From Alphaproteobacteria bacterium (GTDB lineage Bacteria > Pseudomonadota > Alphaproteobacteria > UBA7887): 64,000 nucleotides of DNA. Each line of letters begins with the position of its first letter. Within the stretch, counting starts at the first letter, position 1. Shown one piece after another: positions 1-64,000 of this stretch. The stretch spans positions 160,001 through 224,000 of the forward strand of contig CBDCGL010000011.1 of NCBI GenBank assembly GCA_965216755.1. Reading direction: 5' to 3'. The notes beneath the pieces are model-generated. The model saw only the letters and a program-made list of their open reading frames with translations, searched no databases and had not been told where the DNA came from. The translations under genes and the position numbers were made by a program.

Positions 1-1
1 C

Positions 2-1882
2 GCCATAGCCCTGTGGCTTTTGCTTGATTGGCGTGTTGCGGTTGGCTTTTTGATTGGTGCTGTGTTGTCCGGAGCCGCGGGCTATATCGGCATGAATGTT
101 TCGGTTCGCGCCAATGTGCGCACCGCCGAAGCCGCGCGCACCAGCCTAGACGGCGCGCTTAGCATCGCGTTCCGTTCAGGCGCCGTCACCGGCTTCTTGG
201 TTGTTGGTTTAGGGCTTTTGGGTGTCGCGTTGTATTACGCGTACCTCACCACGGCGGGCGTCGAACAAAGAAAAGTATTGGAAGCTCTTGTCGCGTTAAG
301 TTTTGGTGCCTCACTGATTTCGATCTTTGCGCGCTTGGGCGGTGGCATCTTTACCAAAGGTGCCGACGTCGGCGCCGATCTGGTGGGAAAGATTGAAGCG
401 GGTATACCTGAGGACGATCCGCGCAACGCGGCGGTCATTGCTGACAATGTCGGCGACAATGTTGGTGACTGCGCGGGCATGGCTGCCGACCTGTTCGAAA
501 CGTATGCCGTAACCGTCGTCGCGACCATGCTTCTGGCAGGGATCTTCTTTGTCGGTGAAACACAAAAGGCGCTGATGGAGTACCCGTTGATGATCGGTGG
601 CGTCTGTATCATCGGATCGGTAATCAGCACGTTCTTTGTGCGGCTGGGCAGCAGCGGCAGCATTATGGGCGCGCTATATAAGGGCTTGATTGCCGCGGCG
701 GTCATTTCGGGGGTGCTGATTGCCATCGGAACATCGTTGATGGTTGGGCTCGATACGGTCCACGAGATGGGGGATCGGATGGTGACCGGCTGGCAGCTGC
801 TCATTTGTGCCGTGGTTGGTCTCGGTGTGACGGCATTGCTGGTGTGGATCACTGAGTACTACACGTCAACCGAGTATCGCCCCGTGCGAAGTGTCGCCCA
901 GTCTTCTGAGACCGGTCATGCGACGAACATCATCCAGGGCCTTGCGGTCTCCATGGAGGCGACGGTATTGCCGGTCATCGTCATTTCGGCCGGCATCATT
1001 ATCGCGTTTTATGCGGCGGGATTGTTTGGTTTGGCCGTCGCGGCCACGACGATGCTGGCGCTAGCAGGCATGGTCGTTGCTTTGGATGCCTATGGCCCGG
1101 TGACGGACAACGCCGGTGGGATAGCCGAAATGGCTGACCTTCCAGAAGACGTCCGCAAGACGACCGACGCCCTGGATGCTGTCGGCAACACAACAAAGGC
1201 GGTGACAAAGGGATACGCGATCGGATCTGCGGGTCTGGCAGCGCTGGTGCTATTTGCAGCCTATACCGAAGATTTGCATCACTATTTTCCGGATCAGGTG
1301 TTCGAATTTAGGTTGCAGGATCCGTTTGTCGTCATTGGCCTATTCATTGGTGGGTTGATGCCATATTTGTTCGGCGCGCTTGCCATGATGGCCGTGGGCC
1401 GGGCCGGCGGTGCTGTGGTGGTCGAGGTTCGCCGGCAATTTCGAGAGATCAAAGGGATCATGGAGGGGACGGCCCGCCCGGAATATGGCCGCGCGGTCGA
1501 CTTGCTCACTCGCTCGGCGATCAAAGAGATGATCATACCGTCGATGCTTCCTGTGTTCGCGCCGGTCGTACTTTATTTCGTCGTTCGCATGATCGGTGGA
1601 CACACCGCGGCCGCGACATCGCTTGGCGCTATGTTGCTCGGCACCATTGTCACCGGTATTTTCGTTGCAATTTCAATGACTTCTGGAGGTGGTGCGTGGG
1701 ATAACGCGAAGAAGTACATTGAAGACGGCAATCATGGGGGCAAGGGGTCGGAGAGCCACAAGGCCGCCGTGACCGGCGATACTGTTGGCGATCCTTACAA
1801 AGATACAGCTGGCCCCGCCATCAATCCGATGATCAAGATTACCAACATCGTGGCCTTGTTGCTTCTCGCCGTTCTCGCATAA
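2..1882 (+). CDS. hppA: Membrane-bound H+-translocating pyrophosphatase, K+-independent type (5' truncated by window edge)
   Basis: Motifs [58 protein letters not shown] has Lys at the K+-dependence position. Frame is open from base 2. Confidence 0.95.
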
Positions 1883-1908
1883 ACCCGATTATCCCGGGCA
1901 ACGGTCAT

Positions 1909-1956
1909 TCCCGGACGGTGCCGTAACTCATTCGGGTGTCACGGCTCGGTCCGGGA
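1909..1956. terminator. Imperfect GC-rich hairpin between convergent hppA and bamE
   Basis: TCCCGGAC..GCCGT...ACGGC..GTCCGGGA inverted repeat; no clear U-tract. Confidence 0.4.
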
Positions 1957-2021
1957 TTGAGCAGACTGATGCGCTTGCCGATCATATAAAATCTACATGG
2001 TCGGAAGGTCCGCTAGATCAT

Positions 2022-2525
2022 CTATTTCGAGAAACGACCGACGTTTCCAAAGAGCTGTTGAATGATCGACAGCTCTTTGCCGGCGGTTGGTGTTTTTCGG
2101 TCGATTGGATCGACCCACAAACCATCCTCTAACGTGTAAGTGCTGACGTCCGCGACGATGTTTGAAGTGTCAAACGATATTGCCAAGACGCGCTGCTCAA
2201 TGATCTCCGGTTTGAAAAATGCCAAGTTTTCAGTTCGCTGTGTCACGTAATACCAAGTTTGGTCGTCAAATGTGCTCACCGCCGAAGGCGTGCCCAGGAT
2301 CTCTCGGATCTCATTCTTGTCCTGTGCGCCGGCTTCAACTTGCGATAACAGACCTGGATTGGGCATAAAGCCATGGGTATCGATCCGCGCGGCACAGGCG
2401 GTCAACGCCAGCGCTGCACAAATCGCCACCGCGGAGACGCGCAATTGAGATATCGGCCACGCGCTCGCGCTATTGGGTGAGATCACAGGAATATCCTCTC
2501 GAAACATGCTCGATTTAATGCGCAA
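2022..2525 (-). CDS. bamE: Outer membrane protein assembly factor BamE (SmpA/OmlA lipoprotein)
   Basis: Lipobox LTAC, ILGTPS..STFD..TWYY and terminal QQLFGNVGRF; conserved position beside the Cbp3-like gene. True start may be downstream. Confidence 0.88.
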   Translation of the reverse strand: MRIKSSMFREDIPVISPNSASAWPISQLRVSAVAICAALALTACAARIDTHGFMPNPGLLSQVEAGAQDKNEIREILGTPSAVSTFDDQTWYYVTQRTENLAFFKPEIIEQRVLAISFDTSNIVADVSTYTLEDGLWVDPIDRKTPTAGKELSIIQQLFGNVGRFSK

Positions 2526-2570
2526 ATATGCACCCTATATCCCCAATATGGGTGCCCTTGGCAAGTCCGG

Positions 2571-3200
2571 ATGACAGTCCGGCCTAGGCCACTCTGGAGG
2601 CGCGTCGCGAAGTTGGGCCAGGCAACCCAACTCAATAGTGCGGCGCCCGCAGTTCCGCTCAAACGCAAGGCTGACGTTCTTTATTGCGAGGCTGTACGCC
2701 AAGCGCGATCAGAGGTTTTCTATCAAGCCGGCTACGTACCCGACACGGTCGACGGTCGCTTTGATATGATTGTCTTGCATGTTTTCTTGATTCTGTGGCG
2801 TTTACGCGGCGCAGCCGAGGATGGACCAGAGCTCGGTCAAGCCGTCTTCGATGTCATGTTTGACGACATGGATCGTAGTCTGCGCGAAATGGGTGTTGGC
2901 GACCTTGGCGTTGGCCGTCGGGTCAAGACCATGGCACAGGGTTTCTTTGGGCGCGTCGAGGCATACGACAGCGCGCTTGCGGACAACGACATCGTGCGAT
3001 TGCAGGCTGCATTAGGACGCAACCTCTACCGCGGTGCGAATGTGCCCGAGCATGCTGTGGCGGACCTTGCGGCTTATGCCATGAATGCCGCCCGATTTTT
3101 GTCAGAGATGCCCGACTCGACCCTGTTCGCGGCGCAAATCGGGTGGCCCGATCCCCGCTTTACGGGTGCGACAAATTCAAAGCGTGATTCCCACGCATGA
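2571..3200 (+). CDS. Ubiquinol-cytochrome c chaperone (Cbp3/UQCC1 family)
   Basis: VPDTVDGRFDMIVLH and DMDRSLREMGVGDLGVGRRVK family motifs. Confidence 0.88.
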   Translation: MTVRPRPLWRRVAKLGQATQLNSAAPAVPLKRKADVLYCEAVRQARSEVFYQAGYVPDTVDGRFDMIVLHVFLILWRLRGAAEDGPELGQAVFDVMFDDMDRSLREMGVGDLGVGRRVKTMAQGFFGRVEAYDSALADNDIVRLQAALGRNLYRGANVPEHAVADLAAYAMNAARFLSEMPDSTLFAAQIGWPDPRFTGATNSKRDSHA

Positions 3201-3745
3201 ACCCTGACCAACCTTTCAGTTACCAGGTCGATGTGCGGAGTTTGCCAACCGGCGGAATGACTGTTGATCTGAAAGCCGATTTCGAGACACTGTGCCGTTT
3301 GGCCAAAATGTTGGGGGTTTCTAATCTCAAGGATCTCCACGCCCACGCCACGATCAAGCGCGTTATGCCCACCCAGATGGAGCGCTATCGGGTCCATGGC
3401 CACTTTCAGGCAACGGTCGAACAACCTTGCGTCGTCACGCTGGAACCCGTCGTTCAAGAAATTCGCGAGTACTTCTCGGTTGATTTCGAAAGGGAGTCGG
3501 TGACAGAGCCGGCGGTGGAATTTTCAGTCGACCAGTATGATCCGCCCGATCCAATGCTTGGCGACATGATCGATGTCGGGGCCCTCGTGGTTGAGCACCT
3601 TACCCTAGGGATCGACAGATATCCTCGTATCGCTGGGGCCGAGGTAGAGCCCGACGTCGGTCCGCCCGATGACTTGGACGAGGGACCGTTCGCCATATTA
3701 AAGTCACTGGAAAATAAGAAGAATCGTTGTGATGGTGCACCTTGA
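3197..3745 (+). CDS. yceD: YceD/DUF177 family protein
   Basis: QPCVVTLEPV, IDVGALVVEHLTLGIDRYPR, GPFAILKSL; directly upstream of rpmF. Confidence 0.85.
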   Translation: MNPDQPFSYQVDVRSLPTGGMTVDLKADFETLCRLAKMLGVSNLKDLHAHATIKRVMPTQMERYRVHGHFQATVEQPCVVTLEPVVQEIREYFSVDFERESVTEPAVEFSVDQYDPPDPMLGDMIDVGALVVEHLTLGIDRYPRIAGAEVEPDVGPPDDLDEGPFAILKSLENKKNRCDGAP

Positions 3746-3843
3746 TCACGCCAAGATTTCCGGCCGACTTGTGGGCCCCCTTGCTTCGGTGGGAATAATT
3801 CATTACTAACGGCAGCCGCGCTGCCGAGGACGAGGAGCATCTC

Positions 3844-4026
3844 ATGGCCGTTCCAAAGAAAAAAGTGACGCGCGCGCGACGCGATAAGCGTCGATCACAC
3901 CACCGTTTGCGCTTGGTTGGCATGGTTGAATGCCAGAGTTGCGGCGAGCCAAAACTTCCGCATCACATTTGTGCGCATTGTGGCCAATATAATGGACGCG
4001 AGGTGGTCGAGGACGCCGGAAGCTAG
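3844..4026 (+). CDS. rpmF: 50S ribosomal protein L32 (Zn-ribbon, C+ form)
   Basis: [19 protein letters not shown]...[25 protein letters not shown]; GAGGAG RBS upstream. Confidence 0.97.
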
Positions 4027-4168
4027 GGCACGATGCTCATCGGCACTCGCGTGTCATGCTCGGCCCCTATTCGCCGTGATCAACAAGGGCCCAGTCTGTT
4101 GATCATGTTGGGGCAGAAACCGATCACAAGGTGACACGTGCCGACGGCGCCCGGACTGTTGCGCAGCC

Positions 4169-5221
4169 ATGCGTGACCCCTTAACCATTGCCGTCGACGC
4201 CATGGGTGGCGATCAGGCGCCGCGGGCGGTCGTCGCGGGCGCAAATCAGGCACGCAAGCGCCACCCTGATTGCCGGTTCAATTTCTTTGGCGACGAAACT
4301 CAGGTTGGACCCCTGATCAATCGGTTTCCGGACTTGGCCGCGGTCGCCGAGATTATCCATACCGACGATCATGTGGCGGCGGATGATAAACCGTCTTTTG
4401 CGCTCAGGCGTCGGCCGCGCAGCAGTATGCGCGTCGCCATTGACGCGGTCGCCGACGGTCGTGCGGCGGCGATGGTTTCCGCCGGCAATACGGGCGCCTT
4501 GATGGCAATTTCGAAAGTCGTCCTGAAGACTTTGCCCGGGATTGGTCGTCCGGCCATTGCCGGCTTGATGCCGACGCGACGTGGCGAGTGCGTATTTCTT
4601 GATTTGGGTGCCAATCTGGAATGCAGCACGGACAATCTGGTCGATTTTGCGATCATGGGCGCCCTTTTTGGGCGAACCATGCTCGGAATTGAGCGTCCGC
4701 GCGTTGGGCTCCTCAATGTCGGCGAAGAAGATCTCAAGGGCCATGAGGAGATCCGCGAAGCGGGCGCCATACTTCGCGACACGCCGCTACCTTTTGAGTT
4801 CCATGGTTTTGTCGAAGGCGGCGACCTGCTTGATGGTACGACCGACGTCGTCGTGACCGACGGTTTCACGGGCAATGTCGCATTGAAGACGGCGGAGGGC
4901 GTTTCCAAGCTCTATTCGGAGTTCTTGCGGCGTGCACTGCGTGAAACGTTGTTTGGACGAATCGGGTTCTTTTTTGCGCGATCCGCGTTTCGCTCTCTGC
5001 GCGAACGTGTCGATCCACGTCGCCACAACGGTGCGCTGTTCGTTGGTTTGAATGGTATTGTTGTCAAAAGTCACGGTGGGACAGACGCTTTGGGGTTTGC
5101 CAATGCGATTGATGTGGCAATTGAAAGTATCAACGAAGATTTTAACAGTAAGATCATAGATGAACTCAAAAAACTCGATCGAGATGGTCAGCAGAGACGG
5201 CGAAACTCCATTGAGATGTAG
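4169..5221 (+). CDS. plsX: Phosphate acyltransferase PlsX
   Basis: IAVDAMGGD, VSAGNTGALM, LDLGAN, DVVVTDGFTGNVALK, VVKSHG. Confidence 0.96.
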   Translation: MRDPLTIAVDAMGGDQAPRAVVAGANQARKRHPDCRFNFFGDETQVGPLINRFPDLAAVAEIIHTDDHVAADDKPSFALRRRPRSSMRVAIDAVADGRAAAMVSAGNTGALMAISKVVLKTLPGIGRPAIAGLMPTRRGECVFLDLGANLECSTDNLVDFAIMGALFGRTMLGIERPRVGLLNVGEEDLKGHEEIREAGAILRDTPLPFEFHGFVEGGDLLDGTTDVVVTDGFTGNVALKTAEGVSKLYSEFLRRALRETLFGRIGFFFARSAFRSLRERVDPRRHNGALFVGLNGIVVKSHGGTDALGFANAIDVAIESINEDFNSKIIDELKKLDRDGQQRRRNSIEM

Positions 5222-5311
5222 CGATTTACTTGGAAATTCATGCGCCATGACCATATTTTCTTCGGATTTGTCTAGCCGCCTTCACCAGTGATCAATGTCA
5301 TCCCTTTGATA

Positions 5312-5340
5312 TTGACGGAATTTCTGGCCGACGTTACAGT
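5312..5340 (+). promoter_or_regulatory. Putative sigma70 promoter for ihfA
   Basis: TTGACG-N17-TACAGT, 25 nt upstream of the ihfA start; GGAG RBS follows. Confidence 0.55.
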
Positions 5341-5365
5341 TTTTTTCTGAACGGGCGGAGAGGGT

Positions 5366-5701
5366 GTGACCATGGTGAGGCGAACAGTGACCCGCGCCCA
5401 GCTGACTGAAGCGGTTTATCAGGAAGTTGGATTGTCGCGGGATGAATCGGCGCACCTGGTGGCGTCGGTTCTAAACAAGATCTCCGATAGCTTGTCGCAC
5501 GGGGATCCGGTGAAGATCTCGTCGTTCGGCAGTTTTTCCGTGCGGCAGAAAGCGCAACGGATTGGGCGGAATCCCAAGACTGGTGAAGAAGTGCCGATAT
5601 TGCCCCGTCGCGTGGTTGTTTTTCGAGCCTCTCACGTGTTGAAAGACCGAGTTAATGCAGCGATGTCGGAAAGTGGATCGGATTTCGATTTCGATGAGTG
5701 A
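5366..5701 (+). CDS. ihfA: Integration host factor subunit alpha
   Basis: [51 protein letters not shown]. Confidence 0.95.
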
Positions 5702-5751
5702 TTGCGCAGAACGAGAATGCGACCGCCGTGGTGTAAAACCGGCCGATTTCC

Positions 5752-6303
5752 ATGAGTGATCCCGACGGGAATCTGCAACCGGCGCGGCGCGGCGATCGGG
5801 TGCGCAAATCGGCGTCGGCGTTTCGCACAATTAGTGAAGTTAGCGACGAACTCGATGTGCCGCAGCATGTCCTGCGATTCTGGGAAACAAAATTTTCACA
5901 GATCCGACCAATGAAACGTGGCGGTGGTCGCCGCTACTATCGTCCGGAAGACATCACACTGCTGCGTGGCATCCGTGAGCTGCTTTACGCCGATGGCTAC
6001 ACCATCAAAGGTGTCCAAAAACTACTGCGTCAGCACGGCGTGCGACTACTGTCAGCACGCGCGCGTGGTGACATGGCATCGCCGCTGCCATCGGCGGGTA
6101 CAGCCGTCGGCATCACGCCACCGGAACCGTCTGTGCCACATGCGGAGTCGGCGACCGAACCCGCGAACATGTCGGGTGGTGGGTCAAAGTCAGCAGCCCA
6201 GCCGGCGGCCAGCGCCAGCTTAGACAAGGTGCAGCGCGACGCATTGCGCGCGGTTCTCATCGAACTGGAGGAAATGCGCGCGCTCCTCAAAGCGGCGTCA
6301 TGA
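5752..6303 (+). CDS. MerR-family transcriptional regulator (ihfA-linked)
   Basis: [30 protein letters not shown]...[11 protein letters not shown]...GYTIKGVQ; conserved ihfA-merR-tRNA-Pro order. Confidence 0.92.
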
Positions 6304-6420
6304 ATACTCTTATGACCGCACCTCCGTGTTGGGCGATGTCCTCGGTCGTGACGTCGGGCCGGCGTTGCGTCGTGCATGCCCCACCTCTATAGTCCGCGGC
6401 GGCGCACACATATCGCGCGT

Positions 6421-6498
6421 CGGAGCGTGGCGCAGCCTGGTTAGCGCACTTGTCTGGGGGACAAGGGGTCGGCGGTTCAAATCCGCCCGCTCCGACCA
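6421..6498 (+). tRNA. tRNA-Pro(GGG)
   Basis: CGGAGCG acceptor stem pairs with CGCTCCG; anticodon arm CTTGT-CTGGGGG-ACAAG; T-loop GGTTCAAATCC; encoded CCA. Confidence 0.96.
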
Positions 6499-6507
6499 CT
6501 TATTCTG

Positions 6508-7810
6508 GGTCCAGCCCGGAGACATAGGTAACAGTTTGTACCTAGGACATGGGTGACAACCACGCGCCGAACGGGTTGTCGAGGGGTTGCAGGGTTCTCT
6601 GTTCAAGATCGACGTAACCGAGATCATAGTGCATGAAGCTGACGAGCCAAATGGCGTCGTCAACTTCCTTGATGCCGAGCCTTTGCCCCGCGAGCACGGT
6701 TGAGACATTGATTTTTTTGCGGTGCAAGCAGATGCGGCCGCAATTGGTAACCAGGATGTCGCGATCGTGAAAGGGGTAGGCGAGCTCTGGGACGCCGGTA
6801 TAGGGCCGGGTTGAGGGTTTGTAGACCTCGTCTGGTGGTTTCATGTCCAGGGCCTGGTGGGGTCGTTCCGTGTTGAATTCGTCAACGAAGGCATCGAAGC
6901 GTGCTTGCTGCTGCAGGCTGTTCATGCCGGGCGGCCGTGTGGCTTCCTTTTTCAAAGTAAGGTGGAGGCGCTCGTGTCGGCCATTTTCTTGGGGATGGCC
7001 TGGTTTGATGCGCTCGATCTGAATGCCGAGGCGTAGCCACCAGACGGAGAGCTTGGAGAGATTGAACAAGCCGTTGGGGCTGGCGAAGGGTACGCCATTG
7101 TCCGATCTGATGGCGGCGGGCAGGCCACGTTCAGCAAACAGGCGTTCGAAGGCGGTGAGAGTGAGATCTTGCTTTGTCGACTCGAGAGCTTCGCACATCA
7201 GGACGAAGCGCGAGGCATGGTCGGTAACGGTCAAGGGGTAACAATACCGCCGGTTGCCGAGTCTGAACTCGCCTTTGAAGTCGGTGCACCACAAATCATT
7301 GGGTGCGGTGCCAGCGGACAGGGGTGTGCCTTTGGCTCTTCGGCGGGGCCGGCCTTTGCGTTTGACCAGGCCGTGCCGGTCGAGGACGGCATGAACGGTA
7401 CTTTGGGCTGGGATGCGGACATCCCCGGCCAGGCGGCGGACGAGCAGCTCACGGATCTTGCGTGCGCCCCAATGGGGTTTCTCCTTTTTGAAGCGGATGA
7501 TCAGGCTTTCGACCTGTGCCGGCAATTGGTTGGCATAGCGAACCGGCCGGCGGGAGCGGTCGCAGAGGGCTTCGAGCCCGTGCTCCTTGTAGCGATTGTA
7601 GATTTTGTAGCCTGTCTTGCGCGAGATACCGAACTGACGGCAGACATCGCTCATTGGCTCGCCCTCTAACAGGCGGGCGACAAAACGTAGACGTTCTTCC
7701 ATGACCGAACTCTCTTTCCACGGCATCAACACCTCCGGCCCCACGAATTCGGCCAAAAGTGTTACCCATGTGTCCGGTACAAAACGTCACCTATCTCTCA
7801 GGTCGGTCAC
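6508..7810 (-). mobile_element. IS481-family insertion sequence inserted just 3' of tRNA-Pro
   Basis: Imperfect terminal IRs GTCCAGCCCGGAGACATAGGTAAC / TGACCGACCTGAGAGATAGGTGAC, each with a second internal ATGGGT(G/A)AC repeat. Exact ends uncertain by a few bp. Confidence 0.85.
6542..7726 (-). CDS. IS481-family DDE transposase
   Basis: MPWKESSVMEERLRFV HTH; WCTDFKG, IRSDNG, ENGRHERLHLTLK (DDE); intact ORF of ~394 aa. Confidence 0.93.
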   Translation of the reverse strand: MPWKESSVMEERLRFVARLLEGEPMSDVCRQFGISRKTGYKIYNRYKEHGLEALCDRSRRPVRYANQLPAQVESLIIRFKKEKPHWGARKIRELLVRRLAGDVRIPAQSTVHAVLDRHGLVKRKGRPRRRAKGTPLSAGTAPNDLWCTDFKGEFRLGNRRYCYPLTVTDHASRFVLMCEALESTKQDLTLTAFERLFAERGLPAAIRSDNGVPFASPNGLFNLSKLSVWWLRLGIQIERIKPGHPQENGRHERLHLTLKKEATRPPGMNSLQQQARFDAFVDEFNTERPHQALDMKPPDEVYKPSTRPYTGVPELAYPFHDRDILVTNCGRICLHRKKINVSTVLAGQRLGIKEVDDAIWLVSFMHYDLGYVDLEQRTLQPLDNPFGAWLSPMS

Positions 7811-7847
7811 GAATAACTTAATTGAATTGCATACTCGATAACCCGAT

Positions 7848-7881
7848 GGAATCCTTGAGGATAGGTGACGTATAGGTGACG
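7848..7881. repeat. Orphan IS481-like terminal repeat (tandem ATAGGTGACG)
   Basis: TGGAATCCTTGAGGATAGGTGACGTATAGGTGACG carries the same ATAGGTGAC unit as the adjacent IS481 IRs. Confidence 0.4.
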
Positions 7882-8320
7882 AACGTCATTGTGGCTTGGT
7901 CGAGCGACTGCACATGAGCCTGTGAGGCCTGACCCCTCAATTCTTCCGCATCGCGGACGCGGGCAAGAGACTGCCGACGGGTGCCAAAGCCAATTGTGAC
8001 AGCAATTCGGGACTCTGATCCGCCGGCCCAATCACGGCTTAGGTTTTGCAGCTTATCCAAGCGCTGCAGGGCGGGAGCGACAGGCGGAGTCCGCTTTCCC
8101 ACGTTTCGTCGGCTCGACTCCCGTTAGCTGACCCAAATCGTTGGTTCCGGCTTCGCGCGTAGATGACCCAAACGCGACATTGTCGAATAGCTTGGAAGAT
8201 GGCCGTCGCTACCGCTCAAGAGCGTCTGTCACGGCACGTCAGGAGCCTGAAGCCGGAGACGGTGATGGCGCTGACCTAAGAGCGCGGCCATTAGAAATTG
8301 TCACGGGTAATTCGTTTCGC

Positions 8321-10768
8321 TCAGCTTTTCACCCGCTCGTGAGTCGCATCGTAGAATGGCCGACTGCTCGCCTTCGCAGAGAACTGGTCGCCGCCGAGTT
8401 CGATCGTGTAGGACGCGTCCTCGAACCAGGCCCTGTCGGCGCCGGCGGGCGTACGGACATATCCCATTCCGACTGACCGGCCGAGCGAGTATCCGAAGGA
8501 TCCGGATGTCGTCATGCCAACCAATTCGCCGTTCCTGAAGATCGGTTCGTCGTGCAACAATATGGGGTCGGGATCGTTCATCAGAAAATGCATCAGCCGC
8601 CGGGTTGGTCCTGCTTTTTTCAATCGTTCGAGGGCCTCACGTCCGATGAAATCGATTTTTTTCTTGAACGAGACCGCGAATCCGAGGCCCGCCTCCAGCG
8701 GCGTGTCGGCGGGAGTAATATCGTGACCCCAGTGGCGATAGCCCTTTTCGCTGCGCAGTGAATCGAGTGCATGGTAACCGGCGAGGCGGAGCCCATGCTG
8801 CGCGCCCTCGCGCATCAGAAGATCGAAAACCGGGCCGGTGAATTCGGTCTGCAGATATAGTTCCCAGCCCAGCTCGCCAACATAGGTGATGCGCAATGCG
8901 TGAGCCTTGGCGTAACCGATCTCGATTTCCCGGCACGTCCCAAACGGAAAAGCGTGGTTCGAGAAATCAGTGTCCGACAAACGCGACAAGAGTTGTCGCG
9001 CGTTCGGGCCCATTACCGAAAGCACGCCGTACCCGGAAGTAACATCTTCCATGCTAACTACCGCGCCGTCATCGAGATGGCGCCGGATCCAGTTGAAATC
9101 GCGCGCTTGCGAGGCTGCCGCAGTGACCACGAAATATCTGTCCTCGGCCAACCGCGTCACTGTCAGGTCGGCCTCGATGCCGCCACGATGATTGAGAAAC
9201 TGGGTATACACGACCTTGCCGATCGGCACCGCCACGTCGGCGGCGCAGATCCGTTGCAGCTGGCCCTCCGCGTCGCGCCCCTGAACGACCGCCTTGCCAA
9301 ACGACGACAAGTCGAACAGGCCGACCCGCTCGCGAACTGCCATATGTTCCGCGCCGACAGCGTCGAACCAGTTTTGGCGGCCGTAGGAATACTCATAATC
9401 GGCCTTGGTGCCAGCCGGCGCGTACCAATTGGCCCGTTCCCAACCCGCAGCCTCGCCGAAACAGGCATTGTACCGGGCGAGCCGGTCGTGCAGCGGTGTC
9501 TCGCGCACAGGACGAGCAGTCTTTACCTGCAAATGCGGCCAGTGCATGGCGTAGAGCAGGCCTAGGCTTTCCCGCGTGCGGTCGTGCAGATAGCGTCGGT
9601 TGACCTGGAAACGTTGGAATCGTGCGATATCGATTTCAGACAGGTCCAGTGTCGGGTGCCCCGCAACGATCCATTCAGCGAGCGCGCGGCCAACGCCCGC
9701 ACCGCTCAGAATGCCCTGCGAGTTGAAGCCGGCGCCGACAAAGAAATTCCGTAGCTCTGGCGCCTCGCCAACAATGAAGCGATTGTCCGGCGTGAAGCTT
9801 TCGGGACCGTTCATAAAATGCCGGATGCCGAGTCTTTCGAGCAACGGAATCATTTCCATCGCCCGGGTTAGGGGCGGTTCGAATTGGTCCCAATCCTCTT
9901 GAAGTTCGCCAAACTCAAACTTTTCGGGCAACGCGCTCAAGGGCAACGGCTTGGCGTCGGGCTCGAACGCGCCAACCAGCAATTTGCCGGCATCTTCCTT
10001 GACATACACCGTGCCATCAGTGTCGCGCAGAACCGGCAGATCGGACGGTATTTCGGGATCGGGCTCGGTCGTGACATACATGTGCTCGGCAGCGTAGAGC
10101 GGCACGTTCACGCCGGCCGTGGCACCAATTTCGCGCGACCAGATGCCGGCGCAGTTGACCGCAAATTCGCAGGCGACGGTTCCGTGATCGGTTTCGACGG
10201 CGGTCACCGCACCGTCGGCGGTTTGGAAGCCGATGACACGCACGCCTTCAACGATGCGCACGCCGGACTGGCGCGCGCCCTTGGCGAGCGCCATGGCCGT
10301 GTCGATCGGATTGGTCTGCCCATCGCCCGGAATAAAGCCGCCGCCAAGAATTTTGCTTTCGTCGAGCAGTGGATAAAGCGACTTGGCCTCGGCGGCGTCG
10401 ACCATGCGCGCTTCGACACCGAATACCTTACCGAGCGTAATCATCCGTGCGACTTCAGTTAAGCGTCCCGGCGTGCGCGCGATTTGCAGTGATCCATTTT
10501 GCTTGAAGCCCGTCTCTTGCCCTGTTTCGTCCTTCAACGCCGCATACAGGACCGGACCGTAGCGGCAAAGTTCCGTCATGGTGTGGGTGGCGCGGAGCTG
10601 CGTGACCAGACCGGCGGCGTGCCAAGTGGTTCCGCAAGTCAGTTTTCCGCGTTCGACAACGGTAACGTCACTCCAACCCAATTTGGCGAGATGATAAGCA
10701 ATCGAACAGCCGATAATGCCGCCGCCGACAATCACGACCCGAGACTGGGTGGGAAATGGTTCGGCCAC
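8321..10768 (-). CDS. GcvT-family FAD-dependent oxidoreductase (sarcosine/dimethylglycine dehydrogenase-like)
   Basis: GGGIIG FAD motif, GTTWHAAGL covalent-FAD motif, NGPESFTPD, GWERANWY, RITYVGELGWELY, SLRSEKGYRHWG folate-binding domain. Confidence 0.9.
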   Translation of the reverse strand: MAEPFPTQSRVVIVGGGIIGCSIAYHLAKLGWSDVTVVERGKLTCGTTWHAAGLVTQLRATHTMTELCRYGPVLYAALKDETGQETGFKQNGSLQIARTPGRLTEVARMITLGKVFGVEARMVDAAEAKSLYPLLDESKILGGGFIPGDGQTNPIDTAMALAKGARQSGVRIVEGVRVIGFQTADGAVTAVETDHGTVACEFAVNCAGIWSREIGATAGVNVPLYAAEHMYVTTEPDPEIPSDLPVLRDTDGTVYVKEDAGKLLVGAFEPDAKPLPLSALPEKFEFGELQEDWDQFEPPLTRAMEMIPLLERLGIRHFMNGPESFTPDNRFIVGEAPELRNFFVGAGFNSQGILSGAGVGRALAEWIVAGHPTLDLSEIDIARFQRFQVNRRYLHDRTRESLGLLYAMHWPHLQVKTARPVRETPLHDRLARYNACFGEAAGWERANWYAPAGTKADYEYSYGRQNWFDAVGAEHMAVRERVGLFDLSSFGKAVVQGRDAEGQLQRICAADVAVPIGKVVYTQFLNHRGGIEADLTVTRLAEDRYFVVTAAASQARDFNWIRRHLDDGAVVSMEDVTSGYGVLSVMGPNARQLLSRLSDTDFSNHAFPFGTCREIEIGYAKAHALRITYVGELGWELYLQTEFTGPVFDLLMREGAQHGLRLAGYHALDSLRSEKGYRHWGHDITPADTPLEAGLGFAVSFKKKIDFIGREALERLKKAGPTRRLMHFLMNDPDPILLHDEPIFRNGELVGMTTSGSFGYSLGRSVGMGYVRTPAGADRAWFEDASYTIELGGDQFSAKASSRPFYDATHERVKS

Positions 10769-12032
10769 TAATTAACCTCCATTATCCAAACGGATTCGCC
10801 GAACTGCCTGTCTTGTGTCACCGGCGATAGCTTGTTGGAGCCGGCAAGCCGCAAGCCTTTGTTGGACAGAATTGCTTGCCGAAAACGAGATGATATCATG
10901 TTCACATGCATTCGCGTGATATGCCCTATCTACTTGGTATCGACGAACTTAACTTCGTTCAAACGACTCCAAATGAGCGAAGATCGATCAGGCGCGAGAT
11001 TTCTATCACATTGTAATTTCACGGACATAGCTTAACCCCCAGAGCCGTTCCGTAACGCTACCTTGAAGGACTGTGGCAAAATTAGCGCCGTCGCGCGGCG
11101 TCCAATCGATCCAGGCGTCCAGCCAAGCGCTGGCCTCTTGGGCGCCGACCGTAAGCGGGCGGTTGAGCGGAAAACCTTGGATCAGCGTCGGCGAGCCCTC
11201 GTCTCCACGCGTCGCGTCGTCAGCAACTGCGCCGCCCATGCGCGCAGTTTGCATGGAACACGCTGCCGGCGCGTGTTGGTGCAGCTATGACCCGCGCCGT
11301 GATATCTCTCAAGCGTTTGGCGAATTTCAAATGATTGATGCAATCCGCGGATCATCGAAATTCCCCAGGCTGCCTCGAATTCTGATCCGACATCTCCTGA
11401 ATCGGGTTGGCGCGGAAAGTCTTTGAAATTCGGGCTCGAACAGGGTCACATTAGGCATAATTCTGGGGATAGACCGATGAGAACAAAAATATTGTTATCG
11501 GCGGCTTGCGGGTTGGTGTTGGGGGTGGGCGGCGCAATCGCTCAAGATACCGTGACCTTCGCGTCGTGGGGAGGCGCCTATCAGAAGGCGCAGCGGGAAG
11601 CGCTACTGACACCCGCGGAGGAATTGCTGAATGTGAAGGTTCTCGAAGACACCCTGACCGGCCTGGCAGAGGTGCGCGCGCAAGTAAGAGCCGGTGCGGT
11701 GACATGGGATATCGTCGATCTTGAAATCGATGCTTGTGTCCGCGCCGCGCAAGAGGGGCTACTTGAGCCGATCGACTATGACATCGTGTCGAACCACGGG
11801 TTCGAGGAAGCCGCTTTCGCCGAACACTGGATCGGCGTGATCTATTTCTCCACCGTGCTTGCCTATTCGACCGAAGCTTACGGCGACAACCCACCTCAAT
11901 CTTGGGCTGATTTCTGGGACGTCGAGCGCTTTCCGGGTGCGCGCTCGATGCAGAAGGATCCGAGCGCCAATGTTGAGATCGCGCTGCTCGCCGATGGCGT
12001 GCCGCTAGACCAAGTGTACCCAATCGACCTAG

Positions 12033-12864
12033 GGCTTGTTGAGATTCATCGAGAATTGATGACCGCGGCGCATGCGTGAATCATGGAACAAAAGTTACGA
12101 TCTGTCTTTTCGCAACGCATGGCGACCGCTTTGAATTCCTTGAGCTTCGCAAAGAAGTTTTCGATCAGGTGGCGCCACTTGTAGATCTCCAGATCAATCT
12201 TGAGAGGGGCCAACCTCTGGGGGCGTTGCGAAATGACGATCTGCGCCCCGCGTTCATTCATCTCTTCGATGATCCAGTTGGAATCGAATGCTTTATCGGC
12301 CAGCACTGCGTCGAATTCGATGTCTTCGATTAGCGGCGCAACACCGACCGTATCGTAACGGTTTCCCGCCAGCAGGACAAAGCGTACGAGATTTCCCAAG
12401 CCATCCGTCAGCGCAAGGATTTTGGTGGTCCAGCCTCCCTTCGACTTGCCGATGGCTTGATTTTGAGTCCCCCTTTTGCGCCGTGTCCGTGGCGGTGGAC
12501 CGGAACAATGGTGGCGTCGATCATGGCATATTCCATATCAGGGTCATCCGAGACCGCGGCAAAGAGGCGTTCGAAAACGCCCGCCTTCGACCAATCGTCA
12601 AACCGCTTGAATACCGTGTTCCACTTGCCGAATTCTTCAGGAAGATCGCGCCAAGGACTGCCCGTCCGCGCCTTCCACAAAACCCCTTCGACAAACAACC
12701 GGTTGTTATCACCACTGCGGCCCGGATCAGTCCGCTTGCCTAAGCAATGCGGCTCCATCTTGGCCCATTGATCGTCTGAAAGTACTGTACGCGTCATCAA
12801 AGCCCCCAAAAGGAAGCTTGAATCACAAATACAACACCATGGGAATCCTAATTCTCAACAAGCC
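12033..12864 (-). mobile_element. IS5-family element (IS427-like, ~832 bp) with CTAG/TA target duplication
   Basis: IRs GGCTTGTTGAGA at both ends, flanked by CTAG at 12029-12032 and 12865-12868. Confidence 0.93.
12046..12797 (-). CDS. IS5-family transposase in two ORFs joined by a probable programmed frameshift
   Basis: OrfA LSDDQW...RTGSPWRDLPEEFGKWNTVFKRF..W...MIDAT; OrfB ADKAFDS...YKWRHLIENFFAKLK; AAAAGGGGG slippery run at ~12469-12477. Confidence 0.88.
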
Positions 12865-13367
12865 CTAGACCGAGCGTTCATGAAACTGGACGAAATCAAG
12901 CCGTATGTGGACGTATGGTGGAGCTCGGGCGCCCAGTCCGCGCAGTTGATGAAAGACGGCGAGGTCGAAATGTCGACAATCTGGAACGGCCGTATGGACG
13001 CCGCCATGGCCGACGGGGCCGAGGGAGACTACACCTACAACGGCGGTATCGCTTCGTTGGACTGCTTGGCAATTCCTAAGGGGTCGCAGAACGTCGAGGT
13101 GGCAATGAAAGTTCTCGCTGCCCTAGTGTCTCCGGATCTACAGGCCAACATCCCCGCCCACATCAATTACGGTCCGACCAACAGCGGCGCGTTTGCGCTC
13201 GGCAAGATTACGGACCAAATGGCCTCTCGCAGCCCATCGGCACCGGAAAACCTGAAGAACCAGGTTATCGTCCAGGCCAACTGGTGGGCCGAGAATGGCG
13301 AGGTGCTGCAGGAGCGTTGGGACGCCTGGCTGATCGAGTGATCGACCTTGGTTAGGCCGTCGGTGCT

Positions 13368-14447
13368 ATGACCGACGCAAGATCGGTGCCGATCTCGATT
13401 TCGTCGGTCACCAAGAACTATCTGGAAGTGGTCGCGCTCGATTCAGTTGACTTGGACATCGAGAGTGGCGAGTTCACTACGTTGTTGGGGCCGTCCGGCT
13501 CCGGCAAGACGACGCTGCTGATGGTGCTCGCAGGTTTTACGCGTCCGACCTCGGGCACCGTCCGCATCGGCGGTGAGGACATCACCCGACTGCCGCCGCA
13601 CAAGCGCGATCTTGGGATGGTGTTCCAGAACTACGCGCTGTTCCCGCACATGACCGTCGGCGCGAACATCGCCTATCCGCTCAAAGTGCGAAAGACTGCC
13701 CGCGCCGAGATCGACGAGCGGGTGCGCGCGGTGCTCGACCTGGTCCAACTCGGACATGTCGCCGACCGTATGCCCAACGCTTTGTCCGGCGGCCAGCGTC
13801 AGCGCATCGCGCTCGCCCGCGCGATTGTTTTCGAGCCCCGGATTCTCTTGATGGACGAGCCGTTGTCAGCGCTCGACAAAAAGCTCCGCGAACACATGCA
13901 AATCGAGATCCGGCATCTGCACGAGCGGCTCGGTGTCACCACCGTTTATGTAACGCACGACCAGCGCGAGGCGCTGACCATGTCTGACCGCATCGCGGTG
14001 ATCAATGAGGGTCGAATCGTCCAGGTCGATACGCCGCAAAACCTTTACAGTCGGCCGCGCTCGTTGTTCGTCGCCGACTTCATCGGCGAGTCGACGGTGC
14101 TGCCGTTGAGCCGCGGCGATGATGCGTTGATGCTCGGAGACCAAGCCATCAAGACCGATCATCCGCTGCCGCGCGGTGAAAGCTTTTTGATCGCCAGGCC
14201 GGAAAAATTGGAGTTCGTCGACGGCGCCGCCGCGCCCGATCTCAACTTGCTCAAAGGCGTGTTGGAGGAGAAGATTTTTCAAGGCGAGGCCTTGTTAATC
14301 CGCGTGAAGCTGGACGACGGGACAATGGTCACTTCGCGCCGAGCCACCCGTCGCGAAGAGATCGAGGCCGTACCCGATATCGGCGCCGCGGTCACGTTAG
14401 GCCTGCGCGCCAGCGACACAATTATTGTTTCGCGCGACGTAGCGTGA
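13368..14447 (+). CDS. ABC transporter ATP-binding protein (PotA-like)
   Basis: GPSGSGKTT, VFQNYALFPH, LSGGQRQR, LLMDEPLSALD, C-terminal TOBE-like region. Confidence 0.93.
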   Translation: MTDARSVPISISSVTKNYLEVVALDSVDLDIESGEFTTLLGPSGSGKTTLLMVLAGFTRPTSGTVRIGGEDITRLPPHKRDLGMVFQNYALFPHMTVGANIAYPLKVRKTARAEIDERVRAVLDLVQLGHVADRMPNALSGGQRQRIALARAIVFEPRILLMDEPLSALDKKLREHMQIEIRHLHERLGVTTVYVTHDQREALTMSDRIAVINEGRIVQVDTPQNLYSRPRSLFVADFIGESTVLPLSRGDDALMLGDQAIKTDHPLPRGESFLIARPEKLEFVDGAAAPDLNLLKGVLEEKIFQGEALLIRVKLDDGTMVTSRRATRREEIEAVPDIGAAVTLGLRASDTIIVSRDVA

Positions 14448-14450
14448 CCG

Positions 14451-15317
14451 ATGGACAACGCCAAGGCACTTGCCGCGGACGCAAGCGGCGAACGGCGCCG
14501 GATTCTGGGCCTGTCCGCGCCGGCCACGTCCATCATAACGGTGATCGTGTTCTTGCCCACCTTGTGGCTGTTCGGCCTCTCGTTCGTAGAAGGTGAAGCC
14601 TTCAGCTTGGCGCACTACCAGCGCATGATCGACAGCACGGCATACTTCAAAATCTTTCGTCAAACTTTCGAGATCAGTATCGTCGTCACGGCTCTGGCAT
14701 TGTTGCTTGGCTACCCGCTGGCCTACTTGATGTCACAACTGCCGCGAGCCGCCGCAAATCTGTGCCTGGTGTTGGTTTTCATCCCGTTCTGGACGTCGCT
14801 GCTGGTGCGCACCTATGCATGGCTGGTGCTGCTGCAGCGCAAAGGATTGATCAATTCGTGGCTGCTCGACCTTGGCCTAATCGATACCCCGGTTAGACTG
14901 GTGCACAACTACACCGGAACAGTGATCGGTATGCTGCATATCATGCTGCCGTTCCTGATCTTGCCGACCTATAACGCGCTCAAGAGCATCGATCGGACTT
15001 ATCTGTTGGCGGCGGCGAATTTGGGCGCCACGCCGGTGCGCGCTTTTTGGACCGTGTTTTTCCCGCTTTCGATGCCTGGTGTCATCGCCGGGTCGCTTCT
15101 CGTGTTCATCCTCTGCCTCGGTTTCTACGTCACGCCGGCCTTGCTTGGCGGTGGCAAGGTGACCATGGTGTCTATGCAAATTCAGCAGAATGCGGGCCTC
15201 TATTTCGATTGGGGTGCGGCCAGCGCGCTCGGTGTTGTTCTGCTGGCGGTAACGGTCTTGTTGTTCCTGGTGATCGGCCGCACGCTGCCGATCGACCGAC
15301 TGATGGGCGGGCGCTGA
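14451..15317 (+). CDS. ABC transporter permease (PotB-like)
   Basis: LGYPLAY, PFWTSLLVRTYAW, EAA-like AAANLGA, GFYVTPALLGG. Confidence 0.92.
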   Translation: MDNAKALAADASGERRRILGLSAPATSIITVIVFLPTLWLFGLSFVEGEAFSLAHYQRMIDSTAYFKIFRQTFEISIVVTALALLLGYPLAYLMSQLPRAAANLCLVLVFIPFWTSLLVRTYAWLVLLQRKGLINSWLLDLGLIDTPVRLVHNYTGTVIGMLHIMLPFLILPTYNALKSIDRTYLLAAANLGATPVRAFWTVFFPLSMPGVIAGSLLVFILCLGFYVTPALLGGGKVTMVSMQIQQNAGLYFDWGAASALGVVLLAVTVLLFLVIGRTLPIDRLMGGR

Positions 15318-15318
15318 C

Positions 15319-16122
15319 ATGCTGCGCGGCCCCGCGTCCGATACACAGATCACCCATTTCGGGCGGCTTTGGCTGTATGTTTTCGGCGTGCTCGCGCTGC
15401 TGTTCTTGCTTGGGCCGATTTTCATCGTCATTCCCATGTCGTTCTCCGACTCGAGCTATTTGCAGTTTCCGCCAGAAACCTGGTCGTTGCGCTGGTACGA
15501 TGAATTCTTTGGGTCCGACGAATGGTTGCTCGCGACCTGGATCAGCCTGCGCGCCGCGTTTCTCACCATGCTGGTCTCGACGCCGCTCGGGATTGCTGCG
15601 GCCTATGGTCTGCACTTTTCGGGCAGCCGGTGGGCAGCGGTCATGCGCCTGGCGCTGATCACACCGCTGATCATTCCCATCATCATCCTCGCGGTCGGCG
15701 CGTTTTATTTGTACGTCAACATAGGTTTGATCAACACCACGCTCGGATTGGTGCTCGCACACTCAGTACTGGCGATGCCGTTCGTATTGGTGACGGTGAA
15801 CGTCGGCTTTCAGCAGTTCGACACCCATCAAGAGATGGTCGCGCGCAGCCTTGGCGCATCAAGACTGCAGGCGTTCTTAACCGTCACGTTGCCGCAAATC
15901 CGCAATTCGGTGATCGCCGGCGCGCTGTTCGCCTTCATCGTGTCGTTCGACGAAGTGGTGATCGCCTTGTTCATCTCAAGCGGACCGAAATCAACGATCA
16001 CCCGGCGCATGTTCACGAGTTTGCGCGACCAGGTCGACCCGACCATCGCCGCAATCTCCACCATGCTTATCATTGCGTCGGTGATCCTGCTCGGCAGCGC
16101 GGCGCTGCTTCAGCGCAAATAA
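15319..16122 (+). CDS. ABC transporter permease (PotC-like)
   Basis: SFS...FPP..WSLRWY, ARSLGAS, SFDEVVIALF, DPTIAAIS. Confidence 0.92.
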   Translation: MLRGPASDTQITHFGRLWLYVFGVLALLFLLGPIFIVIPMSFSDSSYLQFPPETWSLRWYDEFFGSDEWLLATWISLRAAFLTMLVSTPLGIAAAYGLHFSGSRWAAVMRLALITPLIIPIIILAVGAFYLYVNIGLINTTLGLVLAHSVLAMPFVLVTVNVGFQQFDTHQEMVARSLGASRLQAFLTVTLPQIRNSVIAGALFAFIVSFDEVVIALFISSGPKSTITRRMFTSLRDQVDPTIAAISTMLIIASVILLGSAALLQRK

Positions 16123-16141
16123 AACGAGCGACAGCCTGATT

Positions 16142-18574
16142 TTATGCCTTCAGGCGCTTATTCTCCGGATCGAACGGCGAGGGTTCGATGACCGTCGCAT
16201 GTTGGCGCGTGCCAAGAATATCAATTTCGAATCGCGTCCCGATCGCGGCATAGTCTGGCCGTACCATGCCTAGCGCCAGGCTCTTGCCAACGCGCCAGCC
16301 ATAGCCGCCGCTGGTCGCGCGGCCAATCAAAGCCCCTTTGGCGTAGAGCGGCTCGCTGCCCCGAGCGTCGGCATCAGTCACGCCTTCGACCTCTAGTGTG
16401 ACGAAGCGGTTGGCGAAACCTTTCCCGGCCCAGGTGCGCAACGCGTCGCGGCCGACGAAATCGCCCTTTTCAAAGTCGACGAAACGGTCGAGGCCGGATT
16501 CGAGTGCGGCATACTCGATCGATAATTCGCTGCCCCAGGCGAAATAGGATTTTTCCAGCCGCATCGAATCCATTGCGCGCATGCCGAAAGGCTTGATGCC
16601 GAATTCCTCGCCCGCAGCCATCAGCATGTCGAAAATCGCGTTCTGCATGGACATCGGATGGTGCAACTCCCACCCGAGCTCGCCAACATAGCTGACGCGC
16701 GCCACCCGTGCCCGCGCCGCGCCGAAATCGAGGAAGCGTTCGCTCATCCAGGGAAACGCCGCGCTCGATAAATCGGCGTCGGTCAACTTGGCCAAGACCG
16801 CGCGCGAATTCGGCCCGGCCAGCACCAAAACGCCCATGGATTCGGTCAGGCTTTCGAGGCGAACACGACCGTCTGCCGGCAAGGCCTTTTCCAGCGAGTC
16901 CAAGTCGTGGCGCTCACCACCGGCGGCCGAGACCAGATAGAACGCGTTCGACCCGTCACGCATTATCGTGAATTCCGACTGCACGCCGCCACTGGCCGAC
17001 AGGATATGCGCGAGCCTGACACGGCCGGGACCGGGCAAGCGGTTAGCGACCAAGCCGTCCAGCCAGGCTTCGGCACCGGCACCGCTGACTCGGGTCTTGG
17101 CGAAGGCGGTCAGATCGAGCACGCCCACGGTCTTGTGTACATTGCGGCACTCGGCGCCGACCGCGGCAAAGTCGTTGCTGCGCCGGAAGCTCAAGACATC
17201 GCGTGCTGCTGCGCCTTCCGGCGCGAACCAATTGGGTCGCTCCCACCCGTTCTTTTGACCGAAAACCGCGCCTAACGCTCTCATCCGACCATAGCACGGC
17301 GCCGTCTTCAATGGTCGCGCGGCAGGCTTTTCTTCATTCGGATAGGGGACCGCGTAAAGATCCGCATGCGCTTCGTGGTTCTTGAGTTTTAGGTAGCCAG
17401 GCGTCGCATAGGCACCGAAGCGTCTTGGGTCGACGCCAAGCATGTCGATCGAGGGTTCGCCCTCAACGATCCATTCCGCCAATTGCCAGCCGGCGCCGCC
17501 GGCGGCGGTGATGCCGAAGCTATGTCCTTCATTGAGCCAGAAATTGCGTAAGCCCCAAGCCGGCCCAATAATCGGGTTTGCGTCGGGCGTATAGGCGATC
17601 GGGCCGTTGATGACCCGCTTTATCCCCACCTCGGCGAAAGCCGGCACACGCGCGATCGCCGCTTCGATATGCGGCTCCAGTCGATCCAGATTGGGCTGAA
17701 ACAGATCGTTCTCCCAAGTCTCGGGCGGCCCGTGCTCGAAACAGATCGGCGCGTTCTCCTCGTAGATGCCAAGGACGAGGCCGCCGCGCTCTTCGCGCAT
17801 ATAATAGGATGCGTCGGGATCGCGAAAGACCGGCATCTCGGGCAAGCCAGCATCGTGTCGCGCCACAATATCTTGGTGCGGCTCCGTGATCAGATACTGA
17901 TGCTCGGCCGGCAGCACCGGCACATCGAGTCCGACCATCGCGCCGGTCTGGCGGGCGTGGGCGCCACTGGCGCTCACCACGTGCTCGCAGATGACGTCGC
18001 CCTGGTCAGTGTGGACCCGCCATTCACCGCTTGGCACCGCTTCGATGCGGACGACCTTGGTACCGCGATGGATTTCCGCGCCACCGTCGCGTGCGCCCTT
18101 GGCCAGGGCCTGAGAGAGATCGGCGGGCTGGATGTAGCCGTCGGCGGCATGGCGGATCGCGCCGATGATGCCGTCGCTTCGGGCAATTGGCCAGAGTTCG
18201 GTGAATTCGTCGGGCGTCAAAAACTCGGCTTCGACCCCGATGGTCGCCGCGATTCCAGCATAGCGCCGAAACTCGTCCATGCGATCGCGCGTTGTGGCGA
18301 GGCGTACATTTCCGACCTGGCGGAAACCGGTGTCCTGGCCGGTCTCGGCCGCCAGCGTCTTGTAGAGCGCGATGGAATACTTGTGTATCTGGCCGGCGCT
18401 GTAGCTCAGATTGTACAGCGGCAACAGGCCGGCAGCATGCCAGGTCGAACCCGAAGTCAGTTCCTTGCGCTCGCACAGCACGACATCTGACCAGCCTTTC
18501 TTGACCAAATGATAAAGCGTGCTGACGCCGACCACGCCACCGCCAATGACCACTACACGTGCATGCGTCCTCAT
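16142..18574 (-). CDS. GcvT-family FAD-dependent oxidoreductase (dimethylglycine dehydrogenase-like)
   Basis: GGGVVG, GSTWHAAGL, NGPIAYTPD, GWERPNWF, RVSYVGELGWELH, SMRLEKSY. Confidence 0.9.
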   Translation of the reverse strand: MRTHARVVVIGGGVVGVSTLYHLVKKGWSDVVLCERKELTSGSTWHAAGLLPLYNLSYSAGQIHKYSIALYKTLAAETGQDTGFRQVGNVRLATTRDRMDEFRRYAGIAATIGVEAEFLTPDEFTELWPIARSDGIIGAIRHAADGYIQPADLSQALAKGARDGGAEIHRGTKVVRIEAVPSGEWRVHTDQGDVICEHVVSASGAHARQTGAMVGLDVPVLPAEHQYLITEPHQDIVARHDAGLPEMPVFRDPDASYYMREERGGLVLGIYEENAPICFEHGPPETWENDLFQPNLDRLEPHIEAAIARVPAFAEVGIKRVINGPIAYTPDANPIIGPAWGLRNFWLNEGHSFGITAAGGAGWQLAEWIVEGEPSIDMLGVDPRRFGAYATPGYLKLKNHEAHADLYAVPYPNEEKPAARPLKTAPCYGRMRALGAVFGQKNGWERPNWFAPEGAAARDVLSFRRSNDFAAVGAECRNVHKTVGVLDLTAFAKTRVSGAGAEAWLDGLVANRLPGPGRVRLAHILSASGGVQSEFTIMRDGSNAFYLVSAAGGERHDLDSLEKALPADGRVRLESLTESMGVLVLAGPNSRAVLAKLTDADLSSAAFPWMSERFLDFGAARARVARVSYVGELGWELHHPMSMQNAIFDMLMAAGEEFGIKPFGMRAMDSMRLEKSYFAWGSELSIEYAALESGLDRFVDFEKGDFVGRDALRTWAGKGFANRFVTLEVEGVTDADARGSEPLYAKGALIGRATSGGYGWRVGKSLALGMVRPDYAAIGTRFEIDILGTRQHATVIEPSPFDPENKRLKA

Positions 18575-18821
18575 GCCTGCTTCCCCCACCGGGCGACTAT
18601 TTTCAGCGCGGCCAAGCCTTTTCGCTGAGCGACCGTATCACCGATCGGAAATGGATCGGAAAACAGTCAGCATCGCAATTGCACCGTGACGACCGTGCCC
18701 CAAGATGCAGCAGAGGCCAGTAAACAAGAGACCACATATGCCGTTGCAAGACCACAGTGCTGCCGGTGCCGACCACTCAAAATTGAGACATGAGGTCTAA
18801 GAGGCACCAACCATCGCTTGC

Positions 18822-19330
18822 GAGTTCGGATCGCTTCATACCCGCCACCTCGCCGCCGAGTTGACCGGTAACGAGTAGCAACTTGAAGAGTAACCCGTAA
18901 GGTAGCCTTCGGTATCGTACGCCGCCCAAAGGACCTTTATCTTGTCATCGTCAAGTACACGGTGGCGCGGAGTCCCGACTTCTGCCGTAATCCTGACGGC
19001 GGGGGCCGCATCCAGGATGTCTTGTAAAAGGGCCCAAGCGAAAATCTGTTTGACTAACGACAGCACGCGATTAGCAGCAACAGGTGATTTACGTGCTTTC
19101 TCACGGATCAGCTCTCGAACGTTGGGGCGGACAATGGTCGCTATCGGCAGAGTGCTCCATCGCGGCAGTAGGTCGCGCCTGATCTTGCGTTCCAGCTCCC
19201 TCCAAGACCTTGCGCCCGCCTTTCTTGCATGGTCCTCGATGAAGTCGATGGCAACGGCCCCAAACGTGTTGCGTCGGGCACGTTCGGTCTTGCGTTGCTG
19301 CTGACGCTCTCGTGCACGGGAGTCGATAAC
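18822..19330 (-). pseudogene. Tyrosine-recombinase (P4-like phage integrase) remnant
   Basis: TFGAVAIDFI...SPVAANRVLSLVKQIFAWA...RHRVLDDDKI, then a frameshift into YGLLFKLLLVTGQLGGEVAGMKRSEL (box I with catalytic Arg replaced by Leu); both ends missing. Confidence 0.8.
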
Positions 19331-19439
19331 CAACGTACGGTCCGCTGGGCCTGATGCCGCGACATTTGCGCTTGTCCGCAATTCCTCGACCGGGGAATAT
19401 GTTCGCCCAACTGATCTGACGGTGAAGAGCGAGGGAATC

Positions 19440-20645
19440 ATGGCAGAGGCGTTCATTTGCGATGCGGTTCGCACCCCGATCGGACGCTATGCTGGTGCGT
19501 TATCGTCGGTGCGCACAGACGACCTTGGCGCCATCCCGATTAAGGCCTTGATGGCGCGCAACCCCAATGTCGATTGGGATCAAACCGACGATGTGCTTTA
19601 CGGCTGCGCCAATCAGGCCGGCGAAGACAATCGCAATGTTGCGCGTATGGCCCTGTTGCTGGCCGGTTTGCCGCATGCAGTACCAGGGGCGACGATCAAT
19701 CGGCTGTGTGGGTCGGGGCTAGATGCCGTTGGTACCGCGGCCCGGGCCATCAGGTCTGGCGACGCGGAAATGATGATCGCCGGGGGCGTCGAAAGCATGT
19801 CGCGTGCGCCGTTTGTCATGGGCAAAGCAGAATCCGCCTTTTCACGCAGCGCAGAAATCTACGACACGACTATCGGTTGGCGTTTTGTCAACCCCATGAT
19901 GCGTCAGCAATACGGCATCGACTCCATGCCTGAGACCGCGGAAAACGTCGCTGAAGATTTTGGTGTGTCGCGGCCAGATCAAGACGCTTTTGCGCTGCGC
20001 AGCCAGCTGCGGGCAGCCGATGCGCAGAAGTCGGGGCAATTGGCCGACGAGATCGTGCCGGTCGAGGTGCCCCAACGAAAAGGCCCGCCCCTGGTCGTTG
20101 ATGCAGACGAGCATCCGCGTGGCAACACCGCCCTTGAAAAACTTGCCAAGCTGCCGACACCATTCCGCGAAGGCGGCACGGTCACGGCTGGCAATGCTTC
20201 GGGTGTCAATGATGGCGCCTGTGCCTTGGTAATTGCCTCCGAGGCTGCGACAAAGCGCCATGGGTTGGAACCGAAGGCCCGGGTTGTTGGAATGGCGACG
20301 GCAGGAGTGGCGCCGCGGATTATGGGTTTTGGACCTGCGCCGGCGACGAAGAAACTGCTCCAAAAAACGAGCGTGACGCTGGACGATGTCGATGTGATCG
20401 AGCTCAACGAAGCTTTCGCCGCGCAGGCCTTGGCTGTGACCCGCGATCTTGGTCTCGCCGACGATGCACAGCACGTCAATCCCAATGGTGGCGCGATCGC
20501 GTTCGGCCATCCGCTGGGCATGAGTGGCGCGCGCCTGGCCACCACGGCGACTTACCAACTCCGGCGCACCCAGGGCCGCTACGCGCTTTGCACCATGTGC
20601 ATTGGGGTCGGCCAAGGCATTGCCGCGTTGTTAGAACGGGTTTGA
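19440..20645 (+). CDS. pcaF: 3-oxoadipyl-CoA thiolase (PcaF/PaaJ type)
   Basis: GCANQAGEDNRNVARM, NRLCGSG, DTTIGWRFVNP, GHPLGMSG, CIGVGQG. Confidence 0.88.
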   Translation: MAEAFICDAVRTPIGRYAGALSSVRTDDLGAIPIKALMARNPNVDWDQTDDVLYGCANQAGEDNRNVARMALLLAGLPHAVPGATINRLCGSGLDAVGTAARAIRSGDAEMMIAGGVESMSRAPFVMGKAESAFSRSAEIYDTTIGWRFVNPMMRQQYGIDSMPETAENVAEDFGVSRPDQDAFALRSQLRAADAQKSGQLADEIVPVEVPQRKGPPLVVDADEHPRGNTALEKLAKLPTPFREGGTVTAGNASGVNDGACALVIASEAATKRHGLEPKARVVGMATAGVAPRIMGFGPAPATKKLLQKTSVTLDDVDVIELNEAFAAQALAVTRDLGLADDAQHVNPNGGAIAFGHPLGMSGARLATTATYQLRRTQGRYALCTMCIGVGQGIAALLERV

Positions 20646-20769
20646 CCTGCCAGACCTCATTCCCAGCATGGAATTACCATGGGGCTACGCCTGATACTTG
20701 CTGGCAACAGGCGACATGTTACGGGGTAAATGGCAGCTTTGAAAATGATCCCCAAGTCCGAAAGCATCT

Positions 20770-22152
20770 TCACAACAGCTGACGAAGCTTCCGCAATGTT
20801 GGCAGCGCCGTTGTGACAATTGTGTCGCGGTCGACATGTCGGCCGTCGGAAACCACGTGACGCCCGGCGGAAAAAACGTCGCGGACTAACCGATCATCGG
20901 CGGCAAATATCCATGCGTCCAACAACCTGTCGCCGTCTACGCCGGATAACGCAAGTGCGTTCCCGTCCAAAGCCACAAAGTCCGCTAACCTGCCTTCGGC
21001 AATGGCGCCGGACGCCCGGCCGATTGCTTGGGAACCACCATGCGAGCAAGCGTCGAAAAGCGCACGTCCAACTGAGCCACCCTTGGGTGCCAATTGTCCG
21101 CGGCCACGACGGCTCAGCCTCTGCGAATATTCAAGCGTGCGCAATTCTTCCGACAGTGAAATGCGAACATTTGAGTCCGAGCCAATTCCAATTCGCCCGC
21201 CGGCAATCATGAATTCGACGGCCTCATATATTCCGTCGCCAAGGTTGCTTTCGGTAATCGGGCACAAGCCGACCACCGCACCACTGTTTGCCATTGCGTG
21301 CAACTCCTTGGCTGTAACATGGGTTGCGTGAACCAAACACCAGCGCTGATCGACCTCGTGGTTTTCCATCAACCATGACATGGGTCGACGGCCATAGGCC
21401 GCCGAGACTTCGTCGACTTCTCGCTCTTGTTCCGCGATATGTAGATGCACGGGTGCGCCCGGCAAGAGCGATGATGCCCAAGTTAAGTCGCCTGGAGAAA
21501 CGGCTCTTAGGGAATGGGCTGCGACGCCAACAGTGCTGTCTTCATCGAGCCCGGATATGGCGCCGAGACATGATCCGAGCACCGCTTCGAAACGATCACG
21601 ATCGCATCCGAACCGCCGCTGACCGCTGGATAGTGCACGCCCATCCAATCCGCCGCGGCTATAGAGCGCCGGTAGAAGCGTCAACCCAATGCCGGTGCGG
21701 GCAGCCGCGGCAACGATGCGCGATCCCATTGTGCCGATATTGTCGTAAATGCTGCCGTCCGGCTGATGATGCAGGTAATGAAATTCTCCGACCGCGGCAT
21801 AGCCGGACTCCAACATCTCCATTTGCACAAGCGCGGCGATGATCTCTATGTCTTCGGGTGTCAAAAGCGCCACAAGTCCGTACATGAATTCACGCCAAGA
21901 CCAGAAGTCGTCTTGGCTTGTTGACCGATGCTCGCCCAGCCCGGCCAATGAACGCTGGAAAGCATGGCTGTGAAGGTTAGCCGGCGCGGGCAACAGGACT
22001 TTGCCAGAGAGTCTTTCGTCGTCCGCCTCGGGCTTCGAATCTGTGTGGACTGCTGAAATCCTTCCGTTCGGACCAACCACAATTCGAACATCCCGGAACC
22101 AGCCAATTGGCAACAGCGCACGGTCAACGAACAGACTTGTCACACGCCGCAT
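20770..22152 (-). CDS. hutF: Formimidoylglutamate deiminase
   Basis: NLHSHAFQR, DDFWSWRE, VGEFHYLHH, HSLRAV, CPITESNLGDG, GSDSNV. Confidence 0.93.
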   Translation of the reverse strand: MRRVTSLFVDRALLPIGWFRDVRIVVGPNGRISAVHTDSKPEADDERLSGKVLLPAPANLHSHAFQRSLAGLGEHRSTSQDDFWSWREFMYGLVALLTPEDIEIIAALVQMEMLESGYAAVGEFHYLHHQPDGSIYDNIGTMGSRIVAAAARTGIGLTLLPALYSRGGLDGRALSSGQRRFGCDRDRFEAVLGSCLGAISGLDEDSTVGVAAHSLRAVSPGDLTWASSLLPGAPVHLHIAEQEREVDEVSAAYGRRPMSWLMENHEVDQRWCLVHATHVTAKELHAMANSGAVVGLCPITESNLGDGIYEAVEFMIAGGRIGIGSDSNVRISLSEELRTLEYSQRLSRRGRGQLAPKGGSVGRALFDACSHGGSQAIGRASGAIAEGRLADFVALDGNALALSGVDGDRLLDAWIFAADDRLVRDVFSAGRHVVSDGRHVDRDTIVTTALPTLRKLRQLL

Positions 22153-22173
22153 TTTGTGATCTCTCTTGACATT

Positions 22174-22189
22174 ACATGTATATACATGT
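22174..22189. promoter_or_regulatory. HutC operator in the divergent hutF/hutI promoter
   Basis: Perfect 16-bp palindrome ACATGTATATACATGT containing the HutC-type core TGTATATACA; TTGACA at 22166-22171. Confidence 0.85.
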
Positions 22190-22212
22190 CACTTTAGCTG
22201 TAATTCTCGAGC

Positions 22213-23445
22213 ATGCAAAAGGTTCTCTGTGGCATGGAAAGACATGCATTTGTTAGTGCCTTTGTTGCAACAATGCAGCCGTATGGCAATCCCTATGGCT
22301 TGATTGAGAATGGTTGCGTCGTGGTCGATGGCAGTATGGTTGCGTGGGTTGGGCCGCAATCTCAGGTGCCAAAGGCATATGCAACATATCCAAAGAGAGA
22401 CTTCGGGCCTCGCTTGATTGCGCCAGCCCTGATTGATTGCCACACGCACTTGGTTTACGGCGGCGACCGATCGCGCGAATTCGAGCTACGCTTGGAAGGC
22501 GCGTCGTACGAAGAAATCGCGCGCGCGGGCGGCGGCATCGTGTCAACTGTCAAGGCGACGAGGGAGGCGACTGAGGATGACCTTCTCAAAGTTGCCGTTA
22601 CACGGCTTGATGCTTTACTTGCCGATGGTGTCGGCACGGTTGAGGTAAAATCGGGTTACGGGCTCGAGACCGAGACCGAGCTCAAAATGCTGCGAGTCGC
22701 GCGCCGGCTCGGCGAGATGCGACCGGTCAACATCATGACAACGTTTCTGGGGGCTCATACTGTGCCGCCCGAATTCGGTGATCAGGCCGACGCCTATATT
22801 GACCTGGTTTGTCGTGAGATGATGGACGCTGTTGTGGCGGCCAATTTGGCCGACGCGGTGGACGGGTTTTGCGAGTCGATCGCGTTCACGCCGGATCAAA
22901 TTGCCAGGGTATTCGATGCGGCCAGAAAGCACGGGTTGCCCATCAAGCTGCACGCTGAACAGTTGAGCAATCTCGGCGCCGCCGCGTTGGCAGCTCGCTA
23001 TGGAGCCCTGTCGGCGGACCATCTTGAATATTTGGGCGCCGACGGCATTGACGCCATGGCTGGAGCGGGTACCGTTGCCGTGCTCTTGCCTGGCGCCTTC
23101 TACGCGCTCAGGGAAATCCAACTGCCGCCGGTCGATGGCCTTCGCGACGCGAAGGTACCAATCGCGATTGCCACGGATTGCAACCCCGGTTCATCACCGC
23201 TGGTCTCGCCATTGTTGGCTATGAATATGGCCTGCACGTTGTTTCGTCTCACGCCCGAAGAAGCTTTGGCCGGCCTAACCCGCAATGCGGCTATGGCGCT
23301 TGGGCTTGGCAAAGGCGCCGGAACGATTGCGCCCGGGGCGCCTGCCAACCTCTCAGTCTGGGATGTGTCTTCGCCCGCGGCGCTGGCCTACATGATCGGA
23401 CATCGGCCGTTACACGCGCGCATACATGGGGGGCGAATTGTCTAA
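22213..23445 (+). CDS. hutI: Imidazolonepropionase
   Basis: [51 protein letters not shown]. Start may be 22234. Confidence 0.95.
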
Positions 23446-24988
23446 GCCAATCTTGCTCACGCCAGGAACCACCAAGTTGGCAACGCTCGAGCACATTTTT
23501 CGCGGGGACGAGCCTGTTGACCTGGATCCGAGTTGTCGCTCCGGGGTCGATCGTGCTGTTGCGGTCGTGCGCGATGCGGCAGCCGGCGATGAACCCGTGT
23601 ATGGCGTCAACACTGGATTCGGCAAATTGGCGCAGGTGCGTATTGCCGCTGACAAGACCGCGGATTTACAGCGGAACCTCATCAGGTCTCATTGTTGCGG
23701 TGTCGGTCCGTCGCTGCCCACAGCGGTCGTTCGCCTCACTATGGTGCTGAAGATTTTGTCGCTCGGACGGGGCGCATCAGGCGTACGTTGGGAAATAATC
23801 GCGCTTCTACAGAATATGGTCAACGCTGGTGTCACGCCGGCTATTCCTGCCCAGGGATCGGTCGGTGCGTCGGGAGACCTCGCGCCATTGGCCCACTTGA
23901 GCGCTGTGTTGGTTGGGGAAGGGCACGCGGTCTATCGTGGCGAAGCATTGCCTGGTGGTGACGCATTGCGTGCGGCCGGTCTATCGCCGGTCGCACTCGG
24001 GCCGAAAGAAGGACTGGCGCTGATTAACGGGACGCAGGTATCGACGGCGTTGGCACTTGTGGGGCTATTCGATGCATGGCGCATGGCAATGGTTTCGTTG
24101 GTGACGGCGTCGTTGTCCACTGACGCAATGAAGGGGTCGACTGCGCCTTTGCGGCCAGAACTTCACGAGCTACGTGGCCATTGTGGCCAAATTGACGCAG
24201 CGCGCGCCATGCGGGCGATGCTCGCTGGTTCCCAAATCCGCGAATCTCACCGCGACGACGACGACCGCGTTCAGGATCCGTATTGCATTCGCTGCCAGCC
24301 CCAAGTCGTCGGCGCGGTTATCGATTTACTTCGCGCACAGGCAAGGATACTGGAAGTGGAGGCCAATGCCGCAACAGACAATCCGCTGGTGGTTGCTGAT
24401 AACGGCGACATTCTGTCTGGCGGTAATTTTCACGCTGAGCCGGTCGCGTTTGCCGGTGACATCATCGCTTTGGCAATTGCCGAAACGGGCTCGATCGCGC
24501 AAAGGCGAATTGCCCTTTTGGTTGATCCCACAATCAACCATCACTTGCCACCATATCTGACGCCGGATCCCGGGATCAATTCCGGCTTCATGATCGCCGA
24601 AGTGACCACTGCGGCCCTGATGAGCGAGAATAAGCAGCGTGCGGTACCATGTTCGGTTGACTCAACCCCGACCTCAGCGAATCAGGAAGATCATGTATCT
24701 ATGGCGTGTCACGGCGCCCGCCGGCTGACGCCCATGAACGACAATCTCGGCGGTATTCTGGGTGTTGAACTTCTCGCGTCCGCGCAGGGTATTGAGTTTC
24801 GCGCGCCGCTTGCAACAAGCACAATCCTGCAAAACGTCATGACGATTGTCAGAAGCGTTTGTGCACCACTTGCGGAAGATCGCGCGCTTTCAGACGATAT
24901 CACGCAAGCTGCCGAGTTGGCCCGCTCGGGCGCGATTCTAGAGAGCTTGCCGGTCGACGTGCTGCCCAGATTCGATGCCGGGTCGTGA
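23438..24988 (+). CDS. hutH: Histidine ammonia-lyase
   Basis: [21 protein letters not shown] (MIO-forming ASG), [27 protein letters not shown]; TTG start overlaps the hutI stop. Confidence 0.95.
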
Positions 24989-25115
24989 ACACGGTCGATT
25001 ACAAGTTCGGCCGTTCGCGAGGCGTCTTTGTCAAATGGTCTTTCGTTACCGACGATCGATCAAAGTCCGGGCGCTTGGCATCCAGGCCGATTGGTTCTGA
25101 AGACAGGAAAAATGG

Positions 25116-26783
25116 ATGAATGATCGACGGAAAAACGTCCGCTCAGTCTGCGCGCCACGCGGGTTGGAATTGTCGGCCAAGTCCTGGCAGACAGAAGCGC
25201 CCATGCGCATGCTTATGAACAATCTCGACGCCGATGTCGCGGAGAATCCAGGCGAACTTGTCGTCTATGGCGGCATAGGTCGGGCCGCTCGGAGTTGGAC
25301 TGATTTTGATCGAATCGTCGCCTGTCTCAAATCGCTGAATGTTGATGAAACACTTTTGGTGCAATCTGGCAAACCGGTCGGTGTCTTCAAGACACACGAA
25401 GATGCGCCGCGTGTGCTGATTGCCAACTCAAACCTTGTCCCTCATTGGGCCAATTGGCGTCATTTCGCCGAGCTCGACCGAAAAGGCTTAATGATGTATG
25501 GACAAATGACAGCAGGCTCATGGATATACATCGGCACCCAGGGAATTGTCCAAGGGACTTACGAGACCTTTGCGGAGGCTGGTCGCCAACACTATGATGG
25601 GGATCTGAACGGAAAGTGGATCTTGACCGCCGGTTTGGGCGGCATGGGTGGGGCCCAGCCGCTTGCCGCTGTTTTTGCCGGCGCATGTTGCCTGGCTGTC
25701 GAATGTGACCCGGATAGAATTGATTTTCGTCTGCGCACCGGCTACCTCGACGAGAAATCTGATAGCCTCGACGAAGCACTCACAATGATTGCGCGCTGGA
25801 CAGCCGCAGGGAAAGCGAAATCCGTCGGCCTCTTGGCCAACGCCGCGGACGTTTTTCCGGAAGTGGCCGAACGGGGCCTCCGCCCCGATATTGTGACCGA
25901 CCAAACGTCCGCCCACGATCCCGTCAATGGCTATTTGCCGAGCGGTTGGTCCTTGGCCGACTGGCGGGAAAAACGGGAAACCGATCCGAACGCGGTTGAA
26001 ATCGCTGCGCGCGCATCGATGAAGATTCACGTCGCCGCGATGGTGGAGCTCTTCAAGTCGGGTGTCCCGACTTTGGACTACGGCAATAATATTCGCCAAA
26101 TGGCGCTGGAAGAGGGGCTTGAAGACGCCTTTGCATTTCCCGGATTTGTTCCGGCATATATCCGACCCTTGTTCTGTCGCGGGATCGGTCCGTTTCGGTG
26201 GGCGGCATTGTCCGGAAGCCCCGATGATATTTTTAGGACCGATGCTAAGGTCAAAGAGTTGCTCCCGGAAGACACGCATTTGCACAAATGGCTTGATATG
26301 GCGCGCGAGCGCATTTCGTTTCAGGGTCTACCGGCACGAATTTGTTGGGTCGGGCTGGGCGATCGCCACCGGCTCGGACTGGCATTCAATGAGATGGTGG
26401 CATCGGGTGAACTTGAGGCGCCGGTTGTCATCGGGCGCGATCACTTAGACGCGGGGTCGGTCGCGTCGCCCAATCGTGAGACGGAATCAATGAAGGATGG
26501 ATCGGACGCCGTGTCCGACTGGCCGCTGTTGAATGCCTTACTCAATACCGCGTCAGGTGCAACTTGGGTGTCGCTGCATCACGGTGGCGGCGTCGGCATG
26601 GGTTTCTCGCAACATGCGGGTATGGTCATTTGCGCTGATGGTACCGCCGCCGCGGCGCGCAAGCTTGAACGTGTGCTATGGAATGATCCAGCGTCTGGGG
26701 TCATGCGGCATGCCGATGCCGGCTATCAAACGGCCATCGATTGTGCTCGGAAGCACAAGCTCACTCTGCCCAGTGTCATGTGA
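25116..26783 (+). CDS. hutU: Urocanate hydratase
   Basis: [49 protein letters not shown]. Confidence 0.97.
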
Positions 26784-26869
26784 GCGGCTAAATTTGTCGT
26801 GACACGACGTCGGGTATCGACAAGGGGCGATCGGAGTTTGTTGTTGACGTTGGCACGGTGGTTCGCGCG

Positions 26870-27592
26870 ATGACGGACCCGGCACCGCTCTACGAAGTGG
26901 TAAAGCGACACATTACGGATGGTATAGTTTCGGGCAAGTTTGCACCCGGATCGAAACTTCCTTCGGAAAAGGAACTGGTTGAGGCGTTTGCCGTATCTCG
27001 CATGACTGTAAATCGCGCGCTTCGAGAACTTGTGCGGGATGGCGTCATCTTCAGAATGCAAGGTGTTGGTTCGTTCGTATGCGAAACGAACCGCGCGACG
27101 TCTTTGGTCGAAGTGCGCGATATACGAGAGACTATTGCGGAACGCGGCGGTGTCTATTCGTGCCGAATACTCAAAGGAAAAGGTACCCTGACAAACGCCG
27201 ATTTCGTCGAGCTATTTGATTGTGTGCCGAAACCCGCGATTTCAAGCTTGACCCTCGTTCACTTTGAGGATGGTCAGCCTTTGCAACTTGAACGTCGATT
27301 CGTACGTCGCGATTTTGCGCCGAATCTATTGAAACAAGATTTCACAAAAATATCTTTGTATAGCTATCTACAAACGATTGCACCGATTTCTGAATTGGAG
27401 CACGTTGTCGAAGCGGTACAACCAGATGCCATCGAGCAGGAAAGTCTGGCGCTTGCTCCGGCACAGCCGGTGCTTCGGATCAGGCGACGGACCTGGGTGG
27501 GCCACAATGTCGTGACTGTCGGCTTCTTCTCGCATCCGGGTAACCGATACCGCGTCGCCGTTCGGATGCGGCCATCCGACGTCGGCGTCTAG
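26870..27592 (+). CDS. hutC: Histidine utilization repressor (GntR/UTRA)
   Basis: LPSEKELVEAFAVSRMTVNRALREL...QGVGSFV; UTRA domain with EHVVEA, RRTW, HPGNRY. Confidence 0.9.
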   Translation: MTDPAPLYEVVKRHITDGIVSGKFAPGSKLPSEKELVEAFAVSRMTVNRALRELVRDGVIFRMQGVGSFVCETNRATSLVEVRDIRETIAERGGVYSCRILKGKGTLTNADFVELFDCVPKPAISSLTLVHFEDGQPLQLERRFVRRDFAPNLLKQDFTKISLYSYLQTIAPISELEHVVEAVQPDAIEQESLALAPAQPVLRIRRRTWVGHNVVTVGFFSHPGNRYRVAVRMRPSDVGV

Positions 27593-27646
27593 AGTAGGGT
27601 CCGACAATATTGAATCAATTCTGTTTCCTGCCCGGCACGAAGGTCG

Positions 27647-28552
27647 CTAAATGCGCGCCCTGTTTAGCCAGACTGACAGGTCCCGCTGCGTAATTTCGGC
27701 CAAACGTCTAATCTGGGGCGCCATGTGGCTGCGAATTTCCGCTTCCAGTTCTTCTGAGATTGGGACGCGTTTTGTCGGCTTTGAAAGCTTGCGCGACAGG
27801 CGGCCGGCCAAGTCTCTGCCGCCCAAGCCGAGCATCTTTTTGGCCACCGACGCGATTCGCGGAGGCCGCTGCAGAAATCGGGCTAACAGGCGGGATCGGT
27901 GAATCTTGTTCTCATTGATACGCGGGAATTCGGTACGACCATCCGAGGGTAGCTCAAGATGTCCAAGCGCCTGCATATAAACATCTAGGGTCGATTTCTT
28001 GAGATCATCGTGAAACAGGACTTTAACCTGTTCCTTTGGAAAAATGCTCCACACGCGTTCCAACTGATCGGCGAAGCTGGCAACAGCCGCGTATTGCAAA
28101 AGTGTCGGTTCCAATGATGTCTCGGGAATGTGATGGCCCCCGGCGCGATCCGACTGCAATGCCCAGGCACGACCGAGATCTGGCTCCGATTCCTCAAATG
28201 TGTACAAGAGCTGCGAATGTAACGAGGCGATCATTTGAACCGGGTCTCGGAACATCACCAAAATCCGGGCGTCCGGGTTGAACGCGTGGATGTTCTTTAT
28301 GGCCTCGTGCGAGTAAAGGTACATCACCGAAGCTTCGCCAAGGCGCGTATGCTGTGCGCCACTTTCGGCGAACAGGCCCAAATACGCATCGCGGTCGCGC
28401 ACATAGGTCGGTCTTTGCAAATCGGTCGCGAAATGGTGCGGTTCTTTGCGCTGTGGCATGTAAATGTTCGGGTGCTGGCGCAGATAGAAGTATAGCGCGC
28501 TCGTGCCACACTTTGGTGCGCCAGCGATAAAGAAGTTTGGCTTATGGTCCAT
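27647..28552 (-). CDS. PAPS-dependent sulfotransferase
   Basis: 5'-PSB motif GAPKCGTSAL..LRQHP, KEPHHF, GEASVMY, 3'-PB motif RDP....S. Confidence 0.88.
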   Translation of the reverse strand: MDHKPNFFIAGAPKCGTSALYFYLRQHPNIYMPQRKEPHHFATDLQRPTYVRDRDAYLGLFAESGAQHTRLGEASVMYLYSHEAIKNIHAFNPDARILVMFRDPVQMIASLHSQLLYTFEESEPDLGRAWALQSDRAGGHHIPETSLEPTLLQYAAVASFADQLERVWSIFPKEQVKVLFHDDLKKSTLDVYMQALGHLELPSDGRTEFPRINENKIHRSRLLARFLQRPPRIASVAKKMLGLGGRDLAGRLSRKLSKPTKRVPISEELEAEIRSHMAPQIRRLAEITQRDLSVWLNRARI

Positions 28553-29063
28553 ATCGATGTTCAGCCGGCTGACGGAGCATATGATCGCCGTTATGTGCGA
28601 TTTAGAGATCTAGCATATATGGCGTAGAAAACGATCGGTTCAGCGTCGAGATCGGAAAAAAAAGAGGGTGACCAGGGTCGTTGAGACAGCGGCCGCGTGT
28701 AAGCATGGCATTCTTGTGCTTCAGGACAATCGCCTCGGGCGCCCAAGCGATGGCGGGGTAAGATCGCACTGCGACACTTGGAGCCAGTCATTTTTACGAG
28801 AATTATCCCGCAATTGTGCTGGAATCCAAATTCCTTGTTCCAATGGAATCTATCGCAATCGTCGCCATGCGCGGTGTAGATTCACTCCGGTTCGGTGCGT
28901 TTCCGGCCGTAGTGGGCGCATTCACACAGGCGCCTGCGTTCCAGATCGTTGGGTTCTGGTTGTGAAGGCCGTGAGCAAGCGGAAGATGACCGTGGGGACA
29001 GAAAACAACGCATTGTCGTAAGACGGGGGGCGTTCATCACTTACAGGAGGATTTCGGTGGCTC

Positions 29064-31397
29064 ATGTTCGCTCGCCATCACGGGCAAGCGGACACCCGCG
29101 ACGCTTTCAGGGAATCCGGCAGCTCGGCGGCTGTCTCGGCGCGAATCGCGTATGGGTGCAGGGCTAACGCGCCCCATGTGGCTCCTGCTCAAACCTTTTC
29201 ACTCATGTTAAGGGTTGCGTCTTCGGCCGGTTTGACGGCGGTAAGACAGGGTGCCCGATGGTTCGCAGGCCTGATCGCCGTGCTTGTTGCGGGTGTGACC
29301 GTCCTGTCGCTGCTTGGGTTTGCGCCATATGTCCTTTCAGCGACCGAGGTTCTGTGGCTGACACTCTTTGTCATTGCTGGCGCGGTCGTTGCCGTGACGC
29401 TTGGCGGTCCATGGATCTGGCCGGGGATTATCGCGGCATCGCTGTTGGTGGGCTTCATCTCGCAGCTGGTCTTCACGGAGCCCCGCGGCTTTCAAGCTAT
29501 CGATGTTCAGGCGCGACTAACGATCGAGAAGCTCGCGATCCTTGCTATCGTCGCGCAATCGCTGGCCGCGATCATCTTTTTCCTATCCGGTACACGTTTC
29601 GCCAAGGTCGCCCGCCAGATTCGGACCTTTGGCTTTTGGCGGCTCGCACTTGCGCTCGCCCTCACGATGCTGGTTTCACTAAGCATCATGCAATATGTGC
29701 GTGACTGGGACCTCGTGGCGCTGGGCATCCACGCCTTGTACGCGGTTGGCTTCCTCTTACTCAATTGTGTGTCATTGCTCGCACTGTGTCTTTCGACGCC
29801 TGCGTCATCACTTGACACAATCGCAGGTCCGATCGGACGAAACCTTAGCTTGCCGGGCGCGCCGGAAGGCACGCGTCGGCTTGACAAATACGTGCCGCTC
29901 GTCGCTGCACTCTCGGTGTTTGTCCTTTCGGTGTTGCTCAGTTTCTTCGCATTTGAGCGGCTACCTCATGTTGAGGACGAGGTCGCCTACATATTCCAAG
30001 CGCGATATTTCGCGATGGGGGATCTCGCGATTGATGCCCCCCCATTTCGCGAAGCGGTCGACTACTACTTGCTAAATTTCCAGGGTGATCAATGGTTTGC
30101 GACAACGCCGCCCGGATGGGCGCTTGTCCTCAGTCTGGGCGCATTAGTCCACTTGGAGTGGCTCGTTAATCCCGTGCTTGCGGCGGCTTCCGTATTGCTG
30201 GCACACGCCTTGATACGCCGAGAGTGGGGACGCGGCGATGCCAACCTCGGCGTGACGCTGATGGCATTTTCGCCCTGGTTTGTTGCGATGTCTGCCACCT
30301 TCATGAACCACACATTGACTGTGGCTCTACTCTTGGGATCGTGGTTGTCGCTCAGTCGATCGCGGGAGACGGGGTCGGTTTGGTGGGCCCTGCTGGCTGG
30401 AGCGCTGATGGGGCTCTTGTTTCTGACCCGACCATTGGACGGACTTATCGTGGGCGTTTTGACTGGCCTTTGGCTGTTGGCTGGCGCAGTAAGGCGAGAT
30501 GGTTGGGCGTCGGTGGTGACCTACGGAATCGGTTGCCTGGTGATCGGTGGGTTCGTCTTTCCATACAATATGGTTTTGACCGGAAACGCGCTAGCCACAC
30601 CGCTCAATCTGTATATCGACGCCTTGTGGTATCCAGGCGCCAATCGATTTGGGTTCGGTTCAGACATTGGGCCGCCGGATTTGTGGGGCACTGTTGATCT
30701 ATATCGCGGCCACAACATCCTTGAGGCGGGCGTTACGACGCAACACAACGGCTATATGCTCAACTACGAACTCTTCGGCTGGACAATTGGTTCCTTGTGG
30801 TTGGTCTTGGTTCACGTGATGTGGGGCAAATGGACGCGAAAAGATATCTCCATGTTCGTGATCGTGTTGGCCGTGATTTCTATCTATGCCTTATATTGGT
30901 TCAGTGGCGGATTCTATATTGGTCCACGCTATTGGTTTATCACGTTCATTCCCCTAGTCATTCTGTCGGTTCGTGGGCTGGCAGCCGCACGCGCGCGACT
31001 CGCCGCAGTCGACCGCGGGTCGTCTGCCGGCAGCCGGCTAGGTGTTGTTGTCGTGGCCTTGGTCGTCATATCCGTGGTTGCGTTTTTGCCGTGGCGTGGC
31101 GCGGCGCGCTATTGGGAGCTTCGCGGGGCACACAGCGACTACCGTGACCTCTTGGGCGCCAACGACCTGGACGGCACGTTGGTGTTTGTCAGTGACACCA
31201 ACGATGCGGACTTTGGTAGCGCGTTCTTTCTGAATTCGCCTGATTTGGCATTATCGCCCACGATTTTTGTACGGGACATGGGCGGTGAAAAGAACCAAAC
31301 CGTGATTGATGCGTTTCCGACCCGACAGGTCTACTACGCACAAGGCCGACCCGGAACCGGCACGAAAGTCACCATTCGTCCAACGTCCGATCAATAG
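29064..31397 (+). CDS. Large polytopic GT-C fold glycosyltransferase (ArnT/PMT-like)
   Basis: Many TM helices; PHVEDEVAYIFQA acidic loop, PPGW, LTRP, GPRYW. True start may be ~29206. Confidence 0.7.
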   Translation: MFARHHGQADTRDAFRESGSSAAVSARIAYGCRANAPHVAPAQTFSLMLRVASSAGLTAVRQGARWFAGLIAVLVAGVTVLSLLGFAPYVLSATEVLWLTLFVIAGAVVAVTLGGPWIWPGIIAASLLVGFISQLVFTEPRGFQAIDVQARLTIEKLAILAIVAQSLAAIIFFLSGTRFAKVARQIRTFGFWRLALALALTMLVSLSIMQYVRDWDLVALGIHALYAVGFLLLNCVSLLALCLSTPASSLDTIAGPIGRNLSLPGAPEGTRRLDKYVPLVAALSVFVLSVLLSFFAFERLPHVEDEVAYIFQARYFAMGDLAIDAPPFREAVDYYLLNFQGDQWFATTPPGWALVLSLGALVHLEWLVNPVLAAASVLLAHALIRREWGRGDANLGVTLMAFSPWFVAMSATFMNHTLTVALLLGSWLSLSRSRETGSVWWALLAGALMGLLFLTRPLDGLIVGVLTGLWLLAGAVRRDGWASVVTYGIGCLVIGGFVFPYNMVLTGNALATPLNLYIDALWYPGANRFGFGSDIGPPDLWGTVDLYRGHNILEAGVTTQHNGYMLNYELFGWTIGSLWLVLVHVMWGKWTRKDISMFVIVLAVISIYALYWFSGGFYIGPRYWFITFIPLVILSVRGLAAARARLAAVDRGSSAGSRLGVVVVALVVISVVAFLPWRGAARYWELRGAHSDYRDLLGANDLDGTLVFVSDTNDADFGSAFFLNSPDLALSPTIFVRDMGGEKNQTVIDAFPTRQVYYAQGRPGTGTKVTIRPTSDQ

Positions 31398-31413
31398 GGA
31401 CGGGCTAACAGGC

Positions 31414-32316
31414 CTACGACAGCCATGCCGACAAGTCGCGACCAATCAGCTTTTCCAGATGTCTGATGTCGTTTTCCAAGTGACCGATTAAGATGGCGCG
31501 CGCCGCATCCGATATCGTCGGGCGCACCAAATTCCTGTTCGATACGGCTTCCCTGACGCGTTGCTTGATTTGCCGAGGGATCAATCGCCCAAATAACATT
31601 GATGCGACATTCGGTCTCATGACGAAGTCTTGCAGGAACTTGTTCTTCGGCAGGCCGCCGACGTTCGCACGTTCGAACTGTTTCAGTGAAAACGAACAGT
31701 CGACTCCAATGAAGTTAAATATTACTTCCAGAACATTTTGAGGATCTTCAGTGAAATCTTCGTACAGAAAGATCTTAATTTGCGAATCTGGAAATAATTT
31801 GTAGTATCGTGTTAATTGATCATAGTAACGGGGGAAATTGCTGTACTGGAACAATGGCTGCCAGTTGGCTATTTTTCTTTGTTTCTGTTGATTCAGCGCG
31901 TCCTCGAAATTTTCCAAGGGTTCAAGAGCTTGTCGTTTGGCATAAAGGAAATGCGAAAAGGCCTGGTCAATCGGATTTCGAAGTATCGCCATGAGTTTCA
32001 CGTCTGGAATATGATTGTAAATACGTGCCGCGGCCTTGGGGCTGTAAAGATAAAGCGGTGATGCCTCGCCGCGCGCAAGGTAATCAATGCCGCCCGCAAA
32101 TAGTTTCTGATAGGCGTCCAATGTAACAGTCGAATTGTTGATATAGTCAGCGCCGGGACCGGCGCATTTGAGAGTTTCTCCCTCGAACGCGAAGAAATTT
32201 GGCTCCTTGCTGGGGCTCATGAAGATGTCAGGATGTTGCCTTAGGTAGTTGTATAGGGCGGTGGTGCCCGACCTGGCGGCCCCGATGACAAGAAATGTTG
32301 GCATGTTTGGTAACAT
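31414..32316 (-). CDS. PAPS-dependent sulfotransferase
   Basis: GAARSGTTALYNYLRQHPDIFMSPSKEPNFF, GEASPLY, LRNPIDQAFS. Confidence 0.9.
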   Translation of the reverse strand: MLPNMPTFLVIGAARSGTTALYNYLRQHPDIFMSPSKEPNFFAFEGETLKCAGPGADYINNSTVTLDAYQKLFAGGIDYLARGEASPLYLYSPKAAARIYNHIPDVKLMAILRNPIDQAFSHFLYAKRQALEPLENFEDALNQQKQRKIANWQPLFQYSNFPRYYDQLTRYYKLFPDSQIKIFLYEDFTEDPQNVLEVIFNFIGVDCSFSLKQFERANVGGLPKNKFLQDFVMRPNVASMLFGRLIPRQIKQRVREAVSNRNLVRPTISDAARAILIGHLENDIRHLEKLIGRDLSAWLS

Positions 32317-32530
32317 GATCCGCGCCTATGCCTTCGGAACTTGTTAATGGATGTGCGTTGATCGCACAGGGCAACATAGATTGGCGACATGGCGTCGTCC
32401 ATTGCCATTTCCGTTTTGCCGTGGGATCCATACACTGGAAGAGCATTCGACCATACTTGCCAAGCAAACTGCGCGTTGTTACGGTGTCGTGTGATGCACC
32501 AATTCTTCTCTAGAGTTTCGATAAATCACG

Positions 32531-34105
32531 ATGCATGATCACATCGTTATCGGCTCTGGTCCGGCTGGTGTCGCTGCAGCGTCTGCGCTCATTGAAGCCG
32601 GTCGTCGGGTTCTCATGCTCGATGTTGGCGAGGAATTGGAGCCAGATTGCCAAGATCTGCGGCGTCGATTGGGGAGCCTGGAACCGGACCTTTGGCACGC
32701 TGACGATCGGCGGGAGTTCATAAAGCGCGCCACCGGCACGCAAGCGGAAGGCAAAAAGCCCTTCGGGTCGGACATATTGTTTCGCGATCCAGTTGGCTTT
32801 TTTGGGAATGGCCGCTCCACAAGTGAGTTTCAACTTAAGCCTTCGTTTGCAAAAGGTGGGTTGAGCAACGGCTGGGGTGCAGCTGTACTCCCTTATCGTT
32901 CGCAAGACATTGAAAGCTGGCCGATTGATATTGACGACCTTGCGCCGCATTACCAAGCCGTTGCGGCCTTTATGCCGATCGCGGCACGCCTTGACGACTT
33001 GCAAGACATGTTCCCAGCGCACCCTATTCGCGACAATCAACCCTTGGCGCTGAGTTCGCAGGCGGCACGCTTGGTCCGCCGTTTGGAGAAAAGGAAATCG
33101 CACCTGCGGGATTTGGGAATCTATTTTGGACAAGCGCGTCAAGCTGCGTCGGCGGCGTGCCACAAATGCGCGATGTGTCTCTACGGGTGCCCCTATGACT
33201 TTATCTACGACACAACCAAAACGATCCGAGCGCTTGAACGTCACGGGGGGCTGCGCTATGTGCGTGGGCACTATGTCACCGAGTTTGATGAGCAGGGGGA
33301 GAGTGTCTCAGTTCGCGGCTACGATCCAATGACGCGCGCGAGATTTGAGGTGTACGGTGCGAAAGTGTTTATCGCGGCGGGCGTGCTGCCGACGGCGAAA
33401 ATCGTGCTCAACACAATCGCGCCGGGCGATCACACGGTCACACTGAAGGACAGCCAGCACTTCTTTTTGCCTCTGCTACATACCTGGTGGCCGAAGCCCG
33501 ATCCTGCGCTGGAAAAGCGTCACACGCTAACCCAGCTATTTATTGAACTTGCCGATTCGCACTCGGCAGCACGCGCTGTTCATTTTCAACTGTATACTTA
33601 CAATGATTTCTTTGCTAAAGATATGCGCGAGAGGCTTGGCAAGCTATCGAGAGGACTCGGGCCGTTGGTTGATCACATCAGTCGACGGTTGATCGTTGCG
33701 CAAGGTTTTTTGCATTCTGATGAGTCAGCATCGGTTAAGATTCGACGATGTGATGCGAGCGCTGGTGCGGAGCTTGATTTCGCCGTCGTAGGGAACACTC
33801 GATCGGCCGCCGCGGTGCAGCGGAGCATCAAGCGTATGCGAACTGCCTTGATGCGATCGGGCCTGGTGGCGCTGAATGCCTTTTGTCATATGGGTGCCGT
33901 GGGGAGCAGTTTTCACTGCGGTGGAACATTTCCAATGAGCGCTGAACCGGGTCCGCTGCAAACAGATACGATGGGACGGCTACACGGATTCACTCGGAGC
34001 TTTATCGTGGATGCTTCAGTTTTTTCAAGCGTTCCCGCCACAACCATCACTTTTTCGGTAATGGCGAACGCGCACCGTATCGCCGCCGCGGCGGCCCAAA
34101 CGTGA
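32531..34105 (+). CDS. GMC-family FAD oxidoreductase
   Basis: GSGPAG, GGLSNGWGA, CHKCAMCLYGC, HCGGTFPM, VDASVF...TFSVMANAHRIA. Confidence 0.82.
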   Translation: MHDHIVIGSGPAGVAAASALIEAGRRVLMLDVGEELEPDCQDLRRRLGSLEPDLWHADDRREFIKRATGTQAEGKKPFGSDILFRDPVGFFGNGRSTSEFQLKPSFAKGGLSNGWGAAVLPYRSQDIESWPIDIDDLAPHYQAVAAFMPIAARLDDLQDMFPAHPIRDNQPLALSSQAARLVRRLEKRKSHLRDLGIYFGQARQAASAACHKCAMCLYGCPYDFIYDTTKTIRALERHGGLRYVRGHYVTEFDEQGESVSVRGYDPMTRARFEVYGAKVFIAAGVLPTAKIVLNTIAPGDHTVTLKDSQHFFLPLLHTWWPKPDPALEKRHTLTQLFIELADSHSAARAVHFQLYTYNDFFAKDMRERLGKLSRGLGPLVDHISRRLIVAQGFLHSDESASVKIRRCDASAGAELDFAVVGNTRSAAAVQRSIKRMRTALMRSGLVALNAFCHMGAVGSSFHCGGTFPMSAEPGPLQTDTMGRLHGFTRSFIVDASVFSSVPATTITFSVMANAHRIAAAAAQT

Positions 34106-34119
34106 GGCGGCGTGGGTCA

Positions 34120-35313
34120 CTATGTTCGGTGCTTCGAAAGGTACCTTGATCGAACATAGGGCTCGGTTTTCTTGATGCCGTCAGCGAAGGTGTAGCGGGG
34201 CGCGTATCCAAGTTCCCGGCGAGCTTTATCAATAGAACAACGCCCTGACCCACAGTAGAGCGCGATTTCGTCGGCTGTCGGTTCATATACGATCTCGCCG
34301 CGTTGTCTTTGCAGACGACGCAGCATATGCCGCAAATGCGACACGGTCGAGGCGCCAAGAGTCGACTGCAGCCCGCGACGCAGTCGATAAGTCGCTAAGT
34401 GAACGGCATGTCCCAATGAGGATGTAACGGCCTGCCGGTTCATGATCTGCTCTGTGTTCTGTGCCAAATCCATGGCACGGTACACAATAGAATTGCGACC
34501 GATCATGTCTTGGTATGCTTCGAAATAGTCAGACCAGGTCACCACATCGGGCCCAGATATGATGTAGGAACTGGCATTGGCCGTCTCCGCGGTGGCTGCA
34601 CACAACAGACCGTCGACAACATCATCCACAAAGACTGCGTTGCAGAAGCCCTCGGCACGATTGGGAAGTATTATTTTCCCGTCCAGGAGTTGCTCGATTT
34701 TCTGATCCGTCCAAAGCCAACTATACGGACCATACACAATGGTCGGTTGAATAATAACGGATTCAAGATTTCCCTTATCAGCCTGCCCGCGCAGCTTGCT
34801 TTCCATGGCAAGCTTTGCGGATTTGTACGGATTGTCCGGCGCGCTCAGCGGCGATTGCTCGGTAACGTCGCCGTTCGGCCAATCTCGGTAGACGACAATA
34901 GAGCTGACATGCACCAGCTTGGCAACTTGGTTTGCAACGCAGGCGTTCAACAAGTTGTCAAAATTGGTTAGATTTGTGCGCGCCGACCCGCCAAAATCAT
35001 GGGCTAAGTTAAAGACGATGCCACGCTCCGGAACCACCTTCTCAAGTGTGCGGGCATCCGACAAGTTCCCGCGAACGATTCGGACATTGTGCTGTTTGAG
35101 CCGTTTGGCACGGTGTCGATCGCGCGCGAGGACCGTCAAATCCACTTCGTCGACGGCGCACAGTTTGTCAGTCAGGCGCGCACCGATAAAACCCGTTGCA
35201 CCTGTGACCAGGACTTTTCGATTTTTCAACACCGCCTTTGCGGCGGCAGGTTGAGCAGGCAAATTTGTCATGGCAACGCCTTTAAAGTGTCCGTCGGCCG
35301 CATCGTCGGACAC
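34120..35313 (-). CDS. NAD-dependent epimerase/dehydratase (extended SDR)
   Basis: VTGATGFIG, HVSSIVVY, YKSAK catalytic motif, PTIVYGP, ARRELGYAP. Confidence 0.85.
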   Translation of the reverse strand: MSDDAADGHFKGVAMTNLPAQPAAAKAVLKNRKVLVTGATGFIGARLTDKLCAVDEVDLTVLARDRHRAKRLKQHNVRIVRGNLSDARTLEKVVPERGIVFNLAHDFGGSARTNLTNFDNLLNACVANQVAKLVHVSSIVVYRDWPNGDVTEQSPLSAPDNPYKSAKLAMESKLRGQADKGNLESVIIQPTIVYGPYSWLWTDQKIEQLLDGKIILPNRAEGFCNAVFVDDVVDGLLCAATAETANASSYIISGPDVVTWSDYFEAYQDMIGRNSIVYRAMDLAQNTEQIMNRQAVTSSLGHAVHLATYRLRRGLQSTLGASTVSHLRHMLRRLQRQRGEIVYEPTADEIALYCGSGRCSIDKARRELGYAPRYTFADGIKKTEPYVRSRYLSKHRT

Positions 35314-35327
35314 TGCTCTAGCTGCGG

Positions 35328-36464
35328 CTAAGACGCAAGCAGCTCATTGTACAATGCTTCGATCTTTGGGTTCATATGGTCCAGCGCGAAACGGTCTTCA
35401 GCGCCGCGCGCGCGTGCCGCCGTAGACATTCGTCCCCTTAGCTGATCATCGGATACAAGCTGCATGACACTTGCCGTCAAAGCGTCAACATCTCCCACTG
35501 GTACAACAACGCCGACTTCGCTTGTGACCAATTCGGTCACGCCGCCGGTGTCGCACGCGATAACCGGGAGGCCCGCCCGGAACGCCTCGACGATCGAAAT
35601 CGGTAAGGCTTCCCAACGCGACGGCAAAAGAAACACGTCCGCAGCTCTAAGATATGCATGCGGTTGATCTGAATAGCCAACAAACGTCACGCGCGATTGG
35701 ATACCGGCCTCGGTAGCCATTGATTCCAACTCGCACCGCAATGGCCCGTCTCCAACGACAACAAAATGGACATCCTTTCGGCGCGCGGTAACACGTTTCG
35801 CCACGTCAACCAAAAGATCGATTCCCTTTTGAACCGCTAAGCGTCCGACCGTAACAACCAAATACTTCGCGTCATTGCTAAGGTAAGAATGTCTCAAATT
35901 TTGCCACTCGGCTTCCGCGATTGTGGGAGGCGGCGCGATTCCAAGACCAACGACGCGCAATTTCTTCTGCGGAACACCCAGGCGGCTGAGATCGTTGGCC
36001 GCTCGCTGACTTAAGGCGATAACCTTGTTACAGGCAAATCTGCTGGTTCGGGCGACTTCCGGCAATCGTCCTTCAGTGGCGCCATGAAACGTGAACACGA
36101 TGGGGATCGACAACCCGAGCACCGCAATTCTTGCCACAATGGCCGCGGCGGTCTCGTGAACGTGAACCAGGTCGATTTGCCGGGCCTTCAGCACTCGCCG
36201 AAGCTTCAGGGCACAGCGTATTGCCGCCACGACCCGCAATATGCGGGATTTGGGTTCAGACGCGAAGTCCTCGAGCTGGGTGACTTGGTCGATGTCCAAG
36301 GAAACGAACGATTCATCGATGTTCGGATTCAGCAACGTTCCCGGACAACCGCCGATCGACACTTCGTGGCCGCGCGCGCGCAGCCACTTGCTCAGCGCCA
36401 AAATATGTATCTGAATGCCGCCGCCGCGGGCGAAGAACGTTGAAAGCTCAAGAATGCGCATCAC
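35328..36464 (-). CDS. GT4 glycosyltransferase
   Basis: GGIQIH, VGRLAVQKG, PSRWEALPISIVEA (EX7E). Confidence 0.9.
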   Translation of the reverse strand: MMRILELSTFFARGGGIQIHILALSKWLRARGHEVSIGGCPGTLLNPNIDESFVSLDIDQVTQLEDFASEPKSRILRVVAAIRCALKLRRVLKARQIDLVHVHETAAAIVARIAVLGLSIPIVFTFHGATEGRLPEVARTSRFACNKVIALSQRAANDLSRLGVPQKKLRVVGLGIAPPPTIAEAEWQNLRHSYLSNDAKYLVVTVGRLAVQKGIDLLVDVAKRVTARRKDVHFVVVGDGPLRCELESMATEAGIQSRVTFVGYSDQPHAYLRAADVFLLPSRWEALPISIVEAFRAGLPVIACDTGGVTELVTSEVGVVVPVGDVDALTASVMQLVSDDQLRGRMSTAARARGAEDRFALDHMNPKIEALYNELLAS

Positions 36465-36557
36465 CGCGTTTACGGCCCAACCGTTTGCGCACGCATATTG
36501 CGCGCGAGCCCACCGGTGTGTGTCATCGCCGAGAATGCGTGTGCGGCGGGGCGGCTG

Positions 36558-38087
36558 TTACATGCTGACATAAACTTGCAGGGCACCTTGGTTCAACGTT
36601 CCCTCGAAAGTCTTGTTCAGAACATATCTTCGTTCCAAATGTGCGGCCAAATCTGGATACTTTCGTTTTGTGCGATTTGGAAAGGCGATGACAATCCAAG
36701 TACGCTCAAATCTGCCGTCAATTTCTTCTAGGTGCCGCTGTGACTCAATGGTAATCCAGTCGGTACCGTAATATTGATCGAAAGCGGCCGCAGCAAGGCC
36801 GAATGTCACGACGACGTCACTGGTCCCGCGGACCTTGTTTACATAGTCAAGAGTTCCTTCGTAGTCCTGCTTTGGGTGCTCGTAATTGCGCAAGAGTAGA
36901 GGAACGGAAACAATAAACATCAACATCGAAGCCAACAAAAATAGATGATCGCGGTTGATCGGCAATGAAAACCAGCGTTTAGCAAAATCTGACAGAATGT
37001 TGCAAGAAATCAGAACGCCGTTTGTGATGAACAACAATATGAACCCAATATCTATAAAGAAGAATCGTGGCCAAATGCGCATGGATAGGGCAAGTAAAGT
37101 AAAAAGCGTTACAAATACATGTATAGCGAGAATCAGTGGAAGGGCTGGGACTCGCCGGCCGATGCCAACGGCGCCGATCACAGTCAATGTGATTGCGATC
37201 AATGCGACTCCGGAAGTTAGAAGGCTTGGCACCGCGACACTGCGGAGAATCTCGACCGCGGCCCAGATTGGGCTTTGGTATTCCTTCATGACATCGACTT
37301 CGGATGTGTCGGCCACCGTCGAAACCGTAAGCGCGAGCTGGGACAAAATGGGCCAATAGAGAATCAGCGTGACCAGCGCACCGCACGCGAACCCTAGCAA
37401 GGGAACGACTTGGTCCGATATGTGCGATGGCGCGCGCAGGTTGCTCGGCAGGCGAACACGTGGCACATAGCGAGCGATGAGCATGATCACATAGGTGAGC
37501 CCGTGTGCCGCGACAAAGAAGGCGGCAGTCAAGTGCGTATACAAAGCGGCCGCGACAACCACGCCATAGCCCAGCCAAAGCCGCCAACGTGGCTCCCGTA
37601 CACCCTCCAGGAACATGATTGTGGCGAGGACGTACCAGAACAAGATCTCGGTATAACCGCGCGCATTCTGCGAGAACCACACGTGGTGATACGATATGGC
37701 TAGGAGCACGGCGACAACGTGCGCTAGGGAGGTCGACGCGACACGTCGGGTCAGTACCCACATCGCGCCAATGCTCAACACACCGAAGATGAGGGCCGGC
37801 AAACGCACTGTCCAATTGTGCTCGCCGGCGATTGCAATCACAGCTTTGGCCTGAAGGCTGTAAAATATATGGTTGTTCATCTCCGAAAGATCGGAGGTCA
37901 CGGTCGAAATTGGCTGTCTGATTGAACTCAGAATCGTATGGATCTCGTCGTGCCACAGCGAGTCATTGAGACCAACAAGACGCAAAACCGCAGCCAGCGT
38001 CAGGATTCCAACAAGAACCATCACGCCCGCGTCAGAATTTGAAGTCCCGTCGCGTCTCATCTTCGGGCATATCCTCCTGCCAAACAC
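36558..38087 (-). CDS. GT-C fold glycosyltransferase (PMT/GT39-83-like)
   Basis: LRLVGLNDSLWHDE, VRLPALIFG, WFSQNARGY, YTH; polytopic. Confidence 0.75.
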   Translation of the reverse strand: MFGRRICPKMRRDGTSNSDAGVMVLVGILTLAAVLRLVGLNDSLWHDEIHTILSSIRQPISTVTSDLSEMNNHIFYSLQAKAVIAIAGEHNWTVRLPALIFGVLSIGAMWVLTRRVASTSLAHVVAVLLAISYHHVWFSQNARGYTEILFWYVLATIMFLEGVREPRWRLWLGYGVVVAAALYTHLTAAFFVAAHGLTYVIMLIARYVPRVRLPSNLRAPSHISDQVVPLLGFACGALVTLILYWPILSQLALTVSTVADTSEVDVMKEYQSPIWAAVEILRSVAVPSLLTSGVALIAITLTVIGAVGIGRRVPALPLILAIHVFVTLFTLLALSMRIWPRFFFIDIGFILLFITNGVLISCNILSDFAKRWFSLPINRDHLFLLASMLMFIVSVPLLLRNYEHPKQDYEGTLDYVNKVRGTSDVVVTFGLAAAAFDQYYGTDWITIESQRHLEEIDGRFERTWIVIAFPNRTKRKYPDLAAHLERRYVLNKTFEGTLNQGALQVYVSM

Positions 38088-38231
38088 TTATCCGCAAAAC
38101 CTCTAGAGGAATAAAGCTCTGGTGCAGTTACGGCAGATTACCCGCATTTGGCGGCGAAAAGGCGATTGCGCTCGACCCGGGCGGGTCGCTTTTGCGTGCG
38201 ACACAAGCAGGACCTTTGATTGCAAATGATA

Positions 38232-38384
38232 TTATTCAGAATGATCGGATGTCGCTCTAAACCAATAGATCCCGTTCAACACCTTCCGATCATCCACCCG
38301 CGGCACACCGCGAGGCTTGTTCGGCAACAACGGTTCGATGATCGACCATTCAAAGTCCGTCAGTTCATAACGCCGTGTCAGCAT
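38232..38384 (-). pseudogene. IS5-family transposase N-terminal fragment
   Basis: Translates as MLTRRYELTDFEWSIIEPLLPNKPRGVPRVDDRKVLNGIYW and then breaks off; too short for the ORF track. Confidence 0.85.
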
Positions 38385-38443
38385 CCAAGTCAAACCGCTC
38401 AATGGTCGTCCGGCCCGCCGTCCGCCAGACCGCGCGACGGGGG

Positions 38444-40399
38444 TTATTTCCAGTGGATCCCGTAAACCGACTCAATTGCCCACAATTGATCACCGACGCC
38501 CAATAGCGTCACAATCGTCATTACGTCATTGGAATCATTCTTCAGTGAGACGCTGGCGCCCTTGTGCGCGATCGCGTCGGTCGGCTGCGGCTTGATCTCG
38601 AATTTATCCGCGCGCTCTTTCACAAACGTGAAACGCAGACCGACCTTCGCCGGCGGCAACTCGTAAAGCGTGGCGGCGCCTGCGGGTACATGTCCATTGG
38701 AAAAAATGCCCCCGGTTTCGTGCGATTCGATCCTCGACGCCGGATTCAGCATGGTCGGTGCTTGGACCACCGGCCCTTGGTTGAAGCGCCATCCCGGCCC
38801 TTCCAATTTATTCTCGTTCGCATTTACAATATTTGCATACACATGCGTCGGACCCAAATTAGGTGCGATACTCGGTGTAAACGGGTCGGGATCGATCACG
38901 TGCAGGAATTCGTGCACATCGTGCGCGACGTTACCTGTGACCGTCGTGTTGCTGGTGCCCCGAAGCGTGTCATTTCTCAATGTCAGGAACGTTTGAGATC
39001 CAACAACCCTGTTGCCGATCACGTCGATCTGATCTGTTCCGAGGAGAAATAAGGCCTGCTTGCCGCCGTTCACGGTGTTGTCCTGAATTTCCACGTTGCT
39101 GGCGGTACCGACGCGGATGCCGCGAGACATATGCCCAGCATGTATTATGTTCCCCGCAACCCGAATATGAGCGACCCTGTCAAGGCAATTTCCGGCCGTG
39201 ACATCACCGTCAAAGGACACCCCCGCCATGTTGTCGTCCAAGATGTTGGGATAAAGGATGTTGTGAGACACTGATCCGTGCGTCAATTTGTTGGCTAATT
39301 TCCCGCCGATCAACTTATACTCGATGGCGTGGTTCGTATTGTCGTACACGATGTTATGGTTGACGATAATGTTCTCACCGTCATTGACCGCCACGTCTAT
39401 GCCATCCCGGCCGCTACCGCCGGAAATATTGTTGAGGATAAAGATATTATGATGCTTGACCGCGCCGATATTCTCGTCTGTCGTTCCTGCTAGCTTTATA
39501 CCATCATTATTGATCGTATTCAGGGCGCGATTTCGTTCAATCCAGGCGCCGTCAATATCTCCTCGGAGCTGAATGCCCATGTAAAATACGCCATCCAAAT
39601 AGTTGTCTGAGACTCGTATATTCTCGCCGCCCCACACGTCAACGCCCATGCCGCCGCCAAGAAATTTGGACTTGCGAACCGATAAATGGTGTACGCGGTG
39701 CGCCCGCACAGCCGTCACCACTTCGGCGGCGGGCTTTCCCGGCACGTGCTTCGGCATGTGAAAGTCAATGCCCTCGATCAGGATGTGATGCCGCACTGAG
39801 GCCTGTTGACCGATTTCGAAAATTTGGAGATGGACAAACTGACCTTGGGCGTTCTTTTGGGGCTCACCGACAAGGATCGCACGGCCGCCCGCCGACCGGA
39901 TCGTGTAGTTGTCCCTGTTGACTTTTATCGACTTGACGACGGTATATGTGCCGCCCCAGAGCAGCACTGTTCCGCCATCTTTCAGTGAATCTAGGGCGAG
40001 CGAAATGGCCTTATGCGCCAGAATATTGGGTGGGTCGCCGGGGGCCGGCGCCGGGTCCGGCGCGCCGACGATTTGCACCAGGTCTCCGAACTTCGATTGG
40101 GCCTGTTGCGCCCAGGATTGGATGGGAGGCTGGATCGTCTTTGGGAACACGATCGCGGTGCGACCGTCGCTCAACAGGCCGAGATCCGGGAGGACGCAGC
40201 TGCCATCGCCAAGCAGTACTTCTCCTGATGCGCACAGCGTGTGTGCGCTTTCGTCCGGCCCACATTGCCACATGTTGGAAGTCCATTTGACAACTTCGTC
40301 ATCTGAGCATGTCAGTGGATCGATGGTGTGACCGCGTGCACTCATGGTCGCCAACCCAATCCATAGTACCACAACAACGAGACATGGAATTCTGGACAT
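38444..40399 (-). CDS. Secreted right-handed parallel beta-helix protein (pectin-lyase/tailspike-like)
   Basis: Signal peptide after a GGGAGG RBS; GGTVLLWGGTYTV entry motif; repeated N/I/G strands (NIRVSDN, DGIDV, NVEIQDN, TTVTGN). Confidence 0.75.
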   Translation of the reverse strand: MSRIPCLVVVVLWIGLATMSARGHTIDPLTCSDDEVVKWTSNMWQCGPDESAHTLCASGEVLLGDGSCVLPDLGLLSDGRTAIVFPKTIQPPIQSWAQQAQSKFGDLVQIVGAPDPAPAPGDPPNILAHKAISLALDSLKDGGTVLLWGGTYTVVKSIKVNRDNYTIRSAGGRAILVGEPQKNAQGQFVHLQIFEIGQQASVRHHILIEGIDFHMPKHVPGKPAAEVVTAVRAHRVHHLSVRKSKFLGGGMGVDVWGGENIRVSDNYLDGVFYMGIQLRGDIDGAWIERNRALNTINNDGIKLAGTTDENIGAVKHHNIFILNNISGGSGRDGIDVAVNDGENIIVNHNIVYDNTNHAIEYKLIGGKLANKLTHGSVSHNILYPNILDDNMAGVSFDGDVTAGNCLDRVAHIRVAGNIIHAGHMSRGIRVGTASNVEIQDNTVNGGKQALFLLGTDQIDVIGNRVVGSQTFLTLRNDTLRGTSNTTVTGNVAHDVHEFLHVIDPDPFTPSIAPNLGPTHVYANIVNANENKLEGPGWRFNQGPVVQAPTMLNPASRIESHETGGIFSNGHVPAGAATLYELPPAKVGLRFTFVKERADKFEIKPQPTDAIAHKGASVSLKNDSNDVMTIVTLLGVGDQLWAIESVYGIHWK

Positions 40400-40530
40400 T
40401 TTGCTGCCTCCCTGTCCGGAAACGCAAAACTGATGGCACGGCGAACGCCGTGCGTGATCGGCATTCCTAGTCGACATCCCCTACATGGCTGACCCTTGTA
40501 GAGAGAATGGCCGGCTCCCGCCGAATTGAA

Positions 40531-41828
40531 CTGACATCCCCCAGATGGATGCCAACGGGCGGAAAGTGTGACCGGCCGATGCCGATATGGCAAGCCTCTC
40601 CTGCAACCGGCTCCGGCGCAGAGCCCCTCGACCGTCTCTAAGGCGGCGTTTCGGGTGGTACGGGCCCGACCCGCCCAAACTTTGAGCGTGCGCCGGCTTT
40701 TTCGGCCATTTCCGCACTTTGCGGGCAAGAAATCGAACACGCGTTCTGCGGAAACGCTGAGATTGGTTACTAGAAACCCGACACGGGGCAATAATTCACC
40801 GAGATGCCATTCGACCTTGACGACGACACGCCGCTTGATGTCCCAGCTGTTGGCGCGATAGCTGAGGTTCGCGAAATGGCGTTCGATGGTCGAGGATGGC
40901 CGCCCGTGCCAGCGCTTCAACAGATAGCCAATCTTCTCGCCAAGAACCCATTGGCCGGCAGGCGCATCGCATAACCGAAATCTTCGGTTTCGAGGAACTC
41001 GAAAATATCAGGGCGAGCAAACGCCGCATCGGCCCGGAAATAGTGGCGCCACAGTGGTTGCCATCGGTATCGCGCGACCACCGGCTCCAACACATCACGC
41101 CAGCCATTCGCGCGCGTCACGTTGCCCGGACGCAACGCGCATCGTTCGAGATCGCCATCTTGATTGAACACAAAGATCGGGTGATAGCAGACACAGGTGA
41201 AGTGGCCATTATGGGCAGCGCCTTCCTGGTCGCCGTGAATCGGGCTCGCCGAACTGTCGATGTCGAGGGTCAGAGTGGGTGAGAGTTGACGGTCGCGAAC
41301 CTTGTCAATCCAACGACCGCCGAGGTCGCTCAAAGCGGCGAGGTTCCGCTTCTTGGTCAGCGTCTCGGTCTCGAAGCGGTCCATGTCACTCTCGCCGGCA
41401 CCACGCCGATCATACCGTCACGGCCGACGATGACGCGCATGATCGGATCTTGCGATAACCAGCTGGCATCGTTGACTTCCTCATAGCCGGCCAACCGGCC
41501 AAAGACCGACTGCCGGACCAAGGCCCGCAAGTTGTGTTGAGTATTCCGTCCAGTACGCTTGTCCCACAGCTCACAGCTCGCCATCTCAGTCAGGCCGAAG
41601 ACCTCGTCCAGCTCCCGGAATAGCAGCACACCGCCGTTGGAGCTCAGCTCGGTGCCGTGAAACTCGAGCCTGATCCGCCGGTCGAAATCCAATCGCAAGG
41701 CGTTGGTTTTTGCTTCACCCGTAGCAAACCCGATCCGCACAGGCATTCGCACACCCCATCGCATTGAAGCCAATGAGAAAGTTCGAATCCATCAGGAGAA
41801 CTTTGTCAAGCTATCTGGGGGATGCGGG
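40531..41828 (-). mobile_element. Degenerate IS1380-family element (frameshifted, internally deleted transposase)
   Basis: Fragments LSSNGGVLLFRELDE, LDIDSS...GDQEGAAHNGH, RADAAF, RRVVVKVEWH.GEL.PRVGF.VTNL spread over 3 frames; IRs CATCCCCCAGAT at ~40535 and its reverse complement at ~41813-41824. Confidence 0.88.
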
Positions 41829-41890
41829 CTTAGGCCGAACGCTATGTTTTCAGATTGGACGCGTCGCATGCCGTGGCCGGTGTGCAGCAC

Positions 41891-42862
41891 CTACTTTTTG
41901 GGCGATGCTTTCTTTTCTTCAATAAGGTCGGCAATGATTGTTTCTAAGGATGATCGCGGGCGATATCCGATAACGCGCTCGAGCTTGCTGACGTCGGGAA
42001 CGCGTCGCTGCATATCTTCGAAGCCGAATGTGTATGCCTGGTCGTACGGAATGACTTGAATTTCCGACGAGCTGCCAACGGTCTCTTTCACCAGTTCGGC
42101 CAGAGCTCGAATTGTGATTTCTTGGTCGTTGCCAATGTTGAATACTTGGCCGACGGCAGCGGGGGTGTCGATCAGCCGAACAATTGACTCGACCACGTCA
42201 TGGACATGGGCGAAGCATCTTGATTGTTCGCCCGATCCGTAAACCGTGATCGGATCGTTGTTCAACGCCTGACCCACGAAATTGGGCAAGACCATGCCGT
42301 ATTGGCCAGTCTGGCGCGGCCCCGTCGTATTAAACAGACGCGTAATGATCGTCGACACTTTGTTTTCCTGGGCATAAGCAAGTGCCAAACATTCATCCAG
42401 GGCTTTGGCGCACGCATAAGACCATCGAAGGTTGGCCGTCGAACCCATGACCAAATCATCATCTTCGCGAAATGGCGTTTTGGTGGACTTGCCGTAGACC
42501 TCGGAGGTCGATGCGATCAGAACCAACTTCTTCTGGGACGACGCCGCGTGGAGAATGTTTTCCGTACCATTTACATTGGTATGGATCGAGTGACTGGGTC
42601 GATCCAAGATTAGTTTGACGCCAACGGCAGCGGCCAAATGTATCGCCATGTCGCACTCATCGACCAACTCGATGACCAGTGACTGATCTCGGACCGAGCC
42701 AATCACGCAATTGAAGTTGGGGCGGTCGGCAAGCGACGCAATATTGCTCATCGATCCGGTGGACAAATTGTCCAACACAGTTACGCCGTGGTCGTCATTG
42801 AGGAGACGTTCGGCAAGGTGCGATCCAATAAAACCTGCACCTCCGGTTATGAGTATCTTCAT
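41891..42862 (-). CDS. NDP-sugar epimerase/dehydratase (UDP-glucose 4-epimerase/UDP-glucuronate decarboxylase-like)
   Basis: ITGGAGFIGSHL, HLAAAVGV, ASTSEVYG, RWSYACAK, RRVPDVSK. Confidence 0.9.
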   Translation of the reverse strand: MKILITGGAGFIGSHLAERLLNDDHGVTVLDNLSTGSMSNIASLADRPNFNCVIGSVRDQSLVIELVDECDMAIHLAAAVGVKLILDRPSHSIHTNVNGTENILHAASSQKKLVLIASTSEVYGKSTKTPFREDDDLVMGSTANLRWSYACAKALDECLALAYAQENKVSTIITRLFNTTGPRQTGQYGMVLPNFVGQALNNDPITVYGSGEQSRCFAHVHDVVESIVRLIDTPAAVGQVFNIGNDQEITIRALAELVKETVGSSSEIQVIPYDQAYTFGFEDMQRRVPDVSKLERVIGYRPRSSLETIIADLIEEKKASPKK

Positions 42863-42874
42863 GTGTTGGTCAAC

Positions 42875-44122
42875 CTATGAGTCAAGTGCATCGCGCACGG
42901 CCGTGTCGCCACTGGCCACGGCCGCGTTTCTAAGAACCGCGAAATAAGCCGTCATCACTGAATCTTCACTCCAGTGCGTTTTGAAGCCCGACAGAGCATT
43001 GTTTGCAAGCTTTTTCCGATGATCTGGTTCATTCTTCATGCGGCGAATCGCATCTTTCAGTTCTCTGCTATTTGCAAACAGTTCGCCGCCGTCGCATTGA
43101 GACACGATTTCGCCGAACGGTCCGAGATTGCGCGCGATCACCGGCGTGCCATTACGGAACGATTCAATCAAGATAATCCCAAATGTTTCAAAACAAACCG
43201 ACGGCACGATGAGTGCAATAGCGTGTTCATAGTATTGCGCGAGTTGATGCTGTGATAGGCGCCCAGTGAAAATAACATTGCTAATTCCCTCGGCGCGCTG
43301 TCGAAGTTCACTTTCATAGCTGCCATCACCGACGATCAGCAGGTCCGTGTCTGGAAAATCAGCGAACACCGGGATCACATCGTCCAGTCCCTTGATTTTC
43401 TCCAGGCGGCCGACGAACAGAAAATATGGCCGATCATGCGGGCGTCCGGACCCAGATGGAGGCTGCGTTTCGTTCTTTGGCAGAAAATAGGGGACCACGT
43501 TCATTTCCCGAGAAAATCCGAACTCTTGGTGTTTGCGACGGCTGAACTCGCTCTTCGCGATAAACGCATCGATAAATCCGAGGTGACGGTCGAGCATCCC
43601 GGTGTAACGCCAAATCTGCGGCGGGCGACGATAACTGACAACACAGCGTAGACACTGACGCTGGCGGCAAATCTCGCGATCGTGGCGCCAAAGTACGTGG
43701 GTGGGACAAACAAGCCAGTGTTCGTGTGCCTCGTAGATTTTGAGGCCATCACCCATGGCCAACAAGCCGGGACCTCCAATCAGTGAGACATTATGGTACC
43801 AAACGATGTCAAACGCGCCGGGCTTCAAGAGATCGTCGATACGACGACGGTGCACGATTGGCTTGCCCATTTGGTGGGTGAGAAGATTCGACAATAGGCC
43901 GTGCCGGCTGCGTAGCCCGATGACGCGGACATCGCCGTCAGAGGTCGTGCGATCCGGCTCTCCTCCGGCCAAGCTTACAAAGGCGTCAACGTCGTGAACG
44001 ATCGTAACGTCATGGCCCCGTCGCGCCAACGCTTTGGAAAGGCGCTCAACACCAATCGCGTCACCACCAAAACTGTATGGCGGATAAAACGTGGTCAGCA
44101 TGGCGATGCGCAGACGTTTCAC
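42875..44122 (-). CDS. GT4 glycosyltransferase
   Basis: YPPYSFGG, HEHWLVCP...C..C, VGRLEKIKG, PSVCFETFGIILIES. Confidence 0.88.
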   Translation of the reverse strand: MKRLRIAMLTTFYPPYSFGGDAIGVERLSKALARRGHDVTIVHDVDAFVSLAGGEPDRTTSDGDVRVIGLRSRHGLLSNLLTHQMGKPIVHRRRIDDLLKPGAFDIVWYHNVSLIGGPGLLAMGDGLKIYEAHEHWLVCPTHVLWRHDREICRQRQCLRCVVSYRRPPQIWRYTGMLDRHLGFIDAFIAKSEFSRRKHQEFGFSREMNVVPYFLPKNETQPPSGSGRPHDRPYFLFVGRLEKIKGLDDVIPVFADFPDTDLLIVGDGSYESELRQRAEGISNVIFTGRLSQHQLAQYYEHAIALIVPSVCFETFGIILIESFRNGTPVIARNLGPFGEIVSQCDGGELFANSRELKDAIRRMKNEPDHRKKLANNALSGFKTHWSEDSVMTAYFAVLRNAAVASGDTAVRDALDS

Positions 44123-44135
44123 GAATTATCTCGCT

Positions 44136-45581
44136 TCACACGTTGCGTTCAAATCGCAAAGTTTCGATCACCCGGACAATCCGCTCTTTACCTTGGAGAT
44201 ACGTGAACGCAATGTAAACGACCGCACCGATTGTGATTGATGACCCAAACGCCACCACTGGTGAAAACAGACCATCGGTCAATAATTGCCAAACTAAAAC
44301 GGACACGGCCATAGCAATTGTGGCACCAATGGGAATCAAGAGCGCGCGTGTATAGGTCGCCAATTCAACACCAAATTCCTTGTTGAGAAACCAAAATCGA
44401 AGGGGCCAGACGAAAATATATCGGAATACAAAGGCCGCGGCCACCACAAGCGGGTTTAACCAAGCTGCAATGACCATTGCGATTATGCCAAATATAGATT
44501 CCAATGATGATAAAATAAAAAGTGTCTTTGGTGATCCCATAGCAAGAAAAAACGCCTGCTGAACTCTCTCAATTGAAAAATATATCCCAACCAGACAAAG
44601 AATTTGTAGAATAGGTACCGCAGATTCCCATTCTGAACCAAACATCAGCGGCACGGCTATCGATGCAACCAGCGCCAAGCCAACAAAACTGGCGAACCCA
44701 ATTGTGGCGGAAGCTTCCATAAAACTTTGCAGGAGGTTCTGGGTTTGGACTCCGGATGTGCGATATCGCGCCAAAGCAGGCTGGGCGACGGCGCGGATCG
44801 GGACGACGATAAGAAACGACAGAACTTCTACCAGACGCCATGCAATCGTGTATTGGCCAAGCACGTTGGTGCCGAAGACCATGCCTATGACAACTGTCGG
44901 TGTCTGTACGGAAATGAGCTCGCTGACGCGTAGTCCCACGACATTCACGCCGAACCCGGTGATATCTTGGGTGTGACGACGAGACATGCGAAATCGGGGT
45001 AGCCATGGACTTGCAATCCAGGCAAGGGCGCTATTTACAAAGACTTGCGCCAATCGTTGGCCAATCAACGCCCATGCACCGAAATCAGCGAGGGCCATCG
45101 CAATGCCGACGACACCACCGACGACAACCCCGCCTGTGGCACGCAGCGCCAATGCGCGAAAGCGTAGTTCGCGTCGTAGCAGAACCACCGGCACGGCGGA
45201 AAACCCAATGAAAAGTACCGTCGCGCTTCCGCCTCGCACAAAATCGGCCACGTCGGGTTCAGAATAAAGGAGCGCGATCCATGGCGCGCACGTGATCAAG
45301 GCAATGAATATCAGGACAGAGAAAAGTATCAGCAACCAAAATACCGCGTCCAAATGGCCGGGATCAGGATCATGCATTCTAATAATCGGTTCGGTAAGAG
45401 TCTCGCGAACAAGGAATTCAGCGAATATGACAAAAACCATCGCCATCATCGCCAGGCCAAACGCATCTGGTCCAAGCAATCGTGCTAGGATCACAAAGAT
45501 CACAAAGTTGAAAGCTTGCTCTGTCCAGCTTCCGGCAAACGCCCAGGCCAGGCTGGACACAATTCGGCGATGCATCTGCAC
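44136..45581 (-). CDS. wzx: Wzx/PST-family polysaccharide flippase
   Basis: ILARLLGPDAFG, LRRELRFR, GAWAL, LGQYTIA, FGSEW; multiple TM segments. Confidence 0.85.
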   Translation of the reverse strand: MQMHRRIVSSLAWAFAGSWTEQAFNFVIFVILARLLGPDAFGLAMMAMVFVIFAEFLVRETLTEPIIRMHDPDPGHLDAVFWLLILFSVLIFIALITCAPWIALLYSEPDVADFVRGGSATVLFIGFSAVPVVLLRRELRFRALALRATGGVVVGGVVGIAMALADFGAWALIGQRLAQVFVNSALAWIASPWLPRFRMSRRHTQDITGFGVNVVGLRVSELISVQTPTVVIGMVFGTNVLGQYTIAWRLVEVLSFLIVVPIRAVAQPALARYRTSGVQTQNLLQSFMEASATIGFASFVGLALVASIAVPLMFGSEWESAVPILQILCLVGIYFSIERVQQAFFLAMGSPKTLFILSSLESIFGIIAMVIAAWLNPLVVAAAFVFRYIFVWPLRFWFLNKEFGVELATYTRALLIPIGATIAMAVSVLVWQLLTDGLFSPVVAFGSSITIGAVVYIAFTYLQGKERIVRVIETLRFERNV

Positions 45582-45825
45582 CCGGTGGCTCTTTCTGCGG
45601 ATAAGCTGAGGTTGCGGGGTCGATCGCAGGTAATATATACAACAAGCGACCTTGGGGTTGCGCCTTTTTCAAGGAGTTCCCTGCAAGCCGGGGTAAACGT
45701 GTTGGTTTGCGCGGTTACAGAAGAACAGGGCATGTCGCGGCTCGGCCGCACGACTTTGATGGTATGATAGTGCTAAATGTGCAAGCGCGCGCGGCGTACC
45801 GCAACCCAACGAGACATCCATCGCC

Positions 45826-46620
45826 GTGGGGATAGGCGGACAATTGCAAACCCAGGCCCATCGTATTGATGTTTTAACTTACCACTCGATATCGGACGGC
45901 CATGGTCCGACATGCATCCCTGCGGCGACGCTGCGTGGCCATCTCGAATTCATCGATGCTTGTGGCTACACGATCGTATCGGTCGATGATTTTGTTTCTT
46001 GGCAGCAAGGGCAGAAGGTTCTGCCGCAAAAGTCAATTGTTATTACGTTTGATGACGGCTTTGCTGATTTCGCAGAACAAGCGTTCCCGATATTGCGGCA
46101 ACATAGAGCTACCGCAACGGTTTTCTTGCCGACTGGAAAGGTCGGTGGAGTCGCGGACTGGGATGGGGATCAATCGTCGCCTAACGCCCGCCTCATGTCC
46201 TGGCAGACTGTGAAAGACCTCGCAAATGAGGGAATCGGTTTTGGTAGTCACTCGGTAACGCACGCCGACTTAACCAAACTTTCTCCGCAACAGCTCGTCA
46301 ACGAACTTGTCGTATCGAAGCAACAGGTGGTCGATCGGATCGGCAAAGTACCGACGAGTTTTGCTCCGCCCTATGGCGTTTCGAACGACACGGTGCGCCG
46401 GGCGATCGGCGACCACTATGACGCGGCGTTTGGCACCCGCCTCCAATATGTTGATAGGACATCCAACAGGTACGATATCCCGCGCATCGAAATGCACTAT
46501 TTCCGTGATATGAAGCGTTGGCGCGCCCACCTTGCTGGTCGCGGCCATGTGTATTTCATGGCGCGGCGCACGCTGCGTGGCGTTCGACAGAAAATTAGTC
46601 AATTTGGCGGCAATCGCTAA
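45826..46620 (+). CDS. Polysaccharide deacetylase (CE4/NodB-like)
   Basis: LTYHSI, ITFDDG, GSHSVTH, FAPPYG, IPRIE. Confidence 0.9.
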   Translation: MGIGGQLQTQAHRIDVLTYHSISDGHGPTCIPAATLRGHLEFIDACGYTIVSVDDFVSWQQGQKVLPQKSIVITFDDGFADFAEQAFPILRQHRATATVFLPTGKVGGVADWDGDQSSPNARLMSWQTVKDLANEGIGFGSHSVTHADLTKLSPQQLVNELVVSKQQVVDRIGKVPTSFAPPYGVSNDTVRRAIGDHYDAAFGTRLQYVDRTSNRYDIPRIEMHYFRDMKRWRAHLAGRGHVYFMARRTLRGVRQKISQFGGNR

Positions 46621-46662
46621 GATCTCGGTTTTTTGTACTGACGCTAAGCGCGCCGTCGACAA

Positions 46663-47766
46663 TCACTTGCGCATCCAAGAAAAAAGAACGCCACATATAA
46701 CGCCGGATCCAAATATCAAAAACAAACCCAAGAATAAATACTTTCGGCCACCGGTTTTTGATCGGAACGCGTTCATTAGATGTTCGCGTATCCGCGGTGG
46801 CGGCGGACGGTGGATCGAACCCCAAACATCTCTCCAATGATCGGGCGTAAAGCTCTCGGATGATGTTTCGCCGACCGTATGAATCGTCACGTCCACATTG
46901 ACGCCCGTCACCTGCACGTGCAGGTAGTTATCAAACTGTTGTGCGAGTAGACGGTTCCACTCATGTGATTTTAGATAGTCTAACCCGATCGGTGATCCGA
47001 TCGCCGACTGATAATATGTGACACCGTCGCGTTGCCGATAAGAGAACTTCTGCGGGCCAAAATCACCGCTGAATACTGCGCGCACTTTGCCTTGTGTCAG
47101 CATCGGATGAACATCGCGCCACCAAGACGAATCATCTGGTTCCCACCACAATAGGTGATGCATGAAGACGAACGCATGATCGTATGTGTCTGCTTGTGAT
47201 AGCTGCTCGTCGAGAAAGTTGATCTGGTTTTCGTCAAGTGGAACGCCGCCCGGCGCATAGTGATGACGTTGATCGCCATCTTCCGGTATCCAGGCACTGC
47301 TAACCATGAGAAACCGCACTTGACCAATATCGTGAGCTTGCGGCAAGGCGCCATATCTTTCGAGATAAAGATCGCGTGTACCTAGGTCGCTGATATCGTG
47401 ATTTCCTGGCGTTCGATATATCGGAATAGATAGTGTGGCAAGGGCATTGTCCACGGCTTCCCATTCTGATCTCACTTTGGCCGTGTCGGCAGGGTCGGAA
47501 TTGACGTCCCCAAAGACGATGTCGCCTGTTAAGACGATGGCGTCAGGCGCCAAGTCGCGGACCTCGTCCAAGAGCGTGTTTAGAAGTGGGTGTGGTTTGC
47601 CATCCGCCTCGCCACGGATATGACCGAGGACGACAAACTCGAAGTCCTCGTCAACTTGGTCGCCGGACCGTGCTGGCCCGCTCGGCCTGTCTTGCCCAAG
47701 GCCAAGCCCGGGCAGGGATAGCAGCAGCGCGCATGCGGCAATGGCCAAAAACGGCTGCTTAGCCAC
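46663..47766 (-). CDS. Exported calcineurin-like metallophosphoesterase with C-terminal membrane anchor
   Basis: Signal peptide; LTGD, PGNHD, FMHH motifs; C-terminal TM; GTG start overlaps the CotH stop. Confidence 0.78.
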   Translation of the reverse strand: MAKQPFLAIAACALLLSLPGLGLGQDRPSGPARSGDQVDEDFEFVVLGHIRGEADGKPHPLLNTLLDEVRDLAPDAIVLTGDIVFGDVNSDPADTAKVRSEWEAVDNALATLSIPIYRTPGNHDISDLGTRDLYLERYGALPQAHDIGQVRFLMVSSAWIPEDGDQRHHYAPGGVPLDENQINFLDEQLSQADTYDHAFVFMHHLLWWEPDDSSWWRDVHPMLTQGKVRAVFSGDFGPQKFSYRQRDGVTYYQSAIGSPIGLDYLKSHEWNRLLAQQFDNYLHVQVTGVNVDVTIHTVGETSSESFTPDHWRDVWGSIHRPPPPRIREHLMNAFRSKTGGRKYLFLGLFLIFGSGVICGVLFSWMRK

Positions 47767-50700
47767 CGCTAAGAACCGCTTCTGCGACACCGTCGGTGGT
47801 TCCGATCGGTGCCAGTGAATAAAGTTCAAATCTATGAAGCCACAACTCAGCCGCCTGACGTTCGACCAATCCGGTATCCGCGTCTATTCGCGACGCATCG
47901 CGCGCGGGCTGAATATCAAGCAAAATCTGGTCATAGCGACCGGACGGAAGATCCATCGTGATAAGGCGCGCATATCTCTGGTCGGGCGGCAGTTGAACCG
48001 CTCGTCGGACTGTATGGTCATCCGACGCAATTTGAACTTCGACACGCTCAATGCCCCGTCCCGCCAACTCCAAGACAAGCTGATACCGCTCGTCGGACAT
48101 GTCCGCCAGTTCCCAGTCGATCTCCCGCGCAACGCTGCCTTGGCGCCCTTCGACCGAGATGAAGAGGGCGTCGCCAATTTCCTCGAGCCGTTCGGTGTCG
48201 CCCATCATATGCCAAGGAGCCCGCGACGGTGTGAAATACCGCCCAAATCGATCGCGTGCAGTGATTCGAGCTGCGGCACCGGACGGAATTGTGACGTCGA
48301 CACCGGATCTATAAGCGCCGGGAGCGAGGCCAGCCAGTCCATATGCCCAGTCCGGCCGCGAGGCGGGGTCTGCCGTCACTCGCGCCATATCCGCCGTCGC
48401 CTCAATATCGTGAATTGTAATCATCGAATTTTCATCAAGCACCAGATCGTTGTCGTTGTTCTCCACGACAGTCTTGATCAACCGGCCCCAGCCACCACCG
48501 CCATAGCGCCAGTTCTTCACTTGTGCAAGAACTCCGACAGCATTTTCCGTGATCATATTGTGAATTAGGATTGGACCTGATCGGTCCTTGATTTCAACTC
48601 CGCGATTGCCGAGCGCAATCATATTATTGGCAATGACCGGATGACTGCTTTCACCAATTGAAATGCCTTTGTCGCCGCTGTGCGTCAGTGTGTTGCCGAT
48701 GATCAGCGGCGATGACCCCATCAGGTCTATTGCATCGTTGCCAGACTCATGGAAACGTGATTGGGCTATCATTCCGGAAGAATAGTCGAAATCAATGGCA
48801 TCGGAATTCGCGCCCAAGAAATTGCCATGCGCAATTGTCGCATCGGCGTGGACCACATTGAGCGCGTCGTCACTGCGCAAATTGTCTACGAATTCGCAAT
48901 TGTCGAATGCCACGTTGCTGACCCAATGCACGCTGACCATGCCCTTGTAGGTCACACGACCGATGCGTGCGCCACCCCCGCCTCGAAAGGTCACATGTTC
49001 GAATACACTACCGTCGGCGTGTTCGTCTTGCAGGGCAAATGTGCCCCAAGGCAGAGGTCCAGAGGGTTCAAATCGGATGGGCGCGGAAGGCGTACCCCGG
49101 GCGCTGACCTTGCCGCGCGCGATAATTGACACGTCGGGATCCAAGCGGATCGTGGTACCTGGTTCGATGCGCAGCTCTTGTCGCGGATCGATCGCAAGGT
49201 CCTCGGTCAGGTGGACGACGCCGCTTAGGTGGACGCTGTTGTTTTGTCCTGTTGTGAATTGCCAAGGGCTCCAGCTGTTACCGCCGTTTAGTGAGTCTCC
49301 GTTCTGCCATGCGAGTACTTGGCTTTCCGCGCCGGTCACGCGATTTGTCAGAGTGGGTGTAATGGTGCTGGCCTCGTCGGCAACTCCAACCAGGAACAAA
49401 CGGTAATGAACGTTGCCGGCCTCGAAGTAGCCGTCGGGCGTCTTCCACCCTGGTAAGAGGCCCAACGGTTCGTTCAGCGTAAATTTGACACCGCTCGGAT
49501 GGGCGGACCGCGCGAGTGGAATCTCGGGATCGTCTATGTCTCGAACGCCATTCTGATTATGGTCGGCAAATAAACGCGCCGGCGCTGTTCCTGCTCCCGA
49601 CAATGTGAGGGCGCGCAGGTCGCTACCGGCGAAACCGATCGTTTCAAAGTCGATGACATGTAAGCTGTCTGGGCGCGCTTGTGAGCGGAACCGAATTCGC
49701 GCATCGGAGGTCCATGTTTCGAGCGTATTGACGTTTGCACGCAAGGTTTCGATGATATCTTCGGGCGTGCCGGGCGGTGATACCAGGCCGGCGCGAAGTT
49801 CCTCAAAGCGCAGATAATCTCCATAGCGAAAAACCGCGTCATCGATCAGTGCCTGGGTCGTTGCCAACAAGTCGGCTTGTATTGCCGCGTGAACATCCCG
49901 CAAGATCCGATCGACGACGAAGGGATCACGCGCAACGGCACGAAAAAAATCATTCAAAAAGCCCTGTGGCTCGGCAAGAGGTAGAATACGCAAATCCCAA
50001 GGGACCGGATGGAGGCGCGCGGTAGACGGATCCTCGTACCAGAATTGGTTATGAACGCCACTCATGTGATAGGGGTCGCCGACGAACAGCAACAGTGCGA
50101 GCATTTGCGCTATTTCCTGTCGGTCCACCAACTGCATGAGGCGTTCGTGCGCGACAAAATCCGACCCGGCGAGCGTCCCCACGAGCTCGACCAAAGCTTC
50201 GTTCGGTGCCACACCAACTGTGTTGACCTCAGCCGAACGTTCCCAAATATAGGGGTTTTCAAAGACGTTTCTCTGCAGTTTCTTGTAATACTCACCACGT
50301 TCTGCAGTGTCGGCGCGAAAGATGTTGCCCGGCATCCGTTCGATGCGCCGCACGAACGACTCATCGACAGGTTCGACGAGCCGAAACAGGCCATAAAAAT
50401 GCCGATTTACAAACACTGGCGACAAGGCGGTGAACGGCGCCATAACGTCGAATTGTTCCGTTAATTTGTTGGCTATATAACTGGACAAAACTTCTTTGCC
50501 AGAAAAACCCAGACGACGATAGCCCCCGAACAACGATGCCTTTGTTGTCCTCAGGCTGAAGGAACTTTTTGGCGTCGTCCAATGGACGCTGGTATCACCG
50601 CGACGACGTATTCTTGCCGAAATCGGTTGGCCGCCGATGTGGACACGCGCGTCGACCCAGCGGCGTTCCGCAAATGGATCCTTGAACGCGTCGGCGAAAT

Positions 50701-50995
50701 CATCGCGGTCGACGCGGAGGTCAACGATCCCGATCGAGCTTTCCTCCATGTCAATGTTTTGCCGAATTGCGATGGCCGGGAGAGCCGTCAATCCAGCGTG
50801 AAGTCGCGCTTCGATCAGATTCGCCAGCCGGCTGTTGTGACCCCACCAATCATCGAACTGCACGCGTACACGATAGTCGATTAACGCGGCCACAGATATG
50901 TAAGCTGCGGCAAACACAACAGGTGCTGTCAGAATGACAACGTCGCGAAACCTCAAACGCTGCCATGGGAAACGGGCCCTGCGACGCGCAATCAT
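47759..50995 (-). CDS. CotH-family kinase fused to a parallel beta-helix domain
   Basis: N-terminal TM; RRRGDTS...PKSSF, VFVNRHFYGLFRLVE, HNQFWY...PVPWD kinase motifs; DHNQNGVRD Ca-loop; beta-helix DDALN/DAIDFD/DAIDLM/DKGISIGE. Confidence 0.8.
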   Translation of the reverse strand: MIARRRARFPWQRLRFRDVVILTAPVVFAAAYISVAALIDYRVRVQFDDWWGHNSRLANLIEARLHAGLTALPAIAIRQNIDMEESSIGIVDLRVDRDDFADAFKDPFAERRWVDARVHIGGQPISARIRRRGDTSVHWTTPKSSFSLRTTKASLFGGYRRLGFSGKEVLSSYIANKLTEQFDVMAPFTALSPVFVNRHFYGLFRLVEPVDESFVRRIERMPGNIFRADTAERGEYYKKLQRNVFENPYIWERSAEVNTVGVAPNEALVELVGTLAGSDFVAHERLMQLVDRQEIAQMLALLLFVGDPYHMSGVHNQFWYEDPSTARLHPVPWDLRILPLAEPQGFLNDFFRAVARDPFVVDRILRDVHAAIQADLLATTQALIDDAVFRYGDYLRFEELRAGLVSPPGTPEDIIETLRANVNTLETWTSDARIRFRSQARPDSLHVIDFETIGFAGSDLRALTLSGAGTAPARLFADHNQNGVRDIDDPEIPLARSAHPSGVKFTLNEPLGLLPGWKTPDGYFEAGNVHYRLFLVGVADEASTITPTLTNRVTGAESQVLAWQNGDSLNGGNSWSPWQFTTGQNNSVHLSGVVHLTEDLAIDPRQELRIEPGTTIRLDPDVSIIARGKVSARGTPSAPIRFEPSGPLPWGTFALQDEHADGSVFEHVTFRGGGGARIGRVTYKGMVSVHWVSNVAFDNCEFVDNLRSDDALNVVHADATIAHGNFLGANSDAIDFDYSSGMIAQSRFHESGNDAIDLMGSSPLIIGNTLTHSGDKGISIGESSHPVIANNMIALGNRGVEIKDRSGPILIHNMITENAVGVLAQVKNWRYGGGGWGRLIKTVVENNDNDLVLDENSMITIHDIEATADMARVTADPASRPDWAYGLAGLAPGAYRSGVDVTIPSGAAARITARDRFGRYFTPSRAPWHMMGDTERLEEIGDALFISVEGRQGSVAREIDWELADMSDERYQLVLELAGRGIERVEVQIASDDHTVRRAVQLPPDQRYARLITMDLPSGRYDQILLDIQPARDASRIDADTGLVERQAAELWLHRFELYSLAPIGTTDGVAEAVLSGG

Positions 50996-52059
50996 CGCAG
51001 TTGATCGGGCTCAAATGCGCCGAGGTAGATACGTGCCCGCGCAGTTTCGAGGCCCCCCGGGTTAAGCGTATTTCGATAGCTGGTCTCGACCATGTCCCAC
51101 GTCTGCACGTCGACTTTCTTTGGTGCCTTGAGCGTCAGATCGACCGCTTTTACAGCAAACGGTTTTTCGGGCAGGCGAATGCTCCAACTTGAAGCGGAGC
51201 TTTGCACGCTCGCGGTGGTACTGTTCGAACGAGACGCCGCGACTTGGGGGACGTCGTATTCGCCATGAAAAGCGAAATCGAGACGCACGTGCTCGATTGC
51301 AATCGGCCCGGTGCGACTGCGGATCCGCAGCTCATCGCCATCCGCCGTGACCGGCTGGTCAAACACCGCGCGCACATTGTGCTTGTGGCCAGCGACAACA
51401 ACCCGGACGGCGGCTTGTCTTGCGCCAAGCTCGACCACGATCGTGTCTACCCGTATGGAGTCCAAATAGGTCTGAAACAGTGCGACCACCTTGTGATAGT
51501 CGGCAGCGTCGAACGCGTGCTGCACAAGAGCGTTCACGGATGGCAGGTGCGACGGGTGGACGCTGAGGATGTATGCGAAATGTTCGGCGGCCTCATCGGG
51601 TTCGTCGAAACGCCTCGCCGCCTGCGCCAATGCGAAATGGTTTTCCACGTTACGTGGATCAAATCGAACGGCGCGTCGATAGCTGCCGAGAGCAAGGCGC
51701 TTGCGGCCGAGGCCCTCATAGGCCTGCCCAAGGCCGCGTAACACGCGTTCGCGTTCAACATCCAACGCGTGGCGTACCGTCCGCGCTGGAAACGATTGAT
51801 CGAGGCTCGACAAATATGACACGGCGTCTTCGTACTTGCCGGCGGCGACCAATGCTTCGCCGTAGGTCACGTCCGCGATCGGTTGCTGAGCAAACTTAAT
51901 GATCACGCGCTGGGCGAGATTAGCGATAGGCGTGCGCAATTGTGGAACCAGCAACGGCGCGATGGCGGCAGCAACAAGCACCAAGTAAAAAATCGTGAGC
52001 GATCGTTCGTGTTGCTGAAACCACGATGCAGACCGCCGTCGCATGCCCGAAGTTTGCAC
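50992..52059 (-). CDS. Membrane-anchored TPR protein
   Basis: N-terminal TM; TPR repeats LGQAYEGLG...A...YRRAVRFDP, HFALAQA...A...F..IL...P; ATGA overlap with cotH. Confidence 0.75.
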   Translation of the reverse strand: MQTSGMRRRSASWFQQHERSLTIFYLVLVAAAIAPLLVPQLRTPIANLAQRVIIKFAQQPIADVTYGEALVAAGKYEDAVSYLSSLDQSFPARTVRHALDVERERVLRGLGQAYEGLGRKRLALGSYRRAVRFDPRNVENHFALAQAARRFDEPDEAAEHFAYILSVHPSHLPSVNALVQHAFDAADYHKVVALFQTYLDSIRVDTIVVELGARQAAVRVVVAGHKHNVRAVFDQPVTADGDELRIRSRTGPIAIEHVRLDFAFHGEYDVPQVAASRSNSTTASVQSSASSWSIRLPEKPFAVKAVDLTLKAPKKVDVQTWDMVETSYRNTLNPGGLETARARIYLGAFEPDQLR

Positions 52060-52162
52060 GGCTCAGACAGTGCACATGTGTGTTGCCACATGTGACATTG
52101 CATCAACCGGAGTCGCCCATAAAACCATGACGCAAATCGACCTAGCTGTCCGAGGCCCAATC

Positions 52163-52858
52163 TTAGATCACGACGTTTTCATGGCCAGGCAGTAACGCCA
52201 CCGTGCCGCCGTCCGTCACGGCGCGGAGCTCTTCGAGCAAATTGTGCTCATCCGTACCGCGTTTCAATTCCACCGAGTAGACGAGTTCGAGCATGGAGCC
52301 GTCACGAATCGTCTCGACGCTCAGCAGTGCATGCTCGCGCAGGCGGCGCACAAATATCCCGTCAAAAACCTCATTGTAGTCGAGGCCCGCGGGCAAATGA
52401 ATCTTGAGAAGAACTTCGCGCGACGTCACCGCTCCCACTTCAAATCGATGCAAGAAATACACAATTGCAGCCATAAACAGGGTGAAAACGACCGCCGCCA
52501 AATAAAATCCAGTACCCGTGGCCATACCGATGGCCATGGTTACAAAGATAAACGCAACGTCCCGCGAATCCTTAACCGCGTTGCGAAACCGAATGATTGA
52601 CAGGGCGCCAACGAGCGCAAAAGCGCGCGCGATATTGCTGCCGATGATCAACATGATGACCGAAACCGTCACGCCCATAATGATCATGCTGTGCACAAAA
52701 GCGACGGAGTACGACAGGCCGACATGTGTCTCGCGATAGAAATATGCGATCACCAGGCACAGAAAAAAGCTTAGAGCGAGCGCGATCATGGCTTCCCAAA
52801 GCTGAAAACCACCGCCAGCAGACGTGCTTTGAATCATTTCTCTGATGAGTTCGTCCAC
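52163..52858 (-). CDS. DUF4956 family membrane protein
   Basis: IGSNIARAFALVGALSIIRFRNAVKDSRDVAFIF..MAIGMATG signature; soluble C-terminal domain. Confidence 0.88.
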   Translation of the reverse strand: MDELIREMIQSTSAGGGFQLWEAMIALALSFFLCLVIAYFYRETHVGLSYSVAFVHSMIIMGVTVSVIMLIIGSNIARAFALVGALSIIRFRNAVKDSRDVAFIFVTMAIGMATGTGFYLAAVVFTLFMAAIVYFLHRFEVGAVTSREVLLKIHLPAGLDYNEVFDGIFVRRLREHALLSVETIRDGSMLELVYSVELKRGTDEHNLLEELRAVTDGGTVALLPGHENVVI

Positions 52859-52910
52859 TATGTCCTCCGTCTGCCCAGCCGTTCCGCCGTGATTATTTGA
52901 GAATTCGCGG

Positions 52911-53651
52911 TCAAGTTAATGCGTTATCAAAGTATGCTCGATCAACTGCAGTGCAATACTTGGATAACCGAGTCATTTGCAAGTCATTCCGAGAAACCAA
53001 TTTGCATAACCATTTCGGCGCACGATCGGCGAATTTGATCTCCATGATGATCAATCTCGGATCCACGATGTACTTGCCAGTTTCAGATTGTTTTGTAATG
53101 CCGTTGATAGATTGGTCGTACTGAACGCGCCGATCGAATGTGATTCGCAGGTCCGGTTCGAAGGTCCCAAAGAATGCGCGCCGCCTGTAAGAGACGGCCA
53201 TGCGCGGGCGAAGTTTGTACGAATATTTCAGAAAAAGAGCTTCGCGAACAATCGTGTCGTCCGATGCTGGTGGCGTGTCACGAGTGCCAGCCAGGTCGTC
53301 AGCCGCCAAACCAAATAGTTTCTCGGCCTCGGTGACGCGCAAGCGCGCCCGACGTTTCTCAAGCGTGCGGTCCAAACGTTGCTTGATCTCGACAAATAGC
53401 AGATCACCATTTCCATATCGTCGAAACCGCAGTTTACGACGGTATTTGATACCCTCAATCTTCTCCCAAAACAGGGCAAGGCCCTCCGAGTCCCAATACA
53501 CGCTGTGGACCGGGTAGCCGAATTCGTCCTCCCAATTGGGGTCGCGATAGACGTAGGGTTCTATCTCTTCGACGATACGTGGGATCCGAGTATGCGGAAC
53601 GAGGAACTTGATCTCGAATCTATTCGAGCTTCTTTTGAAGTGTTGAAGCAC
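52911..53651 (-). CDS. VTC-domain (polyphosphate polymerase/TTM) protein
   Basis: RFEIKF (ExK), SVYWD, RRKLRFRRY, FVEIKQR, YRRRAF, RITFD, MEIKF, SKYC. Confidence 0.9.
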   Translation of the reverse strand: MLQHFKRSSNRFEIKFLVPHTRIPRIVEEIEPYVYRDPNWEDEFGYPVHSVYWDSEGLALFWEKIEGIKYRRKLRFRRYGNGDLLFVEIKQRLDRTLEKRRARLRVTEAEKLFGLAADDLAGTRDTPPASDDTIVREALFLKYSYKLRPRMAVSYRRRAFFGTFEPDLRITFDRRVQYDQSINGITKQSETGKYIVDPRLIIMEIKFADRAPKWLCKLVSRNDLQMTRLSKYCTAVDRAYFDNALT

Positions 53652-53944
53652 GTCTGTCCTCAGTATTGCCCCGTAACCGACATCCGAAACTCGTCATCGG
53701 ACGATCTTATGTTTATTTACTTCGCGATGCGTCGCTGAACAGGCGACACGTTTGCACAAATGGCGCCAATTTGTCACGAACTCGTCATCTATCGTCCGTG
53801 GCGCGCGAAACAGGGTCGCCGGGACTTGACCTCTCGCCACGCCGGTGGCACCGCTATCCTATGAATTGCGAAAGTCCCGTGAGCAGATCCGTTTCGCCCG
53901 GTCGCGAACGCCTCGGCTCGAACGAGAATCCATGTCAAGACGGC

Positions 53945-55195
53945 GTGAACCGCAGGAATATTTTGCGCGTGCTGGGCGCTGGGGCAACCCTCGGGGCACT
54001 CGCCGCGTGTAAGGCGAGTCTTGGTGAGCGTTGGGTTGGGACTTGGTCGAAGGAGGCGGCCGCACGAGAGCTTGCCGCACATCGCATTTCGCGGATGGTC
54101 CCGCGCGAGATGCAGGACCGCTACAGCCACTGGGTCGGACCGAACGCGCAGCATGGTCCGGCGGGTTGGGGGCGGCGCTATCGCATACGCAGCTTGGACA
54201 CGGATCGTGGCGCTCACGGCTGGGCTATGAGCTACTGGGAAGCCGGCGAACTCGACGAATTCCTCGGCGCACGTGTCGGCGACCTTTACGACTTAGATCA
54301 GGGCGCGATGGGCGATGCATGGAAATTGGATATCGTGCTTCACGATCTGGTCGCAAACATCCTCGGCGTATCCGTGCGTGATCTGTTGGGCGCCAAGGGG
54401 CCGCCGAGCCTCCTCGCGTATAGTGCCTCAATCTACATGGAGGATGTCTGGCCGCGGGACGACCCCAAGGGGATCGATGCCATCTTGCGATCTTGCCAAA
54501 TCGACCACGATCTGGGCTATCGGGCTTTCAAGCTCAAGATCGGCCGCGGCGCGAAGCGCATGGACCGACGCGCCGGTTTGGAGCGCGACATCGCGGTGAC
54601 GTGGGCCGTCCGGGAGCGTTTTCCCAACAGCCATATCTGTGTCGACGCCAACGATAGCCTGTCCGTCGATGAGACCGTCGCATATGTGAAAGGTGCCGCC
54701 GGTGCGGACCTTTATTTTATCGAGGAGCCGTTTGTTGAGGGTCAAGATGGCCTCAAGAAGCTGCGCAGCGCCATGTTCAAGTTCAATTGCCGCGCGCTCG
54801 TCTGCGAGGGTGAGTCTCGGAGCGAACGCGCGTCACAGCGTTGGCGTTATGGCGGATACACGCAGGAGCATATCGATCGGCTGTTCCGGCTGGCCGACGA
54901 TAGACTCATCGACATTGTGAATTTGGATCTAGGACTCGTCGGATTTACGAATTGGCGGCGCATCATGCCGGAACTCGTGCGTGTTGGATTGACGGCATCG
55001 CCGCATACGTGGGCGGCGACGCCGCGGGCCTACTATGCGGCGCAGCTCGGTGGCGGCCTTGGTAATGTGGCCATTGCCGAGGGGATTCCAGGTGGTGCCG
55101 CCGACATTGACTATTCCGCTTACCGGTTCGACGCGGGCGGCCGGCTTGTATTGCCCCTCGATCGGCCGGGTTTTGGCCTCACGCTGCGCGCCTGA
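53945..55195 (+). CDS. Enolase-superfamily (mandelate racemase/MLE) enzyme with Tat-lipoprotein signal
   Basis: NRRNIL...LAAC signal; FKLKIG, VDAN, IEEP, GE, SPH. Confidence 0.78.
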   Translation: MNRRNILRVLGAGATLGALAACKASLGERWVGTWSKEAAARELAAHRISRMVPREMQDRYSHWVGPNAQHGPAGWGRRYRIRSLDTDRGAHGWAMSYWEAGELDEFLGARVGDLYDLDQGAMGDAWKLDIVLHDLVANILGVSVRDLLGAKGPPSLLAYSASIYMEDVWPRDDPKGIDAILRSCQIDHDLGYRAFKLKIGRGAKRMDRRAGLERDIAVTWAVRERFPNSHICVDANDSLSVDETVAYVKGAAGADLYFIEEPFVEGQDGLKKLRSAMFKFNCRALVCEGESRSERASQRWRYGGYTQEHIDRLFRLADDRLIDIVNLDLGLVGFTNWRRIMPELVRVGLTASPHTWAATPRAYYAAQLGGGLGNVAIAEGIPGGAADIDYSAYRFDAGGRLVLPLDRPGFGLTLRA

Positions 55196-55226
55196 AACGT
55201 TAGAATCGGAACCCAAGCGATGGTCA

Positions 55227-56114
55227 TCAGCGACTGTCGCCGCGCATTCTTGCCGCGCGTTCAAGAATGCGCAGGGCCTGTTTTTGATGCGGAATATCGA
55301 TCATTTTGCCGTCAAGTGACACCGCGCCACTGCCACCGGCATTCTCAAACGCCTTCACAACGGCCTGGGCGTGGGCGATATCCGCCGCCGAGGGCGTCAT
55401 TGCGTCATTGATAATTGGCACCTGACGCGGGTGAATCGCGATTTTTCCGGTGAAGCCTTGCCGCTGCGAAAGTTGGGTCGTGGCGCGCAGCCCTTCGTCA
55501 TCGCGGAAATCCGTGTACACCGTGTCAACCGGCTGGATGCCCCCTGCAACCGCCGCAAATAGGCACAAGGACTTGGCGAATTCATATGGCGCGTCCCAGC
55601 CGCCCGCGCCGTTCTTGTTGGTTTGGGCGCCCAGTTCCGCACTTAGATCTTCCGCGCCCCAGGCGCAGGCCGCCAAACGTGGACTCGACCCTGCCAACTC
55701 GCCCATGCGGAACATGACGTCCGGCGTTTCCGTGGCGATGACCAGAATGCGGATACGGTTCGGTGCCAAACCGTCGCGCGCCTCCAATGCGCTCAAATAG
55801 TGACACAAAGTTGTGACGTCTTCTCCGCGCCGCACCTTTGGTAAGACGATGCCGCCGAGTCCCGCTGAGACGACGGTGCTCAAGTCAGGTAAGGCATCGG
55901 CGGTTTCCAATGGATTGATCCGGACCCACCGCTCAATGTCCGTGTTTTCGACCTCTCTGAGTGTGTTGCGCACCAGCGCGCGTGCCGTCGCTTTCCGATC
56001 AGGCATGACTGCGTCTTCCAAGTCGTAAATCAACGCATCCGCGCCACTTTCGTCACCTTTGGCAATCTTGCGTTCACTGTCGCCAGGGACGAACAAATAC
56101 GATCGGGCGTTCAT
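55227..56114 (-). CDS. CitE-like acyl-CoA lyase (citramalyl/malyl-CoA lyase family)
   Basis: RSYLFVPG, DLEDAV, WVRIN, GAEDL, GFTGKIAIHPRQ, DGKMID.PH. Confidence 0.9.
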   Translation of the reverse strand: MNARSYLFVPGDSERKIAKGDESGADALIYDLEDAVMPDRKATARALVRNTLREVENTDIERWVRINPLETADALPDLSTVVSAGLGGIVLPKVRRGEDVTTLCHYLSALEARDGLAPNRIRILVIATETPDVMFRMGELAGSSPRLAACAWGAEDLSAELGAQTNKNGAGGWDAPYEFAKSLCLFAAVAGGIQPVDTVYTDFRDDEGLRATTQLSQRQGFTGKIAIHPRQVPIINDAMTPSAADIAHAQAVVKAFENAGGSGAVSLDGKMIDIPHQKQALRILERAARMRGDSR

Positions 56115-56566
56115 GTTGCAGGCTTCCTGTGCATCAGACCGGACCGCTCGCAGGTCCCGACCAACTCATCATGCTGGTTGAAGGCACGATGCTCAAACGT
56201 CACGATGCCCGTATCGGGTCGGGATTTGCTGGCGCGCATTTGGACCACTTCGGTCTCAACTCGGATCGTATCGCCGTGAAACAAAGGTTTCGGAAATCGC
56301 ACCTTGTCCCAACCGAGGTTAGCGACCGTCGTGCCCAATGTGGTATCTCCAACCGAGATCCCGACCATCAAGCCCAAAGTGAACGCGCTGTTGACGATCC
56401 GTTGGCCGAACTCCGTGTTTTTGCAATACTCTTCATCAAGATGGAGAGCCGCCGGATTGTGGGTGAGTGCACTGAAAAACGTGTTGTCGGCTTCCGTTAT
56501 TGTGCGCCGCATGGCGTGCTTGAAGACATGACCGATTTCAAACTCTTCATAGTACAGACCCGCCAT
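56111..56566 (-). CDS. MaoC-family (R)-enoyl-CoA hydratase
   Basis: GLYYEEF, RTITEADN...THNPAALH.D, ANLGW, GDT; AGGGGAGG RBS. Confidence 0.9.
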   Translation of the reverse strand: MAGLYYEEFEIGHVFKHAMRRTITEADNTFFSALTHNPAALHLDEEYCKNTEFGQRIVNSAFTLGLMVGISVGDTTLGTTVANLGWDKVRFPKPLFHGDTIRVETEVVQMRASKSRPDTGIVTFEHRAFNQHDELVGTCERSGLMHRKPAT

Positions 56567-56602
56567 GGTTCCTCCCCTCTCAATCCCTGACTCGAGCAAG
56601 GG

Positions 56603-56618
56603 TGGCACCGTAGTTGCT
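56603..56618 (+). promoter_or_regulatory. Putative sigma54 (-24/-12) promoter
   Basis: TGGCACCGTAGTTGCT matches TGGCAC-N5-TTGC with correct spacing, upstream of the methyltransferase-PrpD run. Confidence 0.45.
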
Positions 56619-56760
56619 TTTCGCCGCCGCGGCATTCGATAAATCCGAACTGTGGGCACGACCATACAACGCCGCCCCTATCATCACTGCGCCTCGGCCG
56701 CTATTGGATCGATCCGTTGGTCACGGTTCTTAGATGGCTGGCTGCAAGGGCGGGTCCTTC

Positions 56761-57588
56761 ATGGTTGAACGTTCAGGCAACTATCCCATTGACACCCGTC
56801 AGTCCGAGATTGCTCGTTTGCGCATGCAGGCTGAGGCAATGGCCTTTGATGCCGGCGTGATGCTCGATCGCATCGGCGTTAAAAGGGGGTGGCAGTGTCT
56901 CGACTTGGCATGTGGTTGCGGCGGCATTGTCGATCTACTGAGTGCACGCGTTGGGCCCACAGGCTCCGTAACCGGTCTTGATTTCGACGATGCCTTGCTT
57001 GCGGTGGCGCGCGAATGGGCCGACGAGCGCGGCCTTGGGAACGTTGACTGGGTCCGTGACGACGCCTACCGCACTCAATTGCCGGCCGGCATATTCGATT
57101 TGGTGCACATGCGCTTCATCCTGAGTACAGCTGGCAATGCGGACGAGCTCTTGTCCGAAGCAGCACGTCTGACGAAGCCCGGCGGCGTGATTGCCGCGCA
57201 GGAACCGGACATAGAGACTTTGCATTGTTATCCGCCACATCCCGCGTGGGACAGGCTACGTAACCTGCTGGAGCTGGTATTCGGTCGTGTTGGGAATATC
57301 CGAATGGCGCAGCATTTGTTTCGCCAGTTTCATGCCTTAGGCTTAGCCCGCGTTGCTTATCGGCCCTTTTTGGTGGGGTTTACGAATCAAGATCCGATGG
57401 CCGACTATTTGCCGCAAACTCTGCTCTCTTTGAAGACCACGCTTGTCGACAACGATGGCATTGATCCGAACGAAATCGATGACACGGTTGCAGCCCTGCG
57501 CACACATATGGCAAAACCGGACACGATTTCGACCAGTTACCTGGTCGCACAAGTCTGGGGCATCAAGAATGGCGAAGGGGTCCGCTGA
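56761..57588 (+). CDS. Class I SAM-dependent methyltransferase
   Basis: LDLACGCG motif I, VTGLD, FDLVHMRF, KPGG. Confidence 0.85.
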   Translation: MVERSGNYPIDTRQSEIARLRMQAEAMAFDAGVMLDRIGVKRGWQCLDLACGCGGIVDLLSARVGPTGSVTGLDFDDALLAVAREWADERGLGNVDWVRDDAYRTQLPAGIFDLVHMRFILSTAGNADELLSEAARLTKPGGVIAAQEPDIETLHCYPPHPAWDRLRNLLELVFGRVGNIRMAQHLFRQFHALGLARVAYRPFLVGFTNQDPMADYLPQTLLSLKTTLVDNDGIDPNEIDDTVAALRTHMAKPDTISTSYLVAQVWGIKNGEGVR

Positions 57589-57722
57589 ACCCAACGATCC
57601 GCCGCCAATGCTGCGTACCGCAGCGCGACCTGCGGGCCCTGTCGGACCTATGGGAATTGAGCGCAGATTTGCACGGATGACAAATCGGCGGCACCATAGA
57701 TAGCAGATTGCTCGAGGTACTG

Positions 57723-59138
57723 ATGGTTTCCATTACGCGTGAATTGGCCGAATTTGTTAGCGACCTGTCATATGGGGCGTTGCCCCTGGCGGTTGTGGAA
57801 CGGGCCAAATCGCTTGTGTTGGATAGCGTTGGCATTGCCGTGCGCGCGCGCCACGACGCTGAGTCAACAGAAAGCGTGCTTGCGGCGGTTAAAGCGCTTG
57901 GATTTGGGCATGGACAGGCGACAATTATCGGCAGCGACGATTGCGTTTCGCCACCGGCAGCGGCCCTGATCAATGGCACGCTCATTCATTCCTTGGATTT
58001 TGATGATACGCATGCGCGTGGCTCGATCCACTCCAGCGCGCCAATCGTACCGGCGGCCTTGGCCGCTGCGGAAATGGTTGGCGCCAATGGCCGCGAACTG
58101 CTTGCCGGGATCGTCGCCGGCTATGAAGTCCAAATCCGCTTAGGCCTGGCCCTGGTGCCGAAGGATCACTACGCGCGGGGCTATCATCCAACGGCCACGT
58201 GCGGGGCATTTGGCGCCGCCGCGGCCGCAGCAAAGATCTTTGGTTTGTCCGCTGCACAAATCGCCGATGCTTTCGGCGTCTGTCTAAGCCAGACTGCCGG
58301 CACTGTCCAATTCCTTGCCAACGGGGCATGGACCAAGCGTTTTCAAGTTGGAAACGCGGCGATGAACGGCTTGGTGGCCGCCAGTTTGGCGCGCGAGGGC
58401 TTCAAAGGAGCTGCCGAGGCGATCGAAGGCCGGGCAGGGTTTCTACGTGCCTACGCGCCGGAACCCGATTTCAGCAAGGCGGTCGTGGGTCTTGGCGCCC
58501 ATTTTGAAACGTTGGCGATTGCGGTAAAGCCCTATCCGTGTTGCCGTTATAGCCATGCCGCCATGGATGCGCTGATTGCGTTGCGGAATGAAAACAACAT
58601 CGGCGCAGACGAGATCCAGTCGGTCGAGATTGGCCTGCCGCAGACGGGCTGGGAAATCATCGGTCACCCGGAATCAGACAAGCATCAGCCAACGAGCATC
58701 GTCGACGGCCAGTTCTCCATGCCGTTCTTGGCGGCCGTCGCGTTGCTTGACGGAGGACTGGTTTGGGATTCCTACAGACGCCATCTGGCAAGCGCAAAGA
58801 CCTTGGGATTGTGTCGGCGCGTGCACTCGGTTGTTGATCCGCGGGCCGCGGCGGCCTTTCCTGAGCAAATGGCAGCTGTCGCACGTGTGACGACATCGCG
58901 TGGCCGATTTGAACGGTTCGTCGAGGTGCCAAAAGGCGAGCCGGAGAATTTTCCGACGGGGGACGAACAACGTGCCAAATTCGAAGGTTTGGCCGGGCCC
59001 TATTTGTCGCCTGAGCGATTGACAGCCGCGTATGCGGCGCTGATGTCGCTCAATGACGCAGATTGTATCAGGGCCGTGCTTCGTCTAACCCATCCCGAGG
59101 TTGCCGTGTCGATGAAAGTGGCAGCGGCGGTTCAATAG
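57723..59138 (+). CDS. MmgE/PrpD family protein
   Basis: NGTLIHSLDFDDTH, GYHPT, KPYPCCRYSH, QFSMPF, KGEPEN. Confidence 0.9.
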   Translation: MVSITRELAEFVSDLSYGALPLAVVERAKSLVLDSVGIAVRARHDAESTESVLAAVKALGFGHGQATIIGSDDCVSPPAAALINGTLIHSLDFDDTHARGSIHSSAPIVPAALAAAEMVGANGRELLAGIVAGYEVQIRLGLALVPKDHYARGYHPTATCGAFGAAAAAAKIFGLSAAQIADAFGVCLSQTAGTVQFLANGAWTKRFQVGNAAMNGLVAASLAREGFKGAAEAIEGRAGFLRAYAPEPDFSKAVVGLGAHFETLAIAVKPYPCCRYSHAAMDALIALRNENNIGADEIQSVEIGLPQTGWEIIGHPESDKHQPTSIVDGQFSMPFLAAVALLDGGLVWDSYRRHLASAKTLGLCRRVHSVVDPRAAAAFPEQMAAVARVTTSRGRFERFVEVPKGEPENFPTGDEQRAKFEGLAGPYLSPERLTAAYAALMSLNDADCIRAVLRLTHPEVAVSMKVAAAVQ

Positions 59139-59149
59139 GAAAATCGTGA

Positions 59150-59656
59150 ATGAGCTTTGTCCAAGAGTGTGTCGGCGCGAATCGATATCGTGAATCATTC
59201 GGCCGTCATTTCGAGGATTTCACTGTCGGTGATGTTTACGAACACCGCCCGGGGCGGACGATCAGCGAGGCGGACAACACGTGGTTCACGTTGCTGACCA
59301 TGAACAACCATCCGCTCCATTTCGATGCCGCCTATGCATCCAAAAGCGAATTCGGACAATTGGTCGTCAACAGTGCGCTCACGCTTTCGATCGTGGCGGG
59401 TATGACGGTCAGTGGTGTTTCGCAAAAAGCGATTGCCAATCTGGGATGGAACGATATTCGGCTGACCGCGCCGGTATTCGTCGGCGACACGATCTATGCC
59501 GAGTCCGAGGTGCTTTCGAAGCGCGAGTCCAAGTCGCGGCCGCAACAGGGGATTGTCACGGTCAAGACCACGGGCAAGAAGGCCGACGGTACCGTATTCA
59601 TGTCCTACGAAAGGACCGTTCTTGTGCCAAAACGCGGCCATGCGGTTGACGATTAG
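59150..59656 (+). CDS. MaoC-family hydratase, RipB/itaconyl-CoA hydratase-like
   Basis: RYRESFGRHFEDF..GDVYEHRPGRTISEADNTWFTLLTMNNHPLHFD, SQKAIANLGW. Confidence 0.8.
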   Translation: MSFVQECVGANRYRESFGRHFEDFTVGDVYEHRPGRTISEADNTWFTLLTMNNHPLHFDAAYASKSEFGQLVVNSALTLSIVAGMTVSGVSQKAIANLGWNDIRLTAPVFVGDTIYAESEVLSKRESKSRPQQGIVTVKTTGKKADGTVFMSYERTVLVPKRGHAVDD

Positions 59657-59667
59657 GACGCAGTGTC

Positions 59668-60834
59668 ATGCCTGACGATGACCGCGGCCTTTCGAACGAC
59701 CCCGAACAGCTGATTTTAGACAGTATCGACCGGTTTCTCGAACGAGATGTGAGGCCTGTCGCTCGCGCGTTGGAATCCGAAGACGCGTACCCCGCAGAAA
59801 TCGTTGAGAAGATGAAGGCGCTGGGTTTGTTTGGCGCGACCATTGGCCAAGAATACGGCGGATTGGGACTGTCAACGGCGACATACGCCAAAATCGTCGA
59901 ACGTGTATCTGCCGTTTGGATGTCGGTTTCCGGCATATTTAATTCTCATTTGATCATGGCTGCGGCCGTTCACAGGTTCGGCACGGACGCCCAAAAAAGG
60001 TACTACTTGCCACGCTTTGCCTCTGGTGAAATGCGTGGCGGCATTGCCCTTACTGAACCCGGTTGCGGCACGGATCTGCAAGCAATTCGCACTCGCGCCG
60101 ATCGCGACGGCGATACTTATGTCGTTAATGGCACGAAGACCTGGATTACCAACAGTCTTCATGGCCAAATTTTGGCCGTGTTGGTCAAGACCGACCCGCG
60201 CGCAGATCCCAAACATAGGGGTATGAGTCTGCTGTTGATGGAGAAGGGCCCGGGCCTTACCGTCAGCCGAAAAATGCAGAAACTCGGATACCGCGGAATT
60301 GATACTGCCGAGGTGATATTCGAAGACTGCCGGGTACCGGCCGAACGCTTGATCGGCGTCGAAGAAGGTCGTGGACTTCAACAAATTCTCAATGGATTGG
60401 CGCTTGGCCGCATCAATGTGGCTGCGCGTGGCGTCGGCCTGGCGCGTGCCTGTCTTGAAGAGTCGATCGCCTACGCGCAAACTCGCGAAACGTTCGGCAA
60501 ACCCATTTGCCAGCACCAGGCCATTCAAATCAAACTTGCCGATATGGCGACGCAAGTTGAAGCGGCCCGGCTTTTGGTCGCTGCGGCGGCCAGGGCCTAT
60601 GACGCCGGCGAACGTTGTGACATGGAAGCCGGCATCGCAAAGCTGTTTGCGACCGAGGCCGCCCTGAGTAACAGCTTGGAGGCGATGCGCCTCCACGGCG
60701 CCTATGGCTATTCGAAGGAGTTCAATATCGAACGATACTATCGCGACGCGCCGTTGCTGGCGATCGGCGAAGGCACCAACGAATTGCAGCGCATTTTGAT
60801 CGCACGTCAGCTCGTTGAGCGTAACCCGGTCTAG
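59668..60834 (+). CDS. Acyl-CoA dehydrogenase
   Basis: ALTEPGCGTD, NGTKTWITN, RETFGKPI, HGAYGY, IGEGTNELQR. Confidence 0.93.
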   Translation: MPDDDRGLSNDPEQLILDSIDRFLERDVRPVARALESEDAYPAEIVEKMKALGLFGATIGQEYGGLGLSTATYAKIVERVSAVWMSVSGIFNSHLIMAAAVHRFGTDAQKRYYLPRFASGEMRGGIALTEPGCGTDLQAIRTRADRDGDTYVVNGTKTWITNSLHGQILAVLVKTDPRADPKHRGMSLLLMEKGPGLTVSRKMQKLGYRGIDTAEVIFEDCRVPAERLIGVEEGRGLQQILNGLALGRINVAARGVGLARACLEESIAYAQTRETFGKPICQHQAIQIKLADMATQVEAARLLVAAAARAYDAGERCDMEAGIAKLFATEAALSNSLEAMRLHGAYGYSKEFNIERYYRDAPLLAIGEGTNELQRILIARQLVERNPV

Positions 60835-60845
60835 GGTCGCCGATC

Positions 60846-62033
60846 ATGTTGCCGCTCTCAGGGGTTCGCGTTCTTGCCGTCGAGCAATATGGCGCTGGAC
60901 CATTTGGCACAATGTACCTGGCCAACTTGGGCGCAGAAGTGATCAAGATCGAGAATCCGGCGGACGGCGGCGACATGTCTCGAGGCGTTGGGCCGCATTT
61001 TTTTGCGCCGGGCGATAGCTTTTTTTTCCATAGCCTAAACAGCAACAAAAAGAGTTTGACCCTCGACTTGGATCATGAGCAGGGACAGGCTGTTTTTCAT
61101 GACTTGGTGGCGAGTGCCGATGCGGTCACCTGCAATTTACGCGGCGATGTGCCGGCGAAACTTGGCCTCACTTACGAGACGCTGAAGGCGCATAACGCCA
61201 AGATCGTGTGCGCCCACCTGACCGCTTATGGACGCAAAGGGCCGCGCAAATCCTGGCCGGGCTATGACTACTTGATGCAGGCGGAAGCCGGCTATTTCGC
61301 GATCACGGGGGAACCTGGTGGCCCGCCGACCCGCTTCGGTTTGTCGGTTATCGACATGATGACCGGACTGGCGATGTCTTACGCGGTTTTGGCGGCTTTA
61401 ACCGCGGCCCGCGCGTCCGGGGTAGGGCGCGATATTGACGTGAGCTTGTTTGATGTCGCGTTACATAATCTCAACTACTTGGCCGCGTGGTATCTCAACA
61501 CAGGACATGCGCAGTCGCGTCTCCCGCGTTCCGCCCATCCTTCGCTTGCGCCGTGTGAACTATTCTCCACTCGGGACGGGTGGATATTTCTCATGTGCAA
61601 CAAAGAGAAGTTCTGGCCAGCGTTGTGCCGGACCCTTGGCCACCCGGAATGGGCGGACGATCCCCGCTTTCGGACGTTTGACGATCGGCGTGCCCATCAC
61701 GACGCCATGGTAGAGCTCTTGGACGTCGCCTTGGGAAAGCGCACAACCGACGAATGGATGCAGTGTTTCGCGGGCGTTGTGCCGGCCGCGCCGGTCCATG
61801 ATATTGCCCAGGCCTTGGACAATCCGTTTGTCATCGACAATGGGCGGCTTCAGACATTTGTCCACCCCGATGCTGGCGCGTATCGCTTGGTGGCGCCGCC
61901 GATCCGCTGTGACGATACGCAGCCGCCGGCGCACCCCGCGCCGGCATTGGGTGCTGATACCGATACGATCCTTGGCGAGCTTGGTTATGATGCCGCGCGG
62001 CGCGCCCAGCTTCGCGACGCAAAGGTCATTTGA
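60846..62033 (+). CDS. CaiB/BaiF family III CoA-transferase
   Basis: AGPFG...LGAEVIKIE, NSNKKSL, PGYDYLMQA, APALGADT. Confidence 0.93.
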   Translation: MLPLSGVRVLAVEQYGAGPFGTMYLANLGAEVIKIENPADGGDMSRGVGPHFFAPGDSFFFHSLNSNKKSLTLDLDHEQGQAVFHDLVASADAVTCNLRGDVPAKLGLTYETLKAHNAKIVCAHLTAYGRKGPRKSWPGYDYLMQAEAGYFAITGEPGGPPTRFGLSVIDMMTGLAMSYAVLAALTAARASGVGRDIDVSLFDVALHNLNYLAAWYLNTGHAQSRLPRSAHPSLAPCELFSTRDGWIFLMCNKEKFWPALCRTLGHPEWADDPRFRTFDDRRAHHDAMVELLDVALGKRTTDEWMQCFAGVVPAAPVHDIAQALDNPFVIDNGRLQTFVHPDAGAYRLVAPPIRCDDTQPPAHPAPALGADTDTILGELGYDAARRAQLRDAKVI

Positions 62034-62170
62034 GCGCCCGCACGGCAGTTGGTCGGGCGGTGGCGGAGCCGTGTTCTCCCCTCTTGCCAGCCTGGCGATT
62101 ATGGCAGGCTCCACCAGCCTCATGTTCTGTTAAAGCCAGTCGCTGCGGGACCGACGATCGGATGCATTCC

Positions 62171-63703
62171 ATGGACAAGCCCATCATTGCCGCGAAAACG
62201 CCGGCAAAAACAGACCTCGAGAAGGGCAAGACATATTTTTGGTGCCGTTGTGGACGTTCGGCGAGCCAACCTTTTTGTGACGGATCCCATGCGAGCACCG
62301 ATCTCACGCCACTCGAATTCACGGCCGATGAATCCGGCGCGGCCTTTCTGTGTCGATGCAAAGCGACCAGCAATCAGCCATTTTGCGACGGCACGCACGC
62401 GCAGCTCGGTGCCGCCGCCATAGGCGGTCCGACTCCTGAACTTCAGCGCGATGGCCCGCCTGTCGCTCAACCAACTTCGGAAGAACCGACAGTCGCGCGT
62501 GTTCATCAACTCGCCCGCGAAGGTTTGTCCAAGCTCGGGCATCACGGCCCAATGGGGGCCATGGGTGTGCCGCGCGCCGCGTTGCCGCATTGGGACCACA
62601 TACAGCTTTTGCCGGCCCAGTTCGCGCGCAAGCCGCTCATGGATGATGCCGTGGTCGGGACCGACCTGATCATCGGGCCGAGGGCCGAGAAGCCGCTGAG
62701 ACTAGAGATCCCGCTGTTTGTTTCCGACATGAGCTTTGGCGCCTTGTCCGAAGAGGCGAAAGTTGCACTGGCAAAGGGCGCTGAACGCGCGGGCACCGGC
62801 ATTTGCTCAGGCGAAGGGGGATCTTTGGCTGAGGAGCGTGCTGCCAACAGCCGCTACCTTTATGAGCTCGCCTCGGCCAAATTTGGATGGGATCTTGCTT
62901 TGGTCGAGCAGGTTCAGGCCTTTCACTACAAGGGCGGGCAGGGCGCAAAAACAGGCACCGGGGGCCATTTGCCCGGCGACAAGGTCACGGGCAAAATTGC
63001 TGAAACGCGCGGCTTGCGCCCGGGGCAGGATGCGGTTTCGCCGCCGACCTTCGACACGCCCAGGACAGTTGACGAGTTCCGCCGGTTTTCCGATCAAGTT
63101 CGCGAGCGATCCGGCGGTATCCCCGTCGGGTTCAAAATGTCGGCCAATCACATCGAGGACGATATCGACTTCGCCTTGGATGCGGGCGCGGATTACATCA
63201 TTTTGGATGGCCGCGGTGGCGGCACAGGGGCCGCGCCACTGATTTTCCGCGATCACATAAGTGTCCCAACCATTCCGGCCTTGGCGAGAGCACGCGCGCA
63301 TCTGGACAAGAAGGCAGGTCGCGATGTGACATTGATCATCACCGGCGGGCTGCGCATGCCGGAGGACTTCGCCAAGGCAATGGCGTTGGGCGCGGACGGG
63401 ATCGCGATCGCCAATTCAGCGATTCAGGCTGTCGGCTGTGTCGCCGCGCGCATGTGCGATACGAATAACTGCCCGGCTGGCGTTGCCACTCAGAAGCCAG
63501 AGTTACGGAAGCGTTTGGACGTTGCCGCAGGGGCGCGTCGTTTGGCGACGTTTTTGGAGGCGTCGACACATTTGATGCAGGTCTTGGCGCGCGCTTGTGG
63601 CCATGAACACCTGTCCAGGTTTTGCCGTGACGACCTCACCACATGGCGACGCGAAATGGCGGATTTATCTGGCGTTCGATATGGAGGCATGGGCGCGGTG
63701 TGA
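62171..63703 (+). CDS. Tandem CDGSH Fe-S domains fused to an FMN-binding glutamate synthase domain
   Basis: WCRCGRS..QPFCDGSH and CRCKAT..QPFCDGTH; DMSFGALS, GQGAKTGTGGHLP, DGRGGGTGA, C....C..NNCPAG. Confidence 0.87.
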   Translation: MDKPIIAAKTPAKTDLEKGKTYFWCRCGRSASQPFCDGSHASTDLTPLEFTADESGAAFLCRCKATSNQPFCDGTHAQLGAAAIGGPTPELQRDGPPVAQPTSEEPTVARVHQLAREGLSKLGHHGPMGAMGVPRAALPHWDHIQLLPAQFARKPLMDDAVVGTDLIIGPRAEKPLRLEIPLFVSDMSFGALSEEAKVALAKGAERAGTGICSGEGGSLAEERAANSRYLYELASAKFGWDLALVEQVQAFHYKGGQGAKTGTGGHLPGDKVTGKIAETRGLRPGQDAVSPPTFDTPRTVDEFRRFSDQVRERSGGIPVGFKMSANHIEDDIDFALDAGADYIILDGRGGGTGAAPLIFRDHISVPTIPALARARAHLDKKAGRDVTLIITGGLRMPEDFAKAMALGADGIAIANSAIQAVGCVAARMCDTNNCPAGVATQKPELRKRLDVAAGARRLATFLEASTHLMQVLARACGHEHLSRFCRDDLTTWRREMADLSGVRYGGMGAV

Positions 63704-63818
63704 CAGGCGTGTTGGCGCCGGTCACCCGTTCCGCCGTCATGGCGCCTGTGATAGGGTCCGGCGCGTCGCGCGCGGGAAACGCACCCGTATTGTTCGGAAT
63801 TATCGAAGCACGGAGTCG

Positions 63819-64000
63819 ATGGTGAACGGTTTCACTCCCCAATTCTTGCCGGGCGACAAGCCCGTCAAGCCATTCTCGATACTCGATGCAAATGGAAAGC
63901 TTAGACGCGGCGCGGATCCCGGCATGACGGACAAGCGAGTGCTTGAGGGTCTGCGTTTGATGATGTTGGGGCGCGCCTTCGACGAAAAGGCTCTGAGCCA
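63819..64000 (+). CDS. 2-oxoacid (pyruvate/branched-chain) dehydrogenase E1 alpha, 3' truncated by window edge
   Basis: GGAG RBS; FSILDANG...LRLMMLGRAFDEKALS resembles the E1-alpha N-terminus; only ~60 codons visible. Confidence 0.6.
   Translation, partial: MVNGFTPQFLPGDKPVKPFSILDANGKLRRGADPGMTDKRVLEGLRLMMLGRAFDEKALS

Follow-up and report, generated by a model that had tools for sequence, protein, structure and literature searches.

The closest described system is a trio of genes encoding VTC, DUF4956, and CotH proteins, which the available portion of Whitfield et al. (2020, PMC7112168) presents as uncharacterised accessory genes of pel operons in Gram-positive bacteria. The same trio occurs in S. 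intermedius (SIR_1592-1594), where it is linked to an exopolysaccharide locus; the accessible text of the preprint describing it states that the trio was not found outside pel operons (bioRxiv 10.1101/2024.04.20.589940). In Gram-positives, the three genes directly adjoin an exopolysaccharide locus in which a deacetylase is also encoded; the predictions are a secreted CotH, a cytoplasmic VTC, and a membrane-embedded DUF4956 whose ACT-like domain lies in the cytoplasm. The locus that we describe shares these features.

Other parts of the locus resemble further known systems. Fam20/POMK-kind secretory-pathway kinases are atypical kinase folds that work outside the cytosol, act on glycans, and rely on import of the donor into their compartment; they are eukaryotic and are fed with ATP by Golgi/ER transporters. 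AlgG is periplasmic and acts on nascent exopolysaccharide. The eukaryotic VTC complex combines the TTM domain of Vtc4 with the transmembrane (TM) subunits Vtc1/2/3; in yeast, it puts polyphosphate (polyP) into the lumen of the vacuole, and there the polymer is cut by the metallophosphatase Ppn2, a vacuolar polyphosphatase (PMC7381174, available part). Finally, the sole demonstrated activity of CotH, going by the accessible part of PMC7821199, is to phosphorylate serines of two coat proteins, CotB and CotG.

The window (the whole stretch of 64,000 nucleotides that was analyzed) differs from the Gram-positive systems in several ways. Its host is a diderm (an LpxC gene is present), and its gene order is VTC>DUF4956>TPR>CotH, as compared to cotH>VTC>DUF4956 in pel operons. 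Furthermore, its CotH protein is TM-anchored, fused to a beta-helix, and without the canonical catalytic aspartate; genes for a TPR protein and a phosphoesterase are fixed members of the module; and the neighboring locus is of the Wzx/GT4/SDR type, with no matches to the PelG or PelD families. We did not find this five-gene diderm form in the searched literature, which also agrees with the statement in the initial annotation that adjacency of the trio has no demonstrated function.

A conserved operon beside glycan genes

The five co-oriented genes that had been annotated are all present as minus-strand open reading frames, and Pfam models gave the same domain calls for all five proteins (Table 1). 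From the VTC gene to the phosphoesterase gene, the intergenic gaps are 52, 103, -4, and -71 nt, which confirms the claimed overlap of the last three genes (the phosphoesterase's 71-nt overlap with CotH relies on a TTG start, and this choice of start is uncertain).

Table 1. Genes of the module and glycan-related genes in the window.
Feature	Position	Strand	Match or remark
VTC/TTM	52911-53651	-	Pfam PF09359 VTC, E 7e-41
DUF4956	52163-52858	-	Pfam PF16316, E 7e-17
TPR	50992-52059	-	Pfam TPR, E 2e-10
CotH/beta-helix	47759-50995	-	Pfam CotH, E 7e-11; Beta_helix, E 7e-11
Metallophosphoesterase	46663-47829	-	Pfam PF00149 Metallophos, E 1e-8
CE4 polysaccharide deacetylase, PgaB/IcaB-like N-terminal domain	45826-46620	+, divergent	Polysacc_deac_1, E 1e-25
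Wzx-type MOP flippase	44136-45581	-	Polysacc_synt_3, E 7e-65; MOP flippase NF007773, E 8e-52, under cut-off
GT4 glycosyltransferase	42875-44122	-	Glycos_transf_1, E 2e-30
SDR nucleotide-sugar epimerase/dehydratase	41891-42862	-	Epimerase, E 1e-54; GDP_Man_Dehyd, E 2e-55
Two sulfotransferases	27647-28552 and 31414-32316		15-19 kb from the module

A search with a CotH profile returned 53 loci with the order VTC>DUF4956>TPR>CotH>phosphoesterase, labelled as Gemmatimonadota, Planctomycetota, or "delta"/Myxococcota (three or more phyla). Counting only loci with sufficient flank, VTC was present in 36/36, DUF4956 in 41/41, TPR in 41/44, and the phosphoesterase in 43/46. This arrangement, kept in the same order in loci that are mutually related and were selected by CotH similarity (and so are not independent samples), is far beyond chance: the module is a conserved five-gene operon.

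Eleven VTC genes occur in a sample of 301 genomes from the window's phylum; each has a DUF4956 gene no more than 4.3 kb away, and a CotH gene joins 8 of these pairs. Adjacency of the three families in other genomes had been asserted in the initial annotation and is also already published. At two loci (L065 and L066), CotH-free pairs adjoin PHO4 phosphate transporters, which ties the VTC-DUF4956 pair to phosphate chemistry.

The module was said to abut a Wzx/glycosyltransferase/sulfotransferase locus. The flippase and glycosyltransferase do adjoin it directly, along with the CE4 deacetylase (whose matches to NCBIfam PgaB-type models are all under the cut-offs) and the SDR protein, but both sulfotransferases are distant. 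Across 19 fully flanked related loci, we found close homologues of the GT4 in 9 (E ~1e-140 to 1e-169) and of the SDR in 6 (E ~1e-131 to 1e-138), CE4 homologues in 7 (E ~1e-35), and a different Wzx-like gene immediately upstream of VTC in 13. An association with glycan loci, which had been put forward as a check, is supported: in 17 of the 19, one or more of the glycan genes that flank the module in the window have a homologue nearby. We tentatively favor the view that the module is an inner-membrane-spanning accessory of an exopolysaccharide or capsule locus, with polyP-fed glycan phosphorylation as part of its role. The predicted topology is split: VTC is cytoplasmic; DUF4956 is a polytopic link in the membrane whose C-terminal domain lies on the cytoplasmic side; and the other three proteins have an inner-membrane anchor and are mainly periplasmic.

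The VTC and DUF4956 proteins

The VTC protein (246 aa) has no hydrophobic segments by hydropathy, hence its predicted cytoplasmic location; it had been described as soluble. A profile of 66 VTC homologues matched the TTM domain of yeast Vtc4 (3g3q) with E 2e-23, ahead of the non-catalytic subunits Vtc2 (1e-13) and Vtc3 (~1e-9). By a manual count on the profile alignment, the invariant residues R11, K15, R75, R77, E88, K90, and K99 in the first half align with Vtc4 R196, K200, R264, R266, E279, K281, and K294, and those in the second half (Y155, R157, R169, E204, K206, S230, and K231) with Y359, R361, R373, E426, K428, S457, and K458. The window protein keeps the residues hit by the R264A/R266A/E426N mutation of Vtc4, which impairs polyP synthesis (PMC9911596, available part). 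The alignment supports an intact active site of the Vtc4 type and makes this protein a Vtc4-like candidate polyP polymerase. Unlike eukaryotic VTC, it has neither an SPX domain nor a TM domain, and its membrane partner is DUF4956 instead of a Vtc1-type subunit; a structure search found no relation between those two, and polyP translocation by the bacterial pair would be by analogy. Because the genome also encodes PPK1 and three PPK2 proteins, the VTC enzyme would be dispensable for bulk polyP. A single record shows an MFS + VTC fusion.

DUF4956 (231 aa) is the best conserved protein of the module (34 homologues share 54-80% identity with the window copy, and R78, R90, R92, K96, and R99 are invariant). 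It has five predicted helices (18-44, 52-72, 76-94, 98-116, and 119-138 in an AF2 model with pLDDT 74.7) followed by a ferredoxin/ACT-like alpha/beta domain (148-224). The strict pairing, at 11/11 VTC loci, supports DUF4956 as an obligate VTC partner. No solved fold matched the model or its membrane part at E<=1e-3, and no solved channel did. In its small polytopic N-terminal domain and C-terminal ACT-like domain, DUF4956 resembles the MgtC/SapB family, but it scores under both curated cut-offs (Pfam MgtC, 25.7 bits versus 31.4; NCBIfam MgtC-type, 25.9 bits versus 214), and the constant VTC partner also sets it apart. MgtC proteins are regulators and not transporters (as summarised in the accessible text of 10.1101/2024.04.20.589940), so this weak likeness suggests a regulator rather than a channel. 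One record has DUF4956 fused to a Cthe_2159 carbohydrate-binding beta-helix.

The module might instead be a cytoplasmic regulator of phosphate or energy status, which we consider rather unlikely. VTC would act on the cytoplasmic side, making or hydrolyzing polyP or triphosphate while anchored or regulated by the MgtC-like DUF4956, and nothing would cross the membrane; the operon would only couple polysaccharide output to phosphate status, and the CotH-fold protein would be a non-catalytic or otherwise-fuelled glycan binder or processor. Besides the MgtC match, this would fit the ACT/ferredoxin-like domain, which is of a kind known from ligand sensors, the CotH-free pairs beside PHO4, the missing CotH aspartate, and the suggestion in the available part of the S. 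intermedius preprint that polyP is cytoplasmic (10.1101/2024.04.20.589940). On the other hand, PPK1 and three PPK2 proteins are encoded in the genome anyway; the pair is locked with three periplasmic proteins in one operon across phyla; the nucleotide/metal-site residues of CotH are invariant; and CotH genes without VTC have a nucleotide-carrier-like transporter beside them (see below).

The periplasmic proteins

The CotH protein (1078 aa) has a predicted N-in TM anchor (19-37, with 7 K/R ahead of it), as expected from its initial description as membrane-anchored and periplasmic. A CotH-fold domain (~87-432) is followed by a beta-sandwich, a right-handed beta-helix (~583-870), and a C-terminal beta-sandwich. 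The Pfam CotH match covers positions 1-211 of the 322 in the profile, and NosD also matched. The AF2 model (pLDDT 85.8, pTM 0.84) aligns by VIA-align with B. cereus CotH (5jd9; Z 29.6, rmsd 2.8 A over 320 residues; Foldseek E 2.5e-12). The beta-helix is most like AlgG, the periplasmic alginate epimerase (4ozy; Z 29.4, rmsd 1.8 A over 265 residues), and phage depolymerases, with AlgE4/AlgE6 at Z 27-28. Identity to the AlgG/AlgE C5-epimerases and phage tailspike depolymerases is only 12-15%, and many beta-helix families are within a few Z units. The model supports a beta-helix that is polysaccharide-enzyme-like.

K143, E208, D307, H310, N316, and D334 are invariant in 34/34 CotH homologues. Of these, K143, E208, N316, and D334 belong to the CotH nucleotide/metal site; counterparts of the Lys, Glu, Asn, and metal-binding Asp of Bacillus CotH are kept. 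In contrast, the position of the canonical catalytic aspartate holds M311, or S312 under an alternative alignment (position 312 is D in 18 homologues and S in 16). Judging by these alignments, the D-x4-N loop in this clade of CotH proteins is without the canonical catalytic Asp. The replaced residue would be equivalent to D228 of B. subtilis CotH, whose D228Q mutant is inactive (PMC7821199, available part). The window protein also differs from the Bacillus spore-coat kinase (5jd9/5jda) in being predicted periplasmic and three times longer, and Bacillus has no VTC/DUF4956 partner (the B. subtilis control genome matched CotH only).

The known serine kinase activity raises an alternative that we view as improbable: CotH might phosphorylate matrix, export-machinery, or surface proteins instead of glycan, with the beta-helix only localising it to the polymer. 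Indeed, authors working on the Gram-positive trio propose protein targets (PMC7112168 and 10.1101/2024.04.20.589940, accessible parts). Yet we saw no conserved Ser-rich substrate gene in the 53 loci, the catalytic loop is unlike that of the protein-kinase-active CotH, the enzyme carries an AlgG-like beta-helix and beta-sandwich domains in the same chain, and its conserved neighbors are glycan genes.

The TPR protein (355 aa; TPR_2 and further TPR families) has a TM segment at 20-38 with 4 K/R on its N side, which indicates an N-in signal anchor and a predicted periplasmic bulk. It is probably a scaffold. At one locus (L063), a weakly TPR-like gene occupies its position. The phosphoesterase (388 aa), annotated as exported and anchored, does have a signal-like N-terminus and a C-terminal TM segment (365-383) by hydropathy, and is predicted to be periplasmic. 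A profile of 29 homologues matched purple acid phosphatases (1qhw, E 7e-6; 1qfc, E 1.5e-5). The conserved motifs are VLGH.RG, GD...GD, PGNHD, HHLLWW, and F.GD.GP.K; the metal motifs are non-canonical, with the motif I Asp and the motif V His residues replaced. As with yeast VTC and Ppn2, a metallophosphatase-superfamily enzyme is predicted on the opposite side of the membrane from the TTM domain. Non-homologous phosphoesterases recur elsewhere (an MBL-fold enzyme in L060 and L061, Metallophos in L064).

A proposed phosphoryl-donor supply

Of the 19 CotH genomes without VTC, 16 encode a polytopic ATP/ADP-carrier (TLC)-like transporter after an exported CotH, so that 22/25 CotH genomes have one device or the other. 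These 16 genomes represent only 3 genera, and only the last ~100 positions of the TLC profile are matched (31-35 bits; NCBIfam far under cut-off). One genome (G163) has an exported lipoprotein-like CotH with neither device nearby. The transporter pairing fits exported CotH enzymes that need a co-encoded phosphoryl-donor supply. The resemblance to Fam20/POMK kinases would lie in the kinase-like fold and the extracytosolic setting.

In our favored reading, the TTM enzyme would polymerise phosphate from ATP in the manner of Vtc4 and, with DUF4956, would bring polyP to the periplasmic face as a phosphoanhydride donor. The AlgG-like beta-helix and the beta-sandwich domains would hold the CotH-fold enzyme on the nascent polymer, and this enzyme would pass phosphate, or a stub of polyP, on to the polysaccharide made by the co-conserved GT4/GT2/SDR/CE4/Wzx genes. 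The TPR protein would be the scaffold, and the purple-acid-phosphatase-like enzyme would trim phosphate or polyP, like Ppn2 in the vacuole lumen. We infer the polyP export and glycan-kinase steps. If correct, the five proteins would form membrane-spanning machinery through which phosphate chemistry reaches the cell surface.

We count in its favor the domains and topology, the Vtc4 residues and the ranking of Vtc4 over Vtc2/Vtc3, the strict VTC-DUF4956 pairing, the five-gene order and glycan neighbors, the CotH fold and AlgG-like beta-helix, and the TLC-like transporter where VTC is absent, as well as the presence of PPK1/PPK2, the PHO4 neighbors, the recurring non-homologous phosphoesterases, the fusion records, and yeast VTC/Ppn2. 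Against it we count the absent CotH aspartate, a DUF4956 that is small, weakly MgtC-like, and without a channel match, G163, the replaced phosphoesterase residues, the partial TLC match in few genera, the kinship and CotH-based selection of the related loci, and the cytoplasmic polyP suggested by the preprint's authors.

PolyP might instead be the product, which we think quite doubtful: the module would deposit it as a polyanion in the periplasm or matrix, where it would bind or cross-link a cationic, partly de-N-acetylated polysaccharide, with CotH/beta-helix and the phosphoesterase tethering and sizing it. The CE4 deacetylase is co-conserved, pel operons with the Gram-positive trio have a PelA deacetylase-like domain (PMC7112168, available part), and Ppn2 is a lumenal metallophosphatase that sizes polyP (PMC7381174, available part). 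However, this would leave a kinase fold with a conserved nucleotide/metal site without a role, and the nucleotide-carrier-like transporter paired with VTC-less CotH points to a donor, not a structural polymer.

Gene order and neighbourhood of the module

As the initial annotation proposed, five co-oriented open reading frames are present on the minus strand, and the VTC, DUF4956, CotH, Beta_helix and Metallophos domain calls were all matched in Pfam (see the table). The successive intergenic distances are 52, 103, -4 and -71 nt, in agreement with its description of the last three genes as overlapping. VTC (a Vtc4-like TTM protein) and CotH are each present in one copy in the 5.0-Mb genome. A scan of 45500-54200 found 3 promoter-like sites (5.1 expected) and 10 terminator-like sites (9.4 expected).

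Coordinates of the module, of other window features, and of loci from the 301-genome phylum sample (L060-L074; positions within each locus)
Feature	Position	Strand	Description
VTC	52911-53651	minus	Pfam VTC E 7e-41 (PF09359, 140.7 bits, cut-off 23, residues 10-237)
DUF4956	52163-52858	minus	Pfam DUF4956 E 7e-17 (PF16316, 62 bits, cut-off 30.6); MgtC-like match below cut-off
TPR	50992-52059	minus	several TPR families (Pfam)
CotH	47759-50995	minus	CotH E 7e-11 (PF08757, 42.6 bits, cut-off 23.8, only profile positions 1-211 of 322); Beta_helix/NosD
Phosphoesterase	46663-47829	minus	Metallophos E 1e-8 (PF00149, 36.4 bits, cut-off 21.5)
Broken IS element	40342-41384	minus	two adjacent ORFs, 192 and 155 aa, matching consecutive parts of the DDE_Tnp_1_4 profile
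Second beta-helix protein	38444-40477	minus	677 aa, NosD-like repeats
PMT_2/GT39-like membrane proteins	29064-31397, 36558-38087
Sulfotransferases	27647-28552, 31414-32316
Glycan region	27647-38087		also holds GMC-oxidoreductase-like gene, SDR, GT4
Histidine-utilisation cluster	20770-27592		HutF-like deiminase, imidazolonepropionase-like amidohydrolase, histidine ammonia-lyase, urocanase, GntR/UTRA regulator
Region beyond VTC	53666-59138		enolase-superfamily, HpcH/HpaI aldolase-like, MaoC/mesaconyl-CoA hydratase-like, methyltransferase and PrpD/MmgE genes
L060	12106-12906		MBL-fold hydrolase
L061	1075-1872		MBL-fold hydrolase
L065	8621-11772		VTC+DUF4956, PHO4
L066	6023-9012		VTC+DUF4956, PHO4
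L068	6331-12093		DUF4956 without detectable VTC
L070	3496-13273		exported CotH, polytopic protein
L072	2921-11990		exported CotH, polytopic protein
L073	4150-11057		exported CotH, polytopic protein
L074	2213-9235		exported CotH, polytopic protein

Next to the module are genes for a Wzx flippase, a GT4, an SDR epimerase/dehydratase and, on the opposite strand, a CE4 polysaccharide deacetylase; past these lie broken DDE transposase ORFs and then further glycan machinery. The module had been described as abutting a Wzx/GT/sulfotransferase locus. This holds for the Wzx and glycosyltransferase genes but not for the two sulfotransferases, which are 15-19 kb away, so the label is right in spirit without the abutment.

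In a set of 5.8 billion proteins, no fewer than 212 relatives of the CotH/beta-helix protein reach E <= 1e-5; the 120 among the matches listed are full length and 37-47% identical. The protein was also confirmed at 598 or more places in a species-level genome collection. Using the CotH alignment as the query, we kept 53 related loci, which were selected via CotH and are kin. Their record titles label 38 as Gemmatimonadota-lineage, 12 as Planctomycetota-lineage, 2 as "delta proteobacterium" or Deltaproteobacteria (one isolate name is Myxococcota), and 1 as "bacterium". When these loci were compared with the window proteins using phmmer, the order VTC, DUF4956, TPR, CotH, phosphoesterase was constant throughout. 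Among loci with enough flank, VTC was found in 36 of 36, DUF4956 in 41 of 41, TPR in 41 of 44, and the phosphoesterase in 43 of 46. The best conserved member is DUF4956, which is 54-80% identical to the window copy. Given this preserved order, and the pairing of VTC with DUF4956 in the phylum sample described below, we reject chance adjacency.

We also searched the flanks of these loci with the ORFs of the reference locus (phmmer). Close homologues of the GT4 (E ~1e-150), the SDR (~1e-135) and the deacetylase (~1e-35) recur on either side, as do a second GT4, a GT2, and a Wzx-like gene directly upstream of VTC. At least one flanking glycan gene was present in 17 of the 19 related loci with at least 8 kb on both sides, which bears out the suggested tie to glycan loci, and in 36 of the 42 with one long flank. 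We conclude that the five genes form a genuine, conserved set with a tie to polysaccharide loci. Among genomes of the window's own family, the VTC protein was found in just 1 of 22 (a weak match), and in 1 of 40 relatives overall; furthermore, the window's copies most resemble those that carry the Gemmatimonadota label. This suggests that the module is accessory here and that it probably moved between phyla.

Predicted active sites and topology

A PDB search with the single VTC sequence gave only a weak match (E = 0.025), so a profile was needed. A profile of 66 homologues matches the TTM domain of yeast Vtc4 (E = 2e-23), and Vtc2 and Vtc3 score worse. R75, R77, E204 and K15 are invariant in the 66 homologues and align to R264, R266, E426 and K200 of Vtc4 (numbered by counting on the profile alignment), and other invariant residues of the bacterial family align with Y359, R361, R373, S457 and K458. 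In Vtc4, R264, R266 and E426 are tunnel residues required for polyphosphate (polyP) synthesis, and K200 is essential for it. A R264A/R266A/E426N mutant of Vtc4 is reported to be catalytically impaired (PMC9911596). The window protein is a VTC domain only, with no SPX sensor, no transmembrane (TM) domain of its own, and no hydrophobic segment; its membrane partner here is DUF4956, not a Vtc1-type subunit. Bulk polyP does not depend on this VTC protein, as the same genome has genes for PPK1 and three PPK2 enzymes. At E <= 1e-3, the VTC family comprises no fewer than 4999 cluster representatives. An MFS transporter (29-421) is joined to a VTC domain (562-792) in one record, and DUF4956 (32-189) to a Cthe_2159 carbohydrate-binding beta-helix (344-622) in another; each is a single record and may be a gene-calling artefact. 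No VTC-DUF4956 or CotH-VTC fusions were seen among the longer proteins searched, an absence that is weak evidence.

The nearest ESM Atlas clusters to the DUF4956 protein are all DUF4956 (score 0.96). It is polytopic, and its AF2 model (pLDDT 74.7) has five helices and a C-terminal beta-alpha-beta-beta-alpha-beta domain, for which Foldseek found only ferredoxin-like matches (E >= 7e-3). By the positive-inside rule, this domain and an invariant basic loop (R90, R92, K96, R99) would be cytoplasmic. Based on Kyte-Doolittle hydropathy and flanking charge, the TPR and CotH proteins each have one N-terminal TM segment, preceded by 4 and 7 K/R respectively, so the N-terminus is predicted to be inside and the bulk of each protein periplasmic. 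(The host is a diderm, as it encodes LpxC; a search of its genome for PorV was negative.) In the phosphoesterase, the N-terminus is signal-like and a TM segment lies at the C-terminal end.

For the phosphoesterase, a single-sequence PDB search again gave only a weak match (E = 0.26) and a profile was needed; among solved structures, purple acid phosphatases come closest to it (E = 7e-6). The canonical metal-ligand motifs of Metallophos proteins are DxH, GDxxD, GNH[DE], H and GHxH. GD, GNHD and HH are conserved in the phosphoesterase, motif I is G69-H70, with His70 at the position of the motif I Asp of the aligned purple acid phosphatase, and motif V is GD.G.

With the single CotH sequence there was no match in the PDB, and a profile was needed to reach the CotH structure 5jd9 (E = 1.7e-7). 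In the AF2 model (pLDDT 85.8, pTM 0.84), residues 87-432 superpose on B. cereus CotH 5jd9 (Z 29.6, rmsd 2.8 A, 320 residues). Residues ~583-870 form a right-handed beta-helix, with beta-sandwich modules on both sides, that is closest to the periplasmic alginate epimerase AlgG (Z 29.4, rmsd 1.8 A, 265 residues) and AlgE4/AlgE6; phage tailspike depolymerases, NosD and polysaccharide lyases rank next.

K143, E208, N316 and the metal-binding D334 are invariant in 34 of 34 full-length homologues. D334 lies in a PWD motif that aligns to the PWD of B. cereus CotH, and from a constant offset of 4 we infer that it is equivalent to D251 of B. subtilis. The catalytic Asp of the D-x4-N motif (equivalent to B. 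subtilis D228) is absent from the window protein in both MAFFT and HMMER alignments: MAFFT places M311 there, and HMMER places position 312, an S in the window protein; across the 34 homologues of the clade this position is D in 18 and S in 16. The nearby invariant D307 and H310 could substitute for it. The loss is common to the VTC-linked CotH proteins at six loci of the phylum sample (L059-L064), whose N-termini are TM-like. The His equivalent to H310, one residue earlier, is kept in four of these (L059, L060, L062 and L064); it is Asn in L063, and the loop is unaligned in L061. The canonical CotH proteins of L058 and L070-L073 carry GD-x4-N. As the D228Q and D251A mutants of B. subtilis CotH are reported to be inactive (PMC7821199), proteins of the window's clade may be either pseudokinases or kinases that use a different catalytic residue.

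Given the split topology and the intact Vtc4-type site, our best reading, held tentatively, is that this is a membrane-spanning phosphate-transfer module. PolyP would be synthesized by VTC and pass through or along DUF4956, and both the substrate and the donor of the CotH-fold enzyme are likewise inferred. The altered catalytic loop of CotH also keeps alive a regulatory reading of the module, as does the likeness of DUF4956 to MgtC, which stays below the MgtC/SapB cut-offs (25.7 vs. 31.4 bits for PF02308; 25.9 vs. 214 for NCBIfam NF007431). We consider a regulatory role unlikely.

Partners of CotH in the phylum sample

We applied the family cut-offs to a sample of 301 genomes from the window's phylum. 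VTC proteins occurred in 8 genomes, at 11 loci; DUF4956 was within 4.3 kb at all 11, and CotH was nearby as well at 8, in line with the initial annotation's statement that these three genes (the trio) are adjacent in other genomes. Among the seven trio loci outside the window, four have glycan-related families in the fetched stretch (L058, L059, L062 and L064), and in three, all of one genus, a phosphoesterase adjoins the trio (MBL-fold in L060 and L061, Metallophos in L064). The three VTC+DUF4956 pairs that lack CotH are all from one other family (once in genome G172 and twice in G200). Two of these pairs (L065 and L066, from two genomes) are followed by a PHO4 phosphate transporter and have a short 190-aa form of DUF4956 with a strong Pfam match (E ~1e-45); L066 adds a phytase-like esterase gene. 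DUF4956 without VTC was found in 3 genomes, 2 of them on short contigs or contig edges. Of the control genomes, B. thetaiotaomicron, C. glutamicum and M. acetivorans match all three trio families, and B. subtilis matches CotH only.

The MBL-fold hydrolases of L060 and L061 directly follow DUF4956, CotH and VTC, in a place akin to that of the module's Metallophos gene; they are Apyc1-like or cyclic-nucleotide-phosphodiesterase-like, below cut-offs. At L068, DUF4956 lies between a GT4 with an FkbM methyltransferase and, on its other side, a pair of unannotated genes with a 410-aa Metallophos gene. One possible divergent partner is the 273-aa gene after DUF4956, for which Pfam gives no match.

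Of the 301 genomes, 25 have a CotH protein above the cut-off, and VTC is missing from 19 of them. At four such VTC-less loci (L070, L072, L073 and L074), a gene for a polytopic protein of 420-440 aa follows that of a CotH protein with a signal-peptide-like N-terminus. GH113 adjoins in L070, L072 and L073, ManC (GDP-mannose pyrophosphorylase) is present in L070 and L073, and the CotH proteins of L070, L072 and L074 carry SH3 domains, which suggests a mannan-related surface system. The polytopic proteins of L070, L073 and L074 match PF03219 (TLC) at 31-35 bits (cut-off 21), only over positions ~387-491 of 491, and score 21-23 bits against TIGR00769 (cut-off 387). The L072 protein has no Pfam or NCBIfam match and is 38% identical to the L070 transporter. 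ESM Atlas places the transporter with "ADP,ATP carrier" and "NTP/NDP exchange transporter" clusters (feature score 0.99, TM ~0.9).

Of the 19 genomes with CotH and no VTC, 16 (14, 1 and 1 by genus) have the transporter gene within ~2.5 kb of CotH. The exceptions are G163, which has a lipoprotein-like CotH and in whose genome the transporter gene was not found, and G209 and G334, in which CotH is at a contig edge. Altogether, CotH is beside either VTC+DUF4956 (6 genomes, 4 genera) or the transporter (16 genomes, 3 genera) in 22 of the 25 CotH genomes, and never beside both. As the genomes are kin and the genera few, this exclusive pairing is a lead and not a statistic.

This pattern is what a donor-supply idea predicts. 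VTC and DUF4956 would form a polyP synthase-translocase that exports phosphoanhydride energy to an ATP-free compartment; the CotH loop variant, with His310 for the usual Asp, would use polyP rather than ATP, and would phosphorylate or polyphosphorylate nascent exopolysaccharide; and canonical exported CotH proteins would solve the same donor problem via a co-encoded exporter that resembles ATP/ADP carriers. It is rather improbable that all of these parts hold jointly, as two interchangeable donor-supply devices for extracytoplasmic kinases. Still, to the question of how an exported kinase would obtain its donor outside the cytoplasm, the module suggests an answer that is concrete, testable and conserved widely, in which a Vtc4-like enzyme and its membrane partner are tightly linked to a CotH-fold enzyme that is exported. 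If true, this would be the first function for bacterial VTC-domain proteins, for DUF4956, and for many CotH proteins of non-sporulating bacteria, and it would imply a new covalent or ionic modification of exopolysaccharides, of relevance to biofilm matrices. That CotH pairs with either VTC+DUF4956 or the TLC-like transporter, each to the exclusion of the other, is a new comparative lead, and one that can be checked across all genomes.

Previous reports and minor features of the window

Whitfield et al. (2020) report that pel operons of Gram-positive bacteria have contiguous accessory genes, namely cotH, DUF4956, DUF4832 and a "poly-phosphate polymerase" (PMC7112168), and the trio accompanies pel loci of streptococci and clostridia (PMC7112168; 10.1101/2024.04.20.589940). 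In S. intermedius, CotH is predicted to be secreted, the VTC-like polymerase to be cytoplasmic, and the third protein to be an MgtC-like membrane protein; this preprint leaves their roles open, suggests that polyP may stay cytoplasmic, and states that the trio was not found outside pel operons (10.1101/2024.04.20.589940). In C. perfringens, the NELoc-2 locus combines a CotH gene with genes for VTC-domain proteins, a glycosyltransferase and a deacetylase (PMC11677781). In yeast, VTC deposits vacuolar polyP and the lumenal metallophosphatase Ppn2 cleaves it (PMC7381174). Of the papers searched, five mention DUF4956. Our literature searches on CotH with polyphosphate/VTC, exopolysaccharide/kinase or VTC-domain names found no functional study, in agreement with the earlier statement that no function had been demonstrated, and none of the 10 matches listed, of 117, joined CotH with nucleotide transporters. 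The trio is thus a known, uncharacterised kind; what is new, as far as these searches reach, is its five-gene form in a diderm, the variant catalytic loop and the alternative TLC-like neighbour.

A Pel system in the window was rejected, as there were no PelG or PelD family matches. Unlike in Pel, the window's flippases match Polysacc_synt and Polysacc_synt_3 rather than PelG, and the GT4 has no PelF model among the best 25 of 30 NCBIfam hits.

The broken IS element separates the module's GT4 and SDR genes from the remaining glycan region, and the second beta-helix protein lies just past it. No Wza, Wzc or Wzy families were identified in the scanned part of the glycan region, and the histidine-utilisation cluster follows. 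On the other side of the module, the enolase-superfamily gene is on the opposite strand and starts 14 nt from the VTC start, so one of these two starts is probably mis-set.
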